Below, piece by piece: positions 1-64,000 of a stretch of 64,000 nucleotides of DNA. Both the position numbers and the translations under genes were made by a program. Numbering within the stretch: the first letter of the stretch is position 1; each line of letters starts with the position of its first letter. The stretch is from a virus. The stretch lies in the IMG/VR virus record IMGVR_UViG_3300024981_000003. One strand, given 5' to 3'. The notes under the pieces are model-generated. The model saw nothing but the letters and a program-made list of their open reading frames with translations. It ran no database searches and was not told where the DNA came from.

Positions 1-548
1 CGGCAGCCGAGCGGTTCGTTTCGGCCGAGCCCCTCCTCGGGCCGATCGACTTCACTCGCGTCACCGGCCACAGCGGTACGGTCTTCGACGCCTTGGTGCC
101 GTGGCGCCCGTGCCGGATCGGCGGAACTACGATTGAGCACGGCGCATCTACTCCAATTCTGGATTGGGTCATCGTCGGCGGCGAAAGCGGCAAAGGCGCG
201 CGCCCGATGCATCCGGACTGGGCGCGATCGATCCGCGATCAGTGCGGCGCCGCCGGCGTCGCCTTCTTCTTCAAGCAGTGGGGAGAGTGGGCCCCACAAA
301 TCGGCGCCGTCGACGGCTGGACGATAAACGACGATCCAGAGCAAAGCCGTTTTGATCATCGCGAATGGGATGAAGACGATCAGTGTTGGAGCGATGTATT
401 TCGCCCAATCTGGTGCGATTTCGAGGACGGCAATTACGACGAGGCGCAGACAGTCTCCCGTCTAGGCAAAAAGCGATCAGGTCGCCTGCTCGATGGCCGC
501 GAGTGGAACGAAATGCCGGACGTCACCGGGAAGGCGGTGGCGGCATGA
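1..548 (+). CDS. Phage Gp37/Gp68 (DUF5131) family protein, 5' end cut by window edge
   Basis: Frame 3 is open from nt 3. Family-typical strings RFVSAEPLLGPI, WVIVGGESG, RPMHPDW and FFFKQWGEW. Stop at 546-548. Confidence 0.75.
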   Translation, partial: AAERFVSAEPLLGPIDFTRVTGHSGTVFDALVPWRPCRIGGTTIEHGASTPILDWVIVGGESGKGARPMHPDWARSIRDQCGAAGVAFFFKQWGEWAPQIGAVDGWTINDDPEQSRFDHREWDEDDQCWSDVFRPIWCDFEDGNYDEAQTVSRLGKKRSGRLLDGREWNEMPDVTGKAVAA

Positions 549-1507
549 CACGAGCAACGCGAAAATCCGATCAAGACTGGGCCGCGCGCGACTTCGAAAA
601 GCATGCGACCAGCGCCGGTCCCGGATGGTCGTGGCTTTTCAGGAAGCCCGGATGTTCGGCCTATTATTTCCGCATCACGTGGGCGCCAGGAATTCTCGTC
701 TGCTCCGGCGATATCGGAGAACTCGTCGTTCGGCACTATTCTTTCGATGATCCTTGGAGCGCGGCGTCTTGGATCAACGGTGCTGGCTTCGATTATTTCA
801 TGGAGAAGACGCCGAAGAAGAAGGAATTCGACGCCGAAGCGACGGCGCGCGGGATCATCGAAGATGCGTATCGGCAGATGCGTGATGGGCTCGAGTACGA
901 TTGCTCGTGTCGGACCATCCCAAAGCTCATGAAGAAGATCGTCGAGGAGCATACCTATCTCGACGACGACGAAGATCCCGACGTACGGAAAGAAGCGTGC
1001 CGTGACCTGCTATCGCTCGCCGATTGCGGCGAATTCACCGCGGATCAGGCGTATGATCTGACCGGGGATTCCGAAGCGCTCCGCTACGACTACGTGTCGC
1101 ACTACGCCCACCGCTACATGGCCTTCAAAAAGTGGGGCGAGTGGATGTGGGCGAACGAGCCGCTGTGGCACAAGACCATTCGCCAGTGGCGCAGTCTCCA
1201 AGCGACCCGCAAAAGCTACCGCGACTACCCGATCATCTGGGCCCCGATCCGATACGTCAAATACGAGAACGGCAAACCCACAAATTACAACGGCCACAAA
1301 TTCTGGCGTTGGCACAAGTACGTCGGTCGCGAAGGTCTCACTTATTCCTATCGCGCGCTGCGCCCGTGGATCGCGTTCGGTCACGACATGACGCGTTTCG
1401 GGTTCTGGCGCGATCAAGGATCATCAACCGGCGATGATGGCGGGATGGATCGCTGGGGCCGGCCTCTGAAACCCGGTGATGGCTTTCGTGACGTGAGGCC
1501 GGCATGA
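545..1507 (+). CDS. Hypothetical protein (320 aa, Trp-rich)
   Basis: ATG at 545 overlaps the upstream stop (ATGA). Long ORF in the operon frame. No domain recognised. Confidence 0.6.
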   Translation: MTRATRKSDQDWAARDFEKHATSAGPGWSWLFRKPGCSAYYFRITWAPGILVCSGDIGELVVRHYSFDDPWSAASWINGAGFDYFMEKTPKKKEFDAEATARGIIEDAYRQMRDGLEYDCSCRTIPKLMKKIVEEHTYLDDDEDPDVRKEACRDLLSLADCGEFTADQAYDLTGDSEALRYDYVSHYAHRYMAFKKWGEWMWANEPLWHKTIRQWRSLQATRKSYRDYPIIWAPIRYVKYENGKPTNYNGHKFWRWHKYVGREGLTYSYRALRPWIAFGHDMTRFGFWRDQGSSTGDDGGMDRWGRPLKPGDGFRDVRPA

Positions 1508-1944
1508 GCAACTGGGACAGCCGCTTTATGGCACTCGCTGCTCATGTCGCGACGTGGTCGAAGGATCCGTCCACGAAGGTCGGCGCCGTCATCGTCCGGC
1601 CGGATCGAACTGTTGCATCGCTTGGCTACAACGGGCCGCCGCGTGGCGTCAGTGATGCGCTATCATTTGCCGATCGACATCGCAAACTGGCGCGCACCAT
1701 TCACGCTGAGCTGAATGCGATCCTATCCAGCCACGTGCCCGTCGCCGGCTACACGCTCTACGTCACGCTGCCGCCATGCGACCGTTGCGCCGCCCATATC
1801 GTACAGGCGGGCTTACGGCGCGTTGTGACGTCGGTTTCATCAGCGTCGGATTACCCGGACCGCTGGGCATTGGAGATCGCGGAAGCCAGGCAGATTTTCA
1901 TGGAAGCGGGCGTCGTCCTAGATGCCCAAGTGAGGGTGGCATGA
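1504..1944 (+). CDS. dCMP/cytidine deaminase (zinc-dependent)
   Basis: Zinc motifs HAELNA and PCDRCA. ATGA overlap with the upstream gene. Confidence 0.85.
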   Translation: MSNWDSRFMALAAHVATWSKDPSTKVGAVIVRPDRTVASLGYNGPPRGVSDALSFADRHRKLARTIHAELNAILSSHVPVAGYTLYVTLPPCDRCAAHIVQAGLRRVVTSVSSASDYPDRWALEIAEARQIFMEAGVVLDAQVRVA

Positions 1945-2636
1945 ACTTAGAAACCGCACTTCCGCTCGATTATGCCGTGCAGCCCAACCCGCCGCTGCGT
2001 CCGACGCTATTCGACGCGGATATTCGCACAAAGGCCGTGCAATCGATTGCGAAAGACGTGGCGGACTGGCTCGAAGAAGACGTCAGCGATGAGCTGGTAG
2101 AAATGCTGGCCGAGACGATGCCGTTCAGTCTCTTTATCGACGGCTTCAAATGGGCCGTTAAACTGCACGATAAATATGCTTTCGACGGTGATGCGCAGCT
2201 CGTCGAGATCCTAGAAGGCAATAATCTTTCAGGGATTTACCGCGAAGCCGTTAAGGCGTGGGTCGCGGCAAACAAGATCGCGCCGACGTTTCTCGTTGCC
2301 GCGTTCGGCGCGAGCGATGATCTCATGGAGTTTCGCGGTGCGATCTCCGATGAGCTCGGAGCCTGGAACGGCACGACGGCCTATCTCGATGACAAGGGCC
2401 TTTTGCAGAATAAATGCGGGCAAGATGATTGCCCTTATTTCGAGGAGTCGCGCGAAACGGCGCGCACGATTGAAGCGATCTGGGCCCCAGATAATGACAA
2501 CGTGTCTTGGGCCTATCAGACAGACATTCCGCACGCGACGTTTCTGATCAAGGAAGATGAAGACGAATTTTGCCGGGGCATCGTGTTCCGGCTGGCGGAC
2601 GCAACGCGCAAACAGGCAATCGAGGGAGCATTATGA
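1941..2636 (+). CDS. Hypothetical protein (acidic, 231 aa)
   Basis: ATG at 1941 overlaps the deaminase stop (ATGA). The track ORF 1776-2636 is trimmed to this coupled start. Confidence 0.6.
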   Translation: MNLETALPLDYAVQPNPPLRPTLFDADIRTKAVQSIAKDVADWLEEDVSDELVEMLAETMPFSLFIDGFKWAVKLHDKYAFDGDAQLVEILEGNNLSGIYREAVKAWVAANKIAPTFLVAAFGASDDLMEFRGAISDELGAWNGTTAYLDDKGLLQNKCGQDDCPYFEESRETARTIEAIWAPDNDNVSWAYQTDIPHATFLIKEDEDEFCRGIVFRLADATRKQAIEGAL

Positions 2637-2821
2637 GCGCCATGAAACGCCAGTTCGTCGCTGCTGCTGCAGCCGCTCTGCTCGCGGGCGGCGCATTCGC
2701 ACCGATCCACCATCGTGACGAGCCAGATTCCGTTCTCGAGCCGAAGTCCGACAAGCGTAAAGAGAAACGCAAGGCTCAGCGCAAGGCTCGAAAAGTCTCG
2801 CGGCTTGGGGTCAAGCGATGA
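2633..2821 (+). CDS. Small secreted or membrane-anchored basic protein (62 aa)
   Basis: Coupled ATGA start. N-terminal hydrophobic AAAAAALLAGGAFA followed by a Lys/Arg-rich tail. Confidence 0.5.
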   Translation: MSAMKRQFVAAAAAALLAGGAFAPIHHRDEPDSVLEPKSDKRKEKRKAQRKARKVSRLGVKR

Positions 2822-2994
2822 AGCCTGCCTGCAAATCCTGTGACCACGCCTTCTTGATCTTGGACGCCAAGGGCGTGCCCGAGCCAGAAATCGCATGCGC
2901 GCTGGATGGCGAACATCACGACAGACGTCACGCCTGTTCGAATTTCGGACGCGGAATCGAACTCGACAATAGTTGCAGCGACAGCAAAGGGTAA
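2818..2994 (+). CDS. Small Cys/His-rich protein (58 aa), possible zinc binder
   Basis: ATG at 2818 overlaps the upstream stop. Translation MKPACKSCDH...HACSNF...SCSD. Below the 60-aa track cutoff, translated by hand. Confidence 0.4.
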   Translation: MKPACKSCDHAFLILDAKGVPEPEIACALDGEHHDRRHACSNFGRGIELDNSCSDSKG

Positions 2995-2998
2995 TCCA

Positions 2999-3253
2999 AT
3001 GGGAGATATGCAGCCAATGCAGGTCTCGGTGGAAGAAGCCTGCCGCCTTATCGGCGTGTGCAAGCAGACGCTTTATCGTATGAAAGCCGATGGGCAGATC
3101 ACGATGAACAAAACGCGCGGCCGAACCCACATCCCAATGCATGAGATTACGCGCATCGTCGGAGTGCCCACGCTCGCTGTTGTGGGGGAGCCGGTGGGGG
3201 AACCGAAAAAACTTAGGACAAAAAAACGTAAGCTATTTCCGAAACATAAGTGA
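2999..3253 (+). CDS. xis: Excisionase / AlpA-type helix-turn-helix DNA-binding protein
   Basis: HTH string VSVEEACRLIGVCKQTLYRMKADGQI. Lies directly upstream of the integrase. Start uncertain (ATG at 2999, 3008 or 3017). Confidence 0.65.
   Translation: MGDMQPMQVSVEEACRLIGVCKQTLYRMKADGQITMNKTRGRTHIPMHEITRIVGVPTLAVVGEPVGEPKKLRTKKRKLFPKHK
3182..3205 (+). repeat. Tandem 12-mer pair GTGGGGGAGCCG GTGGGGGAACCG (candidate integrase arm-type sites, left arm)
   Basis: Read directly from the sequence. Related pair at 3393-3416. Lies in the 3' end of xis. Confidence 0.5.
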
Positions 3254-3293
3254 ATTATCAAGGCGGACACCCCTTCCGCCAGAAGTAATTCAC
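3250..3293 (+). promoter_or_regulatory. Nested inverted repeat in the AT-rich xis-int spacer (candidate attP core and/or terminator)
   Basis: GTGAATTA (3250-3257) pairs with TAATTCAC (3286-3293). These enclose GGCGGA (3262-3267) pairing with TCCGCC (3275-3280). Confidence 0.4.
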
Positions 3294-3392
3294 TGTACGT
3301 CTGATACAGTGGAAAATACTCTTGAAACCCAAACAAATAAGCCCTCAGTTCGTCCACACGGGTCACTCGGCGTCCCTGCCGAGCGCAGATCA

Positions 3393-3416
3393 GTGTGGGA
3401 ACCGGTGTGGGAACCG
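3393..3416 (+). repeat. Tandem 12-mer pair GTGTGGGAACCG GTGTGGGAACCG (candidate integrase arm-type sites, right arm)
   Basis: Perfect tandem duplication 23 nt upstream of the int start. About 200 bp from the related pair at 3182-3205. Confidence 0.5.
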
Positions 3417-3438
3417 GAAGAACTCAGTCGAGGGAACG

Positions 3439-4674
3439 ATGGCGCGCAGTCTCAACCTGCTGAATGCACGGGCTGTCTCTGCAACTTCAAAGGCAGGAAG
3501 GTATGCAGATGGTGGGGGGCTCTATCTTTTGGTTCGCCTGCGCGGGGACACGCCAGAGCGACTTTGGGTTTTTCGCTACAAACGTGGCGGTCGTGGCGAC
3601 AACCGCGAGGTGACGCTCAGCATCGGGCCGGCGCGCGACGTTTCGCTGGCTGAAGCGCGTGAGATCGCCGGCCGCTGCCGCAACCAACTCGCGAAACGGG
3701 GCGACCCGCGCGAAGAACTCGTTCGGACAAGCGGCATTCCGACATTCGGAGAATTCGCCGACGATCTGATCGGATCGATCGAGAAAGGCTTCAAGAACTC
3801 CAAGCACCGGCAACAGTGGCGGATGACGGTCGGTGACGCCTACTGCCGGTCGCTCCGTCGTCAGCAGATCAATCAGGTAACGACCGAGGACGTGCTCGGC
3901 GTCCTAAATCCGATCTGGTCGGAGAAACCCGAAACCGCGGCGCGCATCCGCGGCCGCATCGAGCGCGTGCTCGACGCGGCCAAAACCCGGCGCCTACGCT
4001 CCGGCGAAAATCCGGCGCGCTGGCGTGGTCATCTGGATCAGTTGCTCCCGCCGGTCAAAAAACTCGTGCGCGGCCACCATGCAGCGCTTCCCTGGTCCGA
4101 CCTTCCAGATTTTGCGGCGCGGCTGCGACAACTCACGAGCGTCTCGGCGCTCGCACTCGAGTTCACCATTCTCACCGCGACGCGAACCAATGAATCGGCA
4201 CAAGCCCCTCTCTCCGAGATCGACAAGAAGGGGCGTGTCTGGGTTATTCCGAAAGAGCGCATGAAGCGCGACCGCGAACACCGTGTTCCACTGACCGAAC
4301 GCTGCATCGCGATTGTCAACGAGATGGAGAAGATCGGCAGCGATTGGCTGTTTCCCGGACCATCGCAGCGAAAGCCACTGTCGCTTCACGCTATGGCGGA
4401 GTGTCTCAAAGGCTTCGATGTCGAAGCCACTGTTCACGGGTTCCGGTCGACCTTTCAAGATTGGGTCGAAGACGCGACCGAATTCGCGCCGGAACTCGCC
4501 GACTTAGCGCTTGCCCATGTCATTGCCGACAAGACGAAACGTGCATACCGGCGCGGCGATGCGCTCGAGCGCCGTCGATCCCTGATGGACGCTTGGGAAA
4601 CCTATTTCCTGTCCGCGATCAAATCCGACGCGAACAACGACGATCCTGTAACCGACAGCGTAGAGGCAGCATGA
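3439..4674 (+). CDS. int: Tyrosine integrase (P4-like, DUF4102-type N-terminal arm-binding domain)
   Basis: N-terminus GRYADGGGLYLLVRLRG..WVFRY. Catalytic region ATRTNE...HGFRSTFQDW...LAHV...AYRRGD (R, HxxR, H, Y). ATG at 3439 chosen over the upstream track start. Confidence 0.9.
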   Translation: MARSLNLLNARAVSATSKAGRYADGGGLYLLVRLRGDTPERLWVFRYKRGGRGDNREVTLSIGPARDVSLAEAREIAGRCRNQLAKRGDPREELVRTSGIPTFGEFADDLIGSIEKGFKNSKHRQQWRMTVGDAYCRSLRRQQINQVTTEDVLGVLNPIWSEKPETAARIRGRIERVLDAAKTRRLRSGENPARWRGHLDQLLPPVKKLVRGHHAALPWSDLPDFAARLRQLTSVSALALEFTILTATRTNESAQAPLSEIDKKGRVWVIPKERMKRDREHRVPLTERCIAIVNEMEKIGSDWLFPGPSQRKPLSLHAMAECLKGFDVEATVHGFRSTFQDWVEDATEFAPELADLALAHVIADKTKRAYRRGDALERRRSLMDAWETYFLSAIKSDANNDDPVTDSVEAA

Positions 4675-4689
4675 TGATTGGAGAACACT

Positions 4690-6306
4690 ATGGCTCATCC
4701 GATTCCGGAGAGCGCGCTTGACGACCGGCTGGCCTTCGTCGGGACTTCGGGCTCGGGCAAGACCTACGCCGCTGGGACAGCCGTCGAGAGGATCCTGACA
4801 ACCGGCGCGAAGGTTGTCGTCGTCGATCCTCTCGACGTCTGGTACGGCCTGCGCGTCAAAGCTGACGGCGTGCGTCAAGCCTTCCCCGTCATCATCTTCG
4901 GCGGCGCGCACGCGGATATTCCGATCACCGAGCACGCGGGCAGCGTTATCGGCGAAGCCGTCGCTTCGATGTCAGAGAGTTGTATCGTCTCACTCTCGAC
5001 GCTCGGCTCGAAGTCGGCTGAGCGCCGGTTCATGCTGGCATTTCTGGAAGCGCTCTATCGCAAGGCGACGGGCGAACCGTTCCATCTGATTTTCGACGAA
5101 GCGGATTTGTGGGCTCCGCAGCGTGCGTTCGAACCGCAGTTGCAAAGCCTGATGGAGAACATCGTCCGCCGCGGGCGGGTCAAGGGGTTCATCCCGTGGC
5201 TGATCACGCAACGGCCGGCCGTGCTCTCCAAAGACATCCTGAGCCAAGCCGATGGCCTCATCGCCATGAAGCTCACATCGTCCCAGGACCGGAGCGCCCT
5301 GCAGGCGTGGATCGAAGGCCAGGCGGACCGCAAGGATGAAAAGCAGATGCTGTCCCGCCTGCCGCGTCTCAAGCGCGGCGAAGGCGTGATCTGGCTTCCG
5401 GGATTGCCCGTCCTCGAGGAGGCTACCTTCCCCGAGAAGAAAACCTTCGACAGTTCGCAAACACCGAAGCGCGGCCAGACCAAGCGCACCGCCGCGCTCA
5501 AACCGATCGATCTCGGCGCCCTCACCGCGCGCCTTGCCTCGATCGAGGCTGAACGTGGCAAGCCCGCCAAGGGCAAAGCGCCGAGCCCGGCCGGTGCCCC
5601 CGCTGCTTCGCCGGATCCTGCCGCCGTGCGCGTCGCCGAAGACCGCGCCCGCGCCGAAGGTTTCGAGCAAGGCAAGCGTGTCGGCCGAACGGAAGGCTAT
5701 CAAGATGCGGTTCGCGAGGCGAAAGCGGCGCTGAGCTCGATGCAGCCCAATGAACCGAGCCTCGCGGCGCTTCCAGCTCGCCCAGCGCCCAAAAGCGCGC
5801 CTGCGGCCGCTCCCGCGCCGCTGGCCTCGACTTCCGGCGACGTACGGCTTCCGGTCGGCGAGCGTGCCGTTCTCACCGTGTGCGCCCAGTATGCGAACGG
5901 CGCAACGCGATCGCAAATCACCGTTCTAACGAATCTCAAGCGATCGACGCGCGACCGTTACATCCTCTATCTCAAGCAAAAGGGATTGGTGGACACCGTT
6001 GCGGATCGCATCGTCGCGCTGTCGGCCGGAAGGATTGCCCTTGGCAGTGACTACCAGCCGCTACCAACGGGCGCGGCGTTGCGCGCGAAAATGATCGCGG
6101 AACTGCCCGACGGCGAAGCCCGCATTTTAGCCGTGCTTTGCGACGCCTATCCTCGGTCGGTTTCCCGCGACCGCATCGAACAAGAAGCCAACCTCAAGCG
6201 GTCAACGCGGGATCGTTACATCCTTTATTTGCGCGCCCGCGAACTAGCGCACATCACGCCCGAAGGCGTCCGCGCGAGCGATGATCTGTTTTCGGAGGCC
6301 GCATGA
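4690..6306 (+). CDS. HerA/FtsK-superfamily P-loop ATPase with two C-terminal winged-helix repeats
   Basis: Walker A GTSGSGKT and Walker B HLIFDEADLW. SD GGAGA lies 7 nt before ATG 4690. C-terminus carries the duplicated motif NLKRSTRDRYILYL (nt about 5935 and 6193). Confidence 0.7.
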   Translation: MAHPIPESALDDRLAFVGTSGSGKTYAAGTAVERILTTGAKVVVVDPLDVWYGLRVKADGVRQAFPVIIFGGAHADIPITEHAGSVIGEAVASMSESCIVSLSTLGSKSAERRFMLAFLEALYRKATGEPFHLIFDEADLWAPQRAFEPQLQSLMENIVRRGRVKGFIPWLITQRPAVLSKDILSQADGLIAMKLTSSQDRSALQAWIEGQADRKDEKQMLSRLPRLKRGEGVIWLPGLPVLEEATFPEKKTFDSSQTPKRGQTKRTAALKPIDLGALTARLASIEAERGKPAKGKAPSPAGAPAASPDPAAVRVAEDRARAEGFEQGKRVGRTEGYQDAVREAKAALSSMQPNEPSLAALPARPAPKSAPAAAPAPLASTSGDVRLPVGERAVLTVCAQYANGATRSQITVLTNLKRSTRDRYILYLKQKGLVDTVADRIVALSAGRIALGSDYQPLPTGAALRAKMIAELPDGEARILAVLCDAYPRSVSRDRIEQEANLKRSTRDRYILYLRARELAHITPEGVRASDDLFSEAA

Positions 6307-6485
6307 TCGTCATCGACATCTGGGGCGGCGAAGAAAGCCAGGATCACGTCGCGCGCTTTCTGCGGCCTGTCGACGAAGCGTTAGAGATTTCCCGCCGCGA
6401 ACTCGCGGCCGGATTTCTCGTCAATCTCCGTGGCGAGATTGCGTGGGGTCAAGAATGCGAATTCGACGAGCGCCCCGTGCATTGA
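6303..6485 (+). CDS. Small acidic hypothetical protein (60 aa)
   Basis: ATGA overlap with the ATPase stop. Sits between the ATPase and rtcB. Confidence 0.45.
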   Translation: MIVIDIWGGEESQDHVARFLRPVDEALEISRRELAAGFLVNLRGEIAWGQECEFDERPVH

Positions 6486-6496
6486 AGGAACGAATA

Positions 6497-7849
6497 ATGG
6501 AACGATCTGATCCCTACAAAAACCGGGCGCGCGAACTCGCCATAGCAGCCGGTCATCCCGATCCAGACGCCAAAGTCGATCGCGGACCTGGAATTAAGCC
6601 GTGGCCGGCTTGGTGCCAGTTCAGACAAGCCGCACGAGATGAGCATCTCGCGATCGAAGCGACTGAAGCCGCGAAGTCGATCGCCAATCTCCGCCCGCAG
6701 CAGCCGCAATATCAAAATAGTCCGATCAAGGTAATCGGCTCGCACGATGACGCGACCGTTCAACAGATGAAGAATTGCATGAGCGTTGGCAATGCCGTCG
6801 CCGGCGTCATCTGCGCAGATGGCCATCTCGGCTACGCACAACCGGTCGGCGGCGTCATCGCATATGAAAAGCAGATTTCGATTTCCGGTGTCGGCTTCGA
6901 TATCGGATGCGGAAACATGGCAGCCCGTCTCGACACGAAGTTTTCGGACATCGCGACGCGCGTCCCCGAGATCGCGGCTGATATCCATCGCATCATCTCA
7001 TTCGGAATCGGGCGACGTAATGCCGAGCATGTCGAGCATGAACTGTTCGACGATGGCGACGCCTGGAAAATGTCCGACATGGAGACCTACCGACCAAAGG
7101 CGGTCGGCCAGCTCGGGACTGTCGGCTCCGGCAACCACTATGTGGATCTTCTGCGCGATGGCGACGACAACGTCTGGATTGGAGTGCACTTCGGATCGCG
7201 GGGACTCGGGCATACGAGCGCCACGCGATACTTGAAGGCGGCGGGCGGCAAAGACGGTCTCAATGTCCCGCCCGCGATCGTAGATGAGGATTCCGAACTC
7301 GGCGCTCGCTATATCGCGGCGATGGAACTGGCTGGTCGCTATGCCTATGCGGGCCGGGAATGGGTTGTAGATCGCGTCCGCAAAATCATCGGCGGAAATC
7401 TTCTTGAATCCGTCCACAACCATCACAACTACGCTTGGCGCGAACGTCATGGTGATCGCGATCTCTGGGTTGTGCGCAAGGGCGCGACACCCGCTTTTCC
7501 CGGCCAGAAGGGCTTCGTCGGTGGGTCCATGGGTGATGATTGCGTGATCCTGGAGGGCGTCGACAGCGAAGATGCAAAAGCATCGCTGTATTCGACCGTG
7601 CATGGCGCCGGCCGGCTCTTCGGCCGCAAGGAAGCCAAGCGGCGGTTCGTGCGGCTTCAGATGGATGAGTGGTTGAACGGGCGCGGCGTGACGTTGATCG
7701 GCGCCGATCTCGATGAAAGCCCAATGGCGTACCGCCGTCTCGACGACGTGCTGGCGCACCACGCATCCTCAGTTCGCGTTCTCCATCGCTTACGTCCGTT
7801 CGTCGTCGTCATGGCGAGCCCGGAGGAGGCGGACCCATGGAAGGACTAA
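6497..7849 (+). CDS. rtcB: RtcB-family RNA 3'-phosphate ligase with about 75-aa N-terminal extension
   Basis: RtcB signature strings ADGHLGY, GFDIGCGN, GSGNHYVDL, HFGSRGLGH, HNHHNYAW, GSMGD and VHGAGR. Confidence 0.9.
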   Translation: MERSDPYKNRARELAIAAGHPDPDAKVDRGPGIKPWPAWCQFRQAARDEHLAIEATEAAKSIANLRPQQPQYQNSPIKVIGSHDDATVQQMKNCMSVGNAVAGVICADGHLGYAQPVGGVIAYEKQISISGVGFDIGCGNMAARLDTKFSDIATRVPEIAADIHRIISFGIGRRNAEHVEHELFDDGDAWKMSDMETYRPKAVGQLGTVGSGNHYVDLLRDGDDNVWIGVHFGSRGLGHTSATRYLKAAGGKDGLNVPPAIVDEDSELGARYIAAMELAGRYAYAGREWVVDRVRKIIGGNLLESVHNHHNYAWRERHGDRDLWVVRKGATPAFPGQKGFVGGSMGDDCVILEGVDSEDAKASLYSTVHGAGRLFGRKEAKRRFVRLQMDEWLNGRGVTLIGADLDESPMAYRRLDDVLAHHASSVRVLHRLRPFVVVMASPEEADPWKD

Positions 7850-7853
7850 TCGC

Positions 7854-8063
7854 ATGACCTCCGACGAAACGACGACGCCGCGGCGCGGACCATCGCAAAT
7901 CGAAGCAATCGTCTTTCCGTATTCGGTGCCGGAGCCGCCGCCGGCGAACGGCATGACGCTTTCCGAATTCTGGGTGAACGCGCTCAACGCTGAACGGCTC
8001 CGGGGATCATCGTTGGATGCTGTGAACGTGCGCGCGTGGCTCAACTGGATCAATCGCGGATGA
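7854..8063 (+). CDS. Hypothetical protein (69 aa)
   Basis: ATG at 7854 lies just after the rtcB stop, in the frame of track ORF 7713-8063. Confidence 0.5.
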   Translation: MTSDETTTPRRGPSQIEAIVFPYSVPEPPPANGMTLSEFWVNALNAERLRGSSLDAVNVRAWLNWINRG

Positions 8064-9712
8064 ACTCTTTGAAAGGTCGCGGCATGGCGAGCCAATCCGA
8101 AGAAATGCCGACAGATATTAGAACTGGGGGCGATTTCTGGGCTGAGAAGCGCGACGGGCGCTGGCAACTCCAGATGAGGCACCGTGGACCCGGCAGTAGT
8201 TTTTGCGTCGCCCAGATCAATCATTGGGCCGACAATTCAGAAGCGCTCACGACGCGCATCGTCACCGCCTGCAACGCCTATGAGCCAATGAGAGAGGCGC
8301 TTTCTAAGATCGCAAACTGCGGCCAATCGCAAGAACCGGATCACTGGCAGTTTCGCGTAATGGCGCGAGATACATCTAATGCCGCTCTCTCCACCCTCCC
8401 TGTAAACGACCGGCAGACATCAGATGATGCCGAGAGATTGCGGAAGGCTACTGCGGCCATCGAAGACGACGATCTGCGCAACGATCTCGCCGATATTTGC
8501 ACGCAAGCTCTGGCCGATGCACCTGAAGTCCTGGCCGACCCGCGCGGGCTCGATGTGCTGCTCGATGCTATCGTTTGTCTGTTCCGCGACAAAGCCCATG
8601 CCGCTCTTAAAGGCGTGCCTCAGCCTGCAACCCCGAAGGAAGCCGCAATGACCGAAGCTCAGATCAAGCACATGGTTGACCGCTTTCTGATGTGGAAGCT
8701 TCCGGAGCATTTCAATCCGGACGACGGCATCAGCTTTGACCCCGTCGCTAGCAAAGGGACGCCTTACGAGTTTCGGCGCTCGCCATCCGGAACGAACCTA
8801 TTCAGCGCCGAGCAAGCGACGGCAATGGTGCGCCACATGCTCGAAGGCTTGCCTCAGCCTGCAAGCGACATCAAGCCGTGGACATTCCAAGATCACGTCA
8901 AGCCCTGGATGCAGGAATGCTTCGGCCCAGAAATTGCGGCCGATACGGTAGAGCGCAATCACCGCTTCCTCGAAGAAGCTCTCGAACTCGTGCAATCCCT
9001 CGGCTGCTCGAAGGCGGAGGCGGTCGCCCTCGTCGATTACGTCTATGACCGACCAGTTGGCGAGCCGAAGCAGGAAGTCGGCGGCGTGATGGTAACGCTC
9101 GCAGCGCTCTGCCTCGCCAACGGCTTCGACATGCACAGCCTCGGCGATGTCGAACTTGAGCGCGTCTGGGGAAAGATCGACGCGATACGCGCCAAGCAGG
9201 CGTCGAAGCCGAAGAACTCGCCGTTGCCCGCTCAGCCTGCAAGTGATGACTATCAAGCTGACGCCGGTGCACCTGCTCTGTTCGAGAACGTCAACGGGGC
9301 AGAGGGATGGCAGCCTGAAGGCTCAGAAAACTTAATGGCGCTCCTAGATGCAATCCAACGCCTGGAGAAAGAACTTCCTGGTTGGTGGTGGAGCGTCGGC
9401 TCTTGCCACGTCTCGGCGGATGCTTCGATCGGGCCAATCAACCGACCATGGACGCATGCTTCCATTGGCCCCGATAGTGCTGGCCGCGATGCACATCTGT
9501 TGGAGGATAAGTTATTCGACGGCGGTTTCCATTGCGATCTTCGCCAACCAGCGACGTGTGCGGAATCATTGAACCAGGCAATTGATGAAGCACTTGCTGC
9601 GCGCCGTGATGCTGAGTTGAATTTCTCGAACGACGCCGAGCGCGACGCTGTCAGCTTGAAACCCGATACTTCCTCTCAGCCTGCAAGCGATAAATCCGGA
9701 GAGGGCAAATAG
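8060..9712 (+). CDS. Multidomain protein with central MazG-like NTP pyrophosphohydrolase domain
   Basis: ATGA-coupled start. Strings ERNHRFLEEALELVQSLG and EVGGVMVTLAALCLANGFD resemble a MazG helical core. Domains are separated by QPA(S/T) linkers. Confidence 0.55.
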   Translation: MNSLKGRGMASQSEEMPTDIRTGGDFWAEKRDGRWQLQMRHRGPGSSFCVAQINHWADNSEALTTRIVTACNAYEPMREALSKIANCGQSQEPDHWQFRVMARDTSNAALSTLPVNDRQTSDDAERLRKATAAIEDDDLRNDLADICTQALADAPEVLADPRGLDVLLDAIVCLFRDKAHAALKGVPQPATPKEAAMTEAQIKHMVDRFLMWKLPEHFNPDDGISFDPVASKGTPYEFRRSPSGTNLFSAEQATAMVRHMLEGLPQPASDIKPWTFQDHVKPWMQECFGPEIAADTVERNHRFLEEALELVQSLGCSKAEAVALVDYVYDRPVGEPKQEVGGVMVTLAALCLANGFDMHSLGDVELERVWGKIDAIRAKQASKPKNSPLPAQPASDDYQADAGAPALFENVNGAEGWQPEGSENLMALLDAIQRLEKELPGWWWSVGSCHVSADASIGPINRPWTHASIGPDSAGRDAHLLEDKLFDGGFHCDLRQPATCAESLNQAIDEALAARRDAELNFSNDAERDAVSLKPDTSSQPASDKSGEGK

Positions 9713-9980
9713 ATGAGCTACGAAGCATGGGGCGACGGCGACCAAGACGACGGACGCGGCTTTACCGAAGATCGCATGGAAGAATTCTTTGCCCTCGGCG
9801 CTGCTCAGATGCGCGAAATGTTAGCGCGGTTTGTTGAACAAGGCGGCGACACCAGAACCGCCAACAGTATCCGCCTCAACTGGAATCCTTCATGGGGGAA
9901 GGACCCAGGCCGTCCCATTCGAATTGCTGGCGACGCGTGGGATGCGGACAATATTGACGTCGAACAGCCTGCAAGCGAAG
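8617..9980 (+). repeat. Five dispersed copies of CAGCCTGCAA(G/C)(C/T)GA (junction motif J1, encodes QPA[ST])
   Basis: Copies at 8621-8630, 8855-8868, 9233-9246, 9678-9691 and 9964-9977. All in the same orientation and reading frame context. Confidence 0.7.
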
Positions 9981-10012
9981 CGTGGAAGCTCAGCACTGAT
10001 GAGGTGCTGTGA
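9713..10012 (+). CDS. Hypothetical protein (99 aa)
   Basis: ATG one nt after the upstream stop. Acidic. Contains a fifth QPAS junction motif. Confidence 0.55.
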   Translation: MSYEAWGDGDQDDGRGFTEDRMEEFFALGAAQMREMLARFVEQGGDTRTANSIRLNWNPSWGKDPGRPIRIAGDAWDADNIDVEQPASEAWKLSTDEVL

Positions 10013-10013
10013 C

Positions 10014-10277
10014 ATGAGCAAACTCGGGCTTGTCGACACCGTGAAGGTCGAGATCGAGGTGCAAGGCATCGACCTAATCGCCCTCAAGAAGCTGTCATTG
10101 GTATCGCACGCTTTGGCAAAGAAGATCGGCGGAATGGCCGGGCAAGAGCAAGCAACGCTGGCCAGCGTCCTCGACGATGTAATCCGACAGATAGAGATCG
10201 GATGCGCCACCTCGCTCATGGACGACAACCGCGCTGCTCTAAGCGCCCCCTCTACAGATGCAAAGGTGCGGGGATGA
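10014..10277 (+). CDS. Hypothetical protein (87 aa)
   Basis: ATG at 10014 directly follows the upstream stop. Ends in the APST junction element. Confidence 0.5.
   Translation: MSKLGLVDTVKVEIEVQGIDLIALKKLSLVSHALAKKIGGMAGQEQATLASVLDDVIRQIEIGCATSLMDDNRAALSAPSTDAKVRG
10243..10277 (+). repeat. Junction element J2, copy a (3-nt insertion variant)
   Basis: GCGCCCCCTCTACAGATGCAAAGGTGCGGGGATGA. Contains the SD, the ATG of the next gene and the stop of the previous gene. Confidence 0.65.
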
Positions 10278-10720
10278 CGAAACCTCAACGCATCCAATTG
10301 AAGCGCACCAAGGGCTGGAAGATGCCGCCCAACACCGTGAAAGTCGATCGCTCGACGAGGTGGGGCAACCCTTGGCGCATTGGCGCCAACATGAGCGATG
10401 ACGACGCTCCTGGCGGAGACATCAACGGTAACGGCGAAGTGCAACCAAAAGGTTGGCGCACATGCAGGACCGCCGCAGATTGCGTGCAGGCATTTCGCAA
10501 CAGTGTCGATTGGGACCCGGACGCGCCGTGGGGTATCGGCAATCTAGTTTGCCAAGGCGGCTTTGGTCCAGAACACAAGAACCGCAAGACGATCCGAGCC
10601 GAACTTCGCGGCAAGAACCTCGCCTGCTGGTGCAAGCTCGGAGAGCCGTGCCACGCCGACGTTCTTCTTGAAATCGCCAACGCTGATGAAGCGCCCTCTA
10701 CAGAAAAGGGGCGGGGATGA
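10274..10720 (+). CDS. DUF4326-like protein
   Basis: Strings VDRSTRWGNPW and LACWCKLGEPCHADVL are typical of DUF4326. ATGA-coupled start. Confidence 0.6.
   Translation: MTKPQRIQLKRTKGWKMPPNTVKVDRSTRWGNPWRIGANMSDDDAPGGDINGNGEVQPKGWRTCRTAADCVQAFRNSVDWDPDAPWGIGNLVCQGGFGPEHKNRKTIRAELRGKNLACWCKLGEPCHADVLLEIANADEAPSTEKGRG
10691..10720 (+). repeat. Junction element J2, copy b
   Basis: GCGCCCTCTACAGAAAAGGGGCGGGGATGA. Confidence 0.7.
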
Positions 10721-11469
10721 AAGATCGCAGGACCGTGTGCTGGTTTAGCGCGGGCGCGGCATCGGCCGTAGCGACGAAGCTGACGCTCGCCAGCAATCCA
10801 GATGCCGTTGTCGCCTATTGCGAGACGGGCTCGGAGCATCCCGACAACGAGCGGTTTATTGCCGATTGCGAACGCTGGTTCGGGAAGCCGGTCGAACGCC
10901 TGAAATCAGACCGCTACGTCGATACGTGGGATGTTTTTGAGAAGCGCCGCTATCTCGCTGGCAACGACGGCGCGCCCTGCACGGTCGAACTCAAGGTTAT
11001 GCCGCGCCTCGCATGGCAGCAGCTAACCGACGAGCATGTCTTTGGGTACACAGCGGACGGCGCTGACAGCAAGCGGGCCGACCGGCTACGACACAACTAT
11101 TTTGAGTTGACGATCAAGACGCCGCTCATCGAGAGGGGGCTGGATAAAGCGGCGTGCCTTGCATTGGTTCAAGGTGCCGGGATTAGGCTTCCGATTATGT
11201 ACAGACTTGGGTTCGGCAATAATAATTGCATCCCCTGCGTTAAGGCCACATCTCCGGATTATTGGGCGCTCGTTCGGAAGGTGTTTCCGTCCGCATTTTG
11301 GCGCATGGCAAAACTCTCGCGCGAACTTGGCGTTCGTCTCACGCGCATCAACGGCGAACGCATCTTCATTGACGAGATACCGGACGATTGGCCCACCGCC
11401 GATCCCATTCAGCCCGCCTGCGACTTCCTTTGCCACATCGCAGAGCAAGACCTTGAGGCTGCCGAATGA
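10717..11469 (+). CDS. PAPS-reductase-like (PP-loop ATPase superfamily) protein
   Basis: N-terminal VCWFSAGAASAV (variant PP-loop) and the overall pattern of phage PAPS-reductase-family proteins. ATGA-coupled start. Confidence 0.6.
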   Translation: MKDRRTVCWFSAGAASAVATKLTLASNPDAVVAYCETGSEHPDNERFIADCERWFGKPVERLKSDRYVDTWDVFEKRRYLAGNDGAPCTVELKVMPRLAWQQLTDEHVFGYTADGADSKRADRLRHNYFELTIKTPLIERGLDKAACLALVQGAGIRLPIMYRLGFGNNNCIPCVKATSPDYWALVRKVFPSAFWRMAKLSRELGVRLTRINGERIFIDEIPDDWPTADPIQPACDFLCHIAEQDLEAAE

Positions 11470-11484
11470 CCAACGCTGAATTGC

Positions 11485-11516
11485 GCGCCCCCTCTACAGA
11501 AAAGGGGCGGGGATGA
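11485..11516 (+). repeat. Junction element J2, copy c (intergenic)
   Basis: GCGCCCCCTCTACAGAAAAGGGGCGGGGATGA. The upstream gene already ends at 11469. Confidence 0.7.
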
Positions 11517-11845
11517 GCGATAGACCCCTATGCTCAATAGAGCGTGATGACCGGAATTTCTGGCACATCAACGTCTACTACGCTGCCGATTGGAGCGAAG
11601 TACCGGAAGGCACACCGCCAGACGCGTTCGCGACAACCGAGGACGGGGCATCCGTAGATGATGCTATCGAACTGGCGCGCAGCAAGTTTCAGCCCTCTAC
11701 GATCTGCGTTTGGGACACCTGCATCGATTGTAGTGGCGTTGGCGAAGACGCCGAAGGGTTTACGTGCTGCGAGTGCAATGGCGAAGGTATTAGTTGCGAG
11801 GACATCGGCGACGGAGCCCCCTCTACTAATGGAGCGGTGAAGTGA
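11513..11845 (+). CDS. Cys-rich hypothetical protein (DnaJ-like CxxCxGxG zinc ribbon)
   Basis: String CIDCSGVGEDAEGFTCCECNGEG. Preceded by the junction element that contains the SD. Confidence 0.55.
   Translation: MSDRPLCSIERDDRNFWHINVYYAADWSEVPEGTPPDAFATTEDGASVDDAIELARSKFQPSTICVWDTCIDCSGVGEDAEGFTCCECNGEGISCEDIGDGAPSTNGAVK
11814..11845 (+). repeat. Junction element J2, copy d (5' half only)
   Basis: GAGCCCCCTCTACTAATGGAGCGGTGAAGTGA. Shares GCCCCCTCTAC and the stop/start overlap. Confidence 0.45.
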
Positions 11846-12309
11846 GCGAGACATGCTTTCAATTTCGCGTCGACGGTCGGGCGGGAAACTCACCGATCCG
11901 AAACACATGGGCAGAAGCCGCAGCGGATGCGGTTCGGGCAGGTTATGCGAGCTGGCGCAAGTGTGGGATTGAAATTGCATTCGATCCAACATCAGGCGGC
12001 GAGATTGCCCGACTGCCCGGCAAGGACGCCGAGATCGCGTCCCTTCGCGCTCAACTCGATGAGGCGAAAGAACGTGCGCATTACGCAACTGGCGTGGCTG
12101 AGACTAATATTAAGCGCGCAAACGAAGCCGCCGATGAGGCGAGGCGTAAGGCGATAGAGGAATGCGCGGCTGTTGTTATCGCAATGCGCGAGGGGTTTCT
12201 CTCCCCAGAGTACGCCACGGGGCAGCCCCTAAGCTCAATGAATGAGCGCATCGCATGCTCGATGATTCTCAATAACCTGACCGCCCTTCTTTCGGAGAGC
12301 AAGACATAA
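11842..12309 (+). CDS. Hypothetical protein (155 aa)
   Basis: GTG start overlaps the upstream stop (GTGA). GGAG lies 7 nt upstream. Confidence 0.5.
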   Translation: MSETCFQFRVDGRAGNSPIRNTWAEAAADAVRAGYASWRKCGIEIAFDPTSGGEIARLPGKDAEIASLRAQLDEAKERAHYATGVAETNIKRANEAADEARRKAIEECAAVVIAMREGFLSPEYATGQPLSSMNERIACSMILNNLTALLSESKT

Positions 12310-12575
12310 TGGACGACGCATCAACTCGTGAGATCTACGAAGCCGAGCGGCCTCAAGATGCGATTGCAGATTACAAGGCTGAGAATGCCCGCCTCACCGC
12401 CCGTATAGCAGAGCTTGAAAAGGCGCTGAAGGATGCGCAGCAAACAATGCGCAACGCGTGGGGTGCCGTGACGACAAACCAGATAGCCGATAAGGGCGTC
12501 GCTGAAATGCTGAAAGACGGCGTTCGACACGCCCGCACCACTCTTGAAGCATCTGAACGTGGGGGTGGGGAGTGA
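12309..12575 (+). CDS. Hypothetical coiled-coil protein (88 aa)
   Basis: TAATG stop/start overlap. Heptad-like, charged sequence. Confidence 0.5.
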   Translation: MDDASTREIYEAERPQDAIADYKAENARLTARIAELEKALKDAQQTMRNAWGAVTTNQIADKGVAEMLKDGVRHARTTLEASERGGGE

Positions 12576-12706
12576 CCGAGGTTTGCAATTTTGATCAGGC
12601 AGGCAATTACGCCTGGGCAATCGCCGTTATCGGCGTCGCGTTTGCGATTGCGTGGGTGCGTGTTGAGCGCTGGCGCGCCGTGGGAGACAAAACCAATGGA
12701 CTTTGA
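12572..12706 (+). CDS. Possible small membrane protein (44 aa, GTG start)
   Basis: Hand-translated VTEVCNFDQAGNYAWAIAVIGVAFAIAWVRVERW... One TM helix. GTGA overlap with the upstream stop. Fills an otherwise unexplained gap. Confidence 0.3.
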   Translation: MTEVCNFDQAGNYAWAIAVIGVAFAIAWVRVERWRAVGDKTNGL

Positions 12707-13115
12707 ATCCCTCCGCTCCCTACAGAAGCGCATACGTGAGGCTAAGGGGGCTGACAGAGCGCTTGATGGTGCAATAGCCCAGACGCTGCTCGGCTGGACG
12801 TTTGTGAAAATGAAGGGCGACCAGAAGCCCTACTACCGCACGCCGGACCAGACGCAGTTCTACCAGCGATCCGAGCCGCCACGCTACACTCTCGATCCAG
12901 ACGGCCTTGGCTCGTGTGTGGCGCTGCTCGAAGCGGTGCTGCCGGGGTGCAAATGGGAACGCGATCGTTGTGGGTCCCTTCGTATATGGCACCCAGACAA
13001 CGGTGCAGGACCGTCGATAGTGTTCGCGCCCGCCAACGACTGTCTGACATTTCTCTACGCCATCGTGGGTGCCCTGATTGCCCAGGAAGAGGCAAAGGAG
13101 AAAGCCGATGTCTGA
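12696..13115 (+). CDS. Hypothetical protein (139 aa)
   Basis: ATG at 12696 within track ORF 12591-13115. The C-terminus is encoded by junction repeat J3. Confidence 0.55.
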   Translation: MDFESLRSLQKRIREAKGADRALDGAIAQTLLGWTFVKMKGDQKPYYRTPDQTQFYQRSEPPRYTLDPDGLGSCVALLEAVLPGCKWERDRCGSLRIWHPDNGAGPSIVFAPANDCLTFLYAIVGALIAQEEAKEKADV

Positions 13116-13117
13116 CG
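13084..13117 (+). repeat. Junction element J3, copy 1
   Basis: AGGAAGAGGCAAAGGAGAAAGCCGATGTCTGACG. Matches 14105-14138 at 31 of 34 positions. Confidence 0.7.
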
Positions 13118-13386
13118 AAATCAGGTGGGCGATTTCCGATGCTCTTGCGTCCGCTCTCCCGCGCTGTGGCGAATGCTTCTTCTGGATGAAGTCGCGAGAC
13201 TGCCCGAGGGAGCACAATGTTCAGGGAATTAGCCGTGGTCCATCATCTGGCGACGCGACCTGTGTCAAGTTCGAGGCGAAGGACGCGGAGACGGCATCAG
13301 CGATTGCAGAGCGGTGGAAACCCGCTGATGCGTATTTGAGACGCCGGATCAAGGAAGAAGCAAAGCATACGGAGAAAGCGGGATGA
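13108..13386 (+). CDS. Hypothetical Cys-containing protein (92 aa)
   Basis: SD AAGGAGAAAG before ATG 13108. Bounded by junction repeats J3 and J4. Confidence 0.5.
   Translation: MSDEIRWAISDALASALPRCGECFFWMKSRDCPREHNVQGISRGPSSGDATCVKFEAKDAETASAIAERWKPADAYLRRRIKEEAKHTEKAG
13358..13381 (+). repeat. Junction element J4, copy 1
   Basis: AAGCAAAGCATACGGAGAAAGCGG. Identical 24-mer at 14358-14381. Confidence 0.7.
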
Positions 13387-13793
13387 AGACGCGGGATCGC
13401 GTTCGACGCTACGCAAAAGCTAACCCCGACGCTACGATCAGGGACATCCAGCAAGCGTTGGAAATCTCGTCGCCATCAGTTGTGCACTACCACCTGCATT
13501 CACGGACCGTCCGCGACCGCATCGATGAGCTTAAAGCTCTGACCGAAAAACAATCGAGCGTGCTCCGCATACTTCGCGCCTACGTCAGGAATCATGGCCA
13601 CGCACCGACACTTGCAGAGCTTTGCGATCTGACGATGACCAAATCTGTCGGATCGATGCACAAGATGCTGAGCACGCTCGTCGACAAAGGCTTTCTCGAA
13701 AAGCGCTCCGGTGAATGGAACTCAGTCCGCTTGAAAGACGTGTGCCCGTGCTGCGGCCAGAACCTGCGTAAGGAGCAAGTGGGGACGCCGTGA
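13383..13793 (+). CDS. LexA-N-terminal-like winged-helix DNA-binding protein (no peptidase domain)
   Basis: LTEKQSSVLRILRAYVRNHGHAPTLAELCD...MHKMLSTLVDKGFLEKRSG..VRL matches the LexA DNA-binding-domain pattern. C-terminal CPCC. Confidence 0.55.
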   Translation: MKTRDRVRRYAKANPDATIRDIQQALEISSPSVVHYHLHSRTVRDRIDELKALTEKQSSVLRILRAYVRNHGHAPTLAELCDLTMTKSVGSMHKMLSTLVDKGFLEKRSGEWNSVRLKDVCPCCGQNLRKEQVGTP

Positions 13794-14086
13794 GGGACGA
13801 ACTTGACCATATTCTATCGCTGTATCAGGCGGTGACGGTCGCAGAGAAGCGCTTGTTCCGTGGGGGGGCAGACGCATGGGAAGAGACTTGCGACGTTCAC
13901 AACGAACGCATCGATGCGCTTTTTGCCGAACTCAATCGGCTGCTCGCGATACGTTCCGGCCAAGAACCGAAGTTGCCGATCGCTGAGCATGTGAAGAACA
14001 CCGAGAAGCGTTGGAAAAAAGAAGTCAAAGCCGAGATTAAACGCGAGTTGGCAGACGTTATTGGGATCTATCTCCATGATTTGTAG
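13790..14086 (+). CDS. Hypothetical protein (98 aa, GTG start)
   Basis: GTGA overlap with the upstream stop. Charged helical sequence. Confidence 0.45.
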   Translation: MRDELDHILSLYQAVTVAEKRLFRGGADAWEETCDVHNERIDALFAELNRLLAIRSGQEPKLPIAEHVKNTEKRWKKEVKAEIKRELADVIGIYLHDL

Positions 14087-14104
14087 TTGCCGACGTCATG
14101 GTCG

Positions 14105-14138
14105 AGGAAGAAGCAAAGGAGAAAGCTGATGTCTGAGG
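14105..14138 (+). repeat. Junction element J3, copy 2 (partly intergenic remnant)
   Basis: AGGAAGAAGCAAAGGAGAAAGCTGATGTCTGAGG. Confidence 0.7.
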
Positions 14139-14389
14139 ATTCAAAAACACTGTGGTGCATTGAGGTCGTTGGGCCTGATGATTGGCATGCAGCCAAGTCG
14201 CTTACGCACGCCAGAGAAATGGCGGGCAAGATAAACGAGCAGATTTGCCGGCGTGGCCATGATGATGAAAACGAGCCCAATGTGTGGGCCGTCCCTCGGA
14301 TTTGGCCATGGAGCGCCGAGCAGCATGCTCAATCGCTCAAAGAATTGGACTGCGGTCAAGCAAAGCATACGGAGAAAGCGGATGCATGA
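14129..14389 (+). CDS. Hypothetical protein (86 aa)
   Basis: Same SD and start context (J3) as gene 13108-13386, with an unrelated body. Ends in J4. Confidence 0.5.
   Translation: MSEDSKTLWCIEVVGPDDWHAAKSLTHAREMAGKINEQICRRGHDDENEPNVWAVPRIWPWSAEQHAQSLKELDCGQAKHTEKADA
14358..14381 (+). repeat. Junction element J4, copy 2
   Basis: Identical to 13358-13381. Confidence 0.7.
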
Positions 14390-14756
14390 ATCGCGTGGGG
14401 CTGGTTACGACAAACTCTGGGGTTGGTTCGGCCTCAGCTACGCATCGTTCTGCACCTTGCCCCGCATTCTCATGCACGAAATGCCCGACGCATGGCAGTC
14501 GAAGATGGCCGACCTGCTCGCTGAGTTCGACGCAACGTTCCAAACGTCGGAACTGCCACGCTGCAAGGTGATGGCGATCGATGAAAGCGGCAAATTCAGT
14601 CGTTGGCCGGACTGGCTGTTGCACTATCGCCGGCCGGAACTTTCACGCGTTCTTCGCCTTCGCTGCAAGCCCTGCGACGCCTGCGGAAAACTCAGCCATG
14701 AGTGCCCGTGCATCGACGCTCTGATCGCAAAAGCAGCAGCAGGGAACAACGTATGA
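14382..14756 (+). CDS. Hypothetical protein (124 aa)
   Basis: ATG at 14382 in the frame of track ORF 14253-14756. C-terminal Cys cluster CKPCDACGKLSHECPC. Confidence 0.5.
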   Translation: MHESRGAGYDKLWGWFGLSYASFCTLPRILMHEMPDAWQSKMADLLAEFDATFQTSELPRCKVMAIDESGKFSRWPDWLLHYRRPELSRVLRLRCKPCDACGKLSHECPCIDALIAKAAAGNNV

Positions 14757-15127
14757 CCCTCGAGGCCTTCATCCCCAGCCGCAACGCAACCGTTGCCTGC
14801 GGAACCTGCCGGCTCTGCTGCCGGAAAAGCATCATCCCGCTCTTGCCCGAGCACGGTGACGACGTCGCCAGCTACCACACCCAGATCATCAACGGCCATG
14901 TCGCGCTCGCGATGCAGCCGAACGGCGATTGCATCTATCTCGGGCCCGACGGCTGCACAATTCATGGCCATCACCCCGCCGTCTGCCGCACCTACGACTG
15001 CGCCGAACACTACTTGAGCCTGACAGGCGAACAACGGCGTGAGGCGATCGCATTGGGATGGATCTCGAAGGCAATCCTCGATGCCGGCCGGGAACGCGCC
15101 ACTGTGCCAAATACGGGTGACGAATGA
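14753..15127 (+). CDS. YkgJ-type (UPF0153) cysteine-cluster protein
   Basis: CGTCRLCC (CxxCxxCC) plus downstream Cys and His residues. ATGA-coupled start. Confidence 0.6.
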   Translation: MTLEAFIPSRNATVACGTCRLCCRKSIIPLLPEHGDDVASYHTQIINGHVALAMQPNGDCIYLGPDGCTIHGHHPAVCRTYDCAEHYLSLTGEQRREAIALGWISKAILDAGRERATVPNTGDE

Positions 15128-15501
15128 ACGAGTTTGGCCACATCGCCACAATCGGTAACGGGATTTGCATCGACGCGTGGGGCGCCGGTCCCTTTGTCAT
15201 TATCGCCGACGATACCCCATACCGGTTCGAGGATTCCGATCGCTTCGGTCCATCCCTCGTCACTAAGCTAGGCGAACTCTGCGCAAATCCTTGGCCAAGC
15301 GCGCGATCACCGTTTTGGCGAGCGCATCGCATCTGGGTGCGCCAAGGTCGTCGGCTCGCGGATGATAAAATAACGTGCATCTGGGATGAACCGAAGCCTA
15401 CGACGATCCAACACATGGGCGGCCGGCATTGGATGGTCGTCGACGATGGCGACGAAGACGGGGCAACAATAAAACTGGCGCGGCCAAGACAAAAAAAATA
15501 G
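15124..15501 (+). CDS. Hypothetical protein (125 aa), last gene of the plus-strand operon
   Basis: ATGA-coupled start. Followed by the convergent terminator region. Confidence 0.55.
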   Translation: MNEFGHIATIGNGICIDAWGAGPFVIIADDTPYRFEDSDRFGPSLVTKLGELCANPWPSARSPFWRAHRIWVRQGRRLADDKITCIWDEPKPTTIQHMGGRHWMVVDDGDEDGATIKLARPRQKK

Positions 15502-15552
15502 CGCCCTCCCTGCCGGCGCTACAGGCGGAGCGCTTTAATGGCAGGGAGGGCG
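15491..15552 (-). terminator. Rho-independent terminator ending the minus-strand late operon (convergence point of both operons)
   Basis: 13-bp stem CGCCCTCCCTGCC (15502-15514) pairs with GGCAGGGAGGGCG (15540-15552). Followed on the minus strand by UAUUUUUUUU. An inner GCGCT/AGCGC hairpin plus TTTAAT may serve the plus strand. Confidence 0.8.
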
Positions 15553-15609
15553 ACGGCCGCACGGGGTAGAAGCTGGGGACTTCAGGGCGGCCGATCCGAA
15601 TGAACCGCG

Positions 15610-15738
15610 TCAGCCTGGCGCCGCCGTGATCGCAAAATGTGGAAGCCGCGGCAGCGGACGTATCGTTTCCGCGTTCAAAACATTCAACGCGCCGACAACC
15701 AAGCCGACGCCGATCAAACTCCAAATCCAGCGCCGCAC
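15610..15738 (-). CDS. Possible small membrane protein (42 aa, GTG start)
   Basis: Hand-translated VRRWIWSLIGVGLVVGALNVLN... TAGTG overlap with the upstream stop. One TM helix. Confidence 0.3.
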   Translation of the reverse strand: MRRWIWSLIGVGLVVGALNVLNAETIRPLPRLPHFAITAAPG

Positions 15739-16178
15739 TACGACGACACACCGATCTTGACGAGAATAGCGTGGATGAAATCCTTGATCCAAACCGGACT
15801 CGCCAACATCTGATAAATGGCCGTTCCCGATAGCGCCCACACCACCGTTTCCTTGACCGTTCCGAGAACCTTGATGAACCCGCCGATCATCTCCGCCTTT
15901 TCCGCCAGCGCCGGGAACGCCGCGAGCCACGACAGGTGTTCCCTCGGGGGGCCATGATGGCGATCGAGACGCGCCGACAGCGCCTGAATGTCCGCGTTCC
16001 GGCGAATGTTCTCCTCGGTCAGGAAATCCATCCGCCGCTCGCCCTCTTTCAAAGACGCCTTCACGTCCTGCATGTCCGCCATAATGGTTCGTGAATTGGC
16101 GGCCGTCTCGCCAAGCAGATAGGTCCAGTGTTCGTGCGGTGGTGCGCTCGGCGCGTTCGGCCATCCCATTGGCTGCAT
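15738..16178 (-). CDS. Hypothetical protein at end of lysis cassette (hydrophobic C-terminus)
   Basis: Track ORF. The likely real start is ATG 16169, with GAGGA 9 nt upstream. Confidence 0.5.
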   Translation of the reverse strand: MQPMGWPNAPSAPPHEHWTYLLGETAANSRTIMADMQDVKASLKEGERRMDFLTEENIRRNADIQALSARLDRHHGPPREHLSWLAAFPALAEKAEMIGGFIKVLGTVKETVVWALSGTAIYQMLASPVWIKDFIHAILVKIGVSS

Positions 16179-16202
16179 TCCTCGTCATGATCGCCCCGCC
16201 TG

Positions 16203-16409
16203 TCAGAGTTTCGCAAACGTGCCAGCGGGCTGGCAGCGATAGGTGTGAACCGACCACTCAGGATGCTCGGATTTCCATTTTGCGACTTCAATCTGAGCAC
16301 CGGCACCGATCTGACACTGCAACAGCGAAACATCGGCAAAGACCAAGGACACCTCCTTGCAGGAAGCGCCATGCAAGATTGAGCAGACGGCGACGACAAG
16401 TTCGATCAT
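16203..16409 (-). CDS. Hypothetical small Cys-containing protein (68 aa)
   Basis: ATG at 16409 overlaps the upstream stop (ATGA). N-terminal hydrophobic MIELVVAVCSIL. Confidence 0.45.
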   Translation of the reverse strand: MIELVVAVCSILHGASCKEVSLVFADVSLLQCQIGAGAQIEVAKWKSEHPEWSVHTYRCQPAGTFAKL

Positions 16410-16663
16410 TTGGTTGCGTCCTTTCGCGAGCATTCAGCCGGCTTCGGCCTGACGCACGTGCACAAACGCTTCGCTTCCGAGCGCCGGACGCCCTCGATCG
16501 TCTCGGTCGTGTCATGAACCGACCAGCTTTGCCTCTCCGTCAGGCGGCAGTAGTTGTCCGTCACGACGCGCACCACGGTCGGCTGTGTCGACGTTCCACA
16601 CCCCCCCTCGTTGCCCATCAGAAACGGAACCAGAGCAGCAACCAATAGCCCACGCTTTTTCAT
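16406..16663 (-). CDS. Secreted or lipoprotein-like protein, candidate o-spanin
   Basis: Signal-like MKKRGLLVAALVPFLMGNEGGC. ATGA-coupled to the upstream membrane protein. Position in the lysis cassette. Confidence 0.45.
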   Translation of the reverse strand: MKKRGLLVAALVPFLMGNEGGCGTSTQPTVVRVVTDNYCRLTERQSWSVHDTTETIEGVRRSEAKRLCTCVRPKPAECSRKDATK

Positions 16664-16965
16664 GGCTTCACCTTCCGGTCCCGACAGCTCGTCTCGGAAT
16701 TGCAGACATCCTGCAGTTCAGCCTGATCGACCGGCGTTCGCCCGATCGCGCGCGCCGCCTCGAGCGCCTTATCCAGCAGCTCGTCGGACGCCGCGTTGAT
16801 ATCGTTCGCCGTCTGAGCCACGCGGCCATTGCAGATCTTCACCTGCTTGTCCGCCTCGGTCGATACGGCGTCCGAAACGACGCTCGCCATCCGGAATTCC
16901 TGAATGCCGAAAACGACAAGAGCGCCGAGCAGAGCCCCGGCGCCCAGTTTCAGATAGTCGAACAT
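16660..16965 (-). CDS. N-terminally anchored periplasmic protein, candidate i-spanin
   Basis: ATG at 16965 with a GGGGGA SD. TM helix LGAGALLGALVVFGI followed by a charged helical domain. Confidence 0.45.
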   Translation of the reverse strand: MFDYLKLGAGALLGALVVFGIQEFRMASVVSDAVSTEADKQVKICNGRVAQTANDINAASDELLDKALEAARAIGRTPVDQAELQDVCNSETSCRDRKVKP

Positions 16966-16991
16966 GTGCCGTCCCCCAGTTGGCGACAACC

Positions 16992-17525
16992 TCAGTTGAA
17001 GAAGCCGGACATCGAAAACCCGGAACCCGCCGATGGCTTCTTTGTCTGTACGGACACCTTTGCAGATTTGCCGTTCTTCACGCGCGCCTTCACGGGCGGA
17101 GCATCCGCCGCCTTCCGCTCGAGCGCCCGTGACAGATCAGCTTTCGCCGCAGCAAGATCGCTCTGCAACGCGCCGATCGTCTTGATCTGACCCGTAATCG
17201 TCTTGGCTTGAGCCACCGCCTGACGCTGCAATCCCGGAACCTTGCGATGGCCGATCCGGTGACCGACAATGAACGCGCCCGTCAATCCCGCGCCGAGCAC
17301 GATGACAGCCGCAAGACGCTTGATCCACGTCCAGCCCTCGATGTCCGTCCAGACGTCACGGATCGCCGATCCGAGATCCTTCAGTTTTTGCCAGAACGGT
17401 TTGGCGTTTGTTCCGGCCGTCGCGTTCGACGGCCAGACCTTCTGCACCAGCGCTTTAGCGCGGCTTGCGGTCCAGACGAGCGGCGCCCAGAAAATCGCCT
17501 TGAGAAAAGCTAGAACCGTTTTCAT
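16992..17525 (-). CDS. Two-TM membrane protein, candidate holin
   Basis: ATGA overlap with the endolysin stop. TM segments VLAFLKAIFWAPLVW and LAAVIVLGAGLTGAFIV. Confidence 0.45.
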   Translation of the reverse strand: MKTVLAFLKAIFWAPLVWTASRAKALVQKVWPSNATAGTNAKPFWQKLKDLGSAIRDVWTDIEGWTWIKRLAAVIVLGAGLTGAFIVGHRIGHRKVPGLQRQAVAQAKTITGQIKTIGALQSDLAAAKADLSRALERKAADAPPVKARVKNGKSAKVSVQTKKPSAGSGFSMSGFFN

Positions 17526-18535
17526 GCGATAACTCCCTCTTCCTCTTCCTGTTGTTCGACGATGACCGCATGCTTGAACTCGATATGCCGGTAGATCTGG
17601 ACGAGAACGCACGTGATGCCGATGACGGTTGCTGCGCTCGCAATCGTGTCGGCGGCCCCGACCGTGCGACCGAGATCTGTGAAGGCCTGCACGTTCTCCT
17701 GACTCGACGACACGATATCGGGCAGCGCATTGAAGGCCGCCGAAACGAAATCACCGACAGCCTGCGTCACGGTATGGAAATGACTGGCGATCGTAATTCC
17801 GAGGCCGCTGAGCCCGACCCACGTCGACTTGGATTTGGCCGCCACCTGGGTTTTCGACGGAGTGGGCGGCGGCGGTGCCGTCATGGCCTTCGGCGCGCGC
17901 TGCGACACCACGATCGGCGCGTCAGCCGGCGCTTCGGCTGCGAGCTTCAGCGCCGTATCTCTCACGCGTTCGACGCGCGCCAGCCAGCCATTGCGATACT
18001 TAGCGTTTTTCGCGTATTTCTTGCTGGAAACGTCGCTGATCGCGATCAGATAGGCCTTGCGGGCATCCTGGTAGTTATTGATCAGATCGGACAAGCGGCC
18101 ATACGATTTGATCTTGGCGATCATGTCGTCGGTGACGGTGTTGGTCGCGGGCTTCGCACCAATTAGCGGACACAGCGTGCTTCCGATGGCGCGACCGATG
18201 CCTGAGTTCACCGAAAAGTCGACGACCGTGTAATCGATGCCGGACGGGAGATCGTCGGCGCGGCACGCGTCCCAATAGAACTTTTTGTAGATCGCGGCCG
18301 CCTTGCTCGGATCGAGCGCTTTAACGAGCGGCAGGGCCTTATCCCAATCGCCCGCGCCGCGGATCGCACGGCCCGTCTTCTTGTCTGTCTTGAGCTTCAG
18401 TCCGTACCAGCGCGCCACGTCGGCAATCGTGATGCCGCATTTGGTCGGACCGCCGTTATCGTCCGGATCATCCTCAAACGTCGTCCTCTCGTCTTTCAGC
18501 ACGCGCTGAAAGAAAAGCTCCCAATTGGCAAACAT
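17522..18535 (-). CDS. Endolysin: GH108 lysozyme plus PG_binding_3 domain with hydrophobic C-terminal extension
   Basis: FEDDPDDNGGPTKCGIT (GH108) and YKKFYWDACRADDLPSGIDYTVVDFSVNSG (PG_binding_3). ATG 18535 with a GGGGGA SD. Confidence 0.8.
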   Translation of the reverse strand: MFANWELFFQRVLKDERTTFEDDPDDNGGPTKCGITIADVARWYGLKLKTDKKTGRAIRGAGDWDKALPLVKALDPSKAAAIYKKFYWDACRADDLPSGIDYTVVDFSVNSGIGRAIGSTLCPLIGAKPATNTVTDDMIAKIKSYGRLSDLINNYQDARKAYLIAISDVSSKKYAKNAKYRNGWLARVERVRDTALKLAAEAPADAPIVVSQRAPKAMTAPPPPTPSKTQVAAKSKSTWVGLSGLGITIASHFHTVTQAVGDFVSAAFNALPDIVSSSQENVQAFTDLGRTVGAADTIASAATVIGITCVLVQIYRHIEFKHAVIVEQQEEEEGVIA

Positions 18536-18602
18536 CGTGTCCCCCAAAAATGAAACGGCCGCCCGAACAGGCGGCCGCGATCTCACGAACTGCAGAAGGG
18601 CG

Positions 18603-19796
18603 TCAGCCCTCCTTCACGAGCGACACCGAGCCGTCGACGTAGTAGTTGCCCGATCCGATATCGTTGACCTCCGTGTCGCCAAACGCGGAAGCCTGACCCG
18701 ATACGACGTAGGCTTGCAGTTCGACGACGGATGGCACACTCAGCGAAAACCACACCGACCCGACGGATGGTGCCGAGGACGCGTCCGATGCGTACGCGTC
18801 GACCGTCGTGCCCAATCCAAGCGGCGCGCCCGCCGAGACATTGTAGAGCCGCGCCCGCGTGTTCTTGGTTTTTGCGATCGCTCCAAGAAATGAGCCCCGG
18901 TACGTGCCTTTCGGCAAAATAATTTGATTTGAGCCGTTCAGGCTCGCGCCCGTGACCTGATTGATCACGATGTCGGATAGCGGCCGGCGGAACCAAGCAT
19001 TGAATGTCGTCACTGGCCGCTTGACGAGGTTGGGACGCCGCTCTTCAACCTTGAACGCCGCGCCGATCTTCGGAAGCGAAAGGTTGCCGCTCGACAGCGC
19101 AGCAACGATCGTCGCCAAGAGCTGCGCTTCCGTTACGTTGCGATGCGCATTTGATTGCACGCTAAAAAACGGAAAAAGATCACTGCCCGCTGGCGTCGCA
19201 GCGGAGAGCAAGTTGTAGGCGAGATTGGCGCGATAAACGTCGTCGATGTCGACGCCTTCGCCATCCAGCGGCACAGCCGACGGCGTTTGCGCCGCATAGG
19301 GAATAGCCCAAGGCGCGAGACGAAACGCGCCGCTGCCTCCGTCCAGCGCTTCATCGTAGACGGCAAAAACCAACCGCTCTGCCGTGATGTCTCCCGCGCC
19401 TATCAAACTGCCATCGGGCCGCAGGATCTTCTTGCTGCCAAGCCCGAACGCGTTGACGATCGAAGCGTCCGTCGACGAATGCGCCGGATAGAAGAAAACG
19501 CAGAGCCCCGTGAAGTAGGACTTCGGAGCCTGAAAAGCGTTGGTGAGCTTCAGAATATAGACGTTCGCGTTGCCGGCATCCTGACAGTACACGGCCGCCG
19601 ACGCATAGCGCGCCATTGCCTGCGCCAGCATACGCACATCGGAATCTGTTGGTGCGTTGTACGCATCCGGCGTGATGCCTGCAGTTATCACTGCATTGAC
19701 CATCTCCGCAAAGCGCCAATCGTCCTCAACGGCTTTCAGCGTACCTTCCGCGGTTCCGACACCGGCACCGTCGACTTTCGTGATGTACCTGCGCAT
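18603..19796 (-). CDS. Putative distal tail / receptor-binding protein, paralog 3 of 3
   Basis: Colinear similarity over its whole length to 19803-21002 and 21005-22207 (MLAQAMARY, YFTGL, EERRPN, YYVDG..S..KE). Confidence 0.6.
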   Translation of the reverse strand: MRRYITKVDGAGVGTAEGTLKAVEDDWRFAEMVNAVITAGITPDAYNAPTDSDVRMLAQAMARYASAAVYCQDAGNANVYILKLTNAFQAPKSYFTGLCVFFYPAHSSTDASIVNAFGLGSKKILRPDGSLIGAGDITAERLVFAVYDEALDGGSGAFRLAPWAIPYAAQTPSAVPLDGEGVDIDDVYRANLAYNLLSAATPAGSDLFPFFSVQSNAHRNVTEAQLLATIVAALSSGNLSLPKIGAAFKVEERRPNLVKRPVTTFNAWFRRPLSDIVINQVTGASLNGSNQIILPKGTYRGSFLGAIAKTKNTRARLYNVSAGAPLGLGTTVDAYASDASSAPSVGSVWFSLSVPSVVELQAYVVSGQASAFGDTEVNDIGSGNYYVDGSVSLVKEG

Positions 19797-19802
19797 CGCG
19801 AA

Positions 19803-21002
19803 TTAAGCCTCTTTGATGATGCTGATCCAGCCGTCGACATGATACGCGCCGGGGTCATTGACGCTGATGTCGGAAAGACGCCAGTCTCCGAACGATGTCG
19901 CGCCGCCCTCAAACAACCAGCTCTGAACCTCGATGGTGCTCGAGGATCCGGCCGGAATCTGAAACCACGTATTCCCAAGGGACGGTGTCGATGGCGAGTT
20001 CGTGTCGGACACATAGCTGTCTGACGCCGACCCGTTACCGAGCACCACCTGACGCGTCATGTCGACGAGCCGCGACCGATGATTGCCGCTTTGCGAGCAA
20101 ACGGCGGCCCATTCCGCGCGATAAGTCCCGGACGGCAGGCTGATCTGGTTGCCGACGAGTGCCGCGCCTGGTACCTGATTGACGACGACGTTCGAAAGTG
20201 GCCGCCTCAGCCACGTCCGGGTTGCGGCGGCGCGCCTGGTGCCGTTGGGCCGGCGCTCCTCGATTTTCAGGATTGGCGCAACCGTGATCAGCGAAACGCT
20301 CGTCAGGCCCGCTTGAATGATTGCGATCAATTCGGCCAGCGTCAGTTCGTAATGATGGCCCTTTGTCTGCGAATAGAACGAGAAGATATCCGTAAGCGCC
20401 GGAATTGCCGTGACCAATCCGGGAACGTTCAACGCGACGTGATAGGTTCCGTCGACGACTATGCCTTCACCTGAAACCGGGACCGCGGTGGGCGAAAGGA
20501 TTGAAGGCGGAACGGCCCACGGCGTGAGGCGGAATCCGCCCACCCCGCCGTCCAACTCTTCGTCATAAAATGCATCAACCAACCGGTTGGCGAAGATGTC
20601 GCCGGTCTTGATCGCGCTTCCGTCAGGTCGATAAAGAGATTTCGCGCCGAGCCCGTGTGCGTCGATGACAGACGGACCGTTTGAGGCATGCACGGGATAG
20701 AAGAGGACGCGAAGTCCCGTGAAATACGCCTTCGGCGACTGAATCTGCCCCGCGTTGCGCAAGATGTAGGAGTTTGCCGACTGTCCCGTGTCGATGCAGT
20801 ACACCGCCGCCGACACATACCGCGCCATCGCCTGCGCCAGCATTTTCAAATCGGTGTCGTCCGCATCGGGATCGTCGAGCGCGATTCCGGCCGTTGAGAC
20901 GGCTGCGGTCAATTCGCCAAAACGGACGTTGTCCTCTTCGGCATATAGAAATCCCGACGGCGCAGGTCGGCTGTTGTCGATCTTCGGCACGTAATCGCGC
21001 AT
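19803..21002 (-). CDS. Putative distal tail / receptor-binding protein, paralog 2 of 3
   Basis: See paralog 3. Lies tandem to it, 6 nt apart. Confidence 0.6.
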   Translation of the reverse strand: MRDYVPKIDNSRPAPSGFLYAEEDNVRFGELTAAVSTAGIALDDPDADDTDLKMLAQAMARYVSAAVYCIDTGQSANSYILRNAGQIQSPKAYFTGLRVLFYPVHASNGPSVIDAHGLGAKSLYRPDGSAIKTGDIFANRLVDAFYDEELDGGVGGFRLTPWAVPPSILSPTAVPVSGEGIVVDGTYHVALNVPGLVTAIPALTDIFSFYSQTKGHHYELTLAELIAIIQAGLTSVSLITVAPILKIEERRPNGTRRAAATRTWLRRPLSNVVVNQVPGAALVGNQISLPSGTYRAEWAAVCSQSGNHRSRLVDMTRQVVLGNGSASDSYVSDTNSPSTPSLGNTWFQIPAGSSSTIEVQSWLFEGGATSFGDWRLSDISVNDPGAYHVDGWISIIKEA

Positions 21003-21004
21003 CG

Positions 21005-22207
21005 TCAGCTTTCCTTCACAATCGATAGCCAGCCGTCGACGTAGTAGTTGCCCGATCCGATATCGTTGACCTCGGCATCGCCGAGGTAAGGATCATCGAC
21101 ACCTTGATCATTGGCCCAATATTGCAACTGAATGACGTGGGGCGGCCCGGCCGGAATCTGAAACCACGTCGTGCCGAGCGAAGGTGTTGACGGTGAATCC
21201 TTCTTCCCCGAGAAGCTATCCGACGCCGAGCCCGAGCCGATCATCTTCTGCGCCGTGACGTCGAAGAGCCGCGAGCGATGATTGCCGCACTTGGCAATGA
21301 CGCTGACCCAATCAGACCGGTATGTTCCGGGCGGGAGAGAGACCTGATTTCCGGAGAACGCGGAATTGGCGATTTGGTTGATGATGACATCCGAGAGCGG
21401 CCGCGCGGCCCACGCGTTATGGACGGCCTTGCGTTTCGTTAGGTTAGGCCGGCGTTCTTCGATCTGCATCGTCGGCGCGACCTGTGAGTACGAGATCGAC
21501 GGCACCGTCGCTTGCACGAGCGCAATCAGCGCTGAGAGCGAGATGATGCGATGGTGCAGGCCCGCATTCGAATAAAATGGGAATACGTCCGCCGAGACGG
21601 GCAGGCCGTGCGCCAAGCTCGGAAAGTTGAGAGAGATCTGATAGAGGTTGTCGACGGAGATGCCTTCGCCGGACGATGGAACGATGCTCGGCGCCAGGAC
21701 GGCCGCAGGTATTGCCCACGGGACAAGCCGAAACGCACCCGCGCCTCCATCGAGTGTCTCGTCGAAGAATGCATCGACGAGACGATTGGCGGCAATGTCG
21801 CCGTTACGAACCGCGCTACCATCCGGGCGAAACAATTTCTTCGAACCCAGCGAGAACGCGTTGATCGTCGAGGCGCCCGTCCCGGACGTGACGGGGTAGA
21901 AAACGACGCGCAAGCCAGTGAAGTACATTTTCGGCGGTTGAACAGCGCCGAGCGCTTTCAGGACGTAAGCGTTCGTGCCTCCGGAATCGAGACAGAATAC
22001 GGCCGACGAGGAATAGCGTGCGAAGGCCTGCGCCAGCATCTGGCGATCTTCGACATAGCCCTCCGGTGGATTGATCGGATCGGGCGTAATTCCCGCCGTG
22101 ACAACGGCATTTTTGAGTTCGGCAAACCGCGTGTTGTCTTCAAGTGCAGACAGAATGCCGGAAGGCGCCGGCGCTGTGCCGTCGACCTTGGTGACGAAAG
22201 TGCGCAT
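21005..22207 (-). CDS. Putative distal tail / receptor-binding protein, paralog 1 of 3
   Basis: See paralog 3. Lies tandem to paralog 2, 2 nt apart. Confidence 0.6.
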   Translation of the reverse strand: MRTFVTKVDGTAPAPSGILSALEDNTRFAELKNAVVTAGITPDPINPPEGYVEDRQMLAQAFARYSSSAVFCLDSGGTNAYVLKALGAVQPPKMYFTGLRVVFYPVTSGTGASTINAFSLGSKKLFRPDGSAVRNGDIAANRLVDAFFDETLDGGAGAFRLVPWAIPAAVLAPSIVPSSGEGISVDNLYQISLNFPSLAHGLPVSADVFPFYSNAGLHHRIISLSALIALVQATVPSISYSQVAPTMQIEERRPNLTKRKAVHNAWAARPLSDVIINQIANSAFSGNQVSLPPGTYRSDWVSVIAKCGNHRSRLFDVTAQKMIGSGSASDSFSGKKDSPSTPSLGTTWFQIPAGPPHVIQLQYWANDQGVDDPYLGDAEVNDIGSGNYYVDGWLSIVKES

Positions 22208-22265
22208 GAGGTCTCGTTCCCTCGCATCTCAGGGGGGCGCGGAAAAATTGACGTTCGGAGGTCGC

Positions 22266-22814
22266 TTACCAGTAGGCGTCGGACGCGTAGTCCGAGGGAA
22301 TCGGGTTCATCGCCTGCAGGGCAAAACTCGCGGCCCAGATTGGCTGGCGGGCATCCTTCGCGGAGCGCAATATGTGCTGCCACTCCATCGCGGTGATTTG
22401 AGCAGCGCCGGTATTTGTGACGATGACAGTGAAGATACCATAGGGATTGCCGAGATTTATTTCGGCTTGAGCGCTCTTGGAGACCTCATCCCAGCCAAGC
22501 ATGTCCTCAAATGTCGTGCCGATATGATGGACACCGCGCTCGTCGTTGAAATCATAGTCGAACCCGAGCGCGAGGCGCCGCGTTCGTTCCTCAACGACAT
22601 CATAGACCGTTGGCGGCGCCACGGGCGAAGGCGGCGCGTCAACGTGCGTCGTCGTGATTCCCAGGCGGATGAGATCGCTCGGTGTGGCAAGTTCGAGCCA
22701 GTTCGGCGGAAAACTCAGCGTGTCGCTCGTTCCCGGCGCCAGTTCCACTTCAAGCTGGAATGCCACTCCGGCCGAAAGCGTCTGACCGTCGGGCAGAATA
22801 TATTTTATGGTCAT
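22266..22814 (-). CDS. Hypothetical tail-fibre-associated protein (possible DUF4376-type)
   Basis: ATG at 22814 within the track ORF. C-terminal MEWQHILRSAKDARQPIWAASFALQAM pattern. Position after the fibre genes. Confidence 0.45.
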   Translation of the reverse strand: MTIKYILPDGQTLSAGVAFQLEVELAPGTSDTLSFPPNWLELATPSDLIRLGITTTHVDAPPSPVAPPTVYDVVEERTRRLALGFDYDFNDERGVHHIGTTFEDMLGWDEVSKSAQAEINLGNPYGIFTVIVTNTGAAQITAMEWQHILRSAKDARQPIWAASFALQAMNPIPSDYASDAYW

Positions 22815-22824
22815 CGCGATCCTC

Positions 22825-23517
22825 TTATCGGAACGTCGCAAATAGCGCGCAACGACCCGCGCTTGATGTGTTCGACCACGTACAGCTCGCGGCGAGAGAC
22901 GGGATGCTGATTTCTGAGGTCAGCATCGCGCTGGTCGTTGATCCAACGGACGATATGTTTTGAGATTGCGTGCGAGCCAGCGTCAGTCCTGTCCACGTCA
23001 CTGACGGCGACGTCACACCTCCGCAGTACGCAAAGCCGAGCCCAAAACCTCCTGCCGGGATATTCATCGTTGCGGTCGCGGGCGCAGCGGTCGATAGGAC
23101 CGGCGTGCTCGTCGGCGTGATCGACTGCAAATCCGCGACGCTGAAAATCTGCACCGCGCCGCCATGCATGGCAGCGGAAAATACCACGGAGATCGTACCA
23201 GACACGCCGCTATCAAGCTTCAGAGCCCAGAACTCGACGACGCCGGACGTGGCCGTGTTTTGCGACCGACATCCGGGAATGAGTGTCGCCGCATTGCCAA
23301 AGACAGTGACCGAGGAGACGGTCCGGCCGCTGCTCGTGCTGTATCCCATGACGGCGACGATCAGCCATCGTCCGGCGAATGCGGGCGTCGGCAGCGTCGT
23401 CGTGAAGCTGTAGGTTGTCAGGTCCGAGTTGGAAATCTGCACATCTTGGAATGTCGGAATGGCAGGCGGCGGCGCGATGCCCATGAGCATCGGATTGAAC
23501 ATGCCCGGCAAGCTCAT
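22825..23517 (-). CDS. Fibre-cassette protein C' (230 aa), paralog of 53821-54522
   Basis: ATG at 23517. Ser/Thr/Gly-rich beta-type sequence, similar in length and pattern to 53821-54522. Confidence 0.55.
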   Translation of the reverse strand: MSLPGMFNPMLMGIAPPPAIPTFQDVQISNSDLTTYSFTTTLPTPAFAGRWLIVAVMGYSTSSGRTVSSVTVFGNAATLIPGCRSQNTATSGVVEFWALKLDSGVSGTISVVFSAAMHGGAVQIFSVADLQSITPTSTPVLSTAAPATATMNIPAGGFGLGFAYCGGVTSPSVTWTGLTLARTQSQNISSVGSTTSAMLTSEISIPSLAASCTWSNTSSAGRCALFATFR

Positions 23518-23519
23518 CG

Positions 23520-24314
23520 TTAGCTCCACGCTTTCGAAAGCGAGGTGCGGACATAGGTCGTCGACACCACGTGGTAGTCGATGAAATCGTATGCGCCGGG
23601 CGCCGTAGATAGCACTCCAACCACACCCCCGACCCATTTGTAGTACGACCCGAACGCCAACGTCCGCGAACCGGTGCCATCCTGTACAATCAGGAATGTC
23701 CCCTTCTGACCGGCGACGAGATTGGTTGGATTCGCCAGCGTGCGGGCGCCGCCAATAGCAAGATAGAAATCAATTCCGGCCGAAAAATCAGGCGTGACCG
23801 TCGCGCCGTCGACGAGAGATACGAGCCCCATCGCGCTCAAGGCGACGGCCGGGGACACAGACTTGTTCGCACTCTTGGCCCGATAGGCTGCGACGTCTGC
23901 AAAATCGACGCTGAGCGTGCGATCTGCCTGAAGATCTCCGCCGCCGAGCAGGCCGGTGCCAGACGCCACCTGCCGTGACGTTTGGACTGACGACTGAATG
24001 AGATTGATTAATGCCGCCGGCGCGTCGCAGAAGACGCTCTTGATGCCAGCCGAAAAACTGACGAGCGCGTTCGCATTCGACGATGCCAGGACCGTTGAGC
24101 GGACGAGCGTCCAGGGTGTGCCAGCCGCAAGTTGCCCAAGGCCTACTTCCCACTCCGACGTGCCGGGATTTTCGATCCCGTAGTAGCAGGTATTGCCGGT
24201 CGCAAACGCCGCGCTGAATGCGCGGAATCCGATCTGCGCTCCGCCGAGCGAGATCGTACCCGTGCCAGTGCCCGACCACGTCTCGAGGACGCGGTCCGCA
24301 AATGAAACTGCCAT
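23520..24314 (-). CDS. Putative tail fibre protein (264 aa)
   Basis: ATG at 24314 with a GAGGGA SD. Gly/Ser/Thr-rich. Position distal to the baseplate genes. Confidence 0.55.
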   Translation of the reverse strand: MAVSFADRVLETWSGTGTGTISLGGAQIGFRAFSAAFATGNTCYYGIENPGTSEWEVGLGQLAAGTPWTLVRSTVLASSNANALVSFSAGIKSVFCDAPAALINLIQSSVQTSRQVASGTGLLGGGDLQADRTLSVDFADVAAYRAKSANKSVSPAVALSAMGLVSLVDGATVTPDFSAGIDFYLAIGGARTLANPTNLVAGQKGTFLIVQDGTGSRTLAFGSYYKWVGGVVGVLSTAPGAYDFIDYHVVSTTYVRTSLSKAWS

Positions 24315-24340
24315 CGCAGAAATCCCTCGAACAGCCGAAT

Positions 24341-24748
24341 TTAGGCGTTGGCTTCGACAATGCCCCACGAGGTAATGTTGACCGTCTGGCCGGCGCTGAA
24401 GGTCACGTTGTCGACCGTCGCATCGCCACCGCCGCCAGTCGCCGTTACCGTGCCCTGCATGTGGCAAGTCGCGCCGTCGGACGCATAAATGCGGTAGTAG
24501 CCGACATCACCGCCTGCCGACGCCGTTGTTGACAGCGGCGTCGCGGACAGCGACTTCGTTCCGCCTGACGCATTGGCCGCCCAATCCGATCCCAAATTCC
24601 ATTGCGCGAGCAACGTGCCGGTATCGGCCGCCGCACAGTTCGCCGGCGGCGCGCCCGTGAACATCTTGATCTTGGCGGAGGTGCCAACGAGTGTTTCGAT
24701 AGCATCAAGACGCGCGTTGCGAAGCGCGGTCGACATCTGGATCGTCAT
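24341..24748 (-). CDS. Fibre-cassette protein A' (135 aa), paralog of 55285-55704
   Basis: MTIQMSTALRNARLDAIE...YRIYASDGATCHMQGTVTATGGGGD aligns with MTLQYSTAVRNAKLDAVE...FRIYDSGDTTCHMQGSVSASGGGGD. Confidence 0.6.
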   Translation of the reverse strand: MTIQMSTALRNARLDAIETLVGTSAKIKMFTGAPPANCAAADTGTLLAQWNLGSDWAANASGGTKSLSATPLSTTASAGGDVGYYRIYASDGATCHMQGTVTATGGGGDATVDNVTFSAGQTVNITSWGIVEANA

Positions 24749-24771
24749 GAAATGCCCCTTGAGAGTAAGGT

Positions 24772-25482
24772 TTAGTTCTGCTCAATTTCGAGCGCACAAA
24801 CGAAAGCCGACACGGCCGTGGGCGTCACCGCTGACCGGCACTCGAGAAGCCCGTAGATCGCGGTGCCGGTCGCCTGGAAGAGGATCGCCGAACCGGTCGA
24901 CGGTGCCGCTATTCCCTTCTCAGCATCGGAAAAATGACGATCGAGCGTCACCTCCGCGTAGCCGAGATAATCGGACTCGGTCGACAACCACGCGCCGTTG
25001 TCGCCGTTGCTGACCGTCGGCAGATTTTTGTAGAGGTGCAGACGCACGATCTTGCCGGCAAATGCCGTATCTGTCGTCTTCACACGGATGCGGATAATCT
25101 TTCCGTTTCCGTCTGCGATGCGCGGTGCCGCGAACGAAAACGGCGACACGTTCGCCGCCACTGTGTCGTTCGCGATCAAGTCACCGACGGCATAGGCCGT
25201 TGCGTCGTTCGGACGGGACCGCGTCGAAGACGCGACGACGACGCGACCTCCGACTTCGCCGAGATGATTTTCGCCAGCCTGCCCGATAACGTAGAGGGGC
25301 CCCGTCAGCAACGCGCCGAGCACTGTGTTGCCTGCGATCAGTAGATCCTGGATCGCCTTCAGGCGCCCGAGCTGCGTGTTCAGCGTCGGAACGTTTTGAA
25401 TTTCGCCCATCGCGACCAGCAGGTCGTCGATGGTTTTGATTGTGACCGTCGAACCTTGCGCGTTTTTGACATCGATAGACAT
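24772..25482 (-). CDS. Fibre-cassette protein B' (236 aa), paralog of 54522-55268
   Basis: Shared blocks RP.(D/T)(A/T)TAYA..D.I.N and TDT.(F/L)AGK..R..L(Y/F). GAGGAG SD. Confidence 0.6.
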   Translation of the reverse strand: MSIDVKNAQGSTVTIKTIDDLLVAMGEIQNVPTLNTQLGRLKAIQDLLIAGNTVLGALLTGPLYVIGQAGENHLGEVGGRVVVASSTRSRPNDATAYAVGDLIANDTVAANVSPFSFAAPRIADGNGKIIRIRVKTTDTAFAGKIVRLHLYKNLPTVSNGDNGAWLSTESDYLGYAEVTLDRHFSDAEKGIAAPSTGSAILFQATGTAIYGLLECRSAVTPTAVSAFVCALEIEQN

Positions 25483-25497
25483 TGCTGCGGGATCTCC

Positions 25498-26607
25498 TCA
25501 CGCCGCGATCGGGATGTATTGGGAATCGTCGACCTTCGAGAAGTCGAGTGACGGGACGCTTTCCGGCGGCAGGACGCAGGGCAGGCCGGTCGGGAACTGG
25601 TTCCAGAGGACAACGACGTTCGCCGGCTTGACCTTGTTGATCAGGCACATGAACGCGTTGATGTTGTCGTTGGAATAGCCGTACGGAATGGGGTAGCCAG
25701 GACCGCGGTCGGGGTCGCCGTAGTTGTAGCCCGGGAACTTGACGTTGGTGATATCGATGTACACGCGGAAGCGGCCGAGCCGCGGATACAGGTCGTACCG
25801 CTTTGGATAGCAGGCCTGATAGAGGGCGGGCTTCTGCACGTACCAGCCGGGCGTGACGTCGATCTTGAGGCCGAACATCGCCGCAAGACGTTTGAAATCA
25901 TCCGCCGAACGCCAGCGCTTTTTCGTCAGCCGGAACCAGATATTCCGACGCCGCTCCTCGATCGTGACGGCGACGGGCAAACAGGCGTCCGGAAGCGATA
26001 GCGCGGCTTCCCATTCGGGAAGCATGGCTTCAGTGGTGCGCGGATCAAGTTCGCGAGAGAGATTGCAGAGCGACGCCATCGCGTCGTCGAACACGCTCGC
26101 GATCGCGGATGCCAACTTGAAGGCTTTCTTTCCCGGCCAGCGCCAAGCGATCCAGGCCCAGCCGCTCGGCAGATGCCGCAAGAACGCATCAAGGGAATCG
26201 CCAAGAAGATTGATCCAGCCGCAGTTGGGCAAATTCCAGAATACGCTGCCCTCGGTCGCCTGCGAAACACCGCCGAGCGTTGCATGCTGCGAAACGAGAG
26301 ATGCCCGCTGCAGGACGGCCGCCTGCTTGATGCCTTGAAGCGTGCCAGGACTTCGTGCTGCCGTGTAAACTTGAACGGCGGCCGATTGCTTCAGCGGCTG
26401 CAACTGCTGCGCCGGCGCGTTGAACAGATACCCTGTGCCGGTAAACTGCGTGATGCCGCCGACGGTTTGGGACGCGGTTGCCGACCCTATGCGTGTTCCC
26501 GACGTAATGAGGGTAACGCCGGCGAGCGTTGCGAGTGACGCAACTTTCCTCGCGGGACGGCCGATACCAGAAATCGCTGTCGATGAAATTGCTGAGAAGC
26601 CAAGCAT
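25498..26607 (-). CDS. Mu gp48-like (DUF2313-type) baseplate/tail protein with N-terminal extension
   Basis: Follows the baseplate J gene. Central ELDPRTTEAMLPEWEAALSLPD motif is typical of gp48-like proteins. Confidence 0.6.
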   Translation of the reverse strand: MLGFSAISSTAISGIGRPARKVASLATLAGVTLITSGTRIGSATASQTVGGITQFTGTGYLFNAPAQQLQPLKQSAAVQVYTAARSPGTLQGIKQAAVLQRASLVSQHATLGGVSQATEGSVFWNLPNCGWINLLGDSLDAFLRHLPSGWAWIAWRWPGKKAFKLASAIASVFDDAMASLCNLSRELDPRTTEAMLPEWEAALSLPDACLPVAVTIEERRRNIWFRLTKKRWRSADDFKRLAAMFGLKIDVTPGWYVQKPALYQACYPKRYDLYPRLGRFRVYIDITNVKFPGYNYGDPDRGPGYPIPYGYSNDNINAFMCLINKVKPANVVVLWNQFPTGLPCVLPPESVPSLDFSKVDDSQYIPIAA

Positions 26608-26623
26608 CTGCGCTCAACACTCC

Positions 26624-27994
26624 TCAGCCGAACGTAACGGTGCCAATAACGGGGTAGTCGTCGTAATCGTAGCTGGGCGTCGTGCCGGCGATGATGTCGC
26701 TGCTCGGACTCGAGAGAGCGAAGCTCTTCAGTCGCTGCCGGGATTCGAGGTCGAATGCCGACTTGATCACGCATTCGTAGTCGAGTTCCGTGATCGTACC
26801 GCCCCACTCGGCCTCTTCCTTGAAATACTGGCCGAGCGCGGCGATGATCGCGCGGCGCATGCCGGGCGTGTCGGGCGTGATCGCGGCAAACGCGAAATTC
26901 ACAAAGTAAGCCGGCGGCGACATGACGATGACGTCTTCCTCCGCCGTATTTGCAGGAAGCTCGAGCGCCAGGATGCGGTTTTTGACATCGAGCACCTCCT
27001 GCGCGGATGGAAGGAAATCGGCGTCGTTATCGCGCAGAAACGCAATCTTGACCTGCCCTTCCAGCGGAAAGCCGGGTTGCGGATCGACTTGCGCCGTGCG
27101 CACAAAAACGCGCGTCACACCGGGAACCTGCTTGGCCACGATCTCGATTTCGGATTGCGAGAACATGCCGAAATCGGTGCCGAGCGCCTGAAGGATCCGC
27201 GCACGATACTCGTCGGGGAGTTCATCGTCGGTACCGCCGGACAAGCCGCCGAACGTCACGATGGCGCTGGAATCGGCTCCGTTGGGCGCCGCCGTGATTG
27301 AGATTGTGGTGCCGTTCGAGGTGTTCGTGTTCTGCCCGGCCGTTGTCGCTTCGACCTCGAGGCTCGCATACGTCGCGACAAGTTCGATCTGGCCTGTCGC
27401 CGGTGTTACACCGGGAATCGTCGCTGGCTCGTATGTGAATTCATCGTCATCCGTGACCGTAATCTCGACATCGCCGTTGTAGTCCGATTGCGTGGCGCCG
27501 GCGATCGCGACCGTCATACCGGTTGCCAAAAAATGAGGGTTCGGCGTTTGTGCAATCGCGCGACCCGTTACGACATCGTAAGACAGCGAGGTAAGGAACT
27601 GCCCCTGCGTGACAATGGTCGCGGAAAAGAGCGCCTTATAGACAGTCGAGTTCGCGCCTTGAAATTCCGTCCCGGCGTTGATGGTCGTTCCGGCGTCGCC
27701 GGTGACCGCGACGTAGCCGTGTGCAGCGGCGGCCGGATTGGGCGCGATATGCGTGAGATCGCGCCACCATCCGCGCGTTAGAAATTCGCCCGTTGCCGAT
27801 TGCGGAAACGGCTCCTTATCGGCGTAGCGCTTCAGCGCGATGTACCAATCGGCCATCAGCGATCCGACCGCCTTGACCAAGCCGCCGACGAATGATCGGC
27901 GTTCCGTCGACGGATCGAGTTCCGGCAATTCGCTGCGCACGGTATTGCGCAGCGAGTCCGTCACCGCTTTTCGGGACGAGATAATCAAAGGCAT
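26624..27994 (-). CDS. Baseplate J-like protein (Mu gp47 family)
   Basis: 456 aa. Position between the gp46-like and gp48-like genes. N-terminal pattern ...DPSTERRSF.GGL.KA.... Confidence 0.75.
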   Translation of the reverse strand: MPLIISSRKAVTDSLRNTVRSELPELDPSTERRSFVGGLVKAVGSLMADWYIALKRYADKEPFPQSATGEFLTRGWWRDLTHIAPNPAAAAHGYVAVTGDAGTTINAGTEFQGANSTVYKALFSATIVTQGQFLTSLSYDVVTGRAIAQTPNPHFLATGMTVAIAGATQSDYNGDVEITVTDDDEFTYEPATIPGVTPATGQIELVATYASLEVEATTAGQNTNTSNGTTISITAAPNGADSSAIVTFGGLSGGTDDELPDEYRARILQALGTDFGMFSQSEIEIVAKQVPGVTRVFVRTAQVDPQPGFPLEGQVKIAFLRDNDADFLPSAQEVLDVKNRILALELPANTAEEDVIVMSPPAYFVNFAFAAITPDTPGMRRAIIAALGQYFKEEAEWGGTITELDYECVIKSAFDLESRQRLKSFALSSPSSDIIAGTTPSYDYDDYPVIGTVTFG

Positions 27995-28006
27995 GAAGGT
28001 GCGTCC

Positions 28007-28489
28007 TTAGCTCGTCGCGAGCAGACCGGTTTTCGTCGCTTGAATGAGAGGGAACGCGTGTTTGGTGATGTTGCCTTCCGGCTCGGCGATGGTGATGACG
28101 ATCTCCACCGACCGCGCCCATGCGTTCGACGTGATCGAGGCGATGACGTATTTCGCGAGGCCCTCGTCGACCATCCAGGCGTGCGATTGCTCGGCCTCTG
28201 ATCGGACGCCCGCGATAACATCGTCGGTCAGGCGCCGCTGCTCGTAGAGCCAAAGACCGGAACCGAAGTTGTCGTTCGGGACATCGCTCAACAGATTGCC
28301 AATCCAGCCGCGGCGTTTCATTGGATCGGCGACTTCATCGGCGCGCGCGCGCCGATCGGAAAAGAGCGACACGAACGACGCACTCTCGAGCCCGGCCGTC
28401 AGTTTGAAATCTCGCGCATTGGCGTCAATGACAAGATCGTAGATGCCCTCATCATCAGCGGCGAAGGCGAGATCGGTGAAGTTCTGCAT
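28007..28489 (-). CDS. Mu gp46-like baseplate protein
   Basis: DLAFAADDEGIYDLVIDANARDFKLTAGLESA..SLFSDRRA pattern. Synteny. Confidence 0.7.
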   Translation of the reverse strand: MQNFTDLAFAADDEGIYDLVIDANARDFKLTAGLESASFVSLFSDRRARADEVADPMKRRGWIGNLLSDVPNDNFGSGLWLYEQRRLTDDVIAGVRSEAEQSHAWMVDEGLAKYVIASITSNAWARSVEIVITIAEPEGNITKHAFPLIQATKTGLLATS

Positions 28490-28495
28490 GATCGC

Positions 28496-28756
28496 TCACA
28501 CGTCGGAAAAGGTTTTCGTCGCACCTGAAATGAGCGCCGCGCCGCACGCCGTATGATCACCATGCCGGGCAATTTTCTTGCCCTCGGCAAAATGCTTGCT
28601 CGAATGCTCGACGATCGGGTTGGGACCGTGAATCGGGCAATCGAGGATGTCGCCCTCGCGCGCGATCAGCTTGCCTTCGCAATAGGTTTTGGAAGCGGAC
28701 GTGACGACGGCGCCACCATGTGTGCTCGTATCTCCGAGCCGGACGATCAGCGGCAT
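28496..28756 (-). CDS. PAAR-domain spike-tip protein
   Basis: Strings LGDTSTHGG, EGDILDCPIHG and ARHGDHTACGA. TAATG overlap with the upstream gene. Confidence 0.8.
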   Translation of the reverse strand: MPLIVRLGDTSTHGGAVVTSASKTYCEGKLIAREGDILDCPIHGPNPIVEHSSKHFAEGKKIARHGDHTACGAALISGATKTFSDV

Positions 28757-29127
28757 TAGTTGAGGTGGATTTCGCCGCCAGAATTCAGCTTTATGTCGTT
28801 CTTCGATGTGTGGACGGTATCGCCATTCGCGGCATGCTGGATCGCGTTGTCGGTCGAATGGTTTTTCAACGTGACCTCGCCCTCTTTCTGCTGGTCGACG
28901 CGCTTCGATGGCGGCGGCATGATGATGCAAACGGCCTTGCCTTCGTCGCCATCGGGGACAAATACAAGGCATTGGCTGCCGGGGATCGCGTTCGCCTGAA
29001 CGCCAAATCCCTCGATTGCCTGGCAATCCATCTCCTTGCCGTCGCATTCGATCGTGTGAAGCTTGTACGGGCCCTTGTCGTCAGACGATTTCTTGAGTTC
29101 GCCCCAACGAATGTTGCGATCGCTCAT
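28756..29127 (-). CDS. Mu gp45-like baseplate spike/assembly protein (gpV-like)
   Basis: 123 aa. Synteny between the gp44-like and PAAR genes. C-terminal beta-repeat HTSKNDIKLNSGGEIHLN. Confidence 0.7.
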   Translation of the reverse strand: MSDRNIRWGELKKSSDDKGPYKLHTIECDGKEMDCQAIEGFGVQANAIPGSQCLVFVPDGDEGKAVCIIMPPPSKRVDQQKEGEVTLKNHSTDNAIQHAANGDTVHTSKNDIKLNSGGEIHLN

Positions 29128-29140
29128 GATCTTCCCCAGT

Positions 29141-30300
29141 TCAGATGTTGCCGTCGCCGCCCGGGAACGATCCGACGCTTGATCCGCCCATGCCGAATTT
29201 CGACGTCCGCCCCATAGCGGCCGACGCGCCTTCTTCGTCGGTCGTGTAGGCGTCGGGATAGGTGCAGGAGATCTCCGTCGTCTCGCCGCCGCCCCACGTT
29301 TTGTGAAATTTGACGGACGAGATCAGGAGTTCCGCCTCGATCTCCCAATGAGCGTCGAGCACAGGGACAAGAAACCCGTGCCACCAAAGCCAGCCAGGAG
29401 ATCCATAAAATCCTTGAACAGTCGCGGTGTACTGGAAGCCGCGCGCTTTGGCTTCGCTCGACCGCCACTTCGCCGCTTTCGATGGCGACGTCCCGGAAAG
29501 CCCTTTGGCGCCGCGCGCGTGCATCTTCCGCTGGGAACGGACAGAGGAATCAACAGCCACCCCCCAGTTCTTTTGCAACGGATTGGCTTGCGCAGTTTTC
29601 TCGCCCTTCTGCTTCGATTGCCACCAATCCTTGTCGTTCGTCGACTTTTGGCCGTTGACGGCCGTCGTGTTGTGGCGGTTGAGATCGGAGTTGCGATACT
29701 TCGACTTCAACACGTTGTTCGCTGGATTGTCTTCGAACGTCGACATCAACATCGCCGGCGCGCGAAGCTTCCGGTTGCGATCGATGACAAGCGAGCCCTT
29801 GCCGTCGGTGTTGAAAAGCACCTGCCGCTTTTGTGCCCAGTCGTCGAGAAACTTGAACCCGCGTTCGTCGATCGATGCCGAGATTTGTTCGCCGTGCTCG
29901 TAGGGCGGCGGTCCGATGTTGTCGATGACCGGGATATTCAGGCCCATCGCGCCGATCGTTTGCTGCGCCATCTGCTGCAGCGTGATCGGCGGTTTCAGTT
30001 TCAGTTTCGGCCCGACCGTGGAATCGATCAGATCCTGCGTCTGATCGCGGATCGTCGCGTTGATGTAATGGTTGTTGTCGTCGAGTTCGCCATCGACCTC
30101 GTGCACATAGCCGGTGATGACCGGGCGGCCGTCGATGATGACCTGCGCGAAGTCGCCGACCCGCATCGGAAGCGGGATGCCGGGAAGCTCCGACATTTTG
30201 ACGTTGGCCTGCCCCGCGCACTTGTCATGCGCTTGGTCGACCGTCACCTCGACCCAGCCGGTGAACGGCGAGCCGTTGGCCGTCACAACGACGATGGCCA
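29141..30300 (-). CDS. Mu gp44/P-like baseplate hub (late control D family)
   Basis: ATG at 30300 (MAIVVVTANG...) chosen within the track ORF. Synteny after the DNA-circulation gene. Confidence 0.7.
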
Positions 30301-30339
30301 TGATGGCACCTTTTTGGGGAAGTTCTTGCCGGTCGGCGG

Positions 30340-31545
30340 TCAGTCCACGCCGATCAGGATGTTGACGGCGCCGTCGAACAAGGCCGGGTTTATGCCGGCA
30401 TTGAGATCGACGAGCGTGTCGGTGCGATCGTCTGCGTCGTAAAGCATGTAGGCCAGCACGGAGGCCGGAAATTGTGGAACGTCGAGCCAACCGATATTGG
30501 GAAGCTGCAGCTCTTCCTGCCGAAGCACGTCCATCGCGGCCGCCACGATCTTCGCGATGGCCGCCGCCGTGTCGGACGGTAGTGTTTCGGTCGGGATCGC
30601 TTCGTAGAGCGCCAGCAGTTGACGCTCCGCGCTCGCAACGCCATCGACCGTCGTGTACGTCGTGCCGGCCATCGCTTCAGCCATCGACGACAAGCACGCG
30701 AGTTGTATGAACGTGGCGTAGGTATAGAGCGACCGAGACCGCACTTGATAATCAAGCGTCGCCGTAAGACCCGTCGTCGGAATGGCGGCGGCCACGGCGT
30801 GCATCTGCGTTGCCTGGCTCGCAGCCTGCGCCATGCCATTGACGATATCCTGGCCTGTATAGGTGGCCGAGATATCTTCGAACGGGCCGCGGAAAAGTGC
30901 CGTCAGTTCGTTGGAAAGCATCGGAGCGCTGGTCGCATAGCGCTCGGGCGCGGAGATCAGATGTCCGGCCGCCGTCTGCACCGCTTCCACAGATCCGAAT
31001 GCAGTCACGAACGTCTCGGCCACGGCCGTCACTTGCTTGGCCATGAAGGTCTCGGTCACGGCCGACATTGCCGGCGTGCCGTAGGCGTTCTGAAACAGCG
31101 TGAAGAGCTCGCCGACGAACTGAGCCGAGAGCCCCGTGACCAATGCGGCAATGGCCGACGTCCTGCCGGGAAACACGGCAGGACCGGTGACGAGAAAGCA
31201 GACTTCGAGTTCGAGAACGCCGGTTTCGCGATCTTCGCGCTTGACCCTCCAAGGCCCTTTGACCGCGCAAAACTGCGTGCCATACCACGGATGATGCAGA
31301 GTGCCCGGACCCGGTCGATTGAGGGCCGAGCGCAGCGCGCTGAAATCGGACAGCACCGAATTCCCGTGCAGCACGCACGTCATTTTGAATTCGGGCGGGA
31401 TATAACCGTTATCCTCGGCGTACCGGAGCGAGGAATCCGGATAGCGGTGGTCGATCGTATTGCGGCCCTCTTCCGCGGTATCGTGCGGACAGAGAAAGCG
31501 CGCACCCCGGAATGATGCCGGGCGCAGATCGCGGAGCATCACCAT
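30340..31545 (-). CDS. Mu gp43/N-like DNA circulation protein
   Basis: N-terminal SFRGARF...EEGRNTIDHRYPDS motif of the DNA-circulation N-terminal domain. GAGG SD. Confidence 0.75.
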   Translation of the reverse strand: MVMLRDLRPASFRGARFLCPHDTAEEGRNTIDHRYPDSSLRYAEDNGYIPPEFKMTCVLHGNSVLSDFSALRSALNRPGPGTLHHPWYGTQFCAVKGPWRVKREDRETGVLELEVCFLVTGPAVFPGRTSAIAALVTGLSAQFVGELFTLFQNAYGTPAMSAVTETFMAKQVTAVAETFVTAFGSVEAVQTAAGHLISAPERYATSAPMLSNELTALFRGPFEDISATYTGQDIVNGMAQAASQATQMHAVAAAIPTTGLTATLDYQVRSRSLYTYATFIQLACLSSMAEAMAGTTYTTVDGVASAERQLLALYEAIPTETLPSDTAAAIAKIVAAAMDVLRQEELQLPNIGWLDVPQFPASVLAYMLYDADDRTDTLVDLNAGINPALFDGAVNILIGVD

Positions 31546-31555
31546 CGGAGAGCCT

Positions 31556-31594
31556 CAAAAAGCAAAACGCCCGGAAGCGGTATGCTGCCGGGCG
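31556..31594 (-). terminator. Intrinsic terminator 5 nt downstream (minus sense) of 95-bp repeat copy 1
   Basis: Minus strand reads CGCCCGG-N13-CCGGGCG followed by UUUUGCUUUUU. The SD and ATG 31545 follow. Confidence 0.7.
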
Positions 31595-31599
31595 CGAAG

Positions 31600-31694
31600 A
31601 GCGACGATAGAAATTACGATGCCAGTGACCCCGATTTGTCGCAAGGGGGCTGCAATGTTTTTTTATTGTTCGCCATGCGGCGGAGTGTCGCAGT
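31600..31694 (-). repeat. 95-bp perfect direct repeat, copy 1 (non-coding element)
   Basis: Matches 60574-60668 at 95 of 95 positions. Flanks are unrelated. Confidence 0.95.
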
Positions 31695-31759
31695 AAATTG
31701 TCTTTACGCGTGTGGTGCGAGCCCCAAGATCAACGCTACGACTGACGCGGGAGACGACG

Positions 31760-32020
31760 ATGGAAATTGGTGTCGGAACATTGCTCTTGGGGCTGGCGGG
31801 CATCGGCGGATTGGCCTATCTCGCCATTTTGGCCATATCATTTCAAGCTCCGCCGAAGCGGCCGCGCATGATGTCGATGCGCGACGCTCCGCACGTCAAG
31901 CCGCGCGAAGGCTATGTCGATGGCGTCGTCCGCCGATGGTCGATGATGATGGGGTGCTTGGTGCTTGCGGCCATTATCGCCATTCCGCTCCTCACCATCT
32001 TCGTACCCACCGGCCGCTGA
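31760..32020 (+). CDS. Small two-TM membrane protein encoded antisense to the tail operon (moron candidate)
   Basis: ATG at 31760 with a GGGAGA SD. TM segments IGVGTLLLGLAGIGGLAYLAILAI and MMMGCLVLAAIIAIPLLTIFV. The only plus-strand gene within 47 kb of minus-strand genes. Confidence 0.5.
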   Translation: MEIGVGTLLLGLAGIGGLAYLAILAISFQAPPKRPRMMSMRDAPHVKPREGYVDGVVRRWSMMMGCLVLAAIIAIPLLTIFVPTGR

Positions 32021-34354
32021 TCACTTCGAAACGCGTGGCGCCGCCGGTTCAGCCATGCTTTGACCACGAGGTGCCGATGCCGCAAGCGGCATCTCACCGT
32101 TGACGTTGGCTGTGAGGCCATTGAGGCCACTGAGCGTGCCCTTCAAGGTCACCGACGCGGGCACTTTCAATTCGATCGGATCGATCGTCGAGCGGACCTG
32201 CACGTCGGCCTGAATCCTTTGGGCGGCCGCATTTCTGCCCGCTGCTGCCGCATCGGCCGCAGACGCACCGCCGCCACGCGGGCCGAAGCCGTGGAACGTC
32301 GGCGACGGTTTCGGATGATACTTTGCTTTCAATGCTTCGGCTTCCGCGATCAGATCCTGGGCGTGCCGCATCCGCTCCTGCGTCGCCAGATACGAACGCC
32401 CTTCGATCCCGATGACATCGATGCCATGATGCCTCCGGCGCGCGTTGAAACGCATGTTATCGAGCTGCGCCGAATGGCGGTCGCCGAAGCCCGCCGCTTG
32501 CGTGATGGCCTCGGCGTTTGCGCGCGCGCCGGTCTTGTTTCCAGCCGCGATGTTTTTCATCAGCGCCCAGACTTCGGACAGAACTTTCTTCACCTGATCC
32601 CAATGCTGGTAGATCTCATAACCGAGAAAGATCAGCGCTCCGGTTCCGCTGATGAGGCTGAGGGCCCGCAAAGCTCCGACTGAAGCCCAAATGCCGGCCG
32701 CCGCTCCGCCAATACCTCTCAATGCCGCCGAAATGCCGGTAATGCGGGCCAAACCCGCGATCATGGGTCCAAGCGCACTCAATGCAAGCAAAGGCATCGC
32801 TGCAACCGACAACATATTTAGAGCAGCCGCCGTCCAGCCAGCGGCTTCGAGGAGCCATGGATGCGCGTCGGTACTCGTCGTGCCATGGCCGCGTGAACCG
32901 TGCACCACCGTTTTGCCGGTAATCGCATCCATGAGTTCACCAAACTTCGATGCCAGCTGCCCGACGTGCTCGCCAAACCCGGACTCACCGACAGAGACCT
33001 TCAACCGTTCCCATGCCGTCGCGAACCTTTTCAGACCAGCTGCTCCGCCTTTGGAACCTTCGAGGCCCATCATCTCCGCTAGACCATCGACGTTTTTCAA
33101 ATCTTCGATCATGGCACGCAGTTCGTTTTTGTTCGTGCCGTCGAACGCAGCCGCGATGGCTTGCGCGACTTTCTGTCCGCGGTCCCCAAACATCTTGTTG
33201 AATGCGGCGGCCCGTTGCGCTGGACTAAGTTTTGCCGCCGCCTTACCTACGACGTCGGCAAACTCTTCCGGCCCGAGCACCTTGCCATCCTTATCGGTCA
33301 GGTCGGATTTATGAAGGCCCAGAGCCTTCCAGAACGTGGCACCTTCCTTGGTCCAGTTGAGGGTCTTCGTGATCATGCGCGAGAGGCCCGATCCAGCGAA
33401 CTGGCCCATACCCCGCTTGGCGAGAAAGCCGACGGCGCCGACCGTCTGTTCCTCGGTCCATCCGGCCGCGTGGGCGACGGCCGAAATCTGACCCATTTGC
33501 GACGTGATCTGGCCCATGGTGATGCCCGTCTTCTGGTGGATGCGGGCGATCGTGTCCGAGATGTGCGGGAACTTCTCGGCAAATTCTTCCGGCTTCATGC
33601 CGAAGCCTTGCGCGATCATCAAATGTGTCTTGAACGTCTCGGCCGGATCCTCGCCGGTCGCCGTCGCGATACCGAGCATCTGTCTTGCAACGACCGACCC
33701 CAAAAGCTCGCCTGACTTGGTGCGAGCACCAATCGGAACCCCGCGCTCGGCTTCGGCCATCATCACTTTGGCAATCTCGGACGGTCCGAAAATCGTTCCA
33801 CGCGCAGTGTCCATTGCGCTCTTTCTCAGCGCCGCCAGTTGCACGTCATCGATCTGCCCCGCCATGGTGCCGCGGATCTTGCGGAACTCATCGTCAAAAT
33901 CTGCCCACGTCTTCGTGACGTCGTTGTGCAGCATTGAGAGCGCAAACAATCCGCCCATGAATCCGACGCCGGAGCCCTTCTCTTTCGGGCCCGGGATTGC
34001 GCCGGACTTGATCAGGTTTTGCCGCGCCACGTGGCGCTCGTACATCCCCTGCTCCATCTTCTCGATGCGGTTCATCGACTTGATCTGCAGTTCGGTGAAC
34101 CGCGCCGATTCCTGCGCGGCGCGGGAGTTGGCCTTCGTGAACGCACCAACGCCCTGCGCCGCCTTCTCGGCGCCGGCGGCGACGCGGTTCATCCCCGCCG
34201 CCGCTTTCGCCATCTGACCGTCGATCTCGGTCGCCGCCTTTCCCATGTTGCCGATCGACGTCTTGGCATCGGCTGCCGCTTTCGCAACACGCTCCGCAGC
34301 AGCGGAAAACGCGTCACGCAACGCGATAATGTACTCAACCGTAAATCCGGCCAT
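32021..34354 (-). CDS. Tail tape measure protein
   Basis: 777 aa. Lies directly downstream of the chaperone and frameshift genes. Helical N-terminus, Gly/Ala-rich hydrophobic central segments. Confidence 0.9.
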   Translation of the reverse strand: MAGFTVEYIIALRDAFSAAAERVAKAAADAKTSIGNMGKAATEIDGQMAKAAAGMNRVAAGAEKAAQGVGAFTKANSRAAQESARFTELQIKSMNRIEKMEQGMYERHVARQNLIKSGAIPGPKEKGSGVGFMGGLFALSMLHNDVTKTWADFDDEFRKIRGTMAGQIDDVQLAALRKSAMDTARGTIFGPSEIAKVMMAEAERGVPIGARTKSGELLGSVVARQMLGIATATGEDPAETFKTHLMIAQGFGMKPEEFAEKFPHISDTIARIHQKTGITMGQITSQMGQISAVAHAAGWTEEQTVGAVGFLAKRGMGQFAGSGLSRMITKTLNWTKEGATFWKALGLHKSDLTDKDGKVLGPEEFADVVGKAAAKLSPAQRAAAFNKMFGDRGQKVAQAIAAAFDGTNKNELRAMIEDLKNVDGLAEMMGLEGSKGGAAGLKRFATAWERLKVSVGESGFGEHVGQLASKFGELMDAITGKTVVHGSRGHGTTSTDAHPWLLEAAGWTAAALNMLSVAAMPLLALSALGPMIAGLARITGISAALRGIGGAAAGIWASVGALRALSLISGTGALIFLGYEIYQHWDQVKKVLSEVWALMKNIAAGNKTGARANAEAITQAAGFGDRHSAQLDNMRFNARRRHHGIDVIGIEGRSYLATQERMRHAQDLIAEAEALKAKYHPKPSPTFHGFGPRGGGASAADAAAAGRNAAAQRIQADVQVRSTIDPIELKVPASVTLKGTLSGLNGLTANVNGEMPLAASAPRGQSMAEPAAPRVSK

Positions 34355-34381
34355 GGATGATCCTCGCTCGAGGTGATTGCG

Positions 34382-35061
34382 TTACGAGTTGCCCCGGATG
34401 GCGCTTGCCATCCGGGACTGAAAATCGGCGTACCGTTTTGAAGCTTCGACGAGCCGCGACAGCGGCATCAGGACGGCTGCCGGTTCCTGGAGCGAGCCGG
34501 CGGAGATTGCGCAGGTGGTAATGACGAGGTCGTACCAAGCGTCTCCGTCTGGGCTCTTTTCGTCGTCGAGCGCGATCCGATAAAAAAACTTCCGAACGCC
34601 GTCAGCACGCGCTCAAGCTGCTCCATGCCGCCTTTTTCAACGATATCGCCCCACACCGCGTCATTGACGACGATGCGCTCGACGAGCGGCGTATCGGTAT
34701 TGCCGATGTAGCAGAGCGACAAATGCCCGGTGAGCTGGCGCTGCACGTAATCGCAGAACTTCGAATAGCCTTCGACGCCGAGCGTCAGGCGCATCTGTTC
34801 CAGAAGATCGGGCTCGTTGTCCGCCGCGCTGGCCGCCGGCGTTTCGGCGTTCTCGTCCGGCGTTGGGATCGTCACGTCCTTGAAGAGCTTCATCAGGCCC
34901 TTCTCCGCTTCGCCGAGATAGCCGCGCATCGTGCGATAGACGTCGCGCTTCTCGTAGTTCGGCTCGCAGACGGTGATCTGGTTGGCCTGCTCGAAGGTGC
35001 CGCTGCGGGAATATTTGAAATGAAAATCGAACTCGACGGTCTTGCTGATTGCGCGTGTCAT
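34382..35061 (-). CDS. Tail assembly chaperone -1 frameshift fusion product (G-T-like)
   Basis: After AGU UUU UUU the -1 frame reads YRIALDDEKSPDGDAWYDLVITTCAIS...RGNS, stopping at 34382-34384. This frame has fewer A/T third positions than the zero-frame tail. Confidence 0.5.
34468..35061 (-). CDS. Tail assembly chaperone (zero-frame product)
   Basis: Position between the tube and TMP genes. Contains the slippery run U UUU UUU at 34582-34588. Confidence 0.65.
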   Translation of the reverse strand: MTRAISKTVEFDFHFKYSRSGTFEQANQITVCEPNYEKRDVYRTMRGYLGEAEKGLMKLFKDVTIPTPDENAETPAASAADNEPDLLEQMRLTLGVEGYSKFCDYVQRQLTGHLSLCYIGNTDTPLVERIVVNDAVWGDIVEKGGMEQLERVLTAFGSFFIGSRSTTKRAQTETLGTTSSLPPAQSPPARSRNRQPS

Positions 35062-35090
35062 GGCTTACCCCTCTATTTTCCTGCCTGATT

Positions 35091-35124
35091 GAAAATAAAA
35101 ACGGCGGCCCCCAGGACCGCCGTT
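35091..35124 (-). terminator. Intrinsic terminator after the tail tube gene
   Basis: Minus strand reads AACGGCGG-N9-CCGCCGUU followed by UUUAUUUUC. Confidence 0.75.
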
Positions 35125-35155
35125 CATTCGTGCTTGTTCGTCGCTCGGCTAAATT

Positions 35156-35563
35156 TTAGCCGACGTACATGCCTTCCCACTCGAGCGGGATGTTGCCGTC
35201 GCCCTTCATGTGAATGTCGGTGTCCTTGGTCAACTGCATCTGCTGGTAGGGAAACTGCCCGTCCAACTCGACGATGTTGATCGTCGAAAAGACGCCGTTG
35301 ATCATGTTCGCTTTCCACTTGCGAACGAGATCGGCATTCTGCTGTGTCGATGGAATTTCCATCTTCACCTTGCCGATCAGGGTTTCCGCGTTGATGCCGG
35401 CCACGATCTGGCCGGAGCCGCCGCCCGAGGACATGAACCGGACCTTGGCATCGCCCGGAACCGTGATCGTGACCGAGTTCGGAACGATCGGGACGACGAC
35501 GTCATCGATCACAACCTTCGGCGTCGAGAGCGTCTTGGTTGCATAAGTTGCTGATTGTGCCAT
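35156..35563 (-). CDS. Tail tube protein
   Basis: 135 aa. Immediately downstream of the sheath gene. Followed by a strong terminator. Confidence 0.65.
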   Translation of the reverse strand: MAQSATYATKTLSTPKVVIDDVVVPIVPNSVTITVPGDAKVRFMSSGGGSGQIVAGINAETLIGKVKMEIPSTQQNADLVRKWKANMINGVFSTINIVELDGQFPYQQMQLTKDTDIHMKGDGNIPLEWEGMYVG

Positions 35564-35588
35564 TTCCTAAAGTGCTCCTTGCGCCGGA

Positions 35589-37151
35589 TTAGGTGAGCGA
35601 GAACGTGTACTTCACAGTGCCGAGCATCGTTTCGAGCTGCGAGACCATCGGCACGACGAGCGTGATCGCCGCTTCGCGCGCGTTCAGATCGAGGTCGACG
35701 ACCATGTTGTCTTGGATGAACTGCCGCGACTGCTGCCCCTTCTGGACGAGCGCCTGATCCATGAGATCGACGCAAAGCCCGAGGATGAAGCCGGAGATCA
35801 TCTGCTTCGTCGCCATCGCGTAGTTGGCGACGGCTTCGCCCCCCGTCAGACGGTATTGGGCGAAGCGCTTGCGGCAGTTCAAAACCAGATACTCGCGGAT
35901 GGCGCCGTGCGTATCGCGCCATTCCAGATACTTCCACGTATCGTCGGGATTGCCCGCAACGTCGTCGAGCCACGTCGTGACAACCGCGCCCATCACGACG
36001 CCTGTAAACGAGCGGTTCGCACCCGCCACGGTCACGCCGGCGTTCTCGAGTTCGCGCTGCTCGGCCGCCGAATAGCCCGTACCGTTGAGCGGCAAGTCGA
36101 CGCCGAGCAACGGGGTGTTGAAGTAGGGGAGCGAGCACTTGTCCATGCCGCCGAACTGATCCTTCGATTCATTCGTCGCGACGATGTCGGAGATCGAGAT
36201 CTGCGGTTCGTAGCGCCGCGCCCGAGCGGCGCAGAAGTTCGCCGCGAGAAGATCGGGCGCCTCTGGAAGATGCGGGCCGATCCAGCGCGTCGCGACGTTG
36301 TTCGACTTGTTCGTCATCAGGACGATTTCAGACGAGTTCATCGCCTGCGCTTCCGTCAACACCGTCGCAAAGTCGGAACTCGACCAGATGAAGGCGCGCC
36401 CTTCCTGGATATCGTTGTCGACGTTCTTGCTTGCGTCGAGAAACGTCTTCAGCCCCGTGCGCACCCAGGTCGACGGCCAGACAATGTGCTGATGGCGCAT
36501 GTTGGCGATCGGATCGAAGATGCCGGTCAGGCTCGGATCGGTTGCACCTCCCGTCCATGCCGTCAGCGTCGCTGTCAGGCCGGCAACGGCCCCCTCGATG
36601 ATGATCGGCCATCCGTTCGCGTGCGTGCCTTTGCTGCCCGCCGTAAACGTCACCTTGTTGTCGTTGGGATTGATGCCTTGAGCCGTGGTAAACGGCATCG
36701 AGCCGCCGAGCGCGACCTGGGCTGCAAGTTTGCCGGCGACGACGACCGCGGTATCACCCACGGCGACGTCGACCTTGAACGTATGCTGGCTCTTCGACGC
36801 GACCGAGACGAGATAGGAGCCGGCCGCGGTCGCGGTGCCTGCGAACGTGATGCTCGCGGCGGCTGCGGTCGACGATCCGGCGTCGGCGAACACGATGGCG
36901 TCCATGATCGTCCATGGATTGACGCGCCGCCACGCCTTCGCAATGAAAGCACCCATCGACGTCGGGCCGAACAAGGCATCAAGTTCCGCCGACGTGCGTG
37001 GAATGTCGGTATTCAAGCCGACGGGCGCGGAACCGGCCGCCGTCTTTTGCAGGACAAGCAGGGCTCGATTGGTTTCGAGACCGACCTTTTGGTCCGAGTT
37101 CACGATGTTGAACGTGACGCGCGGATAGGCGACTGCGGAGGATTGGGCCAT
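35589..37151 (-). CDS. Contractile tail sheath protein
   Basis: 520 aa. Position upstream of tube, chaperone and TMP. Assignment is mainly by synteny. Confidence 0.65.
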   Translation of the reverse strand: MAQSSAVAYPRVTFNIVNSDQKVGLETNRALLVLQKTAAGSAPVGLNTDIPRTSAELDALFGPTSMGAFIAKAWRRVNPWTIMDAIVFADAGSSTAAAASITFAGTATAAGSYLVSVASKSQHTFKVDVAVGDTAVVVAGKLAAQVALGGSMPFTTAQGINPNDNKVTFTAGSKGTHANGWPIIIEGAVAGLTATLTAWTGGATDPSLTGIFDPIANMRHQHIVWPSTWVRTGLKTFLDASKNVDNDIQEGRAFIWSSSDFATVLTEAQAMNSSEIVLMTNKSNNVATRWIGPHLPEAPDLLAANFCAARARRYEPQISISDIVATNESKDQFGGMDKCSLPYFNTPLLGVDLPLNGTGYSAAEQRELENAGVTVAGANRSFTGVVMGAVVTTWLDDVAGNPDDTWKYLEWRDTHGAIREYLVLNCRKRFAQYRLTGGEAVANYAMATKQMISGFILGLCVDLMDQALVQKGQQSRQFIQDNMVVDLDLNAREAAITLVVPMVSQLETMLGTVKYTFSLT

Positions 37152-37154
37152 GGC

Positions 37155-37391
37155 TTAGCGAGCCTTCATTTTCGGAGCTTCTGGGGACGCAACGGGCGGG
37201 GTGGACGTTGAGGACGAGGCTTCACCCGCAATCGCGAGAAAGCCCTTCTTGTGCGCCTCCTCCTCGAAGCGGCGACGCCAGAAGAAGTCGACCGGAATTC
37301 CATCCGCATCGACCTCGATCGTGAATGTCTCTCCTGGCCTTTTGCCGTTGAGCGCGACGCTCGACGTATTGGTGAGTGTGATTGTAGCCAT
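37155..37391 (-). CDS. Hypothetical small virion-module protein (78 aa)
   Basis: Track ORF between the 412-aa gene and the sheath gene. Confidence 0.5.
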   Translation of the reverse strand: MATITLTNTSSVALNGKRPGETFTIEVDADGIPVDFFWRRRFEEEAHKKGFLAIAGEASSSTSTPPVASPEAPKMKAR

Positions 37392-37400
37392 TGCCCCCTC

Positions 37401-38639
37401 TTACGGCTGATAATCGAGATCGACCGAACCCTGCAGCGGCTGCGGCCGGCCTTGCTGAAAAATGCCCGGATCGAAAACGATTTTTGAAATCGGAACCGTG
37501 CCCTGCGGCGCGATGCTGTCGGGAATTTCGCCGTCCCAAAGCGCAGTGAGGTCCGGAACCTCGATCGATGGCGCGATGTCCTCGGGCGACAGATAGACCG
37601 TCGCCTCAAACGAGTAGTTGTGGACATAATTGGCGCGGTTGTAGAGCGATGCGCGATGCCCCGAGAGCATCGTCACAAACGGATTGGGCACCGCGAGTTC
37701 GGTGTAGGGAAGCCGCAAGCCGTTGAAGGTTCTGAGAACCGCCTTGAAGACCGGGCCCTGCGCTTTATCAATCGCTCCGACGCCACCGCCGTAGCGTTCG
37801 CAGGGCATGAGCACGTAGATCTCATAGCCGTCCATCAGCAATTGCCGGATGAAGGCGCCGGGCTGGATTTCGGCGATGGCATCCGATCGCGAACTGCGGT
37901 CGCGCGATAGCCGGGTATCGCGCCGCGGACAGATGAACATGTAGGATTGGTCGAACGGCCGCCCGAGCAGTTCTTGCGTCAGTTCATCGGCGCGCGTGAC
38001 GTGGCGCAGGGCATGATCGAGATCGACAGCGCCCCAGATGCGGATGTTCGTCACGACCCTCGGATTGACGATTGCAAAAGATCGCGTGATTCCGGCTACG
38101 GGAAACGAAAGCGTCGTTTCATCGACGACGGTGGCCTTGTGCCAGCCGACGATCTGCCGTTCCATGCGCTCGATCAGCGCCGCGTCGGCCGTCGGATTGG
38201 CCGGCAGCGAGATCGGACCGGCCGGGCGCACGATCAGAGACAAGGCATCCGGCACCGCAACGAGCTGGACGCCTTGCCGGCCATCGAGGCCGATGATGTC
38301 GGTGTTCTGAAACAGCGCGACCGAATTCCATGCCAGATATTTGGACGCATCCGGCGTGGTCGAAAGCGTGTGCGGATACTGGACCGAGATCAGGACGTCA
38401 CCGGGCTTGGCATGCCCGTTGGCCGCGTTGAACTGTGACCAGGCAACGATCGGGTTGGGAACGTAGGCGTCGGTCACCGATAGCGCGATTTCCTCTTCTT
38501 CTCCGTGCGGATCGGCCGTCGTGAGCGTCACAACGCCGTTCGCGACCGTCATCGACGCGACCGGCAGCGTATCGCTGAACAGATCCGTCAGGACCGGCAC
38601 GCGCATGGCAGCGAGAAGAACGAGCGGCGTGATTTTCAT
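37401..38639 (-). CDS. Hypothetical structural protein in neck/tail-terminator position (412 aa)
   Basis: ATGA-coupled to the HK97 gp10-like gene. No motif recognised. Confidence 0.55.
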   Translation of the reverse strand: MKITPLVLLAAMRVPVLTDLFSDTLPVASMTVANGVVTLTTADPHGEEEEIALSVTDAYVPNPIVAWSQFNAANGHAKPGDVLISVQYPHTLSTTPDASKYLAWNSVALFQNTDIIGLDGRQGVQLVAVPDALSLIVRPAGPISLPANPTADAALIERMERQIVGWHKATVVDETTLSFPVAGITRSFAIVNPRVVTNIRIWGAVDLDHALRHVTRADELTQELLGRPFDQSYMFICPRRDTRLSRDRSSRSDAIAEIQPGAFIRQLLMDGYEIYVLMPCERYGGGVGAIDKAQGPVFKAVLRTFNGLRLPYTELAVPNPFVTMLSGHRASLYNRANYVHNYSFEATVYLSPEDIAPSIEVPDLTALWDGEIPDSIAPQGTVPISKIVFDPGIFQQGRPQPLQGSVDLDYQP

Positions 38640-39109
38640 CCCGCCCCCGCCATCGCCCGAAAGATGATCTGCTCGAGAATATTGCGGATGATGCCGTCCG
38701 AATCCTCGATCGCTTTGAGGAGGTTCGGGCGCGCGCCCATGCGATCCGTTCCCTCCTCCTGAAACCCGGCGTGCGGGCTCGTCGAATGAAACGAGATCGT
38801 GTCACCCTGCATCGTGTAATCGATCGAGTTGACGAGATTGCCGCTGTCGTTGGCCGAATACTCGCCCGGCGCCGACGCCTGATGCGCCGGGCGCGAGCCG
38901 TACGAAATCACCTTTCGCGTCGGGCCGGTTCCGAGCGTGAAAAACAGCGTGTCGTAGACGCGCCCGGACTTGGCGCCGTTCAAGATGCCTTCGCGGGCCT
39001 GCCGGACGAGCTGCTGGCCGACCATGTGTCCGGCCTCCTCCATCCCGAGGCGAATCCGCCCCGCAAGACCTTCCATGCCGTCGAAGTTGCCGTTCTGAGA
39101 GAAGCTCAT
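38636..39109 (-). CDS. HK97 gp10-like tail-completion/neck protein
   Basis: ATG at 39109 (ATGA overlap). HQASAPGEYSANDSGNLVNSI matches the gp10-family core. Confidence 0.6.
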   Translation of the reverse strand: MSFSQNGNFDGMEGLAGRIRLGMEEAGHMVGQQLVRQAREGILNGAKSGRVYDTLFFTLGTGPTRKVISYGSRPAHQASAPGEYSANDSGNLVNSIDYTMQGDTISFHSTSPHAGFQEEGTDRMGARPNLLKAIEDSDGIIRNILEQIIFRAMAGAG

Positions 39110-39477
39110 CGAGCCGCCTCCACCGTTTCCGCGCCTTGCGCGGCGCAATGAATGAGGAGTTCGCGGTCCGCCTCGTCCTTGTTCTCGACGGCCAGGATCG
39201 CATAGAGCGTGCCGCGCGCGTCGCGCACATAGTCCTGAATGTCGAAGGGGAGCGTCGTGTAGCGGATCGAGAACGTGTGCGAGACGCGTTTGCCGTTGAT
39301 CTCGACCGCCGCGATTTCGGCAACGCCGCCGCGGGTCTTGACGCTGGCGCGAGTCACGAACTTGCGGGTGAAGTCGTGGCGCGGCTCGGCCGATCCTGGC
39401 TTTGCCGACTTGATGGCCCGCGTCACGACCTCGATCGAGAAGGGCCGATAGACGGATATGCCGACGCTTTTCGCCAT
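39106..39477 (-). CDS. Head closure / head-tail adaptor protein
   Basis: 123 aa. Family-like pattern VSHTFSIRYTTLPFDIQDYV...YAILAVEN. Synteny. Confidence 0.65.
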   Translation of the reverse strand: MAKSVGISVYRPFSIEVVTRAIKSAKPGSAEPRHDFTRKFVTRASVKTRGGVAEIAAVEINGKRVSHTFSIRYTTLPFDIQDYVRDARGTLYAILAVENKDEADRELLIHCAAQGAETVEAAR

Positions 39478-40151
39478 TAGCCCGCTACCACCGAAAAATA
39501 TCTGTACGGCGAAAGAAGCGCCTGCGCCGTCGTCGGGATGATGCTCGGTGCCTGCTGATGCTTGAGTGCGTAGACTGACCGCACCGCGCTCTGACCGGCA
39601 TCATCGGCGCGCGCATGATCCAGTGCCGCGATCGTCTGCATCAGAGCGTTGATGATTTCGTCGGGAAGATCTTTCTTCTCCCATCCCGACTGCACCGTGA
39701 CGCGGACGGCATCGTAGCGATTGGCGGCCCGTGGCCACGACATGCCTTCCGCCAGATTGACGACACCGCAGCGCTGCGCGGCCTTGCCCCAGACGTAATA
39801 GGACGGGTCAAGCGTGAGGATCTCTCCGGTCGCATAGTCCACGTATTCGATTTTCGTTACCGAGCGAAATGGCCGGCAGATCACGCGCATCGAATTGTAG
39901 AAACCCGGAAAGTTGCCGACCCACGTCGTTGTCAGCAGCGACATTTTGCAGTGATGCTCGATGGCCTTCTGCGCCTGGATGATGAAGGCTTGCTTTTCCG
40001 CGTTGAAGAAATTGTCTTCCTGCGGAATGTTCAGAAAATCCTTCACCGTGTTGAGGTCGATCGCGAACGCGCCCGGCTTTGCCACGATCTCCCATTCGGC
40101 GATCGTGGCCTGCGGCAGGGCGATAAGCGGGGCGCGTTCCGGAAAGAACAT
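39477..40151 (-). CDS. Head-tail connector (gp6-like), positional call
   Basis: 224 aa. Immediately upstream of the head-closure gene. Confidence 0.5.
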   Translation of the reverse strand: MFFPERAPLIALPQATIAEWEIVAKPGAFAIDLNTVKDFLNIPQEDNFFNAEKQAFIIQAQKAIEHHCKMSLLTTTWVGNFPGFYNSMRVICRPFRSVTKIEYVDYATGEILTLDPSYYVWGKAAQRCGVVNLAEGMSWPRAANRYDAVRVTVQSGWEKKDLPDEIINALMQTIAALDHARADDAGQSAVRSVYALKHQQAPSIIPTTAQALLSPYRYFSVVAG

Positions 40152-40157
40152 TAGCGG

Positions 40158-40364
40158 TTAGCCCTTCGGATTTGGCTTCGTTGCGTACGTGCGCGGCGTG
40201 AAGTCCTGCTGCTGAGCAAGAGAATTGCCGTTGAAATTCATCGGCCCGCCGACAACCGAGACCGAATTGCGGCTCGACGCCCCCTGCATTGCGGCGTGGG
40301 CATTCATGCCGACCTGCGCCGCATGGCTCGGTGCGGCCTGCACGGGAGTTACTTTTTTCGCCAT
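40158..40364 (-). CDS. Hypothetical small protein (68 aa)
   Basis: ATG at 40364 (MAKKVTPVQAAP...) with an AAAGGA SD, inside track ORF 40158-40448. Confidence 0.4.
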   Translation of the reverse strand: MAKKVTPVQAAPSHAAQVGMNAHAAMQGASSRNSVSVVGGPMNFNGNSLAQQQDFTPRTYATKPNPKG

Positions 40365-40437
40365 CGGTGTCGATCCTTTCTGAGGTAGACCTGAAGAGAG
40401 TTGGTCGGTGCGCATCACCATGATCATTGCTCCGCCA

Positions 40438-41130
40438 TCACGATGCACCTTCGGCGCGCGCCTGGCGGCCGGCGATGATCGCTCTGAGATTGGTCTCGTT
40501 GCGCGTGCCGCGGTTATGATTGCCGTTCCCCTGCTCGCCCTCGTCCTTCGACGCGGCTTGCCGGCGTTCGTAGGTCTGATTGGCGCGCGCGAAATCTTTC
40601 TTCTGGCCCGCCGTCATCACGCGCGGCGGCTCGTTGTTGCCGGCCGGGCCCGACGGCACCGATTTCGTTCCGTCGGCGTTGCGCCCCATCGCCCAGTTGA
40701 AAAGACCGAGCGAAATGGAATCCGCCGCGCCCCACGCGGCCCCCTCGACGGCGCCGACGACGCCGTCCTTCTGGTATCCCTTGATGCCCTGATAAATTGC
40801 CTCACCGCCAGCAGCCACAGCGGTCAGCGGCACGGCCATCTTGCCGAGAACGCTCAGGGCTTTCGGCGCGGCGTGCGCGATGTCCGCCATCGTCGAGCCC
40901 GCGACCATCGGAATGGCGGCAATGCCTTTCTGGGCGACGGCCGCGTTGCGCGCCACCGACGCGGACGTGTCGATGCTGCGCTGGCCCGGCGCAAGTTCCG
41001 GAAGCGGGGTTGCGGGGTTGCTCGGATTTGAAAGTTGGGCGCCGAAGGCAACATCCCGAAAATTCGGGACGTCCGCGCGCGTCGCGATCTTACCGCGACG
41101 ATCGGCCGACGTGTTGACACCCCCTGCCAT
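40438..41130 (-). CDS. Gly/Ala-rich hypothetical protein with glycine-zipper-like hydrophobic core
   Basis: ATG at 41130 with a GAGGGAAAAGG SD (the track start 41154 is TTG). Confidence 0.5.
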   Translation of the reverse strand: MAGGVNTSADRRGKIATRADVPNFRDVAFGAQLSNPSNPATPLPELAPGQRSIDTSASVARNAAVAQKGIAAIPMVAGSTMADIAHAAPKALSVLGKMAVPLTAVAAGGEAIYQGIKGYQKDGVVGAVEGAAWGAADSISLGLFNWAMGRNADGTKSVPSGPAGNNEPPRVMTAGQKKDFARANQTYERRQAASKDEGEQGNGNHNRGTRNETNLRAIIAGRQARAEGAS

Positions 41131-41194
41131 GTTGCCTTTTCCCTCGGCGCCCAATTCCGGTTCAGTCGTTCAGAAGTCGACGTTGGTCGGTGAC

Positions 41195-41698
41195 TTACTT
41201 GCCCTTCTTGCCGCCCTTGCCTTTCGGCGCAGGTGCAGGCGCGGCCTTCTTCGTCTCGGCCGGTTTCTGAGCGGCCTTGTTTTCAATGTTCGACGTCTTC
41301 AGCATGTCGTCTTCGTCCTCTTCCCCAGTTGCACCCTGTTGGTCGTAGCGGGCACGGATCTCAGCGAAGTATTCCTCGGCCTCGCGCTGCCCCATCGCTT
41401 CGCCGAGTTTCTTACGCACGTAAAAGCCCGCATCATTTTCGGCTGCGAACGTGATGATGTGGCCCGGCTCAACGCCGAACCATTGCGCTCGCCCCTGAGA
41501 CACGAACCATTGCGCGTCGTTGCCGTCGGCGAACGAAACGCATAATCCCGGCATGACGGGGACGGGCTGATTGTCGACGCACCAACTCCCTTCCTCCATC
41601 GCCATGACGAGCGCCCGCTCGCCGATCTTGTTGCCATGAGTGTCGACGACGTCGACGGACTTCCACGGTCCGGACGTCATCGCGCGAACGTGAAACAT
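41195..41698 (-). CDS. Hypothetical head-module protein with Lys-rich tail (167 aa)
   Basis: GAGGGG SD before ATG 41698. C-terminal KKAAPAPAPKGKGGKKGK. Confidence 0.55.
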   Translation of the reverse strand: MFHVRAMTSGPWKSVDVVDTHGNKIGERALVMAMEEGSWCVDNQPVPVMPGLCVSFADGNDAQWFVSQGRAQWFGVEPGHIITFAAENDAGFYVRKKLGEAMGQREAEEYFAEIRARYDQQGATGEEDEDDMLKTSNIENKAAQKPAETKKAAPAPAPKGKGGKKGK

Positions 41699-41729
41699 GA
41701 TGACCCCTCATCAGATTTTGCGTTGGAGA

Positions 41730-41769
41730 GAAGCGGCGCATCCTTTTTGCCCCAGAGATGCGCCGCTTC
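41730..41769 (-). other. 13-bp-stem hairpin without U-tract downstream of the capsid-adjacent gene
   Basis: GAAGCGGCGCATC-N14-GATGCGCCGCTTC. Possible RNA stabiliser, processing site or weak attenuator. Confidence 0.5.
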
Positions 41770-41786
41770 CGGTCGTGCGAGACGGA

Positions 41787-42263
41787 TTACGTCTCGATCA
41801 CCGCGCCGAGCGGATTGACCGGTCCGTGATACGACCAGCCCTTGCGCGCGATGCAGCCGACGAACGTGCCGGTTGCGTGTGTGCCGACAAAGACCGGCGT
41901 GCAGCGCGACCACCGCTTCTTGCCGCGGTAACCGACGCTCGGGATGTTGGCGTCCGCCGCCGCTTTCGCCGCGGTGTAGGACTTCACGATGCCGGTTCCA
42001 CCCGGTGCCGCAGCGCCCGGATCGAGGATCAGCGCATCATCAACTGGCGCAAACCAGTTGGTGTTGTCGTCCGATTCCTCGACCTTCCAGTCGATGCGGT
42101 TGTTCGTGGTGAACGTGATGCCACCGGCACCCGTGAACATCTCGAACGTGCAGGCGCCGAAGTCGAGCAGGTCAATCGCAACGGGCGTCGGCGTTGCCGT
42201 GACCGTTGCGAAGGCGACCGCGAGGACCGACTGCGCGTTGCTCTTGTCGTCATAATCAGCCAT
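41787..42263 (-). CDS. Hypothetical protein after capsid gene (possible decoration/auxiliary head protein)
   Basis: GGAGA SD. Followed by a 13-bp-stem hairpin. Confidence 0.5.
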   Translation of the reverse strand: MADYDDKSNAQSVLAVAFATVTATPTPVAIDLLDFGACTFEMFTGAGGITFTTNNRIDWKVEESDDNTNWFAPVDDALILDPGAAAPGGTGIVKSYTAAKAAADANIPSVGYRGKKRWSRCTPVFVGTHATGTFVGCIARKGWSYHGPVNPLGAVIET

Positions 42264-42294
42264 GGTGTGTGTCTCCGATTGATCCGAAAGCCGC

Positions 42295-43584
42295 TTACTT
42301 AATTCTGAGGAGCTTGATGGCTTCGGGGATCACCACGCGGCCGGTGTTGTAGCGACGGAACGTCCATTCCGTGATCGCATCTTTCTTGCGCGTCAGGTCA
42401 TCGCGGACGACTGAGATGCCCATGAGATCGTAGATCTCGTAGCCACGTCGCAAGTCGCCGAAGATGATACAGACGGAACCCGAACCCGACTGCGCGTCCG
42501 CAAGGTCGATGAAGTCCGAGTTATACGGGAAGCCCCAGATCGTTGCGGGCTTGTCGCCGGCAACCGGCGCCCAGATCGGCACGCCGATCGAAGACTTCAC
42601 GGCCTGCAGCGCGCCAAGCGTGCGACGGTTCATGTGGAACCACGGGTTCTGCCCGCGCTTCAACTTCGAAGCGATATTGATCATATCGCCCCAGTCGAGC
42701 TGGGCCGTCGTTCCCGTATCGATCGTCTCGATGCGTGAATCTTTGACGATACCCTGCGGGCCCTTGACGCCCATGCCGTTGACGAAGTTCTTGCCTTCGT
42801 TGAGGCCGAAGCTCTCGCCGACGTCCATGGCGATTTCCTGCTCGAGATTGAAAGCAGAAGAAATCATCATGTCGAGGGTGGCCGGGATGGTCACGGTCTG
42901 ACGATAGAGCGTGACCTGTTCGGAGCCGTAGGTCGACTGGTCGGTCGGCGAGGTTTCGCCTTCGCCTTCGTACGCGGCCGTCGGGATCGTAAGACGGCGC
43001 GGGATTTCGATCGTCTTGGACGTGGCGACGCGCGTACGTGCAAACAGGCGCACGGGCGACATTTCGGTGATGTTCTTGCGGATCTCGGTGTCGGTGACAG
43101 TCGGCACCAGATAGCCGCCCTGACCATCGGCGTCGGTGCGGAGCGTCTTGTAATCGAAGTGCGGAAGTTCCGCGCTCTTCGTCTTGAGGAAGTTCCAGAA
43201 GTCCTTGTATTCCGGAGCTTCGCGCGCGGCCTTCGCATCGTCGACGGCGGCGGCCGCGCCCTTGGCGACGAGCAGTTCCAGCGCTTCGATGCGCTTTTTC
43301 GTTTCGGCGTAAGCCTCGTCGTGACCCTTGAACACAAGGATCTGCTTCTCGGCTTCGACGAGTTTGTCTTTGAGTTCGTCGTTGGCCTTCTGAGTGGCGA
43401 CAAACTTTTCCGTCACCTGCGCATTGAGCTTTTCATGCGCTTCAAGGACGTTGCCGACCTTGGTCTTGACCTCCTGAACGAGAACGTCGTTAGAGGTGGT
43501 CTTTTCCGAATATTTTTCGAGTGCTTCCATGACCTGGCGAGCCATTGTCGCCGGGTCATCGGACAGCTTCACGCGCTCATTCAT
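42295..43584 (-). CDS. Major capsid protein, HK97 family, with N-terminal coiled-coil delta domain
   Basis: DGQGGYLVPTVTDTEIRKNITEMSPVRLFARTRV core. Position after the prohead protease. Confidence 0.9.
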   Translation of the reverse strand: MNERVKLSDDPATMARQVMEALEKYSEKTTSNDVLVQEVKTKVGNVLEAHEKLNAQVTEKFVATQKANDELKDKLVEAEKQILVFKGHDEAYAETKKRIEALELLVAKGAAAAVDDAKAAREAPEYKDFWNFLKTKSAELPHFDYKTLRTDADGQGGYLVPTVTDTEIRKNITEMSPVRLFARTRVATSKTIEIPRRLTIPTAAYEGEGETSPTDQSTYGSEQVTLYRQTVTIPATLDMMISSAFNLEQEIAMDVGESFGLNEGKNFVNGMGVKGPQGIVKDSRIETIDTGTTAQLDWGDMINIASKLKRGQNPWFHMNRRTLGALQAVKSSIGVPIWAPVAGDKPATIWGFPYNSDFIDLADAQSGSGSVCIIFGDLRRGYEIYDLMGISVVRDDLTRKKDAITEWTFRRYNTGRVVIPEAIKLLRIK

Positions 43585-43603
43585 GGGTGCGTTGTCCTGC
43601 GGG

Positions 43604-44644
43604 TTAAGTTGAGATCGCGGTGCCGTTGACGAATTTCGTCAAGGCGGCGAGGAGCGCTTCGCGGTCCTCTTTCGACCCAGCATCCCGCTGGACCGGTTTG
43701 CGATCTGCATCCCGCAGACCAATCATGTGCGTCGCAAGTTTGCCGCTGATACCAAGACCTTTCAGACGAACTTCCAGTTCGCCCGGACGAAGGTTCTCGA
43801 ACTCATCAGATGACAAACGACTAAACGGGGCTTCGAGACCTAGTTTGCTGTAGTACCTGTCAAGAGTGCTCTTGACGGCAGTTTCAGCGGCCTCGGGGAG
43901 TTCTATCCCACCACGCGCCCCAACGACGCAAGCAACGCATCGATACAATGCAATCGGATTCGTGGCAATACGTCCCTTTTCGTCGATGTCGCCAATGAGC
44001 AACTTCGCATCCCACTCGGCGGGCGACTTGTCTTCGTCGACGTAGAGGAAGCACGAGCGAATTTCGTCGGGCGTGTCGGCGTACTTTTCGACGAGCGACT
44101 TGAAGACGGCATCCGCATCCCACGTCTTGACGTTACGATCGATGAAGAGATCTCCGAACGGCAACACGCCCTTGATGTTCTCGACGTTGGCGAGCGGGTT
44201 CATCGCCATGTTGACGACGCTGATCTCAAAAAGACGGATCTCTTTCAGCGCGCGCACGCCGTCTTTGCGCTTCTCAGAACGCGTGGCGCGATAGCCGATC
44301 GAGTTCGACTTCAGGCCGCGATTTTTCAGCTGCGGGACGATGCGTCCGGCGACGAAGGAGTCCGACTTCGGCAATTCAGCCTTATACCAAAGCCCTTTTC
44401 GATCTTCCTTCGCGTCGACGATGGTGCCGATCGGCGCGTCGTCCATCTTGTGATTGAAGAGCAGAAGCGGAAGCCCGTGCTCGCGAAGGCTCTTCGAAAA
44501 GGCGCCGGGCTCGATGACGTCATTGCCGAGGTCGACATTGTTGAACACGGCGCCGTAGCCGGTCAGAACGTAGTTGTCGCCATCTTCGCGAACGGCCTTC
44601 TCTTCGAGATCGACGAGCGAACTGTGCTCGAAAGACGTCGTCAT
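43604..44644 (-). CDS. Prohead protease (HK97 / S78 family) with C-terminal extension
   Basis: YGAVFNNVDLGNDVIEPGAF...LLFNHKMDDAPIG...SIGYRA...FEISVVNMAMNP. ATG at 44644. Confidence 0.85.
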   Translation of the reverse strand: MTTSFEHSSLVDLEEKAVREDGDNYVLTGYGAVFNNVDLGNDVIEPGAFSKSLREHGLPLLLFNHKMDDAPIGTIVDAKEDRKGLWYKAELPKSDSFVAGRIVPQLKNRGLKSNSIGYRATRSEKRKDGVRALKEIRLFEISVVNMAMNPLANVENIKGVLPFGDLFIDRNVKTWDADAVFKSLVEKYADTPDEIRSCFLYVDEDKSPAEWDAKLLIGDIDEKGRIATNPIALYRCVACVVGARGGIELPEAAETAVKSTLDRYYSKLGLEAPFSRLSSDEFENLRPGELEVRLKGLGISGKLATHMIGLRDADRKPVQRDAGSKEDREALLAALTKFVNGTAIST

Positions 44645-44757
44645 GGATTTCGTTCCTCTTGTCTGGGGCAAAAAGAGTGCAGTCCGCCGACCGCGGGTGA
44701 TGACCAACGGGGAAGCCAGCCGGGCGGACGGCGGGCCGTTTCAAATTTTCAGGTGCG

Positions 44758-45915
44758 TTACGGGACGCGCTGGCGCGCGACGGAATGGTCGATCGAACGC
44801 TTCAAAAGTCCGTCGATGTCCTGGTCTCGGAATTTAGGATCAACACTGACGTTCGCGGCTTGGCCGTTGCGGATCTCGGCACGCGCCACGACACGGCCGT
44901 CGACGCGCACTTCAATTTTGGTCGGCGATGTCTGCCGGAGCGTCGCGAGCGTCTTGCCGTCTTTCAGCACGACCTTCGCGACCGTGCGGCCGTTGAGCGT
45001 CACGACCGACGTCGGATTGAATTTCGGGCCTTCGACGGGACCGCGAAAATTCGGAACGGGATGCTCGGGATTGGCGGGACGCGCGAAGCGGCGTGTCGGC
45101 GATGGTGGCGCGGTATAGATCGGCGTGCGCTTGCCGGTATCGTTGTCGATGAAGACGTAGGTCGGGTAGCAGCGGCAGTTGCAGATATTCGCGAGACTGG
45201 CGCCGAGCGATGTATCGCCTGGAAACCGCAACAGATCTGGCCCGACGTGAAACGGTTCCGTGACGGACTGTTCCTGTTCGTGCGCGTCATGGTGCCAGGC
45301 GCGCTCGTTGCCATCCATGAGGCAGTTCCAGATTTTGACAAGGCGTCCGTTGGCATCCTTCGGCGCAACGACTTCGATCTCACGAGCCTGCTCAAAAACA
45401 CCGTTGGTGTTGACGTTGGCGATGGTGCCGAGCTTAGCCTTGAACTTCGCCGTGACCTTCGCAACGACACCCTTGAGCTTCGCCCAATAGCCGGCCGTCA
45501 CGCCTTCGACCTTCGGAGCCGTCTCGATGTCGTCTTTGAATTCGACCGACTTCGCTTCCGGCGCGGCCATGCCGGCGGTCAACTCGTTCTCGAGACTGCG
45601 CAGGATGAGCTCAGCTTGATACTTCGCGCGCTTGCGCAGGCTCTCGAGATGAAACAGCGACTTGCACGCATCCTGCAGCGTCGCATCTCTTGGCGGCCGA
45701 CGGCCTTGCGCCACCATGACGACACGCGCGTAATGGCGCATCAGACGGCTTTCGAGGTCCTTCTGATGCGCGATGCGCTCATGCACCGAGATCGAACCGC
45801 GCGCCGATTCCCATGTGCGGATGAAGTTGCGGCCCGCGACAAACAGCGGACGCGCGAGTTCCGCCTCGAGCGCGATCTTCGCGTCGAGGAGTTCATCACG
45901 GATTGTACTGCCCAT
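44758..45915 (-). CDS. Minor head protein, MuF / SPP1 gp7 family
   Basis: CLMDGNERAWHHDAHEQ...ICNCRCYPTY core. ATG at 45915 (TGATG overlap). Confidence 0.8.
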   Translation of the reverse strand: MGSTIRDELLDAKIALEAELARPLFVAGRNFIRTWESARGSISVHERIAHQKDLESRLMRHYARVVMVAQGRRPPRDATLQDACKSLFHLESLRKRAKYQAELILRSLENELTAGMAAPEAKSVEFKDDIETAPKVEGVTAGYWAKLKGVVAKVTAKFKAKLGTIANVNTNGVFEQAREIEVVAPKDANGRLVKIWNCLMDGNERAWHHDAHEQEQSVTEPFHVGPDLLRFPGDTSLGASLANICNCRCYPTYVFIDNDTGKRTPIYTAPPSPTRRFARPANPEHPVPNFRGPVEGPKFNPTSVVTLNGRTVAKVVLKDGKTLATLRQTSPTKIEVRVDGRVVARAEIRNGQAANVSVDPKFRDQDIDGLLKRSIDHSVARQRVP

Positions 45916-46079
45916 CAGCCGACCTTGATGATGACCCGTGGCGGATTGCGTCGGAAGCGCACGCACATCGCAACAGCCTCGTCGACTGCGGCACGGTAGT
46001 CGTGCATCCCGGTTTTGACGAGGTATTCGGCGCAGCGCCGCTCAATGTCGATGTCGGCCACGAGCGTGTGCGTTTTCAT
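45915..46079 (-). CDS. Small hypothetical protein (54 aa)
   Basis: Hand-translated MKTHTLVADIDIERRCAEYLVKTG... TGATG overlaps at both ends fill the gap exactly. Confidence 0.4.
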   Translation of the reverse strand: MKTHTLVADIDIERRCAEYLVKTGMHDYRAAVDEAVAMCVRFRRNPPRVIIKVG

Positions 46080-49000
46080 CAGCGCAGATCCGCACGCGTG
46101 AAGCCGCTGAACGTCCGGCCCTTCGCCGCTTGCGCGGCCGCCTGGACAGTCGGATTGGCCCAGCCTCGGCGTGCTCCGCTCGTTCCCGACGCTGGCGCGT
46201 CCGACGAGTCCTTCGCCGGGGCACGGTATGCAGTATTCGCCGCGTTAAACGCGTCGTGCACGGCGACACCGGTATTCACGGCCATGCCGGGAAGCGACAT
46301 ATCCCACGCGCCCTTGGCGGCCGCCTTGATGATGCCGGTCGCGCCTTCGCCGTGGCGATAGGCGGCGATGCCTTCCGACACGGCGCCGAAGCCCATGAGA
46401 GCGACAGACGTCGCCGGGATCGCCTTGGCCGCCGTCATACCGGCGCGCATCAGGCCGCCCGTGACTGCAGCGGTGCCGACGGTGAAGCCTGCAAGCGTTA
46501 CGCCGCCTTTAACGCCTTCCTTAGCCGCTTCCTTGATCTGGCTGCCGGCATCGCGGCCTTCGGCCTTCGCCTTCGACGATGCCACGATCATTGCGGCGCC
46601 GATCGCGATCGGCGCAAGCACGCCCGCGACCTTACGGACACCGCGCTTGGCGGGTTTCGCAGCGATTTTATCGGCAGCCGGAGCGCGTTCAGGCTTCGGC
46701 GCGTTCATCTTGGCGCGCATGCGATCGGCGACACCGTTCGATGGTTTGGTGAGCGCCTCGGTGCGCAGTTCCGCATCGCCCTTCTGACTGTCGCCGGCAC
46801 GCATGCGGTTGAGATAACGACGCTCGCGATCCGCGCGGACTTGGTCTCCAATGGACGCCCATTTCTTAGCATCCTCATGCCGCTGCATTTCGGTCTCGCT
46901 GAGCATTCCGTGTTTTGCCTTCACGTCTTGCGTCAGTGTTTTGAGAGTTGCCTCGGCGGCATCGCCACGCGGCGTTCCCGGCGTCGTGGTCTGCGACTCC
47001 TTAATCGCATTTTGCAGCCGCGCCACATCGGCCATGCGAGCGTGCGCTTCGAGGCGATCGATATCGACTTGGTTCCGCTTGACGAGATCAAGTCCGATGG
47101 CCACGCGCTGCTTCGAGGCTCCGGGCGACGTACCCTTGAGCGCTTTGGCGATCTCTGCGTGCGCGCGCGCCGTCTGATTGCGGGCCTCAATCACCTTGAT
47201 CGGATCGGGAAGGTTCGATGCCTTCGCCGGCGCTTTCGCCCTTGATTTGCGGTTGGTGTTGATCGCCTCCAGGTTCGCGGCGTTCTGCGTTCCGCGCTTT
47301 CCCGACGTCACCTTATCGATTGCGGCGCTGACGTCCTTCATGATGCGGTCGCGACCTTCCTGAAACTTGCCCGGAAGGCCCGCCTCTTCGGCCGACGTCA
47401 ACGCACGAAACGCGCCGACGGTCTGTGCCTTTCGCACCATCGACCGGCCCGTCGTATAGGCCCGCTGCTCGATGGCTTTGATCATCGCCGCTTTCGAGGT
47501 CCGCGCGGCGGCCTTCGAACCGACGACCTGCTCGTGAACAGCCTGGATCTCTTGTTTCGAAAGACCCGCGAGGCGCTTCATGGGATCACTAGGCGCAACG
47601 CTTTCACTCGCGACCTGGCGCACGATGTTGGCGAACGGTTTGCGTGGCGCTGAGATGCGCTTCACTTCATCGTCGACGCGGCGAACGCGATCAACAATGT
47701 CCGTCTGCTGCCGGGATGAAGAGAATAGCCCGTGGTCGGCTGCATCGCCGGTCCGGCCCTTGGCCGCCTTCTTGCGCGATTCCGCTGCGATCTTATCTTT
47801 CGTCGTCGCCTTCGGCATCATGTCGCCCTGGCCATCGTCGATTGACATGCGGACTTTGCCGGCGGTGCTTTCAACTTTGCGATGCATGTAGCGCGACGCC
47901 CCATAAGCGTTGTCGCGACGATCGACTGAACGGATCGCCGACTTGAGCGTCTTCGCCGTGCCGACGACCTTCTTCGTCTGACGATCAACGATCTCGTAGG
48001 CAGCTCCCGATTTGGGCTGTTTCATGTCGTCGCCTTTCGCATTTGCCTTGCGGGCGTTTGCACTCGCGGCACGCGCTTTATCGTCCCAGACGTGATGCTC
48101 GCCAGCCGCCTTCGGCTCGATCGAGAACATCGACGTCTGGTTCTGATTGACCATCTGATGCATCTCGGGCGCATCGCCCGTGAGCGCCCGCATGCCGCCG
48201 GATTTCAGCGCATCGCCGACAGCCTTGACGAACGAGCGCGCTGCGACTTGCGGCTTCTTGCCTTCCGCCATCTGGAGGGCCGCCGTCTCGAGCATGCTGG
48301 AAACCGGCCCGCGGTTCTTTGCGAGCCGTTCTACCAGAGCGGCTGTGGTCCCCGCCTCCGAGGCGCGCGCCGCGTTCGTTTCGTGACTGAGGCGGTTACC
48401 CGCCTCCTCGATAGTGTGAGACTCACGATCGAGCAGCGCAAAAATTCGCTTGTCCGACTTGAGCGATCCGAGAGCCTTGTCGAGAACAGCGGCGCGTTCG
48501 GCGATGAGTGAACGCGTCTTCGTTTCCTCACCGAACAGCGAATTCTGTGATTCATGGATCGAACCGGCACTAAGTGCTTGATCGACATAAAGTCCGGCGT
48601 GCTGCGCCGAAGTGATATTGGCTTTGGCCATTTCGGCAAGCATATCGGCATGGCGTGTGGTTTCTCCAATGCGGGCGCCGACCTGTGCGGCGTACTCCGG
48701 CTTGATGACCCCGCCGACAACCATGTCGAAGGCCGGCTTCGAGAGCTTCGCAAGGTTAGCCGCTTCGCGGACTTTCGCGTCCGACATCGGCACGGAACCG
48801 TTGACGAGGTCCGGCCGCTCGCGCATCACCTTCGCCATATCGAGCGCTTGGCCCGACGATTCCTTGATGTTCTTCAAAGCCGCGTACGCGTAGACATCGC
48901 GCGGCGACCAGCCATCGCGCTCGCGCAGCACGTAGGCGTCCATGTTGATCTTCTGACCTTCGGACGCGAGCCGCTTGGCGAGACCGAGGCGCTGATGACC

Positions 49001-50095
49001 GTCCGCGATGACGAGGTCGCCGTTGGCGCGCTCGAAGACGACGGCCTTGCCCGCCGCTACGTTATCCCACGACTTCACGCCTTTGAGGCGATCGGTAACG
49101 CCGTGGTTGTCGCCGCCCGACTTGAATTGGAACGTCGACGGATCGGACGTGATCTGGCGCGGATCGAGTTTGCGGAATCGGGCGGGCTTGTTGTCCGCCA
49201 TGTCCTTGTTGAAGAGCTGCTGGAAGGCGTTCGAGGCGGCGTCCTTGACGCCTTGGAAGTCGATAAAACTACGATCAAACTTTCCGGCCTCGACGTTCTT
49301 CGCAAGGATGTGATTGTCTATCGGGTCATCGAACCCGATCGGCTCTTGCAGGCCGGGAATGTGCTCGGACGGCAATCGGCCACGTCTCATGGCAGCCGTG
49401 TGGCCGTATTGACGGCCGGTCAGTCGCGCTTCCTGCTCGCCGGCGAGAAGCTTATATTTCTCGATGCGCTTATCGCGACCTGAATCGCCGGGATAGAATT
49501 TCTCAAAATCCTTGGGCGAACCGCCAAGATCGAACTTTTCCCGTTCCGCAACCGAGTGCTGAACTTCGTGCAACACATGCTCCATGGCCTCATGGGCCAA
49601 ATCGCCGTGAGCGTCGAACGCTCTCGGCGACAATTTGATGGTCTCGCCATCAAATGACGAGCCCTCTGCATTGGCGGGAGCGCGCCCGACTTGCAGCGAC
49701 TTCAAGGTCGGCATCGCCTGATAGAGTTTCGGATGGTTGAGGACGTTAGCGAGATCCGTCGTGCCGGAACGTGGGACGGCGCTTTTGTTCAGCGTCGCGG
49801 TGTTATCCGTCAATTCAAACCGCGGTTGGTTATCTTTCGCAAAAGTGATGCCAGCGTATGGCGAGCCGCGCAGTTTCTTATTGCTCGCCCGATAAACGCC
49901 AACGCGCGAACGATCACCATTGTCCATAGCCTGCTGCGCAGCATCGAATGCTTGCGACGGGCGATCGTCGCCTGCTTTGGAAAGTGAATCGGCAGCCTTG
50001 AGCCCAAGAAACATCGCGCCGACGGGAGCGGCGGGCGCAAAAGAAGAGGCCGGGGATTTGTCATCCCCGGCCTTGCGACGGTCGTCTTTTGCCAT
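46079..50095 (-). CDS. Polyvalent virion protein (1338 aa): HExxH zincin-like motif, ParB-like nuclease domain, C-terminal glycine-zipper membrane segments
   Basis: LHEVQH at aa 175-180. ParB/Srx-type VVFERANGDLVIADGHQRLGLAKRL at aa about 350-375. Located between the portal and MuF genes. Confidence 0.7.
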   Translation of the reverse strand: MAKDDRRKAGDDKSPASSFAPAAPVGAMFLGLKAADSLSKAGDDRPSQAFDAAQQAMDNGDRSRVGVYRASNKKLRGSPYAGITFAKDNQPRFELTDNTATLNKSAVPRSGTTDLANVLNHPKLYQAMPTLKSLQVGRAPANAEGSSFDGETIKLSPRAFDAHGDLAHEAMEHVLHEVQHSVAEREKFDLGGSPKDFEKFYPGDSGRDKRIEKYKLLAGEQEARLTGRQYGHTAAMRRGRLPSEHIPGLQEPIGFDDPIDNHILAKNVEAGKFDRSFIDFQGVKDAASNAFQQLFNKDMADNKPARFRKLDPRQITSDPSTFQFKSGGDNHGVTDRLKGVKSWDNVAAGKAVVFERANGDLVIADGHQRLGLAKRLASEGQKINMDAYVLRERDGWSPRDVYAYAALKNIKESSGQALDMAKVMRERPDLVNGSVPMSDAKVREAANLAKLSKPAFDMVVGGVIKPEYAAQVGARIGETTRHADMLAEMAKANITSAQHAGLYVDQALSAGSIHESQNSLFGEETKTRSLIAERAAVLDKALGSLKSDKRIFALLDRESHTIEEAGNRLSHETNAARASEAGTTAALVERLAKNRGPVSSMLETAALQMAEGKKPQVAARSFVKAVGDALKSGGMRALTGDAPEMHQMVNQNQTSMFSIEPKAAGEHHVWDDKARAASANARKANAKGDDMKQPKSGAAYEIVDRQTKKVVGTAKTLKSAIRSVDRRDNAYGASRYMHRKVESTAGKVRMSIDDGQGDMMPKATTKDKIAAESRKKAAKGRTGDAADHGLFSSSRQQTDIVDRVRRVDDEVKRISAPRKPFANIVRQVASESVAPSDPMKRLAGLSKQEIQAVHEQVVGSKAAARTSKAAMIKAIEQRAYTTGRSMVRKAQTVGAFRALTSAEEAGLPGKFQEGRDRIMKDVSAAIDKVTSGKRGTQNAANLEAINTNRKSRAKAPAKASNLPDPIKVIEARNQTARAHAEIAKALKGTSPGASKQRVAIGLDLVKRNQVDIDRLEAHARMADVARLQNAIKESQTTTPGTPRGDAAEATLKTLTQDVKAKHGMLSETEMQRHEDAKKWASIGDQVRADRERRYLNRMRAGDSQKGDAELRTEALTKPSNGVADRMRAKMNAPKPERAPAADKIAAKPAKRGVRKVAGVLAPIAIGAAMIVASSKAKAEGRDAGSQIKEAAKEGVKGGVTLAGFTVGTAAVTGGLMRAGMTAAKAIPATSVALMGFGAVSEGIAAYRHGEGATGIIKAAAKGAWDMSLPGMAVNTGVAVHDAFNAANTAYRAPAKDSSDAPASGTSGARRGWANPTVQAAAQAAKGRTFSGFTRADLR

Positions 50096-50106
50096 GTGCT
50101 GTCCTG

Positions 50107-50361
50107 CTAAGAAATGCAGTCGTCCGGATCTTCTCGCAGTTTGCCGGACGGCTCGCTGTCAGGTGCGGGCGTGAAAGCGTTCTTGATGTCTTCGGGCGCG
50201 ACCAGCGGAATGAGGTCGTCGGCCGGAATTTCGTACGGCTCTTCGATTTCTTTCGCGATCTGCGCAGCGTCTTCCACTGAAACCGGGCGTTGCGTGATGT
50301 AGCCGGGCGGATCAAGCCGAACGCGGTCGGCTCGCTTCAGCGATGTCGGCTTCTTGGTCAT
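50107..50361 (-). CDS. Small acidic hypothetical protein (84 aa)
   Basis: Track ORF between the portal and polyvalent genes. Confidence 0.5.
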   Translation of the reverse strand: MTKKPTSLKRADRVRLDPPGYITQRPVSVEDAAQIAKEIEEPYEIPADDLIPLVAPEDIKNAFTPAPDSEPSGKLREDPDDCIS

Positions 50362-50463
50362 CGTGCGCTCCTGTCCGTTTCATTCGGACGTAGGCGCGCC
50401 ATGGGCGATGTCAAGAGGATTGGTGGAAGCATTATTGGTTAGATCAATAGTGCTTCCCGTTGA

Positions 50464-52017
50464 TTATGCCGCCTTCTTGCCCCGGCGCGCGGGCGGATCG
50501 GCCCCGGCCGACGTCGCCAGCCGGTCGGCGAACTGCAACAGCACGCCAAAGGCTTCGTCGGTTGACTTCTTGGCCGCCGCTTTCGGCTTCTTGGCGGGCT
50601 TGTCCTTGTCTTTGTCAGGATTGCCGGCGGCCGACCCGGCCGCGCGCGCCTCCGCTTCGGCGCCGGCACGAATGACCGGATCCGCTTCGGGCCGCACCTG
50701 ATGGTAGGCCTGTTGCGAATTGTCCGCCTCGGGATCGTTAATGCCGTGATTGGTGAAGTAATCCTCACCCTGCGGCACGTCGGAGATCGAACCGTAGATC
50801 GTATCGCCGCCGAGCACCGGCTCATATCCGATGATCTCGCGAGCTTCGTTGCGCGAGATCTCATGCGCGGCAAAGAGCTTCGTCGACTTCTCGATCGCCT
50901 GCTTCTCAAGAACCGGGTTCGACAGCACGTCGTGGACGATCTCGACTTCGACGCCGAGGCGCTCCGTGAAGATCTGAGCAAGGCCCGAGTAAATCACTTC
51001 GAAGCACGGCAGAGCCGCGAGATTGTAGAAGAAATTCCACGCCGTCTCGTAGTTGTTGTTGGTCTGCGCCGTGGTGCGGAAGAGCGTGATCGGCACGTTG
51101 TAGCGCGACACGATCGCGTCTTCGACGATCTCGATCAGTTTCGCGAAGTCCATGTCCTTCATGGTTTGCGACAGCGCCTGGAAGTCCATCTCGCCACCGG
51201 ACGTCACGAGGAGCCCGCCGGCGTTCTCCGATCCTTGCGCCTGCCGCTTGAAGTCTGCGCGGACCGATTCCTTCTGATCGTCGGTGAGCGATTCCTTGAA
51301 CGCGAGCACGCCCGATAGGCGCGCACCGTTCTTCAGAAGTCCGGCATTGTGCATAATGCCCTCGAGCCTGAGCTCGACGTCGTACTTGATCGCGTTGAGG
51401 CGCGGCAAACCGATGCCACGGAAATCGCCGTCCATATCGTAGATCGGCACGATTTCGGCGAGACCGAGCTGATCGAACCAGCGGAAGTCGCGCGGATTGG
51501 AGCGATCGCGCGTGAAATTCTGCGTCTGAGTCCCTTCCGCGTACATGAAATCACGCGGCCACATGTCGACGTCCTGAAACATCGACACGAATTGGCTTTT
51601 GGCGATATCGATCGCGATCGGCATCGCGCCACGCAACGCAGCGTTGCCGTAGACCACCGGATATGACGTGCCGCTGACCAGATACTGGACGGCCATTTCC
51701 TTGATGAAGCGCTGCCGCGTGCGGTTGAAGCCGGGACGCTTCAGAAATGCGTGAATGACTTGACCTGCCGGCGTATCATCGCCGACTTCGCCGTTGATCC
51801 TGATCGCCGGCTTCAGTCGCGCGACCTCGTCAGCGATGAGGTCGACGACCTTGGCAAACGACGACGAATTCAGATAGAGCCGCCAGGCTTCGGTCGGCGT
51901 AATCGTGCGGCCGGACATCAGCGCGGAAAACAATGCTGACGTTCCGGCGGCATTCGTCGGCGGGGTCACCGCGGTTTTTGTCTCGCGGCGAAACCAGTTC
52001 TTGAACCAAGAGGCCAT
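50464..52017 (-). CDS. Portal protein (HK97-type)
   Basis: 517 aa. Typical portal length and pattern, with a charged C-terminal tail. In the head module upstream of MuF, protease and capsid. Confidence 0.85.
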   Translation of the reverse strand: MASWFKNWFRRETKTAVTPPTNAAGTSALFSALMSGRTITPTEAWRLYLNSSSFAKVVDLIADEVARLKPAIRINGEVGDDTPAGQVIHAFLKRPGFNRTRQRFIKEMAVQYLVSGTSYPVVYGNAALRGAMPIAIDIAKSQFVSMFQDVDMWPRDFMYAEGTQTQNFTRDRSNPRDFRWFDQLGLAEIVPIYDMDGDFRGIGLPRLNAIKYDVELRLEGIMHNAGLLKNGARLSGVLAFKESLTDDQKESVRADFKRQAQGSENAGGLLVTSGGEMDFQALSQTMKDMDFAKLIEIVEDAIVSRYNVPITLFRTTAQTNNNYETAWNFFYNLAALPCFEVIYSGLAQIFTERLGVEVEIVHDVLSNPVLEKQAIEKSTKLFAAHEISRNEAREIIGYEPVLGGDTIYGSISDVPQGEDYFTNHGINDPEADNSQQAYHQVRPEADPVIRAGAEAEARAAGSAAGNPDKDKDKPAKKPKAAAKKSTDEAFGVLLQFADRLATSAGADPPARRGKKAA

Positions 52018-52029
52018 TTCCGTTCACCT

Positions 52030-52335
52030 TCAAGCCGCGGGATCGAGACCGACCGAGAACGTCCCGTCGCCGGTGCCGTCCGGATCAACCGACACGAACT
52101 GATACAGCCAGACGCCCGATATCTGGACGGGCACCTCGAGGAGATAGCGGCCGACTGCGCTGCGCGTCAGCTCGCTGTCGGTGCCGTACACGTAGGCGAC
52201 TTCGGCACCGGTCGGGTCGATCAGCCGGATCGTCAAAGCCGACGGGTCGACGAGCGGCGCCTTGGTCAGGGCCTGATCGTGCACGCCGACCTTGATCAGC
52301 GCGTGCGTGCCGAACGGCACGAGAGCAATGGTCAT
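52030..52335 (-). CDS. Hypothetical beta-rich protein (101 aa)
   Basis: ATG at 52335 (TGATG overlap with the repeat-protein stop). The rest of track ORF 52030-52752 is out-of-frame shadow. Confidence 0.5.
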   Translation of the reverse strand: MTIALVPFGTHALIKVGVHDQALTKAPLVDPSALTIRLIDPTGAEVAYVYGTDSELTRSAVGRYLLEVPVQISGVWLYQFVSVDPDGTGDGTFSVGLDPAA

Positions 52336-53510
52336 CAGGCCGCCTCTTTGATGCACGCCGCAAAGCCGACGCGCGACGTAATCTCGACCGAGAACGTGAC
52401 GCGCGAGCCGACGTCGACCGTCGTGCGCGCCTTGCCGCCACGACGGACCGTCGCCACCGAGGCAAGCGTATCGCCAGCCTCGAGGAGCGCGGCCGTCGCG
52501 ACGCGGAAGTCGAGAACAGCGGCCGTGGCCGCAACGGTGTCGCCACCGTCGAGGATGTCCGCCGCCGCAACGATTTCCGCCTGACATTGCGCCGCCAGCA
52601 CGTCGCCGGCTTCGACCATGACGCCCAGCGCAGCAACAGCGACGGAAGCTGCGCCTGCACCTGCGTCTCCCGTCTCGGAGACGGCGAATGCCGCCGAAAC
52701 AGTAAGATTTGCCGTCGCCGCCGCGGTGTCGGAGGCCTCGACGACGTTGCAATCCGCGACGATGGGAGCGAGCGGCTCCGAGCTCGCCGTGGCCGCAAGC
52801 GTATCGCCGGTTTCGGCCACGCCCGCTTGGGCGACGATGGAGACCGTCGCGGCAGCAGAGACAGCATCAGCCGCCTCGCTCAGGCCTGCGGCGGCGACGA
52901 CGGTGACGGCGGCTGAAATCGCCGCGGCATCAGCCGTCTCGCTCAGCGCGGCGTTCGCGCCAATCGCAACACTTGCGAATGCCGTAACCGTGTCCGCCGC
53001 TTCCGCGACGTTTACGTCCACTATCCGGCCGGACGTGATATCGGCAGCGAGCGTGTCGCCCGCTTCGCTCAGGTTTGCCGCAGCAGTGACGCTGACAGTC
53101 GCGGCGCTCGAGATAACATCCCCGGCTTCAGCGACGATGACCGTCGCAGCGACGGCAAGAGTGCCGGTTGCGGCGGCAGTATCTCCCGTTTCAGCGAGCG
53201 TTCCCGCCGCGACGATGAGCGCCGCGCCCGACGCCGCGATCGTGTCGCCGGCTTCCGAGAGCGCTGCTACACCTGCGACGGTCGCCGTCGCTGTCGCGGC
53301 AACGGTATCGCCCGATTCCGTGACGGTCGCGCTGGCCGAGATAGACGCGGTGCCGGCGCACGAAAGCGCGTCGCCGACCTCGCTAACTGCGGCGTTGGCC
53401 GCGACGGCGACATTCGCCGCAGCCGCAACGCTATCTCCGCTCTCGGTAAGGGCGGCCGTCGCGGTGAGCGATCCGCCAGCAGCCGCCTGATTGAAGAGCA
53501 GGAGCAACAT
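52335..53510 (-). CDS. Ala/Thr/Val-rich protein made of about 16 tandem 21-residue repeats (E-x-G-D periodicity)
   Basis: The E of the [ST]E[ATSV][GAS]D motif recurs at aa 23, 44, 65, 86, 107, 128, 149, 170, 191, 212, 233, 258, 279, 300, (321), 344. Confidence 0.65.
   Translation of the reverse strand: MLLLLFNQAAAGGSLTATAALTESGDSVAAAANVAVAANAAVSEVGDALSCAGTASISASATVTESGDTVAATATATVAGVAALSEAGDTIAASGAALIVAAGTLAETGDTAAATGTLAVAATVIVAEAGDVISSAATVSVTAAANLSEAGDTLAADITSGRIVDVNVAEAADTVTAFASVAIGANAALSETADAAAISAAVTVVAAAGLSEAADAVSAAATVSIVAQAGVAETGDTLAATASSEPLAPIVADCNVVEASDTAAATANLTVSAAFAVSETGDAGAGAASVAVAALGVMVEAGDVLAAQCQAEIVAAADILDGGDTVAATAAVLDFRVATAALLEAGDTLASVATVRRGGKARTTVDVGSRVTFSVEITSRVGFAACIKEAA
52470..53450 (-). 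repeat. About 16 tandem 63-bp (21-codon) diverged repeats inside CDS 52335-53510
   Basis: Periodicity was derived from the protein sequence. The repeats generate long spurious ORFs in other frames and on the other strand. Confidence 0.7.
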
Positions 53511-53543
53511 GATCGACGCCTTCCGGCTTGGAGCGCGAGAGGT

Positions 53544-53807
53544 TTAGAGTTGTGCGAGTTCCCCGTTCAAGGCGGCGAGCTGCGTTTGATAGATCTGGAT
53601 CGCGAACGCGAAACACTGCTGCGACGTCTGCTCGTCGAGCTGACCGAGAATGATGTCGTGCGTCATGTGCGATGCCGGATCGAACATCTTCATCGAGGTG
53701 ACGACGAAGTTGCCGGCGACGGCCGACTGCAGGAGCGCCAGCATTTCAGTGCGGGCGTCGATCGAGGCGACAAGCGGTGTTGCCGTGCGGACGGCTGCGA
53801 TTTCCAT
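53544..53807 (-). CDS. Hypothetical protein (87 aa)
   Basis: ATG at 53807 with a GGAGAG SD. Only the last 87 codons of track ORF 53544-54470 look protein-like. Confidence 0.5.
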   Translation of the reverse strand: MEIAAVRTATPLVASIDARTEMLALLQSAVAGNFVVTSMKMFDPASHMTHDIILGQLDEQTSQQCFAFAIQIYQTQLAALNGELAQL

Positions 53808-53820
53808 GAGCGGGCTCTCC

Positions 53821-54522
53821 TCATACGATCTTGAAGGACATTCCGACTGCGTTGTAGGCGTTGCCCGAGGTGCCCGGGTATTTGACGGCGGTGTTCGCCG
53901 ACGCCGACAGTATCCACGACGCGAACCAGCCGGTATTGCCGATGCCGGACCCCGTTGCCCCGCCCTCGTTGTTGGTCCACGGCGACTGCGCCGGCTGGGC
54001 GTCGTTGGCGTCGAGTGCGAGCGCATAGAGCAGTTCGTTCGGCCCCGAGACCGGAATGATCGGCGTGGTGATTGCGCCGGTGCCGCTTGCGAATGCACCA
54101 TTGTCATAGGTCGGCACACCGCTCGACGGCGCGAAGTCGTCGACCCAGATCGCGACAACGACGGATGAACGCCCGAACGTCGCGGTGATTGTCTTGTCGG
54201 CATTGGCCGGGGTGTTGGCGAGATAGGCGAGAAACGCCTGGCCGACGGCTGCCACGTTCGTGGAGCCGCTGCCGTGACCCTCAATGGTGTAACTGTTACC
54301 ATTGCCGTCGCTGACGGAAACCGTGGTCGCCGACGCGCCACCGTCGTAAAAGCCGAGACCGACACACACGACGTGTCCCGGCTGAGGATTGGAGGCGAGC
54401 GACACCGAGACGGTTGTTCCGGAGCTCGACGCGGCGACGCCCGTCTGCGCCTTCGAAAACGTATTCGCAACCGGACGTTTGAACGGCGGAACGATGAGCT
54501 GAGGCGTAATGATGAGCGACAT
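53821..54522 (-). CDS. Fibre-cassette protein C (233 aa), paralog of 22825-23517
   Basis: Ser/Gly/Thr-rich beta-type sequence. Stop/start overlap with the upstream gene. Confidence 0.55.
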   Translation of the reverse strand: MSLIITPQLIVPPFKRPVANTFSKAQTGVAASSSGTTVSVSLASNPQPGHVVCVGLGFYDGGASATTVSVSDGNGNSYTIEGHGSGSTNVAAVGQAFLAYLANTPANADKTITATFGRSSVVVAIWVDDFAPSSGVPTYDNGAFASGTGAITTPIIPVSGPNELLYALALDANDAQPAQSPWTNNEGGATGSGIGNTGWFASWILSASANTAVKYPGTSGNAYNAVGMSFKIV

Positions 54523-55268
54523 CAGCCGGCTCTCGCCTGCCAGCCGCGCACGGTGCCGATGATCGTCGTCGAGTTGGCCGACGGCGTGAAGGCTTCCTCC
54601 GCCACGAACTGGATGTAGAGCGTGACGTTGCCCGATACTGGCTTGGTGACGACGAAGCCGCCGGCTGGCGTATAGTTGGCGTCACGAAACGACGGCACGA
54701 GACGGCCGACAGAGCCGTCGGAGAAGCCCGTCTCCATCGTTCCGACGAAGGTTCCGATGTAGCCGTTTTTCTTCTGGTTATAGGCCGCGTTGTCGCCGCC
54801 TGAAACGCCGGACGACGCCGTCGGGTCGGCGTTGAAGAGATTGGCGCGGAGTTTCTTGCCGGCCAATCCCGTGTCGGTCGACGAGATAAGGATATCGGCG
54901 AGAAAGACCGGGTCATCGTTGACGTCGGAGACGCTCGCCGACAGGGCCGTCACGGAACCGGCCGTGGCGCTGTTGGAAATGGAATCGGCCGCCGCGTAAG
55001 CCGTCGTGTTGGCGGGCCGGGTGAGCGTCGTGAAGGCGGCGGCGAAGCACTTGTTCGCAAGCCCCTTGCCGCCGAGCGGCGAGTTCGGCGAGATGGCGAC
55101 GACCAGTGCCGGATCGGTTGCAACCGGTGGGGTCGACGCCGCCTTGACCGGCACGCGATCGGTTCCGCTGGCGCCCGAGATGGCAACGACCTGGCGCTTG
55201 ACGCCAGCGCCAATGTCGATGTCCTCGATGACTTCGCCGGTGCCGGGAAGCGTGGTGTTGTCGGCCAT
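54522..55268 (-). CDS. Fibre-cassette protein B (248 aa), paralog of 24772-25482
   Basis: Shared blocks TRPANTTAYAAADSISN / SRPNDATAYAVGDLIAN and STDTGLAGKKLRANLF / TTDTAFAGKIVRLHLY. Confidence 0.6.
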   Translation of the reverse strand: MADNTTLPGTGEVIEDIDIGAGVKRQVVAISGASGTDRVPVKAASTPPVATDPALVVAISPNSPLGGKGLANKCFAAAFTTLTRPANTTAYAAADSISNSATAGSVTALSASVSDVNDDPVFLADILISSTDTGLAGKKLRANLFNADPTASSGVSGGDNAAYNQKKNGYIGTFVGTMETGFSDGSVGRLVPSFRDANYTPAGGFVVTKPVSGNVTLYIQFVAEEAFTPSANSTTIIGTVRGWQARAG

Positions 55269-55284
55269 GATCGCGCCTTATGGG

Positions 55285-55704
55285 TTACGCGTTGCCAGCC
55301 GTGATGCTGAACGATGCGACGCTGACGGACTGAGCGTTGGCGATCGAGTTGTTGTCGAGGGTCATGTCGCCACCGCCACCCGAGGCGCTGACGCTACCCT
55401 GCATGTGGCAGGTCGTGTCGCCGGAATCGTAGATGCGGAAGAAGGTAGCGGCCGTGCCCGCGCCCGCGCCCGACTGGCCCGTGAGCGTCCACGATCCGCT
55501 CTTCGATTTGACACCCGAGGCTGCGTTCGCGAGATAATCCGACGGCAGAGATCCTTCGGCGAGCTTGGTGTTGCCGGAGAGCGCGGCGGCGGGGTTCGCG
55601 GGCACGGTGCCGCTGTAGAGCCGGAGAATTGGCGCGGTGCCGATCGCGGTTTCGACAGCGTCGAGTTTGGCGTTGCGCACGGCGGTCGAGTATTGGAGCG
55701 TCAT
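55285..55704 (-). CDS. Fibre-cassette protein A (139 aa), paralog of 24341-24748
   Basis: See 24341-24748. Roughly 45% identical by eye. Confidence 0.6.
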   Translation of the reverse strand: MTLQYSTAVRNAKLDAVETAIGTAPILRLYSGTVPANPAAALSGNTKLAEGSLPSDYLANAASGVKSKSGSWTLTGQSGAGAGTAATFFRIYDSGDTTCHMQGSVSASGGGGDMTLDNNSIANAQSVSVASFSITAGNA

Positions 55705-55735
55705 GGTGCGGATCCTGCGATTGGCGGTTTAAACC

Positions 55736-56011
55736 TTACGAGCGGACATTGACGAGACCGGACATGCCGGGGGTAACCGGCGTGGCCAGAATGCTGTCGG
55801 TCGCGGCGATGGTGAGCGAGCGATGCTCGAAGGGGCGCAGCACGTCAGCCGCAGCCGACAAGGCGTCTCCGGTCGAGACGCTCGAGCCGATGCGGATTTT
55901 AAGATCGCTGCCGGGCGACAAGTTCTGCACAGTGGCCGACGTCGGACCGGCGGCAAGGATCTGCGTCCACACACCCGCCGGAAGCGCGGTCTGCACCATA
56001 GTCGTGGCCAT
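55736..56011 (-). CDS. Hypothetical protein (91 aa)
   Basis: Track ORF directly after terL. Confidence 0.5.
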   Translation of the reverse strand: MATTMVQTALPAGVWTQILAAGPTSATVQNLSPGSDLKIRIGSSVSTGDALSAAADVLRPFEHRSLTIAATDSILATPVTPGMSGLVNVRS

Positions 56012-56020
56012 GATTGTTCC

Positions 56021-57748
56021 TCAGAAAAAGCCGATGATATCGATGGTTTTGATCTGGCTCGGCGCGGTCGCGATCATCACGCTGTCGGCGCGGTTCGGCG
56101 ACATGAAGCCGTCGGGCGTCTTGTCGATGACGATCTTGCCGGCGTTATCGTGCTTGTAGACGATCTGGCAGAGTTCGCTTTTGAGCTGTGCCAGCTCCGA
56201 AATCTCCGACGACAACGAGATGAGAAGATCGGGATTGAAACCGCCGAGCGTCTTGCCCTTGATAGCGCAATAGGTCGCGTAGATGCGATCGCGCAAATAC
56301 CACCACCCCTGCGCCTTGGCGTTTTTGAACATATCCTTGTTCTTGATGCGGTTCGTGCCGCGTTCGGGACGCTTGCCCGTCGCATCCGGAAGCTCGTCGA
56401 CGCCTCCCGGAACGTAGAACGCTTCCGGCATCCAGACTTCGCCCGACGGGCTCCATCCCTCGACCGTGATGCCGTCGGCCTTGTGGTTTTTGTTCCGCAG
56501 CGCTTCGGCCGCACCGGCTCCGACGCCCGTGGTTTCGTAGCGCAAGCCTTGTGCACCGAAGAGTTTGCCCTCGCCGTAGGCCCAGTGACCGGCTTCGCCG
56601 GCCGACGCGCCGACCAGTGATTTCACCTCGGTGACTTGGCAGCCGTACATCAGGCAACAGGCGGCAGGATCGCGGCCGCCGTCAGCAGGATCGAGAGCCG
56701 CGAAACGCCTGCCCGTAATTTTGAGACCGAGTTTGTCGGCGGCGCCGACGATGGCTTCGACCCACGGCCCCTTGATCAACTGGCCTTCGACGCCCGCCGT
56801 CGCGTCACGCAGGTATTCTTGCGCGTAGAGATGGCCGAGGCCTTTGGCGGTCAGTTCCGCCTCTTTCGTCGCCTTCCACTCGGGCGTGTGCCACGGGGCG
56901 TCGTCGATGTCGAAAATGAATTTTCTGGGCTCGGTCGCGCACCACTGATTGAAGAGGGTGCCGACCAGAGGAGATGAAATGTCGATGCGGCAGTCTGTTG
57001 TCGCCGTCAGAGCGGCTTCGAGCGCCGCCGGTCGTTCGATATGCGCGGCTTCGTCGATGAAGTAGACCGAGGTTCGGCCGCCGCGGCCGATGTTGTCGCC
57101 CGCTTCGCCGACGATCGCAGACGCGTTTTCGGGATTGACGATGCGCCGGTGATTGAAGTGCGCCTTTTCGTTCAATCCGACCGGTTTCATGTACCAGGGC
57201 AGATTGCGGATGATCGAGCGGATTTTCTCGAAGATCGAAGACGGCTCGCCGCGGATGTCGACGAGTTCTTCCTTGCGCGAACCGAAGCCGACGGACGCGC
57301 CATCGGTGAAGAGCCACATATGGACCGCGAAGGCCGATGCCATCCACGTCGCGCCGCTATCGCGCGACTTCTCGACCGGAGCTGATGTGCGGGTGCGGGC
57401 CCGCTCGATCATCCAGTTCAGAAAGTCTTCTTGCTTCGCGAACGGGCAGACGGGCAGTTTTGTCGGCAGCCCGAGCGCGGCGTTGCGCGGTTCGTGCACC
57501 CAGACGCAGTCTTTGACGAAGTCGACGATCGATGCGGCGTAAAACTTCTTCGCGCCGGCGATGAGCACGGCTTGCGGCGGGCGATCGTCGCCTTTGCGAG
57601 TAGCCTTCGGCGCGGAATTGATATGATGCTCGAGTTCCATACGCCGACGGATTTCGGCGAGAAACATCGGCGCCGTCGGCCAGACGAGTTCGGCGGGCGC
57701 AGGTTCAGCGACCGGCGCGGCGGGCGCGACAGAGACGAGCGCGGTCAT
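56021..57748 (-). CDS. terL: Terminase large subunit
   Basis: 575 aa. ATPase region VEKSRDSGATWMASAFAVHMW and VYFIDEAAHI. Follows terS. Confidence 0.9.
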   Translation of the reverse strand: MTALVSVAPAAPVAEPAPAELVWPTAPMFLAEIRRRMELEHHINSAPKATRKGDDRPPQAVLIAGAKKFYAASIVDFVKDCVWVHEPRNAALGLPTKLPVCPFAKQEDFLNWMIERARTRTSAPVEKSRDSGATWMASAFAVHMWLFTDGASVGFGSRKEELVDIRGEPSSIFEKIRSIIRNLPWYMKPVGLNEKAHFNHRRIVNPENASAIVGEAGDNIGRGGRTSVYFIDEAAHIERPAALEAALTATTDCRIDISSPLVGTLFNQWCATEPRKFIFDIDDAPWHTPEWKATKEAELTAKGLGHLYAQEYLRDATAGVEGQLIKGPWVEAIVGAADKLGLKITGRRFAALDPADGGRDPAACCLMYGCQVTEVKSLVGASAGEAGHWAYGEGKLFGAQGLRYETTGVGAGAAEALRNKNHKADGITVEGWSPSGEVWMPEAFYVPGGVDELPDATGKRPERGTNRIKNKDMFKNAKAQGWWYLRDRIYATYCAIKGKTLGGFNPDLLISLSSEISELAQLKSELCQIVYKHDNAGKIVIDKTPDGFMSPNRADSVMIATAPSQIKTIDIIGFF

Positions 57749-57770
57749 GGCGTTCTCGCTCTGTTCGCAT

Positions 57771-58556
57771 TCAGTTCGGCCGGCCGTTTATCCGCCCCAT
57801 GCGGAAGTCTTCGAAGGCGCGCAGCATCTCTTTGGGATCGGTCACGCCGTCGAGGTTCGGCAGATTGTATTCATGCGACGTCTCGATCGGGCCGCCGTTG
57901 GCGCCGGTGTGTTCGACCTTGGTTTTGACGTAGCCCATGATGCGGGCGATATCGTTGAGCGCGCCGCGCTTGTCGGCCAATTTGACCTCGACGATCTTAT
58001 CGCCGGTGCGCGAGATGGTTTCCCCGATTTGGACGACGGCTTTGAGTTGCACGTCGGTTAGGTCTTTCGAGTTCTTGAGGACGGTGAACTTTTCGGTGCG
58101 CGTCTTGACGTTGCCGTACTTGTCGGTGACGGGCATCCCGGTCTTTTTGTCGAGGATCGGGATTTCGCGCTGACCGAATTCGTAGTAGTCGCGCGGCTTG
58201 GCGAACGCCATCGCGGCGAGTTCCTGAATCACGCGGTCGGCGGAAATGTCGAATCTTTCTGCGACCTTATCGGCGAGGCGAGCGTCCAGTTCTCGAATCT
58301 TGCCTTGAATCTTGGCTTGCGCGAGCAGCTTTGACGCCTTCTCGGCGCGGTACTGGTTGGTGTGCTTGGCGGAGATCGGATAGGCCTTCAGATAGGCGTC
58401 GGCGCCATTGCGGCCGTTGAGGATGTAGGTCTCGCAGAAGAGGAGCATCTGGGGAGAGAAGCTGTCACCGGCGACGGTCTCGCGTGTTCTCTTGACCGTC
58501 TTCTTGGTGCTTGCGGCTTTCCGGCCTTTTCCCTTCTGATTGCGATTGCGTGCCAT
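57771..58556 (-). CDS. terS: Terminase small subunit
   Basis: Basic N-terminus followed by the terminase-small-subunit-like core FCETYILNGRNGADAYLKAYP...AEKASKLL. Position before terL. Confidence 0.8.
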   Translation of the reverse strand: MARNRNQKGKGRKAASTKKTVKRTRETVAGDSFSPQMLLFCETYILNGRNGADAYLKAYPISAKHTNQYRAEKASKLLAQAKIQGKIRELDARLADKVAERFDISADRVIQELAAMAFAKPRDYYEFGQREIPILDKKTGMPVTDKYGNVKTRTEKFTVLKNSKDLTDVQLKAVVQIGETISRTGDKIVEVKLADKRGALNDIARIMGYVKTKVEHTGANGGPIETSHEYNLPNLDGVTDPKEMLRAFEDFRMGRINGRPN

Positions 58557-58697
58557 GACGTACCTACCCCAAAAGCTCCGAGCGGGTGGCCCGGACCTGT
58601 TGTCCTTTCCGATTGTTTGCGTGGTTGAGAGTTTGCTTGCCGATGACGGTGGCCGGCATCCCCCACAGGTGCCGGGCTTTCCACTGGAAGCGGTGCG

Positions 58698-58940
58698 TTA
58701 GTTTGTGATCTGCGGCCGTGCCGGAGATTTGATAAGGTCGATCAGGCAGCGCGCATGATAGGAGTCTTCGCCGTAGAGCGGCCCGATTACGGGCTGTTCG
58801 CCGACATGCTGCCCGCAAACCTTGCATGACCTATGGCGCTCCCACCACGTGTGCCATGCCGCGACGGATTCATTGGTGTTGGCGTCAAAGTGCTGAATGG
58901 CCTTGACGATGACGGCCTTGTGCAGATCATTGACTGTCAT
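58698..58940 (-). CDS. Hypothetical zinc-finger-like protein
   Basis: CKVCGQH...YHARC. Start uncertain (58940 or 58979). Confidence 0.45.
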   Translation of the reverse strand: MTVNDLHKAVIVKAIQHFDANTNESVAAWHTWWERHRSCKVCGQHVGEQPVIGPLYGEDSYHARCLIDLIKSPARPQITN

Positions 58941-58954
58941 GAACACTATCCTGG

Positions 58955-59068
58955 CTATCGCTCTTCCCAGTCCATCCATGAGCGGACGATGGCGGTTAGG
59001 CGTTTCGTGAACTTCAGCTCTGGACGCGGGCGCGCGAATGCGGCGGCCTTGAATTCTGCCAGCGTCAT
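58955..59068 (-). CDS. Possible small protein (37 aa)
   Basis: Hand-translated MTLAEFKAAAFARPRPELKFTKRLTAIVRSWMDWEER. GAGG lies 6 nt upstream. Confidence 0.3.
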   Translation of the reverse strand: MTLAEFKAAAFARPRPELKFTKRLTAIVRSWMDWEER

Positions 59069-59075
59069 CGGAGCC

Positions 59076-59156
59076 TCAAAGAAACAGAGTGAACGCCGCG
59101 ACCGTGAAGAGGATCACGATGGCCACGATGGCATTCACGACCATGAACGATTTCAT
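59076..59156 (-). CDS. Possible single-TM micro-protein (26 aa)
   Basis: MKSFMVVNAIVAIVILFTVAAFTLFL with an AAGGGG SD. Confidence 0.3.
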   Translation of the reverse strand: MKSFMVVNAIVAIVILFTVAAFTLFL

Positions 59157-59179
59157 GGCGACCCCTTGTTTTTCGCTGT

Positions 59180-59512
59180 TCATGCTTCGACGAGTTCCCC
59201 GTTGCGAACCCAGCCGTGCCAAATGCCGTGCGTATGAATCGACGGGGTAATGGTCGGGCTTTCTTCGTTGCCGTCCCATTGCCAAACGGCGCCGTTGTTG
59301 TTGGAGTGACCGATCGAGATCTCGGTCGGGATGTTGATGAATTTTCCGGCCGCGTTCTTGAACGGCAAGATGATCATCAGCCAACGTTTCCCGTCGTCAC
59401 GGGTCTCGAAATAGAATTCGCCGGGCTTGTGCTCCGGACCTTCCCAGAAGTCGCGATTGGCGCGCGGCACCATCTTGATCGGCTCATGGCCGTAGCGCGG
59501 CGTTTCCGTCAT
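59180..59512 (-). CDS. Hypothetical protein (110 aa), resembles DUF6527-type small phage proteins
   Basis: VWQWDGNEESPTITPSIHTHGIWHGWVRNGELV pattern. Recalled similarity only. Confidence 0.45.
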   Translation of the reverse strand: MTETPRYGHEPIKMVPRANRDFWEGPEHKPGEFYFETRDDGKRWLMIILPFKNAAGKFINIPTEISIGHSNNNGAVWQWDGNEESPTITPSIHTHGIWHGWVRNGELVEA

Positions 59513-59667
59513 CGCGTCACCTCGACCTTGATTGCGCGCTTCAAATCGCGGGCTACAACATCAGGATTGACGGGTAGGCCGAGCCAAACGCCCAAGCGCG
59601 TCAGCGTGAGGTACGGCCTTGTCCACCACGCAAGGCGGCAGCGCGCCGTGACGGTGATCTCGGCCAT
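59509..59667 (-). CDS. Hypothetical small protein (52 aa)
   Basis: ATG at 59667 (TGATG overlap). ATGA overlap with the downstream gene. Confidence 0.4.
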   Translation of the reverse strand: MAEITVTARCRLAWWTRPYLTLTRLGVWLGLPVNPDVVARDLKRAIKVEVTR

Positions 59668-59888
59668 CAGTGCACCCTCTGCATTTCGAAGGCTGAAAGA
59701 TCGACCGCCGACCAATAATTGCAGTCGCGCCATTTAACGATGGCGACGCAGGCGTGCTCTTGATCGTCCGTCTCTTCGCCGTCGGAATCGACGTACGACG
59801 TGATGTCGCCGAGTGCGCCGTCTTCGGCACTCACAAGGCCGCTTGCACGGTTGACGGCCTGCACCACCCGTGTTTGCGGGCCGCTCAT
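59667..59888 (-). CDS. Hypothetical acidic protein (73 aa)
   Basis: Track ORF. ATGA-coupled to the wHTH regulator gene. Confidence 0.5.
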   Translation of the reverse strand: MSGPQTRVVQAVNRASGLVSAEDGALGDITSYVDSDGEETDDQEHACVAIVKWRDCNYWSAVDLSAFEMQRVH

Positions 59889-60259
59889 GCGCAGATCCCA
59901 TAGCGCTCTTCGACTTCGCGGCAGGCGTCCCGCTCGATCTGGTCGATGAACGGATTGGGCGACGCGCTGAACCGATGGTGGCGAGAGATTTCATCCGCCA
60001 GGAGTTCGCGCATGAGTTCGATATGGGCCTGCGCCACGTTCCAGCCGCGGTTCCAGACGGTGTGGATTGCAACACCATGCGCCGCGAGCGCACGGCGCAA
60101 TCTATGCACGACGATGTCCAGCACCTCTTTCGGCGCTTCCGGGCCGCCGTCGGCGCGGTTGCTATAGAGCGCCTCGATCAGCTCGTCATGCGAGACGGTC
60201 CGCCCCTCGAGCAGACGCCATGCGATGACGCGCTCGGTTGGAGTGAGCTTGCGCAGCAT
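59885..60259 (-). CDS. Stand-alone OmpR/PhoB-type winged-helix DNA-binding protein (no receiver domain)
   Basis: LTPTERVIAWRLLE..VSHDELIEALY.......VLDIVVHRLRRAL...IHTVWNRGW matches the Trans_reg_C pattern. Confidence 0.6.
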   Translation of the reverse strand: MLRKLTPTERVIAWRLLEGRTVSHDELIEALYSNRADGGPEAPKEVLDIVVHRLRRALAAHGVAIHTVWNRGWNVAQAHIELMRELLADEISRHHRFSASPNPFIDQIERDACREVEERYGICA

Positions 60260-60417
60260 CAGCGTTTCCGGATGGCTTGAGTGACGGTCGGAGCCTTGAT
60301 CGAGCGCACGATCTGGGCCGTGCCCTTTTTGGCGATCGTCGCCGCAGTGCCGATCTGGCCTCTGCGAATGGCCTGGACGAGCTCCGAACGCATCTGTCCG
60401 CAGGTCGAGCAGGCCAT
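60259..60417 (-). CDS. Small basic protein (52 aa), first gene after the copy-2 terminator
   Basis: ATG at 60417 (MACSTCGQMRSEL...) with a GGAGA SD. TGATG-type coupling to the wHTH gene. Confidence 0.4.
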   Translation of the reverse strand: MACSTCGQMRSELVQAIRRGQIGTAATIAKKGTAQIVRSIKAPTVTQAIRKR

Positions 60418-60478
60418 GACATTCTCCGTGAAATTGCGATCCAATGCCTGTCAGCGAGGCAAGCGTAGCCCTTTGAGA

Positions 60479-60491
60479 TCAATCTGATTGA
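60479..60491. promoter_or_regulatory. Perfect 6-1-6 palindrome TCAATC-T-GATTGA (candidate protein-binding site)
   Basis: Lies between the copy-2 terminator and the first downstream gene (ATG 60417). Confidence 0.35.
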
Positions 60492-60527
60492 GGGGCTGTT
60501 GCCAGTGATGTGGCGAGGCGCCAGACA

Positions 60528-60560
60528 GCAAAAAACCCGGCGCGGATGTCCGGCCGGGTT
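60528..60560 (-). terminator. Intrinsic terminator 13 nt downstream (minus sense) of 95-bp repeat copy 2
   Basis: Minus strand reads AACCCGGC-N11-GCCGGGUU followed by UUUUUGC. Confidence 0.7.
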
Positions 60561-60573
60561 CACGTGCGCAGTA

Positions 60574-60668
60574 AGCGACGATAGAAATTACGATGCCAGT
60601 GACCCCGATTTGTCGCAAGGGGGCTGCAATGTTTTTTTATTGTTCGCCATGCGGCGGAGTGTCGCAGT
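60574..60668 (-). repeat. 95-bp perfect direct repeat, copy 2 (non-coding element)
   Basis: Matches 31600-31694 at 95 of 95 positions. Abuts the stop of gene 60671-60895. Confidence 0.95.
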
Positions 60669-60670
60669 CA

Positions 60671-60895
60671 CTAAGGCGAGGTTTGTTTGACAAGCAGCCA
60701 GCGCTCCGTGTCGTTGATGACGACGGGATGGTCGGGGCGCTCGTAGATTTCGAAACGGAGATACGCCTGCGGTCCAGGATCCTGCAGAACATCGTCGGGC
60801 AACGAGCGAAGATAAGGGATCAGCACTTTGCTGCCGTGTTTCACGTTGACGATCTTGCCGTGGCATCGGCCACCGACGAGGTAGACGCGCTTCAT
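60671..60895 (-). CDS. Hypothetical protein (74 aa)
   Basis: Track ORF. The stop abuts the 95-bp repeat. Confidence 0.5.
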   Translation of the reverse strand: MKRVYLVGGRCHGKIVNVKHGSKVLIPYLRSLPDDVLQDPGPQAYLRFEIYERPDHPVVINDTERWLLVKQTSP

Positions 60896-60898
60896 GCG

Positions 60899-61141
60899 TT
60901 ACGCTCTCTCGATCTGCGGCGGCAATTCCACCGTGAAGGTGACCTCGCGTTTCTCGAAATCGATGGATTGGATTTTGACTTCATAGGGCTGAAAATGCTG
61001 CCGCAGAGCGTGGGCGGCCATCTCCTTCGCCTCAGCGAGCGTCAGCCCATCGAGCGGCTCGCTCTCGGATTGCGCAGCAATGCTGTCGATGATTGAGCGA
61101 CGGATGAGTTCATGAAGATCAACAATATTCCCGTCGGTCAT
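60899..61141 (-). CDS. Hypothetical protein (80 aa)
   Basis: Track ORF in a tightly packed early-left gene string. Confidence 0.5.
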   Translation of the reverse strand: MTDGNIVDLHELIRRSIIDSIAAQSESEPLDGLTLAEAKEMAAHALRQHFQPYEVKIQSIDFEKREVTFTVELPPQIERA

Positions 61142-61386
61142 GGTGTGAACTTCCCTCGCATCTCACACGTCGCTAGCCCGAACCCATAAGAAATCACGCG
61201 AGTGAGATACCATTCCATCGTATCACCTGCCACGCTGTTGCGATGCACGGGAATCGGAAAGGCTGACGCGAGAGTGACAGCCTCCCATTGTCGAGCGATA
61301 CGGCGCGGCACGGTGACGATCCCCACGTAGTGCAGCGGTCGCATTACGACATTAGTCCAGAGGAAACGCTCGTCATCCGGAATCAT
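61138..61386 (-). CDS. Hypothetical protein (82 aa)
   Basis: ATGA overlaps at both ends. Confidence 0.5.
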   Translation of the reverse strand: MIPDDERFLWTNVVMRPLHYVGIVTVPRRIARQWEAVTLASAFPIPVHRNSVAGDTMEWYLTRVISYGFGLATCEMRGKFTP

Positions 61387-61736
61387 GGCGTCCTTTCCGG
61401 CAGCGGTTCAATTCGCCAGCCTTTGTCATGCGCACCGTCGATCATACGCTCGCGGTCACGCTGGAAATCCCGGCGGCCGTAGAAAACGAAAAGCGTGCCG
61501 GGCCCGTGACCATTGAGATCACCATTTTTATACGCGATTTTGGCTGTTCTGCCATCCGGCGTGAGGTAGTCGCCGTAGACGTCGACGCGGGGCCAGCCAA
61601 TAGCTTTCATGGCGTTGTGGAGTTGCGTCATCGTCGGGGCGGTGACGAAGAAGGGCGGCGCGCAATCGGACGGCACCGGCACGGGACCGGGCCGCGTCTT
61701 ATTGAGAAAGCGTGCTTTCCAGTCTTCGAATGCCAT
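61383..61736 (-). CDS. Hypothetical protein (117 aa)
   Basis: Track ORF. No motif recognised. Confidence 0.5.
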   Translation of the reverse strand: MAFEDWKARFLNKTRPGPVPVPSDCAPPFFVTAPTMTQLHNAMKAIGWPRVDVYGDYLTPDGRTAKIAYKNGDLNGHGPGTLFVFYGRRDFQRDRERMIDGAHDKGWRIEPLPERTP

Positions 61737-61751
61737 TCCCCCGCTTCCCGT

Positions 61752-61937
61752 CTAGCAGTCGAACCAAAACACGATGCGCTCAGCTCCGGCATCGCGCAAT
61801 CGTTTGATTTCGTCGAAGAAGCCCTCGCCGAGGAACTCGCGGAACGTGACATGTTTTCCATGTCCCGGCTCGACCACAACAGCGCCGCTGAAGCCCTCGT
61901 ATTGATCGCAGATGGCGAATTGTTCGGCTTCAGTCAT
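61752..61937 (-). CDS. Hypothetical protein (61 aa)
   Basis: Track ORF. Confidence 0.45.
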   Translation of the reverse strand: MTEAEQFAICDQYEGFSGAVVVEPGHGKHVTFREFLGEGFFDEIKRLRDAGAERIVFWFDC

Positions 61938-61940
61938 TCA

Positions 61941-62354
61941 TCAGCTCCGCAGGTGCTTGCAGGCGCAGGGCGCGATTTCATGCGACATGATCGGCGAAAC
62001 GCTTCTGCCGCAGGCCGGACACTTCTTGTCGACGGCGCACGACCATTTGTCCGTCCATGACTCGCCGCAGTGCAGATAGGTGTTGCGGAACGCTGGCTGA
62101 CAGGTCCGTTGATCGTCAAAGGCGTGCGTGCAATCCCGCTCCTTGACGAGAGAGAGGACCCAGAATTGATGCGCATCATAAATGGCGACAATGCCTTCCT
62201 CGTAGCGCACGTGGACACGCTCTTCGGCAATCAGAAACACTTCGCCTTCGCAGCCCGCCTGCAGGTGTTTGCCGACGCCTCCGCTGGTGTAGCCATATAT
62301 AAATTCTCCTGAAACGACCCTGTCGCCGACGGCGATGCTTCCGAGCGCGATCAA
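61941..62354 (-). CDS. Hypothetical Cys-rich protein (137 aa)
   Basis: C-terminal CGESWTDKWSCAVDKKCPACG...CACKH. Confidence 0.5.
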   Translation of the reverse strand: MIALGSIAVGDRVVSGEFIYGYTSGGVGKHLQAGCEGEVFLIAEERVHVRYEEGIVAIYDAHQFWVLSLVKERDCTHAFDDQRTCQPAFRNTYLHCGESWTDKWSCAVDKKCPACGRSVSPIMSHEIAPCACKHLRS

Positions 62355-62387
62355 TTGCTTGCCATTCTTTTTAGGATCATCGCGTCG

Positions 62388-62597
62388 TCACTTCTTCCCG
62401 CGCCGCGCGCGCATGACCTCTATGCCCAGCAGAACCGCTTCGCGGGCGATGGCATTCTTCGAGGGGGGCACCGTTCGCGCCAAACGCTCCTCTTCGAGAA
62501 ACTCTTGTGCGGCGTCCGGCAATTTCAAATGGACGATTGTTTTCATCGCGCCATCTCCGGCAGGCGGCCGCCCCCTGCGATCGACCCGTTTCGACAT
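62388..62597 (-). CDS. Ribbon-helix-helix (CopG/Arc-like) regulator, first gene of the minus-strand operon
   Basis: ATG at 62597 with a GGAGA SD. MSKRVDRRGRPP..KTIVHLKLPDAAQEFLEEE fits the beta-strand plus two-helix RHH pattern. Faces the divergent switch region. Confidence 0.6.
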   Translation of the reverse strand: MSKRVDRRGRPPAGDGAMKTIVHLKLPDAAQEFLEEERLARTVPPSKNAIAREAVLLGIEVMRARRGKK

Positions 62598-62608
62598 GGT
62601 TTCTCCTA

Positions 62609-62724
62609 TCGTATACGAAAATAGACTACAAGATACGTTCATTCACGAAAATGTGAACAAATAACCTACGCGGATTCCCTTGACATGGGAACCGCGGCAT
62701 TGACTTTCGGTTATTTTCGTATAC
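62609..62724. promoter_or_regulatory. Operator-like repeats in the divergent switch region
   Basis: GTATACGAAAAT at 62611-62622 and its reverse complement at 62713-62724. 10-bp palindrome TCGTATACGA at 62609-62618. TTCAC-GAAAAT-GTGAA at 62642-62657. The half-site ACGAAAAT occurs three times. Confidence 0.55.
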
Positions 62725-62727
62725 ATA
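62700..62727 (+). promoter_or_regulatory. Candidate sigma-70-type promoter for the plus-strand operon
   Basis: TTGACT (62700-62705), N16, TACATA (62722-62727). The -10 overlaps an operator repeat. Confidence 0.45.
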
Positions 62728-62882
62728 AATATACACGAGACGTTGACGTGGCCTACCGGCGCCAAGTCATCCCGGCCGAGCCTGAAAGGGCGGACAGCCG
62801 CACTCGCAGAAGCCCAGATCATCGGGCGGAGTTCTGAGGGCGCAGACGGGTGACGGGAAAAATAAAGGTAACCGGGGACTTC

Positions 62883-62975
62883 CACGCAGCCGAGCCCAAC
62901 CCGAGAAATCGGGAATGGCGAAGCTGTGACGGATCGAACCCCACGGGCGCCCACCTGAAACACGGTGCGGTGCCC
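62883..62975 (+). other. Two extended hairpins in the long leader upstream of gene 63012
   Basis: First hairpin: CACGCAGC..GCC..CCCGA-GAAA-TCGGG..GGC..GCTGTG (62883-62928, GNRA loop). Second hairpin: GGGCGCCCACC-N8-GGTG-C-GGTGCCC (62945-62975). Confidence 0.45.
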
Positions 62976-63011
62976 TTTCGGGTATCAACCCTGCCAAGGA
63001 GAGAGCACATC

Positions 63012-63314
63012 ATGGAAATCAAGGTTGGAACGATCTTCCGTTCGTCATGGGGATATGACCAGACGAACATCGACTTCTACGAAGTCACGCGCGTCATGAA
63101 AGCCTCTGTCGAGATCCGCAAGATCGCGGGCCAGCAGACGACGGGAGATGGCTGGACCGGGAAGGTCGTACCGAAGCCCGGCGAGTTCATCGGCGAACCG
63201 ATGACGAAGCGTCTCAAGAACACCTACGACGGCAATCCCTGCATCCGCATCGAAAGCTACGCCCACGCCTATCTCTGGAATGGAAAGGCCGAGGCCTTCA
63301 CCGCTTATGCCTGA
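63012..63314 (+). CDS. Hypothetical protein (100 aa), first plus-strand gene after the switch
   Basis: Strong SD AAGGAGAGAG before ATG 63012. The upstream part of track ORF 62850-63314 looks like structured leader. Confidence 0.6.
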   Translation: MEIKVGTIFRSSWGYDQTNIDFYEVTRVMKASVEIRKIAGQQTTGDGWTGKVVPKPGEFIGEPMTKRLKNTYDGNPCIRIESYAHAYLWNGKAEAFTAYA

Positions 63315-63405
63315 ACCTTCGAGCCACGGCGCGAGAAACCGCGACCGACTTTGCCGTGTCGAATACGATTATCAAAAATTATGCGTCAAGCGATGGAGAC
63401 AATTC

Positions 63406-63939
63406 ATGAAGCCCCTAAAGCGCCGACCAGCTGGCCGCCAACGCGCTGCAAAGCCGGATCCAACTGCAGAGAAGTCGACAACGGCTGAAACACCCTCCCA
63501 ATCCGAAACGATCGCGGCGACTTCGCCGGTCGGGCGCGCGGCCTTTACGATTGATGAAACGGTCGTCATGACCGGCGTTGGCCGGGATTTGATTTACGAG
63601 GCGATCAAGGACGGACGCCTCGTCGCGCGCAAGCTGGGACGCCGGACGATCATTCCAGCCGATGCACTCGAAAACTTTATCTCGCACCTTCCCCGTGTGG
63701 GAGTTGGAAGCAAGGAGAAAGCGAAGTCGGAAGACTTCAAATCCCTGATCGAACGCGAAGCCCATTCGGCAGCCGACCTGCTCGCCGCGCTCGAAGCCGC
63801 CAAGGCCTCGGGCATCGACCTTGCAACCGTGAACGTACATTTGGGGGGTGGATATCTGGGATCCGTCGACGTAACCCAGCGCACGCATGCGGATGGATCG
63901 AAAACCACCTACATGACGCTTTGGATCACACCCTGCTGA
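63406..63939 (+). CDS. HTH_17/excisionase-family DNA-binding protein with C-terminal domain of unknown function
   Basis: FTIDETVVMTGVGRDLIYEAIKDGRLVARKLGRRTIIPADAL. GGAGA SD before ATG 63406. Confidence 0.6.
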   Translation: MKPLKRRPAGRQRAAKPDPTAEKSTTAETPSQSETIAATSPVGRAAFTIDETVVMTGVGRDLIYEAIKDGRLVARKLGRRTIIPADALENFISHLPRVGVGSKEKAKSEDFKSLIEREAHSAADLLAALEAAKASGIDLATVNVHLGGGYLGSVDVTQRTHADGSKTTYMTLWITPC

Positions 63940-63959
63940 ACACCCAACGGAGACATCGA

Positions 63960-64000
63960 TGAAAACTTTCGAAGTCGTATTTCCGTCCGAGCCGTGGCGC
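63960..64000 (+). CDS. 5' end of a hypothetical gene, cut by window edge
   Basis: ACGGAGA SD plus ATG at 63960. Reads MKTFEVVFPSEPW... Confidence 0.35.

Follow-up and report, generated by a model that had tools for sequence, protein, structure and literature searches.

Three neighbouring genes of a viral genome encode an FtsK/HerA-type P-loop ATPase, a 60-aa acidic protein and an RtcB RNA ligase. Do they form one RNA-repair system, or does each act on its own? The question comes from a sequence-only reading of a 64,000-nt stretch of DNA, hereafter the window, from the virus record IMGVR_UViG_3300024981_000003 of IMG/VR, in which the three genes were proposed to be a functionally linked trio. 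A real trio would amount to a new machine for phage RNA repair, in which an ATPase partners the ligase, and its rejection averts a misleading 'system' annotation. We consider it probable that the genes are independent cassettes lying side by side by chance, namely an RtcB acting alone, a targeted DNA motor and an orphan. The features on which the argument turns are listed in Table 1.

Table 1. Integrase-proximal features of the window
Feature	Coordinates	Strand	Basis
Tyrosine integrase	3436..4674	+	Pfam Arm-DNA-bind_3, Phage_int_M, Phage_integrase
ATPase, 538 aa: compact FtsK/HerA-type P-loop core, helical and disordered linker, two winged-helix domains	4690..6306	+	
ATPase core, aa 1-250	4690..5439	+	Walker A/B, RRGR and TQRP columns; Foldseek
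Winged-helix repeat 1, aa 389-450, with NLKRSTRDRYILYL	5854..6039	+	AlphaFold2 (AF2) pLDDT ~90-96; DNA repeat D1
Winged-helix repeat 2, aa 461-529	6070..6276	+	AF2; DNA repeat; alignment
Acidic orphan protein, 60 aa	6303..6485	+	ATG overlaps ATPase TGA as ATGA
RtcB 3'-phosphate/5'-hydroxyl RNA ligase, 450 aa, catalytic site intact	6497..7849	+	
RtcB N-terminal extension, aa 1-76	6497..6724	+	Conserved in chromosomal homologues; HMMER; AF2

The phage and its early operon

The window derives from a temperate phage that infects Hyphomicrobium denitrificans and has a tail of the contractile type, the host being assigned from the flank of an integrated prophage copy (L084). The match of this copy to the window starts at 3268 and covers only what follows; the attP crossover region lies at about 3268, and the phage genome extends partly beyond the window. 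The integrase gene is directly upstream of the ATPase gene, with 15 nt to the ATPase start, and the ATPase, 60-aa and RtcB genes are the integrase-proximal part of a long co-directional early operon. The genes were thus correctly described as phage-borne and early, the window being a temperate tailed-phage genome. TerL (56021-57748), TerS (57771-58556) and a portal protein are encoded elsewhere in the window, and those of its early genes that were scanned yielded no DnaB, primase or polymerase. A promoter and terminator scan of positions 2600-10200 gave nothing exceeding shuffled expectation. Since relatives have an Acb2/Tad1-like gene downstream of int, this region resembles an island of accessory or anti-defence genes in the phage group; the Acb2-like gene itself is absent from the window.

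The 60-aa ORF has GGAGG 8 nt upstream of its start and encodes a protein of pI 4.5 (D+E, 13; K+R, 6). Compared with a 92%-identical copy in a close relative (L095), 18 codons differ silently and 5 by replacement, a sign of purifying selection that marks the ORF as a real gene. Its homologues form two clusters only among 5.8 billion protein clusters, and no Pfam, PHROG, NCBIfam or PADLOC model matches it. The ATGA overlap and the acidity remarked on earlier are both there; such coupling is nothing special, since the gene table shows 4-nt overlaps between most genes of the operon. The protein is an orphan restricted to this lineage and may act as a small acidic modulator, with no demonstrable tie to ATPase or RtcB.

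The ligase and its N-terminal extension

RtcB matches PF01139 at 217.7 bits (E 4.5e-64; cut-off 27), residues 90-438 aligning to profile positions 1-424 of 426, and its AF2 model (pLDDT 79) matches Pyrococcus horikoshii RtcB (4DWQ) with E 1.5e-25 and TM 0.63-0.67. The metal ligands and histidine nucleophile (D135, C138, N213/H214, H231, H309/H310 and H369, which we take to be the catalytic residues from established RtcB structures) are intact, and they align with the P. horikoshii motifs DINCG, GSGNHF, VHTGSRGLGH, AHN and CHGAGR. Family profile, fold and active-site residues therefore agree with the identity first assigned from metal-binding and histidine motifs. By its sequence the enzyme is catalytically intact, and GTP- and Mn-dependent 3'-P/5'-OH ligase activity is predicted. 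For the E. coli-type equivalog PRK09588, whose cut-off is 407 bits, the score is only 112, and neither rtcA nor rtcR was found near rtcB in the window or at the loci of chromosomal homologues.

About 76 residues stand ahead of PIKVIG, where the RtcB core starts. They are modelled as a short helix (residues 8-17) and a long one (38-61) with pLDDT 80-90, and are coding: 34 codons differ silently and 10 by replacement from those of the relative L088. Chromosomal RtcB proteins of Hyphomicrobium and Bradyrhizobium are 75-82% identical to the phage protein over the full length, extension included, and at the homologue loci examined the chromosomal gene is solitary in ordinary chromosomal surroundings. 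Sequence comparison thus shows that proteins of a large cellular, Hyphomicrobiales-type RtcB subfamily normally begin with this extension. The sequence-only reading was right that some 75 residues are added, and they are missing from the nearest isolated-phage homologues; as a phage novelty the extension does not stand, because the chromosomal proteins share it. The presence of the cellular, extended RtcB in temperate Hyphomicrobiales phages suggests host-phage exchange and RNase-based conflicts in these bacteria.

An exhaustive HMMER search with the extension returned 116 representatives, essentially all at RtcB N-termini. Nearly all matched proteins are short (most below ~270 aa) or RtcB-sized, with the hit at or near the N-terminus; the short ones are read as rtcB gene fragments at contig ends, and two multi-stretch matches resemble low-complexity hits. 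We considered an independent domain and rejected it, since matches are confined almost wholly to RtcB N-termini. Our literature search found no paper on an extended RtcB subtype.

RtcB enzymes reseal RNA breaks with 2',3'-cyclic-phosphate and 5'-OH ends. The phage enzyme, being of the cellular Hyphomicrobiales type, most likely works alone. It would reseal such breaks in tRNA or rRNA when they are made by RNase-type defence or toxin effectors, and from the established chemistry this repair would sustain translation during infection or in the lysogen. Counter-defence is accordingly a plausible role, as a candidate only. The accepted rationale for phage RNA ligases is that they mend breaks inflicted by RNases (PMC7824862), and our search found no paper with an experimental test of a phage RtcB as counter-defence.

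The ATPase and its neighbourhoods

The ATPase ORF runs from an ATG at 4690 to a TGA ending at 6306. Walker A (GTSGSGKT, aa 18; 4741-4764) and Walker B (HLIFDEAD, aa 132; 5083-5106) are present as the sequence-only reading gave them, followed by RRGR at aa 160-163 and TQRP at aa 173-176, and the columns of all four are invariant in an alignment of 33 homologues. A linker of ~130 aa, helical and disordered, separates the core from two winged-helix domains (wHTH), which AF2 places at aa 389-443 and aa 461-529 with pLDDT >90 and which give weak profile matches to HTH_45, HVO_A0261_N and Sso10a; a conserved C-terminal tail, ASDDLF, follows the second. The two C-terminal repeats of about 86 aa that had been noticed are these tandem domains in the model: NLKRSTRDRYILYL occurs at aa 415 and aa 501, an interval of 86 aa, over a DNA repeat at 5932-5970 and 6190-6228 (spacing 258 nt). 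This coding duplication is the sole repeat within the gene, and no iterons or other repeated candidate binding sites were found in or near it.

Walker A, Walker B (DEAD), an arginine-finger segment, [ST]QRP and a RecA-like core place the N-terminal domain, by sequence and modelled fold, in the FtsK/HerA superfamily. Foldseek, proposed earlier as a check, gave HerA, B204 and FtsK, all with probability 1.00. For the core, HerA matches at E 4e-8, STIV2 B204 with TM ~0.7 and the ATPase of haloarchaeal virus PH1 with TM 0.73; the FtsK structure is a weak fold match (E 2e-5, TM 0.24-0.31). No family within the superfamily claims the protein. The FtsK_SpoIIIE Pfam domain does not match, and the HerA equivalogs NF040819, NF042943 and NF042944, with cut-offs of 800-970 bits, give 32-35 bits, over aa ~128-238 only. 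Only 17 residues stand ahead of Walker A, and since this motif starts at residue 18 there is no room for a HerA-type N-domain (HAS-barrel). Neither the window nor a set of 114 immediate neighbours of ATPase homologues yielded a NurA, Sir2 or DUF4297 partner. PADLOC models of defence HerA and MADS mad8 match the core at E 7e-17 and 5e-13, the latter over almost its whole length; of the other five adjacent proteins scanned, none matched a PADLOC model, those of the remaining mad genes included.

Two further identities were rejected. A terminase or packaging ATPase is suggested by the label 'terminase large subunit' on phrog_2666 (E 4.5e-22) and by the B204/PH1 fold, but packaging is provided for by a TerL, TerS and portal that the phage encodes separately, which rules the ATPase out as the packaging enzyme; nor is it the only packaging NTPase of a structural module, its gene lying in the early operon. 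An RtcR-like regulator of rtcB would be an AAA+ sigma-54 activator, which the ATPase is not, and there is no co-occurrence with RtcB in the neighbourhoods surveyed. The family exceeds 2,000 proteins in phages, prophages and plasmids, the same core being encoded by actinobacterial and haloarchaeal plasmids. Mobile elements carry members of this large, uncharacterised family as lone, self-sufficient genes. No paper describing such an architecture was found in the literature. Being abundant in mobile elements and without known function, the family is a reasonable target for simple genetic study.

Neighbourhoods of 6-8 kb, retrieved by peptide pattern, were surveyed at 150 ATPase homologue loci (80 in genomes, 70 in IMG/VR viral contigs) and at 80 IMG/VR viral RtcB loci, 41 of them with the extension; co-occurrence was counted at neighbourhood level. 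RtcB is adjacent at none of the 150 ATPase loci and within 8 kb at none of the 80 genome loci. It occurs near the ATPase homologue in 2 of the 70 viral loci, where RtcB is in each case a distant form (32% identity) ~4 kb away. None of the 80 RtcB loci has an adjacent ATPase or 60-aa gene, and RtcB is likewise missing from the vicinity of the five next-closest ATPases (62-64% identity). When flanking ORFs were clustered all against all, no conserved neighbour of either gene emerged, and in a Pfam census of the 114 immediate ATPase neighbours any one family had at most 4 hits; in some elements ERF, ParA-like, RepC or resolvase genes are near. Recurrent co-localisation across diverged genomes, the mark of a multi-gene system, is thus missing. 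The sequence-only reading had stated that its trio would fail if ATPase and rtcB did not co-occur in related genomes, and in this survey they do not.

The closest relatives hold the pieces in pairs. In L088 and L089 the ATPase gene (87%) is followed directly by RtcB (92%), the 60-aa gene being precisely missing, and in L088 the ATPase stop and RtcB start share one base (TAATG). In L095, known from a 10-kb contig, an unrelated 207-aa gene precedes the 60-aa gene (92%) and RtcB (92%), in that order, with no ATPase there.

Two points speak for a lineage-limited trio, in which RtcB would be loaded, localised or regulated by the ATPase, alone or together with the 60-aa protein: the genes share one direction and are tightly packed (the ATGA overlap, then an 11-nt gap), and since the adjacency of ATPase and RtcB is kept, stop and start overlapping, in relatives as close as 87%, a lineage-specific partnership keeps some small chance. 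We think it very improbable, given the empty survey, the replacement of the ATPase in L095, the lack of the 60-aa gene in L088, the solitary chromosomal RtcB with the same extension, gene overlaps that are the norm in this operon, and ATPase domains of DNA type. It is likewise unlikely, if less extremely so, that the ATPase is a prophage defence or superinfection-exclusion protein and RtcB a gene that benefits the lysogen against ribotoxins, rather than a lytic counter-defence. The best matches of the core are indeed defence proteins (HerA and mad8 in PADLOC, Sir2-HerA and DUF4297-HerA in the PDB), and in the prophage both genes sit at the end, beside int. Yet no Sir2, NurA, DUF4297 or other mad gene adjoins here or in relatives, HerA equivalog scores stay at or below 35 bits, and the genes belong to the long early operon rather than to a separate moron unit, with no promoter-like site in the region scanned.

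A replication-initiation or genome-segregation protein, whose winged helices would read an origin or partition site while the motor melts or moves DNA, has a similarly low probability in our view. Many initiators pair a tandem wHTH with an NTPase, the scanned early genes yielded no DnaB, primase or polymerase, and some homologues have the replication and partition-type neighbours named above. Against this, the gene has no iteron-like repeats in or near it, a close relative (L095) does without the ATPase at this place on its 10-kb contig, which would be odd for an essential function, and the portion of the phage genome outside the window may hold replication genes.

We therefore return to independent cassettes as the preferred reading. 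Invariant motifs and fold point to the ATPase as a ring-forming FtsK/HerA-type motor on dsDNA, and by analogy to the FtsK gamma domain and Streptomyces TraB its two winged helices probably guide it to specific DNA; motifs, fold and winged helices together make DNA the likely substrate, not RtcB or RNA. A bolder proposal, which we regard as rather doubtful, is that the ATPase represents a class of single-gene mobile-element DNA motors and that the RtcB N-terminus is a targeting or regulatory module. As modelled, such motors may consist of a minimal FtsK/HerA core joined by a coiled linker to tandem winged helices that read sequence, with a conserved ..DDLF tail at the C-terminus, and they might drive a step of mobile-element biology as yet unassigned to any protein, e.g. 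by positioning the genome in a site-directed way or activating the recombinase encoded next to them. The Hyphomicrobiales-specific N-terminus could stand in for archease- or RtcR-type control.

Comparison with known systems

With E. coli RtcB (rtcBA operon) and P. horikoshii RtcB the phage enzyme has in common the fold, the Pfam family, the Asp/Cys/His ligands and the histidine nucleophile; it differs from them in ~65-76 extra N-terminal residues and in having no rtcA, rtcR or archease neighbour. RtcB-like ligases are encoded in 680 phage records, e.g. those of mycobacteriophages and Sinorhizobium phage AP-16-3, and like this one are phage-borne RNA repair enzymes of an early or accessory region. 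The proteins of AP-16-3 and Mwe-JY26 are 61-62% identical to it in the core but are without the N-terminal extension. In phage T4, tRNA repair by Pnk and Rnl1 counters PrrC; the chemistry here is instead of RtcB type (3'-P plus 5'-OH), a different pathway.

The ATPase shares with FtsK and Streptomyces TraB the FtsK/HerA P-loop core, TQRP, an arginine-rich segment and C-terminal winged helices, but its core is far smaller (~250 aa), it has no membrane anchor, and two wHTH copies stand behind a linker. Defence HerA proteins (Sir2-HerA/Nezha, DUF4297-HerA), HerA-NurA and mad8 are its best sequence and profile matches, from Walker B to the sensor region; unlike them it is without a HAS-barrel-sized domain or a nuclease or Sir2 partner, and it scores far under the family cut-offs. 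Structurally nearest are the A32/B204/PH1-type packaging ATPases of tailless membrane-containing viruses (TM ~0.7 over ~200-240 residues), from which it is set apart by its tailed phage, its early-operon gene and its winged-helix domains of DNA-binding type.

Co-occurrence of the three genes

The sequence-only reading raised the idea that the adjacent genes for an ATPase, an acidic 60-aa protein and RtcB in the early operon might work together. Every statement it made about their sequences was correct and its gene identifications stand, but the functional unit does not: the ATPase and rtcB fail to travel together across related genomes, the result that the reading itself had named as refuting, and the pieces are shuffled in the closest relatives.

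Co-occurrence was examined from both sides. An alignment of 33 ATPase homologues was used to retrieve 80 loci from bacterial assemblies (one genome per species) and 70 from viral contigs of IMG/VR, taking in flanks of at most 8 kb. Within these flanks RtcB was found at none of the 80 bacterial loci and at two of the 70 viral loci, where it is in both cases divergent (32% identity) and separated from the ATPase by about 4 kb; the five next-closest ATPases placeable on contigs (62-64% identity) had no RtcB nearby. Eighty IMG/VR loci of RtcB, 41 with the N-terminal extension, had neither an adjacent ATPase nor the 60-aa gene, and two had partial ATPase-like matches >5 kb away. When flanking ORFs were clustered, neither ATPase nor RtcB proved to have a conserved neighbour, and among 114 genes immediately next to the ATPase no Pfam family was hit more than four times (resolvase, integrase, ParA-like and similar).

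The most telling evidence comes from the closest relatives. In contigs L088 and L089 RtcB (92% identical) comes straight after the ATPase (87%), the 60-aa gene being cleanly absent, while in contig L095 an unrelated 207-aa protein replaces the ATPase and is followed by the 60-aa gene (92%) and RtcB (92%). Since most genes of the early operon are joined by four-base overlaps (gene table), the ATGA overlap between the ATPase and 60-aa ORFs carries no special weight. An ATPase-RtcB partnership limited to this lineage is unlikely but conceivable, because the pair persists in one close relative. We conclude that the trio is three independently mobile cassettes; further work might pay off only for the ATPase family and for the N-terminus of RtcB.

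Relatives L088 and L095 also carry, 0.5-1 kb downstream of RtcB, a metallophosphatase and an Acb2/Tad1-hairpin family gene (L088:3713-4078; L095:2951-3316), which has no copy in the window. This family is a sponge for cyclic-nucleotide defence signals, and the two genes near RtcB hint at an anti-defence island in the int-proximal region.

Genome layout and integration

The window covers most of a temperate tailed-phage genome, whose long early operon of plus-strand genes spans the excisionase-like gene, the integrase and then the trio. Public assemblies contain this phage in two forms, which differ in what lies left of int. Contigs L085-L087 have phage genes there, as in the window, while the integrated L084 has host metG, holB, tmk and genes for a PBP5-type carboxypeptidase and a DPBB/SPOR-domain protein. 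Judged by its proteins, the L084 flank is that of Hyphomicrobium denitrificans: entries deposited for this species include exact copies of the holB product, and metG shares a 90% cluster with strain ATCC 51888. L084 and the window agree from 3268 onward but not before it, putting the attP crossover near that point; at 1-3253 the window has the excised or circular gene order and L084 the integrated one. Because both forms are found, the phage is an active temperate one. It is also seen in many metagenomes, since 29 blocks of the contig collection list its ATPase.

Two 12-nt tandem pairs flanking the divergence point are probably arm-type binding sites for the integrase. A composite motif, GCCCCCTCTACAGA ... 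AAAGGGGCGGGGATGA, is repeated at one gene junction after another and terminates in ATGA, where stop and start overlap. It could serve these genes as a common ribosome-binding or coupling element, or mark the edge of modules swapped in mosaic exchange. CAGCCTGCAAGCGA is translated into a recurring QPAS(D/E) peptide; the 558-aa protein that contains it has no Pfam match, and its PHROG matches are only to families of unknown function.

Features of the window (plus or minus strand where assigned)
Feature	Position	Strand	Remark
DUF5131 (Gp37/Gp68)	93-548		accessory early, phage-typical
dCMP deaminase	1504-1944		accessory early, phage-typical
HTH_17 excisionase-like gene	2906-3253	+	early operon
Tandem pair, GTGGGGGAACCG x2	3182-3205
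Tandem pair, GTGTGGGAACCG x2.1	3393-3417
Tyrosine integrase	3436-4674	+	early operon; trio comes next
ATPase	4690-6306	+	538 aa
DNA repeat in ATPase gene	5932-5970 / 6190-6228
ATPase C-terminus	6277-6303
60-aa ORF	6303-6485	+
RtcB	6497-7849	+	450 aa
CAGCCTGCAAGCGA x4	8855-9978		spacings 288-444 nt; ORF 8036-9712 and next ORF
DUF4326, then PAPS-reductase-like	10274-11469		accessory early, phage-typical
Composite motif	10245-10277, 10691-10720, 11487-11516, 11816-11829
Structural/lysis module	17.5-58.5 kb	-	TerS, TerL, portal, prohead protease, major capsid, tape-measure-like, Mu-type baseplate proteins, GH108 lysin
1338-aa ORF	46079-50095	-	between portal and protease; no Pfam match

RtcB and the 60-aa protein

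RtcB was recognized correctly (PF01139, 217.7 bits); its predicted structure has the RtcB fold, and the metal ligands and histidine nucleophile are all conserved. The extension, about 76 residues ahead of the core start as had been noted, is real but not a phage invention. It is coding sequence, with 34 silent and 10 replacement codon changes against L088, and more than a hundred full-length relatives of 445-458 aa share 75-92% identity across all 450 residues, including chromosomal copies in Hyphomicrobium facile, Hyphomicrobium spp., Bradyrhizobium ORS278 and B. oligotrophicum. At the H. facile and ORS278 loci rtcB stands by itself among ordinary chromosomal genes, and none of rtcA, rtcR, archease and ATPase accompanies it. 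Phage copies form a tight group (92% identity), 78-82% identical to Hyphomicrobium RtcB, about the distance of the Hyphomicrobium genes among themselves, and slightly further from Bradyrhizobium RtcB. The first 78 residues, searched exhaustively with HMMER, matched essentially only RtcB N-termini; AlphaFold2 predicts a short helix (8-17) and a long one (38-61) with good confidence, and a literature search on the extension found no paper. Most likely RtcB acts alone, as a host-type RNA-repair (counter-RNase) function.

The 60-aa ORF is acidic (pI 4.5) and starts, as described, at the ATG of the ATGA holding the ATPase stop, with GGAGG upstream. Its 18 silent and five replacement codon changes against the 92%-identical L095 copy indicate purifying selection. 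With two homologue clusters among 5.8 billion, the protein is an orphan.

The ATPase family

The motifs reported for the ATPase are present, with GTSGSGKT at residue 18, HLIFDEAD at residue 132 and NLKRSTRDRYILYL twice, 86 residues apart. More than 2,000 proteins have this architecture in common, an abundant, unstudied mobile-element family. Walker A/B, RRGR and TQRP are invariant among the 33 aligned homologues, indicating an active and probably ring-forming enzyme. The last residues, R-A-S-D-D-L-F-x-E-A-A, include an A-x-x-x-L-F conserved across the family, and this tail looks like a short docking motif for a partner. Adjoining the homologue P0018, at L249:3387-5124, are an IS1595 transposase and two genes that together resemble a defence module, one for an AAA_15/AAA_21 ATPase and the other DUF3226.

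In the model (pLDDT 80) ~250 residues form a compact core, and a linker that is helical and disordered leads from it to two winged-helix domains predicted with confidence. Matches of the core include HerA structures (E about 4e-8) and the PADLOC HerA and mad8 profiles, and a defence role is one rival reading. HerA proper was rejected: equivalog scores reach 32-35 bits where the cut-offs lie at 800-970, a HAS barrel would not fit, and no effector partner is present. The core is also found on actinobacterial and haloarchaeal plasmids. A role in replication or segregation is the other rival. Phage terminase was rejected as well, TerL and TerS being encoded in the minus-strand module. We infer a DNA motor that would be steered by its own winged helices; repeated candidate binding sites for it were looked for and none was found. 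In superposition its core comes nearest to two minimal packaging ATPases, those of STIV2 and of haloarchaeal virus PH1 (TM about 0.7), and the FtsK gamma domain and TraB are the models for the proposed winged-helix targeting.

Follow-up and report, generated by a model that had tools for sequence, protein, structure and literature searches.

A repeated promoter-like element with an adjoining putative intrinsic terminator in myovirus-like prophages: a possible late-gene antitermination module

In the lambdoid phages, the control of late genes relies on the PR'/Q system (lambda Q, Q21 and Q82, with their qut and tR' elements), in which the early operon leads into a late promoter with an intrinsic terminator behind it, and a short terminated RNA is produced. 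A possible protein-binding motif occupies the region between the -35 and the -10, and a long late operon with further terminators extends downstream. Lambda PR' also carries a sigma-dependent pause element, 12 nt after the start of the -10. Its terminator lies at about +150 or later, and lambda has only one copy of the module. A comparable organization was described for AlpA of Pseudomonas, a small DNA-binding protein that loads onto the polymerase at two promoters. These have a motif in common between the -35 and the -10, and at each of them an intrinsic terminator directly precedes the first gene (PMC7969949). In the alphaproteobacterium Caulobacter crescentus, a third system, in which GafY, GafZ and IHF control the gene transfer agent (GTA) cluster (PMC11150451), uses an activator site far upstream of a weak -35 and a second-factor site between the -10 and the -35, and the downstream terminators are bypassed by polymerase loaded at the promoter. 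The binding elements of Q, AlpA and GafZ share their position between the two hexamers (PMC7969949, PMC11150451).

Other phages offer partial parallels. The late promoters of P2 (activated by Ogr) and Mu (activated by C) occur several times per genome, with one conserved upstream site and poor core elements. Their activator sites sit at about -55 or -43, and we know of no promoter-proximal terminator in any of them. Phage HK022 carries two sites per genome, putL and putR, ahead of terminators, which work as folded RNA. Lastly, morons are accessory genes with transcription of their own that are inserted in late operons.

The locus reported here was found in 64,000 nt of viral DNA (IMG/VR record IMGVR_UViG_3300024981_000003; this whole stretch is referred to as the window). 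An exact direct repeat of 95 nt occurs on its minus strand in two copies only, with 0 mismatches (0 matches expected from shuffled sequences) and 28,974 nt from start to start in the repeat search (Table 1). Each copy is followed, 4-13 nt downstream, by its own distinct GC hairpin and T-tract. An earlier note on this DNA had claimed an exact repeat at both sites, enclosing the packaging, head and tail-shaft block, and gene calls agree: the small and large terminase, portal, protease, capsid, sheath, tube and tape-measure genes all lie between the copies. The minus-strand order that it gave around copy 1 (tape-measure ORF, antisense slot, element, hairpin, T-tract, GAGG and ATG at 31545) also holds, with the hairpin 4 nt after the element instead of 5; the plus-strand gene in the slot is present as well, although its ATG is at 31760 and not at 31763. 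Copy 1 is no artefact of assembly, since the same element is present in two independent ENA assemblies (L097 and L098; relatives are designated by L numbers throughout) that are 99.96% identical to window positions 30211-32774. Searches for DNA similarity to deposited phages, for an exact 40-mer of the element in IMG/VR, and for close relatives in GTDB genomes through gp43 or a flanking gene all gave no match. A Mu-like transposable phage was ruled out by the tyrosine integrase and the small and large terminase genes.

Table 1. Coordinates of the two copies of the element, their parts and the neighbouring features in the window.
Feature	Position	Strand	Remarks
Tyrosine integrase of the prophage	3322-4674		
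LexA-DBD protein	13383-13793		
Terminator, end of late operon	15489..15533	-	hairpin -19.4 kcal/mol, then T8
Mu gp43-like DNA-circulation/baseplate-hub gene (DNA_circ_N)	30340..31545	-	phrog_184 at 3e-46
SD GAGG of the Mu gp43-like gene	31553-31556	-	
Copy-1 T-tract TTTTGCTTTTT	31557..31567	-	
Copy-1 putative terminator hairpin GCGCCCGG.AGC.....GCT.CCGGGCG	31568..31595	-	dG -20.8 to -22.7 kcal/mol
Copy 1 of the element, before baseplate genes	31600..31694	-	exact repeat
Second -10-like hexamer TATCGT, copy 1	31604..31609	-	12 nt after the first, start to start
First -10-like hexamer CATCGT, copy 1	31616..31621	-	weak
17-nt spacer, copy 1, partly conserved motif aatc.g.G.C.c.gg	31622..31638	-	anchored alignment
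-35-like hexamer TTGCGA, copy 1	31639..31644	-	
Box A TGCGACACTCCGCCGCA, 17 bp, bipartite, copy 1	31676..31692	-	best conserved block, 15 instances
Antisense 86-aa gene, small hydrophobic protein, moron-like, between tape-measure gene and element	31760..32020	+	GC3 0.72
Tape-measure protein gene	32021..34354	-	phrog_28 at 7e-33
Third internal canonical terminator, just after tube gene, no element attached	35092..35122	-	hairpin CGGCGGTCCTGGGGGCCGCCG + TTTTTATTTT, -16.7 kcal/mol
124-aa stand-alone OmpR/PhoB-type winged-helix protein	59885..60259	-	start overlaps stop of 52-aa gene
52-aa basic protein, N-terminal CxxC, first gene after copy 2	60259..60417	-	no family match
Untranslated leader after copy-2 terminator	60418..60521	-	first 60 nt: 22 C, 11 G
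Copy-2 T-tract TTTTTTGCTGTCT	60522..60535	-	
Copy-2 putative terminator hairpin AACCCGGCCGG....CCG.GCCGGGTT	60534..60560	-	dG -21 to -24.4 kcal/mol
Copy 2 of the element, between early operon and packaging/head genes	60574..60668	-	exact repeat
Second -10-like hexamer, copy 2	60578-60583	-	
First -10-like hexamer, copy 2	60590-60595	-	
-35-like hexamer, copy 2	60613-60618	-	
Box A, copy 2	60650-60666	-	
Last early-operon gene, 74 aa	60671..60895	-	stop codon 2 nt before copy 2

Related elements were recovered from other phages, giving 15 instances (13 tabulated ones plus L104 and L129) in about nine phage lineages, where L104, L109, L115 and L169 represent one element type counted once as L104. 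Orthologues of copy 1 occupy the gap between the tape-measure gene and gp43 in L001, L002/3, L004, L085/6, L087, L088/9 and L097/8. For copy 2, L090, L094 and L095 have an orthologue at the same site, while in L104/L109/L115 and L129 the sites are analogous ones, the element lying between early genes and terminase genes in L104/L109 and L129. There is an extra copy before the tape-measure gene in L004, and in L005 the element precedes tail genes and is absent from the tape-measure/gp43 junction. The element is found in all close relatives, and it is always co-directional with the downstream late genes. A metagenome-wide pattern scan returned mostly chance matches, with only two true elements, both duplicates of known types. 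PF07157 was detected in all homologues of the Mu gp43-like product. In search of a trans factor shared by every element-bearing lineage, all stop-to-stop frames of 40 aa or more in L104, L109 and L129 were compared by BLASTP with the whole window, which gave nothing meaningful, nor did L109 against L129.

Every relative down to 46% gp43 identity has a small antisense gene called in the slot next to copy 1, between the tape-measure gene and gp43, and the encoded proteins are not all homologous, unrelated small proteins being swapped between relatives; in more distant relatives the tape-measure gene abuts gp43 with no insert. The 86-aa product in the window is probably a membrane protein, judging from the hydrophobic segments read in its sequence. 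Such exchange of a small antisense gene in a fixed slot of a late operon is reminiscent of morons; however, the 95-bp element serves the moron as neither promoter nor terminator, and it is also found where no such gene exists.

All 15 instances share a common anatomy, with a box A, a variable stretch of 14-41 nt, a CTTGCS motif, 17 nt and a TAnnnN hexamer, followed by a second hexamer (13 of 15), a hairpin about 9 nt later and a T-tract; for L104 and L129 the same promoter-then-hairpin layout was established by reading. Box A, presumably the binding site of a regulator, reads either as a direct repeat with 10-bp spacing (TGCGnCA-N3-TGCCrCA) or as a dyad (TGCG-N9-CGCA), and the pattern TGCGWCANNYYGCCRCA matches in only 12 of 93 loci, all 12 of them element sites. 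Its distance to the -35-like hexamer takes values of 14, 19-21, 30-31 and 40-41 nt, and strict helical phasing holds only in part, as the last three fit but 14 nt does not. The -35-like hexamer is preceded by a C (CTTG) in all instances except L095, which has ATTG (14/15), and it is separated from the first -10-like hexamer by exactly 17 nt in every one of the 15. Even the partial conservation of the motif within these 17 nt is more than a spacer usually shows. Part of the motif, at about -23 to -17, is a heptamer (nGCGnCn) that resembles a half-site of box A, although the GC-rich background makes a chance similarity likely.

These features suggest that the element carries a conserved sigma-70-like promoter of the form CTTGCS-N17-TAnnnN. 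The first -10-like hexamer reads TAGTTT, TATCTA, TATATC or TATAGA in relatives. The promoter fails a scan with the E. coli consensus. A sigma-54 promoter was considered for the TGGCAT-N5-TTTC string of the window and rejected, because the GG and GC positions are unconserved in L002, L085 and L088; an ECF-sigma reading of the CGTC block was likewise rejected for want of a conserved -35 partner at the right distance. The second hexamer, 12 nt after the first, fits TAnnnT in 13 of the 15 (L088 has CATCGT and L129 has ATTGGA instead), and its inner bases vary (TATCGT, TATCTT, TACTCT, TACAGT, TATAGT). It may represent a sigma-dependent pause element at about +1 to +6. Alternatively, it could be the true -10 of an activator-dependent promoter, in which case the argument for a pause element falls; the second hexamer is often the better -10 of the two.

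Downstream of these motifs, both copies in the window have the layout of an intrinsic terminator, with hairpins of -20.8 and -21.2 kcal/mol that are matched by 0-1 of 300 shuffles, and with TTTTGCTTTTT and TTTTTTGCTG as their tails. The copy-1 hairpin reaches a z of -2.7 at -22.7 kcal/mol (0/300 shuffles fold as well), and the copy-2 hairpin a z of -3.2 at -24.4 kcal/mol. From this layout we infer that the hairpin and T-tract after each copy terminate transcription. Copy 1 was passed over by the terminator scan only because the scan limited loops to 8 nt. Among 13 folded instances, the hairpins range from -17.6 to -26 kcal/mol and start 20-28 nt after the first hexamer; 11 of them fold better than at least 299 of 300 shuffles, and canonical T-tracts were present in 11, being weak in L088 and L005. 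The hairpin sequence differs among the copy-1 type, the copy-2 type, L004, L085, L087, L088, L005 and L095, pairing alone being kept. As the terminator accompanies the element at every site and in every lineage, it belongs to the module and not to the tape-measure gene, and the two move together. Conserved DNA motifs upstream, together with a hairpin that preserves only its pairing, point to a portable late-promoter module with a promoter-proximal intrinsic terminator.

According to the earlier note, a terminator so close to the baseplate genes would require either promoted read-through or re-initiation of transcription, and each of these options turns out to hold part of the answer. Given the conserved promoter, transcription probably re-initiates at the element, but it would do so upstream of the terminator and not downstream of it; new transcripts would then have to get beyond the hairpin as well, and this suggests that read-through is promoted. 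Promoter activity, start site and read-through at the module are all deduced from the arrangement of motifs.

The explanation that we favour, to which we give about an even chance of being correct, is that the 95-bp repeat is a late-gene promoter module with a built-in terminator, working by processive antitermination of the lambda Q, AlpA or GafZ type. The module would consist of a weak sigma-70-type promoter, with box A upstream, the partly conserved motif in its spacer and a second hexamer at about +1 to +6, and of an intrinsic terminator that starts at about +14 and ends at about +55. One module would act at the junction between the early operon and the packaging, head and tail-shaft genes, and the other before the baseplate genes, past the small antisense gene. 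Placed between promoter and genes, the terminator would stop polymerase arriving from upstream, and unmodified polymerase starting at the module would also be stopped, yielding a transcript of ~50 nt. Late genes would be turned on only when a factor recruited at the promoter DNA makes the polymerase terminator-resistant, with box A serving in activation. Counting against this explanation are the failed E. coli consensus scan, the poor first -10 in this phage (CATCGT), the partial phasing of box A, the weak T-tracts in L088 and L005, the negative result for Q and AlpA family domains in the scanned proteins, and that for winged-helix homologues in the fetched parts of two element-bearing lineages.

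The surroundings of copy 2 offer a candidate for such a factor. With its start at about 62597, where an operator-rich divergent region lies above it, the early operon runs straight into copy 2. After the terminator comes a C-rich, G-poor leader, and in six out of six copy-2-type leaders the excess of C over G amounts to 11-19 per 60 nt, against a background of 0.2 +/- 5.3; this tract may be a Rho-loading (rut-like) site. A separate promoter for the winged-helix gene in this leader was discarded, as neither leader alignment contains a conserved promoter-like motif, only the C-rich bias. The 52-aa gene is also called at the same position in L095, where tblastn/BLASTP link its product to the window protein, and an equivalent coding sequence is readable in L090 and L094. 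The winged-helix protein matches PF00486 (Trans_reg_C; 34.6 bits against a cutoff of 26.2) and has no receiver domain. Its AF2 model (pLDDT 78) finds as best Foldseek matches the DNA-binding domains of SaeR, ToxR, ArlR, RstA, PhoB and CadC, with probabilities of 0.98-1.0, TM-scores of 0.5-0.6 on the target and E values of 0.04-0.2.

The winged-helix gene follows copy 2 in four lineages (the window, L090, L094 and L095). In the fetched parts of L104/L109 and L129, which carry the element, no homologue was detected, and comparing the family by profile with the ORFs that come first downstream in L129 and L109 gave a negative result. Co-occurrence with box A, the possible target of the protein, is accordingly only partial. 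In L096, a gene product resembling, by eye only, a DnaA C-terminal-type HTH precedes a distant winged-helix homologue. The pair formed by the 52-aa CxxC protein and the winged-helix protein is a candidate for the trans-acting factor, and if it fills this role, leak-through past the first terminator would set a positive feedback loop going. Pfam and PHROGs gave no Q or AlpA family domain in the scanned window proteins, including every early-operon ORF up to the window end at 64000; the only fold related to AlpA belongs to an HTH_17 protein, encoded at 63280-63939 where a lysogeny regulator would sit.

Compared with the systems described above, the locus agrees with the lambdoid one in the early operon leading into a putative late promoter and its terminator, with a short RNA predicted, in the possible protein-binding motif between the hexamers, in a -10-like hexamer 12 nt after the start of the first, the spacing of the pause element in lambda PR', and in the long late operon with more terminators downstream. 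However, the predicted terminator here begins at about +14, the module occurs in two or three copies per genome, there is an additional bipartite box far upstream, and no Q-family domain appears in the scanned proteins, the host being apparently an alphaproteobacterium as judged by the names of distant gp43 homologues. The spacer motif here matches the position of the Q, AlpA and GafZ binding elements. As with AlpA, two putative promoters are each followed by an intrinsic terminator, and box A recalls the far-upstream activator site of the Caulobacter system, whose alphaproteobacterial setting is apparently shared as well. In contrast, tB in the AlpA system begins 54 nt after the start site, versus about 14 nt here, and no upstream box A is described for AlpA; in the Caulobacter system the GTA terminator, made up of 150-bp repeats, comes behind the first gene, and GafZ is described with a sigma-factor-like HTH, not with an OmpR-type winged helix. 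With P2 and Mu the locus shares several promoters per genome, a single conserved upstream site and poor core elements, box A lying farther from the promoter than their activator sites. As for HK022, the two copies ahead of terminators are alike, but the element here is without conserved RNA structure and follows DNA spacing rules.

Several observations would also fit a simpler scheme without a dedicated antiterminator, in which an activator bound at box A raises initiation enough for the fraction that escapes the terminator to suffice. The hairpin would be a leaky attenuator or insulator, holding back transcription that arrives from the early operon or from the tape-measure gene and keeping basal leakage low in lysogens. 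We consider this possible, though somewhat unlikely. The same conserved anatomy suits it, weak -10s and a far upstream box are typical of activator control, no Q or AlpA family domain appears among the scanned proteins, and a partial terminator also lies inside the tail operon, after the tube gene. Moreover, a fully terminator-resistant polymerase from copy 2 would make the copy-1 module seem redundant, so that a second promoter there is more sensible if the copy-2 polymerase is not terminator-proof. Yet a hairpin of at least -20 kcal/mol strength plus a T-tract after every promoter copy, in at least eight lineages, would be a costly way of tuning, and the spacer motif, the second -10-like hexamer and the C-rich copy-2 leader would be left unexplained. 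Furthermore, lambda PR' and the AlpA promoters, which have the same layout, turned out in experiments to be antitermination systems (PMC7969949).

The functional product could instead be RNA, either a small RNA gene in multiple copies or a cis-acting put-like RNA transcribed from upstream, as the two copies ahead of terminators recall putL and putR, and a sub-threshold Rfam match to the RcsR1 sRNA covers 60530-60632 (25.7 bits versus 60, E 0.0026). We regard this as very unlikely: conserved RNA structure was tried and rejected, since the 95-nt element has no significant fold (z -0.85), and RNAalifold returns only trivial pairs, with a covariation term that gives no support. There is no Rfam match at the gathering score, and none at all for copy 1, whereas the RcsR1 alignment comprises 7 nt at the 5' end and a generic terminator, with 55 nt unaligned. 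Fixed spacings of 17 and 12 nt combined with variable segments follow the logic of DNA motifs, and the hairpin, which would surely be transcribed, is the part least conserved in sequence. A role at the DNA level or on the other strand (divergent promoter or operator of the antisense gene, a recombination, packaging or replication site, or a substrate for the excision of 29 kb) has, in our opinion, the slightest chance of all. It is true that 66 nt separate copy 1 from the start of the antisense gene, with box A on the side facing that gene, and that the copies demonstrably exchange sequence. However, copy 2 and the instances in L090, L094, L095, L104 and L129 have no adjoining antisense gene, and in L088 the called antisense start codon overlaps box A, so that no promoter would fit between the two. 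Relatives differ in the position and copy number of the element, but never in its orientation to the late genes or in the attached terminator. The prophage also has its own tyrosine integrase, and excision would remove all head and tail-shaft genes.

The exchange of sequence between the copies deserves separate attention. The window copies are 100% identical to each other and 69-74% identical to their orthologues, whereas the copy-1 hairpin is 82% identical to that of L001 and 71% to that of L002, and the copy-2 hairpin shares 86% identity with its counterpart in L094 and 75% with the one in L090, against 53% with the copy-1 hairpin. Because the copies are identical while the adjacent terminators stay orthologous by position, the perfect identity is, judging from these alignments, a recent gene-conversion tract and not a designed recombination site. 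In general, 95 bp of identity suffices for RecA-dependent recombination. The idea that recombination between the repeats would excise the block in between is right in its geometry, and the copies do exchange sequence; excision itself is possible but unsupported, as a comparison of relatives, proposed as a way of finding the deleted form, revealed the intact junction in both near-identical contigs found (L097 and L098) and no deleted junction. Neither terminal inverted repeats nor a duplicated flank, as expected of a mobile repeat or att site, were seen in the aligned copies and flanks, and both copies are internal to the prophage. On this comparison, the repeats are paralogous regulatory sites, not a dedicated excision device, and they illustrate cleanly how gene conversion homogenises a pair of regulatory sites separated by 29 kb.

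A broader proposal is that the module is a new portable promoter-plus-terminator cassette, common to phages without detectable protein homology over the flanking 10 kb or more, and run either by a new kind of antiterminator, with the winged-helix and 52-aa CxxC proteins as candidates, or by a conserved host factor that recognises box A. We hold this to be unlikely, a shade more so than leaky attenuation. If the terminators were only leaky attenuators, the arrangement would amount to ordinary operon punctuation. If the antitermination explanation is true, the signature formed by box A, CTTGCS-N17-TAnnnN, TAnnnT and the hairpin could be used to find late operons in such phages, and the compact cassette, about 150 bp long, could be put to use as a tight expression switch gated by a factor. 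A little-sampled group of myovirus-like prophages, seen so far in metagenomes only and apparently alphaproteobacterial in host, would then control their late genes through two or three compact cassettes and a factor unrelated, by family scans, to Q or AlpA, which would represent a new lineage among the few promoter-loaded antitermination systems.

An exact 95-nt sequence, ACTGCGACACTCCGCCGCATGGCGAACAATAAAAAAACATTGCAGCCCCCTTGCGACAAATCGGGGTCACTGGCATCGTAATTTCTATCGTCGCT, occurs in two minus-strand copies (31600-31694 and 60574-60668) spaced 28,974 nt apart, with 0 mismatches and 0 such repeats expected by chance. Each copy is followed by a hairpin, and folding indicates that both are stable (-22.7 kcal/mol, z -2.7 for copy 1; -24.4 kcal/mol, z -3.2 for copy 2). 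The exact repeat, the minus-strand gene order and the terminator ahead of the Mu gp43-like gene (gp43), all described in the earlier note, are borne out by these data and by the coordinates. So is the bracketing of the head and tail-shaft block, as the small and large terminase, portal, protease, capsid, sheath, tube and tape-measure genes are enclosed by the copies. The copy-1 region is reproduced at 99.96% identity in two independent ENA assemblies. In a custom scan we found only four canonical compact hairpin and T-run sites on the late strand, two of which adjoin the repeats, the others lying behind the tube gene and at the operon end.

Coordinates of the features discussed in the text
Feature	Position	Strand	Remarks
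Tyrosine integrase	3322-4674		
ATPase	4678-6306	plus	
RtcB RNA ligase	6281-7849	plus	
DUF4326	10013-10720	plus	
PAPS-reductase-like protein	10717-11469	plus	
LexA-DBD stand-alone protein	13383-13793	plus	further DNA-binding candidate
CxxCxxCC protein	14702-15127	plus	
Operon-end terminator	~15489-15533	minus	
Tandem ~400-aa paralogues	18603-19796, 19803-21002, 21005-22207	minus	
gp43-like DNA_circ_N/baseplate-hub gene	ATG 31545	minus	GAGG just before; phrog_184, 3e-46
Copy-1 T-tract TTTTGCTTTTT	31557-31567	minus	
Copy-1 hairpin	31568-31595	minus	4 nt past element
Antisense gene	31760-32020	plus	86-aa hydrophobic protein
Tape-measure gene	32021-34354	minus	phrog_28
Terminator behind tube gene (CGGCGGTCCTGGGGGCCGCCG + TTTTTATTTT)	~35092-35122	minus	before chaperone and tape-measure genes; no element attached
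1338-aa ORF	46079-50095	minus	
Winged-helix gene, stand-alone OmpR/PhoB-type, 124 aa			follows 52-aa gene; PF00486 above curated cutoff
Copy-2 T-tract TTTTTTGCTG		minus	directly behind copy-2 hairpin
Copy-2 hairpin	60534-60560	minus	13 nt past element; sequence unlike copy-1 hairpin
Early operon, 7 small ORFs	62597 down to 60671	minus	leads straight into copy 2
Divergent control region	~62600-62850		operator-rich
HTH_17 protein	63280-63939	plus	further DNA-binding candidate

The window holds an integrating prophage; given its tyrosine integrase and its terminase genes, a Mu-type transposable phage was rejected. The plus-strand block after the integrase (4678-15127) makes up an uncommon set of accessory or early genes that includes the LexA-DBD protein, and its RtcB hints at RNA-repair counter-defence. 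In two small plus-strand genes, which may be paralogous, the ribosome-binding site and start lie within a repeated 42-nt stretch (13077-13118 and 14098-14139, plus strand; 86% identical). On the late strand, the three tandem paralogues are conserved at their ends and diverge in the middle (repeat families D1, D3, D5 and D6); a role as a tail-fibre or receptor-binding cassette is possible. In the head module, no Pfam match was obtained for the 1338-aa ORF that lies between the portal and MuF-like genes, and its positional homologue in the related contig L090 gives a faint LPD23 match only; the ORF could encode a large protein that is virion-associated or ejected.

The control region, AT-rich and with inverted repeats GTATACGAAAAT / ATTTTCGTATAC, separates the early operon from plus-strand genes including that of the HTH_17 protein, and is probably the lysis-lysogeny switch. 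The first early gene (62388-62597) had no match in a family scan, its product resembling by eye a small ribbon-helix-helix protein, and the last has its stop codon 2 nt short of copy 2. The copy-2 terminator is followed by a ~104-nt leader (60418-60521), a gene for a 52-aa basic CxxC protein, the winged-helix gene and the packaging genes.

The family of this phage is rare and known from metagenomes only, with 38 gp43 homologues, the named ones being Hyphomicrobium and Filomicrobium MAGs (39-44% identity). The cassette between tape-measure gene and gp43 is kept in all relatives with a gp43 identity of 46% or more (contigs L001, L002/3, L004, L085/6, L087 and L088/9). It runs from a small antisense gene across a gap of ~160-260 nt to the element, then to a hairpin with T-tract and the gp43 start. 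L004 has an extra element copy immediately before its tape-measure gene. In L005-L008 (38% gp43 identity) the tape-measure gene abuts gp43 without the cassette, and L005 carries the same kind of element elsewhere, upstream of tail genes. Copy-2 equivalents precede the 52-aa and winged-helix genes in L090, L094 and L095. An IMG/VR pattern scan followed by nhmmer revealed two more element types (L104/L109/L115 and L129), both placed between early and terminase genes, in phages for which BLASTP detected no protein in common with the whole 64-kb window, or between the two, over the 5-14 kb fetched; a metagenome scan for the pattern added duplicates only. Immediately downstream of gp43, L001, L002, L004, L085 and L088 encode a 900-1744-aa LPD1-domain protein and the window a 449-aa hub gene; both near-identical ENA contigs end at 30211, and this site marks a variable region of the baseplate module.

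Thirteen tabulated instances were aligned by motif anchors, and L104 and L129 were read directly. The element opens with a box A, nTGCG(A/T/G)CAnnn(C/T)G(C/T)C(A/G)CAy, readable either as 7-bp half-sites 10 bp apart or as a dyad TGCG-N9-CGCA. After an unconserved segment of 14, 19-21, 30-31 or 40-41 nt comes a promoter-like pair, CTTGCS and (T/C)AnnnN, separated by exactly 17 nt in all cases. This spacer is conserved in part (aatc.g.G.C.c.gg), with a heptamer at ~-23 to -17 similar to a box A half-site. A second hexamer (TATCGT, TATCTT, TACTCT, TACAGT or TATAGT) lies 6 nt past the first; it is CATCGT in L088 and not retained in L129. The hairpin begins at a constant offset of ~9 nt past the second hexamer (-17.6 to -26 kcal/mol), folds better than at least 299 of 300 shuffles in 11 of 13 instances, and has a T-rich tail directly 3' of it. 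Thereafter, a Shine-Dalgarno and ATG follow immediately at sites within the late operon, and a leader of ~110 nt or longer at copy-2-type sites. The hairpin sequence varies among lineages and between the window copies, with pairing retained. The element itself shows no significant fold or covarying structure, and an Rfam search gave no meaningful match; RcsR1 sRNA (RF02552) at 60530-60632 on the minus strand (25.7 bits against a gathering threshold of 60, E 0.0026) was judged chance, since the alignment spans only 7 nt at the 5' end plus the terminator hairpin. CTTGnn-N17-TAnnnT resembles CTTGAC-N17-CTATAT, the sigma-70 consensus of alphaproteobacteria from Sinorhizobium work; the pair fails a scan with the E. 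coli consensus, and the host is apparently alphaproteobacterial, judging by the names of distant gp43 homologues.

With DNA motifs at fixed spacing, unconserved filler between them and a stem conserved in pairing only, the conservation pattern is, on sequence grounds, the one expected of a promoter and its regulator sites in physical linkage with a structural terminator. The whole module recurs at varied intergenic sites, always directed into late genes, which argues that the terminator belongs to the promoter and not to the upstream gene. The predicted start would lie ~14 or ~2 nt upstream of the stem, depending on which hexamer is the -10, so that module transcripts would have to cross the terminator. 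According to the earlier note, such a terminator makes sense only if read-through is promoted or transcription re-initiates. This reading is partly right: re-initiation is predicted at the element, and read-through would be needed as well.

This layout matches that of lambda PR'-qut-tR' and, even more closely, that of the P. aeruginosa AlpA targets, two promoters with a common motif between -35 and -10 and an intrinsic terminator at each, immediately 5' of the first gene (PMC7969949). It likewise matches Caulobacter GafY/GafZ, where an activator site lies far upstream, a second site lies between -10 and -35, and terminators are bypassed (PMC11150451). At L096 353-1119, a distant winged-helix homologue (45% identity) is preceded by a gene for a 116-aa product that by eye is DnaA C-terminal-type HTH-like, a pairing that recalls gafY-gafZ; no element was seen upstream of this locus.

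Late genes would then be reached by a processive antiterminator loaded at the module promoter, a mechanism to which we give an even chance. Three observations fit it. The second -10-like hexamer, which may instead be the true -10, is offset by 12 nt, like the lambda sigma-dependent pause element. An additional internal terminator lies behind the tube gene. In all six leaders of the copy-2 type (the window, L090, L094, L095, L104 and L129), the 60 nt behind the terminator are C-rich and G-poor (C exceeds G by 11-19 per 60 nt, versus a background of 0.2 +/- 5.3), a tract that looks like a Rho-loading site behind an intrinsic terminator. A simpler rival, which would dispense with the antiterminator, is a promoter that depends on an activator and is followed by a leaky attenuator acting as an insulator; we consider it rather unlikely.

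Among the ORFs scanned in the window, which ends at 64000, none showed a domain of the Q or AlpA family. Genes just 5' of copy 2 are unconserved among relatives; the 52-aa and winged-helix pair just 3' is conserved. The AF2 model of the winged-helix protein (pLDDT 78) has the DNA-binding domains of SaeR, ToxR, ArlR, PhoB and CadC as top Foldseek matches. Tandem repeats are typical binding sites of OmpR-type domains, and box A can be read in this form, which makes the pair a candidate trans factor; placed behind the copy-2 terminator, it may be part of a feedback switch that leak-through would prime. The factor could equally well come from the host or be a different protein of the phage. In the fetched sequence of the L104/L109 and L129 phages, where box A is conserved, we detected no homologue of the winged-helix protein.

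Identity is 100% between the window copies but only 69-74% to their orthologues in the closest relatives, and the terminators track position (82% between copy-1 sites, 86% between copy-2 sites, 53% between copy 1 and copy 2). Read together, these values show a recent gene-conversion event of ~95 bp in the window phage, which also carried a lineage-specific A-tract, AACAATAAAAAAAC, to both sites. In L001+L094 and L002+L090, probable same-phage pairs matched by shared sample with both sites recovered, the copies are 82-84% alike, no higher than between phages. The excision of a circle proposed in the earlier note is geometrically valid, and the copies do recombine, but excision itself is unsupported: no deleted form was found, and the only near-identical contigs (two, from ENA) keep the intact junction. 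A crossover would remove every head and tail-shaft gene or turn the block into a circle. In our view this is a liability, and a way in which the prophage might decay, rather than a function.

The antisense slot always encodes a small protein with hydrophobic stretches (window, L085, L087 and L088), but homology among these proteins does not extend across the clade (18-24% identity). The slot behaves as an exchangeable moron position; superinfection exclusion would be one guess at its function. The tape-measure gene joins gp43 directly in distant relatives. A plausible scenario is the insertion of a moron-like antisense gene that interrupted the late operon, followed by recruitment of a module copy to restore baseplate expression.

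The kind of feature predicted here, a promoter-coupled terminator with factor-dependent read-through, is already known; what would be new in these phages is its presence in an unstudied group, as a multi-copy and portable module.

Follow-up and report, generated by a model that had tools for sequence, protein, structure and literature searches.

Antitermination of the Q type is a textbook switch. Until recently most of its known examples came from lambdoid phages; newer ones are those of Pseudomonas (AlpA) and of alphaproteobacterial gene transfer agents (GTAs; BrrG and GafZ). At lambda PR'-qut-tR' with Q (Q21, Q82), a sigma-70 promoter carries an NANNNT sequence 6 bp after the -10, which in lambda is AACGAT at +1 to +6, together with a conserved spacer between -35 and -10 (the QBE position) and a leader that ends in an intrinsic terminator. 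The site lies directly after the early genes and serves a very long late operon with internal terminators. At the sequence level, these features have a counterpart in the locus described here. The lambda terminator lies ~190 nt past the pause element, and a short terminated PR' RNA is also produced as a by-product.

The AlpA system of Pseudomonas aeruginosa (PalpB-tB) is likewise similar, being a small-factor system with a binding element (ABE) between -35 and -10, CACGAT at -1 to +5 and a nearby intrinsic terminator. BrrG/PbgtA-K of Bartonella and GafYZ/PgtaT of Caulobacter, which belong to a host clade similar to that considered here (Hyphomicrobiales, Caulobacterales), control phage-derived structural clusters from promoters that combine a -10-like element or a -35/-10 binding element with terminators. 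The Bartonella promoter has NANNNT 5 bp past the -10, and the ZBE of GafZ lies between -10 and -35. Two further systems share part of the arrangement. Phage HK022 has two copies per genome of put (putL and putR), each upstream of terminators. Phage Mu, whose tail module is similar to that of the present phage, has several activator-dependent late promoters along its morphogenetic genes, including one within the tail genes (Plys, PI, PP and Pmom; activator C). These promoters are not known to have a leader terminator behind them, and they require C to be bound at -30 to -55.

A repeated element ahead of two late gene blocks

The DNA analysed here, referred to as the window, is a 64,000-nucleotide stretch that covers 64 kb of a ~106-kb phage genome. 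Nucleotides 31600-31694 were confirmed to match 60574-60668 at 95 of 95 positions, in direct orientation and 28,974 bp apart, and the identity ended on both sides, with 6 of the next 11 bases matching on the terminator side, in agreement with the perfect 95-bp repeat reported in the sequence-only reading of this locus. These two copies were the only ones in the window, and a 35-nt degenerate pattern taken from the element gave two matches, against none in 100 shuffles. The main features are as follows.

60574-60668, minus strand: cassette copy 2 (c2), 95-bp element, ahead of the late regulatory, packaging and head genes
60523-60560, minus strand: t_c2, intrinsic terminator of c2, AACCCGGCCGG-ACAT-CCGCGCCGGGTT (CCGGGTT arm) plus TTTTTTGCTGTCT, about -20 kcal/mol
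59885-60417, minus strand: first gene pair behind t_c2, in which 60259-60417 encodes a basic 52-aa CxxC protein and 59885-60259 a 124-aa winged-helix protein of the OmpR/ToxR type, candidate trans-acting factors
31600-31694, minus strand: cassette copy 1 (c1), 95-bp element, ahead of the DNA-circulation, baseplate and tail-fibre genes
31556-31595, minus strand: t_c1, intrinsic terminator of c1, GCGCCCGG-CAGCATACCGCTT-CCGGGCG plus TTTTGCTTTTT, about -18 kcal/mol
31695-32020, plus strand: gene of an 86-aa protein (two hydrophobic segments) with its own upstream region, outside the cassette

Copy 2 was located, as previously described, between seven small early-left genes on the minus strand (62597 down to 60671) and the 52-aa gene, the Trans_reg_C regulator gene (59885-60259), terS and terL. 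Copy 1 is flanked by the tape-measure gene (32021-34354), the opposite-strand gene of the 86-aa membrane protein (31760-32020) and the DNA_circ_N gene (30340-31545), the last of which belongs to a Mu-like tail module with gpP, Gp46 and Gp48. The 86-aa protein, read from 31760, had no Pfam match. Its gene has a promoter-like CTTTAC-N17-CAAGAT of its own just beyond the repeat, in a block that was conserved by eye in c1-type relatives only. The idea that the repeat is the opposite-strand promoter of this gene was rejected, since this promoter-like sequence is not part of the repeat and no gene on the opposite strand accompanies copy 2.

The relatives are uncultured phages of a ~106-kb temperate group, probably infecting Hyphomicrobium-like bacteria, and they carry the cassette at the same two places. 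Orthologues of c2 were found in L009, L010 and L018, upstream of the genes for the 52-aa and winged-helix proteins and then the terminase genes; orthologues of c1 were found in L005, L006/7, L008, L012-14, L015-17 and L101, before the Mu-N-like DNA-circulation and baseplate genes. L008 has a third copy before its tape-measure gene. From these comparisons, we consider that there is about an even chance that both copies are a Q-type late promoter with a terminated leader, i.e., a control cassette that would act at the level of DNA and RNA polymerase.

Promoter-like geometry and terminators of the cassette

The arrangement TTGNNN-17-NANNNN-6-NANNNT, followed by 35-43 nt to a T-run, held in 12 of 12 related cassettes, which come from about eight mutually related lineages, so that this and the other conservation counts are not counts of independent events. 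It persisted in L015, L018 and L101 despite the divergence of the surrounding sequence beyond alignment. With a sequence-only nhmmer profile, L015 was not significant (E=0.33) and L018 was undetected; both were recognised by the geometry. The parts of the cassette, in the late direction for c2 and then for c1, are as follows.

60650-60666, no strand: block A of c2, dyad TGCGACACTCCGCCGCA (TGCG-N9-CGCA), candidate dimeric-regulator site some 75 bp before the putative start
60613-60618, minus strand: putative -35 hexamer TTGCGA of c2; in 12/12 cassettes the TTG is unchanged and its spacing to hexamer a is exactly 17 bp
60599-60610, minus strand: conserved spacer motif AATCGGGGTCAC of c2 in the -35/-10 interval, candidate element for a read-through factor, at the QBE/ABE/ZBE position
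60590-60595, minus strand: hexamer a of c2, CATCGT, putative -10; position 2 is A in all 12 cassettes and position 6 is T in eight of them
60578-60583, minus strand: hexamer c of c2, TATCGT, a -10-like NANNNT 6 bp past hexamer a, which would fall at about +1 to +6 and may be a sigma-dependent pause element
31676-31692, no strand: block A dyad of c1, same sequence as in c2
31604-31644, minus strand: core of c1, with -35 TTGCGA (31639-31644), spacer motif (31625-31636), hexamer a CATCGT (31616-31621) and hexamer c TATCGT (31604-31609)

Hexamer c was NANNNT in every one of the 12 cassettes, being TATCGT in eight and TATCTT, TACAGT, CACGAT or TATCCT in one each; the CACGAT is that of L015 and occupies the place equivalent to CACGAT in the AlpA system. 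Hexamer a was more variable (TAGTTT, TAGCTT, TACCTT, CATTGT, TATATC, TATGTA, TATCTG, TACACA and TAGTCA), and CATCGT is a weak -10. The T at position 6 is missing from 4 of the 12 cassettes, and a strict sigma-70 consensus scan did not call the cassette promoter. The spacer pattern AATC.G.GTC.C was invariant in the six closest sequences, and a second spacer type, ..GCCGCGACGCGCG as against AATCCGGGTCAC in the first, was present in L015, L101 and the third copy of L008. The arms of block A were invariant in seven sequences around a variable centre, and the block is a perfect palindrome in the third copy of L008 (GTGCGGCAG-T-CTGCCGCAC) and in L101 (TGCGAC-N5-GTCGCA). TGCGACA had been noted twice in the element; both occurrences are present in this phage, but the second is not kept in the relatives. 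A sigma-54 promoter at CTGGCATCGTAATTTCT was rejected, its GG not being conserved in relatives by eye.

Both terminators are GC-rich hairpins with a T-run on the minus (late) strand, and their sequences were confirmed to be non-homologous, as had been claimed. Since the same element serves two terminators of unrelated sequence, it cannot act by a mechanism that requires it to pair with the terminator. In all 12 cassettes the T-run was preceded by a hairpin of -17 to -23 kcal/mol. Moreover, each copy type retained its own orthologous terminator across relatives, and base changes that preserve the stem were observed among the orthologous t_c2 terminators of L009, L010 and L018. The proposal of a functionally maintained link between element and terminator was thus borne out, the two being kept together in every relative examined. 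In the more distant relatives L011, L023 and L102, the tape-measure gene abuts DNA_circ, with neither element nor terminator, and a terminator upstream of DNA_circ was found in none of 80 IMG/VR DNA_circ loci. Element and terminator thus come and go together.

Only 11 nt separate the end of t_c1 from the start codon (ATG, 31545) of the DNA_circ_N gene, and this interval behind the T-run is too short for any further promoter. In the eight tail-gene cassettes (seven before DNA_circ, plus the third copy of L008), 10-24 nt remain between the end of the T-run and the start codon. With a terminator this close to the start, essential tail genes would be transcribable only through terminator read-through. 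Another strong late-direction terminator was found inside the late array after the tube gene (35099-35125), ~30 nt from the next gene and with no cassette ahead of it.

These features can be arranged in a mechanism. In the late direction, the layout would be the block A operator, the -35 TTGCGA, the 17-bp spacer with its motif, the -10 CATCGT, 6 bp, TATCGT and, about 36-42 nt further on, the T-run of the terminator, which would place TATCGT within the first transcribed bases. Polymerase initiating at the cassette would pause at this -10-like element with sigma still held and, without a phage factor, would terminate after about 50-60 nt. A factor bound at the promoter, through the spacer motif and/or block A, would render polymerase terminator-resistant, allowing it to pass its own terminator and further terminators within the ~45-kb late gene array. 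Copy 2 would in this way turn on the regulator, terminase and head genes, and copy 1 would reload polymerase for the baseplate and tail-fibre genes. The repeat, its conservation pattern, the terminators and the synteny were observed directly; promoter activity, start site, pausing, read-through that depends on a factor, and which protein that factor is are what we infer from them. Among the explanations offered earlier, a factor-dependent late promoter with a short terminated leader, like lambda PR'-tR'/Q, fits the comparative data on geometry and terminator in all 12 cassettes.

The cassette also differs from the described systems. Compared with lambda, its terminator lies only ~40 nt past the pause element, there are two or three cassettes per genome in this group instead of one, and an extra dyad (block A) is present upstream; the host is probably an alphaproteobacterium. 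The leader of BaGTA is long, whereas that of the window phage would be ~50 nt, and the cassette is multi-copy. GafYZ, for its part, consists of two proteins and uses an additional activator site further upstream, an arrangement that block A plus the spacer motif might resemble. BrrG has a Q21-like fold and GafZ a sigma-like HTH, in contrast to the OmpR/ToxR winged helix of the conserved neighbour here. AlpA belongs to the small HTH proteins of the AlpA/excisionase type. Two HTH_17 proteins are encoded in the window, at 2906-3253 (beside the integrase gene) and 63406-63939, with no evidence tying either to the cassette. No homologue of the Mu activators Mor/C was detected in the window phage.

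In contrast to lambda, no recognisable Q-family protein was found: searches of ~45 proteins from the window, which covers 64 of the ~106 kb of the genome, detected no Q-like, AlpA-like or sigma-like protein with Pfam, with PHROGs or against PDB sequences, the last queried with single proteins and a 23-protein concatenate. The 52-aa/124-aa gene pair was the only one always accompanying the c2 cassette, being kept in L009, L010 and L018 where the genes upstream are variable. The 124-aa protein matched Pfam Trans_reg_C. Structure prediction was applied to this regulator only; in Foldseek, the best matches of its AF2 model (pLDDT 80) were the DNA-binding domains of SaeR, ToxR and PhoB, so that the conserved neighbour of c2 is predicted to have an OmpR/ToxR activator fold and not a Q fold. 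We speculate, while regarding it as rather unlikely, that a processive antiterminator from an undescribed family is loaded at the cassettes, with two or three such sites along the ~45-kb array where lambdoid phages have a single one. The antiterminator might be the pair behind copy 2, which would then control itself by a positive loop.

Alternative explanations for the element

An activator-dependent late promoter without processive antitermination would account for part of these data. TATCGT would then be the true -10 of a promoter without a -35, an activator such as the 124-aa winged-helix protein would bind at block B and/or block A, and the hairpin with its T-run would serve only as a leaky attenuator, or as a 5' stabiliser, keeping basal expression low. 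The activator fold encoded by the sole conserved partner gene is consistent with this explanation, as are the lack of a Q-like protein among the window proteins, the standing of hexamer c as the best-conserved -10-like hexamer, and the Mu-like tail module, given that Mu itself relies on several activator-dependent late promoters. However, with TATCGT as the -10 there is no -35 at 16-18 bp, the invariant TTG lying 29 bp upstream, while transcription from c1 would start at the foot of the terminator hairpin. Such a polymerase would still face a terminator of -18 kcal/mol with a long T-run before essential genes, and the fixed spacing of the two hexamers by 6 bp in 12 of 12 cassettes is left unexplained. 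We regard this explanation as rather unlikely.

A duplicated sRNA gene, also put forward earlier, is somewhat more doubtful. Each copy would contain a promoter and yield a ~54-nt transcript opening with a conserved seed, UAUCGUCGCU, that acts in trans on host or phage mRNAs. The cassette does have the minimal anatomy of an sRNA gene, in that a region of promoter-like geometry is followed by a 5' segment that is conserved and then by a Rho-independent terminator, and the seed is common to both copies where the terminator is not. Positive support was nevertheless lacking. With up to 2 mismatches allowed, no complement of the 14-nt seed was present in the window outside the element itself, and Rfam gave no real match and none at gathering scores. 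A relaxed match of copy 2 to RcsR1 was spurious, aligning only ACAUUGC and the terminator, and a 14-nt pairing (one G-U) with the start region of the 86-aa mRNA was not conserved in L005 or L006. In addition, the conservation of hexamer c tracks NANNNT (TACAGT, CACGAT, TATCCT and TATCTT) and not a contiguous seed. In the tail-gene copies, the terminator stands 10-24 nt before an essential operon without another promoter, so read-through is needed whatever a short RNA does.

A put-like RNA, made from upstream promoters and conferring terminator resistance in cis without a protein factor, is very improbable. It had been proposed from the presence of two copies per genome, each just before a terminator as at putL/putR, and from two hairpins that can be drawn in the window sequence. 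The hairpins are indeed present in this phage but are not conserved in the relatives, which offered no compensatory changes to support them. The proposed helices were paired in 70.8% of cells compared with 69.7% in shuffles, 146 of 500 shuffles doing as well; changes in the helices were uncompensated (e.g., A82->T and GGCG->GUUC); and the 25-nt centre of the element varied freely. RNAalifold returned -4.7 kcal/mol with only the invariant block A dyad and no other consensus fold, and the fold z-scores of -1.5 to -2.0 were owed mainly to the terminators. HK022 put, in contrast, has a conserved two-stem RNA fold.

Least probable of all, and set aside on synteny and distribution, are the readings as attL/attR of a 29-kb insert or as a host repeat of the REP/MITE type: two perfect copies in direct orientation, 29 kb from each other and between unrelated flanks, are a classic integration signature, and the phage has an integrase, but its gene (3322-4674) is outside the repeats and adjoins neither copy, the DNA between the copies holds head and tail-shaft genes of the same phage whose baseplate and early genes form the flanks, the copies in relatives are old paralogues at syntenic positions, and the generic host repeat raised as a possibility earlier had no matches in genome and metagenome collections.

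The degenerate invariant pattern gave 0 matches in 185,579 species-representative genomes and 0 in the JGI metagenome set, and an exact 25-mer from the element gave 0 in IMG/VR. Megablast of both regions against 50,697 phage records found no match, nor did IMG/VR scans with the DNA_circ single protein and with the regulator alignment. The element was found only at syntenic places of related phage contigs. Because the copies within a genome are only ~82% identical in relatives, gene conversion is the best account of the perfect identity, and the 95/95 match probably represents a recent conversion tract between two old paralogous cassettes and not a functional requirement. Consistent with this, the sequence in the window carries the c2-type -10 region GGCATCGT, the c1-type being GGTAGTTT.

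Significance for late gene control in this phage group

A perfect long repeat in a phage genome need not mean a functional need for identity, as the case for gene conversion at this locus illustrates. Should the reading as a late promoter of the Q type with a terminated leader prove wrong, a well-defined and conserved element of late gene control would still be left that is worth annotating. A large group of uncultured temperate phages appears to hold the full set of cis elements, in two or three copies per genome, with no recognisable Q. If the reading is true, the logic of promoter, -10-like pause element and terminator would be more widespread and more modular than thought, and the conserved cassette, together with its few co-conserved genes, would provide a handle for finding a new antiterminator family.

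The repeat and its genomic setting

The perfect 95-bp repeat described in the sequence-only reading was confirmed: nt 31600-31694 (copy 1) and 60574-60668 (copy 2) matched at 95/95 positions, in direct orientation and 28,974 bp apart, and these were the only two copies of the element within the window. A 35-nt degenerate pattern from the element had no occurrence in shuffled sequence. The claim that a hairpin and a T-run follow each copy also held, and the two terminators, described as non-homologous, were indeed unrelated in sequence.

Features around the two copies
60523-60560, minus strand: terminator of copy 2, strong hairpin and T-run
35099-35125, minus strand: strong intrinsic terminator, GAACGGCGGTCC-TGG-GGGCCGCCGTTT followed by TTATTTTC
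31760-32020, plus strand: 86-aa gene flanked by the tape-measure and DNA-circulation genes, its product having two hydrophobic segments
31556-31595, minus strand: terminator of copy 1, strong hairpin and T-run

The gene map agreed with the proposed siting of copy 2 between seven small early-left genes and the regulator, terminase and head genes. The minus-strand order starts at about 62630-62660 with an early promoter region; the seven small genes (62597-60671) come next, then copy 2 with its terminator. Behind these lie genes for a CxxC protein of 52 aa and a Trans_reg_C protein of 124 aa (the regulator), further small genes, terS, terL, portal and the head genes. Sheath and tube genes come next, with the 35099-35125 terminator in the 94-nt gap behind the tail-tube gene (~30 nt to the next late gene, no cassette upstream), and then chaperone-like genes and the tape-measure gene (34354-32021). 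Past the opposite-strand 86-aa membrane-protein gene lie copy 1 and its terminator; the DNA-circulation gene (31545) starts 11 nt further on, and baseplate and fibre genes continue to ~17.5 kb. Both copies head blocks of late genes, with a terminator directly after each.

The 86-aa gene has its own conserved promoter-like CTTTAC-N17-CAAGAT, and its protein had no Pfam match. The gene looks like a moron: relatives down to 53% identity carry it, and more distant ones lack it. Next after DNA_circ, the closest relatives encode a giant LPD1-domain protein of 900 to >1,500 aa (contigs L005 1724-4426, L006 2660-5660, L008 4203-7203 and L012 2730-4227), whereas the window phage has a Mu gpP-like baseplate gene there; the module directly downstream of copy 1 has thus been swapped.

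Other features were recorded along the map. Inverted 13-bp copies, GTATACGAAAATA (62712-62724) and TATTTTCGTATAC (62611-62623), flank a promoter-like TTCACA-16-TATCTT (62630-62657); in minus-strand reading they head the early-left genes, just before the gene of a 69-aa protein resembling a ribbon-helix-helix regulator, and probably serve the early switch as its pair of operators. The tail module ends distally in three tandem paralogous genes (18603-22207, minus strand; 397, 399 and 400 aa), which contain DNA blocks 65-88% identical to one another (repeat families D1, D3, D5 and D11) and may encode alternative fibre or receptor-binding proteins. A 35-nt repeat, GCGCCCTCTACAGAAAAGGGGCGGGGATGA, 91% identical between 10691-10725 and 11487-11521 (plus strand), folds as a hairpin whose end coincides with the ribosome-binding site and start codon; two successive early genes begin in this way, and the repeat may control their translation. 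Among the head genes, a 1,338-aa ORF (46079-50095, minus strand) closely follows the portal gene and an 84-aa gene; its start may be miscalled, because a terminator-like hairpin (50047-50073) lies within its first 16 codons.

No close relative of the window was found among deposited phage genomes. Exact-protein look-ups placed its sequence on metagenomic contigs of 106,418 bp (JGI) and 106,432 bp (ENA), which are the same sequence with different starting points, suggesting a circular or permuted genome of ~106 kb. The phage was present in dozens of samples; it encodes an integrase and is therefore probably temperate. Its contractile-tail module is Mu-like (DNA_circ_N, gpP, Gp46 and Gp48). Among cellular genomes, a relative of the DNA-circulation protein turned up only in a Hyphomicrobium MAG, so the host is probably a Hyphomicrobium-like alphaproteobacterium. 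Neither a tRNA nor an Rfam family at gathering score was found in the window. RtcB RNA ligase is encoded at 6281-7849, and just past the window's right end, on contig L003, lie a TROVE (Ro60-like) gene (801-2180) and, directly upstream of it, a sub-threshold YrlA (Y RNA-like) match (662-738; 34.6 bits, E=1.4e-4, gathering score 69). Bacterial rsr, Y RNA and rtcB form an RNA-repair set, which this phage-borne trio resembles.

The cassette in related phages

Relatives were taken by homologues of the DNA-circulation protein (88, 72, 61, 53 and 48% identity, and one with 64% over the N-terminal 166 residues) and of the regulator (66, 57 and 53%). In every fetched relative of the first kind, element and terminator precede the DNA-circulation gene; they likewise precede the 52-aa and regulator pair in 3/3 of the examined regulator relatives keeping that pair. 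Moreover, the 61% relative has a third cassette (L008 61-190) directly before its tape-measure gene, with TTGCGT-17-TAGTCA-6-TATCTT and a terminator, a position without a cassette in the window phage. In three more distant relatives (L011, L023 and L102), element and terminator are both missing and the tape-measure gene directly adjoins the DNA-circulation gene; a terminator was present upstream of DNA_circ in 0/80 IMG/VR loci. This distribution points to element and terminator having been gained and kept together.

The terminators are orthologous within each copy type, so the two copies are old paralogues. Between contigs from the same sample, copy 1 and copy 2 of two relatives matched at 79/96 and 79/95 positions, no higher than orthologues across phages. 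Given this divergence and the copy-2-type -10 region at both window sites, the 95/95 identity is best explained by a recent gene-conversion tract ending where homology ends, not by selection for identity. The element had no occurrence in 185,579 species-representative genomes, so a host REP or MITE was rejected; att sites were rejected on synteny in relatives.

Conserved geometry of the element

One rigid geometry was found in 12/12 cassettes: TTGNNN, 17 bp, NANNNN, 6 bp, NANNNT, then 35-43 nt including a hairpin of -17 to -23 kcal/mol, and a T-run. It held even in three cassettes too diverged for good alignment (L015, L018 and L101). The 17-bp spacer comes in two types and is strongly conserved. 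From T-run to start codon, the eight tail-gene cassettes leave 10-24 nt.

Hexamers of the element (minus strand; copy 2, copy 1)
60613-60618, 31639-31644: putative -35, TTGCGA
60590-60595, 31616-31621: putative -10, CATCGT
60578-60583, 31604-31609: -10-like hexamer, TATCGT

The upstream dyad (block A) is a perfect palindrome with 9-bp arms and a 1-nt centre in the third cassette of L008, and reads TGCGAC-N5-GTCGCA in L101; the ~25 nt behind it vary freely. These palindromes carry the signature of a candidate DNA site for a dimeric protein and not of an RNA hairpin. The two-hairpin RNA drawn in the sequence-only reading was not borne out: across seven distinct sequences its helices had 70.8% of cells paired versus 69.7% in shuffles, and every helix carried uncompensated changes. 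RNAalifold gave no consensus fold beyond the invariant TGCG/CGCA dyad, and the lack of a conserved fold contradicts a put-like RNA.

A proposed late promoter with factor-dependent read-through

Every Q protein depends on two DNA elements, one for binding within the late promoter and a -10-like one within the initially transcribed region. In lambda the latter is AACGAT at +1 to +6, causing a sigma-70-dependent pause at +16. Pseudomonas AlpA has a binding element between -35 and -10 and CACGAT at -1 to +5, with an intrinsic terminator next; Bartonella BaGTA has NANNNT 5 bp past the -10, required for BrrG action; and the Caulobacter GafZ site is placed between the -10 and the -35. At the sequence level, the putative cis-layout of the cassette resembles those of the lambda Q, AlpA, BrrG and GafZ systems, and this match to the published signature of Q-type antitermination led us to propose a late promoter with factor-dependent read-through. 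Transcripts from the cassette would stop after ~50-60 nt without a phage factor, which would load at the paused complex and make polymerase terminator-resistant; promoter activity and every later step are proposed. Three points support the need for read-through: the tail-gene terminators leave no space for another promoter before essential genes, one same element serves two unrelated terminators, and the late array contains at least one more strong terminator with no cassette before it. Among the ideas first offered, the lambda PR'-tR'/Q-like promoter is the best supported.

No Q, AlpA, sigma or other antiterminator family was detected with Pfam (~45 window proteins) or PHROGs (20 of these, from the late and early-left subsets), and sequence searches of PDB, among them one with 23 small proteins joined end to end, gave no match. 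Two HTH_17 proteins (excisionase/AlpA-type HTH) are encoded.

2906-3253, plus strand: HTH_17 protein adjoining the integrase, probably the excisionase
63406-63939, plus strand: second HTH_17 protein, 177 aa, among the early-right genes

The upstream neighbours of copy 2 differ among relatives; immediately downstream, the 52-aa and 124-aa genes are always present. The 124-aa protein was modelled (mean pLDDT 80) as an OmpR/ToxR/PhoB-type winged helix with two C-terminal helices, a predicted activator-type fold and not a Q fold. Together with the pair's constant company, this fold allows two readings. One is a plain activator plus attenuator, with no processive antitermination; in the other, more novel one, the pair might be a loading factor of a new type that positively regulates its own synthesis. 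Twin sRNA genes are a further possible explanation: their anatomy would be right, but they would not remove the need for read-through, the 'seed' varies in the NANNNT manner, and no target was found within the window.

The repeat is real and part of a conserved multi-copy late-gene control cassette, whose group appears to comprise uncultured alphaproteobacterial phages. The putative switch would belong to the known Q-type class; its multiple copies, very short leader, extra dyad and want of a recognisable Q appear new. The cassette gives clean access to what may be a new antiterminator family.
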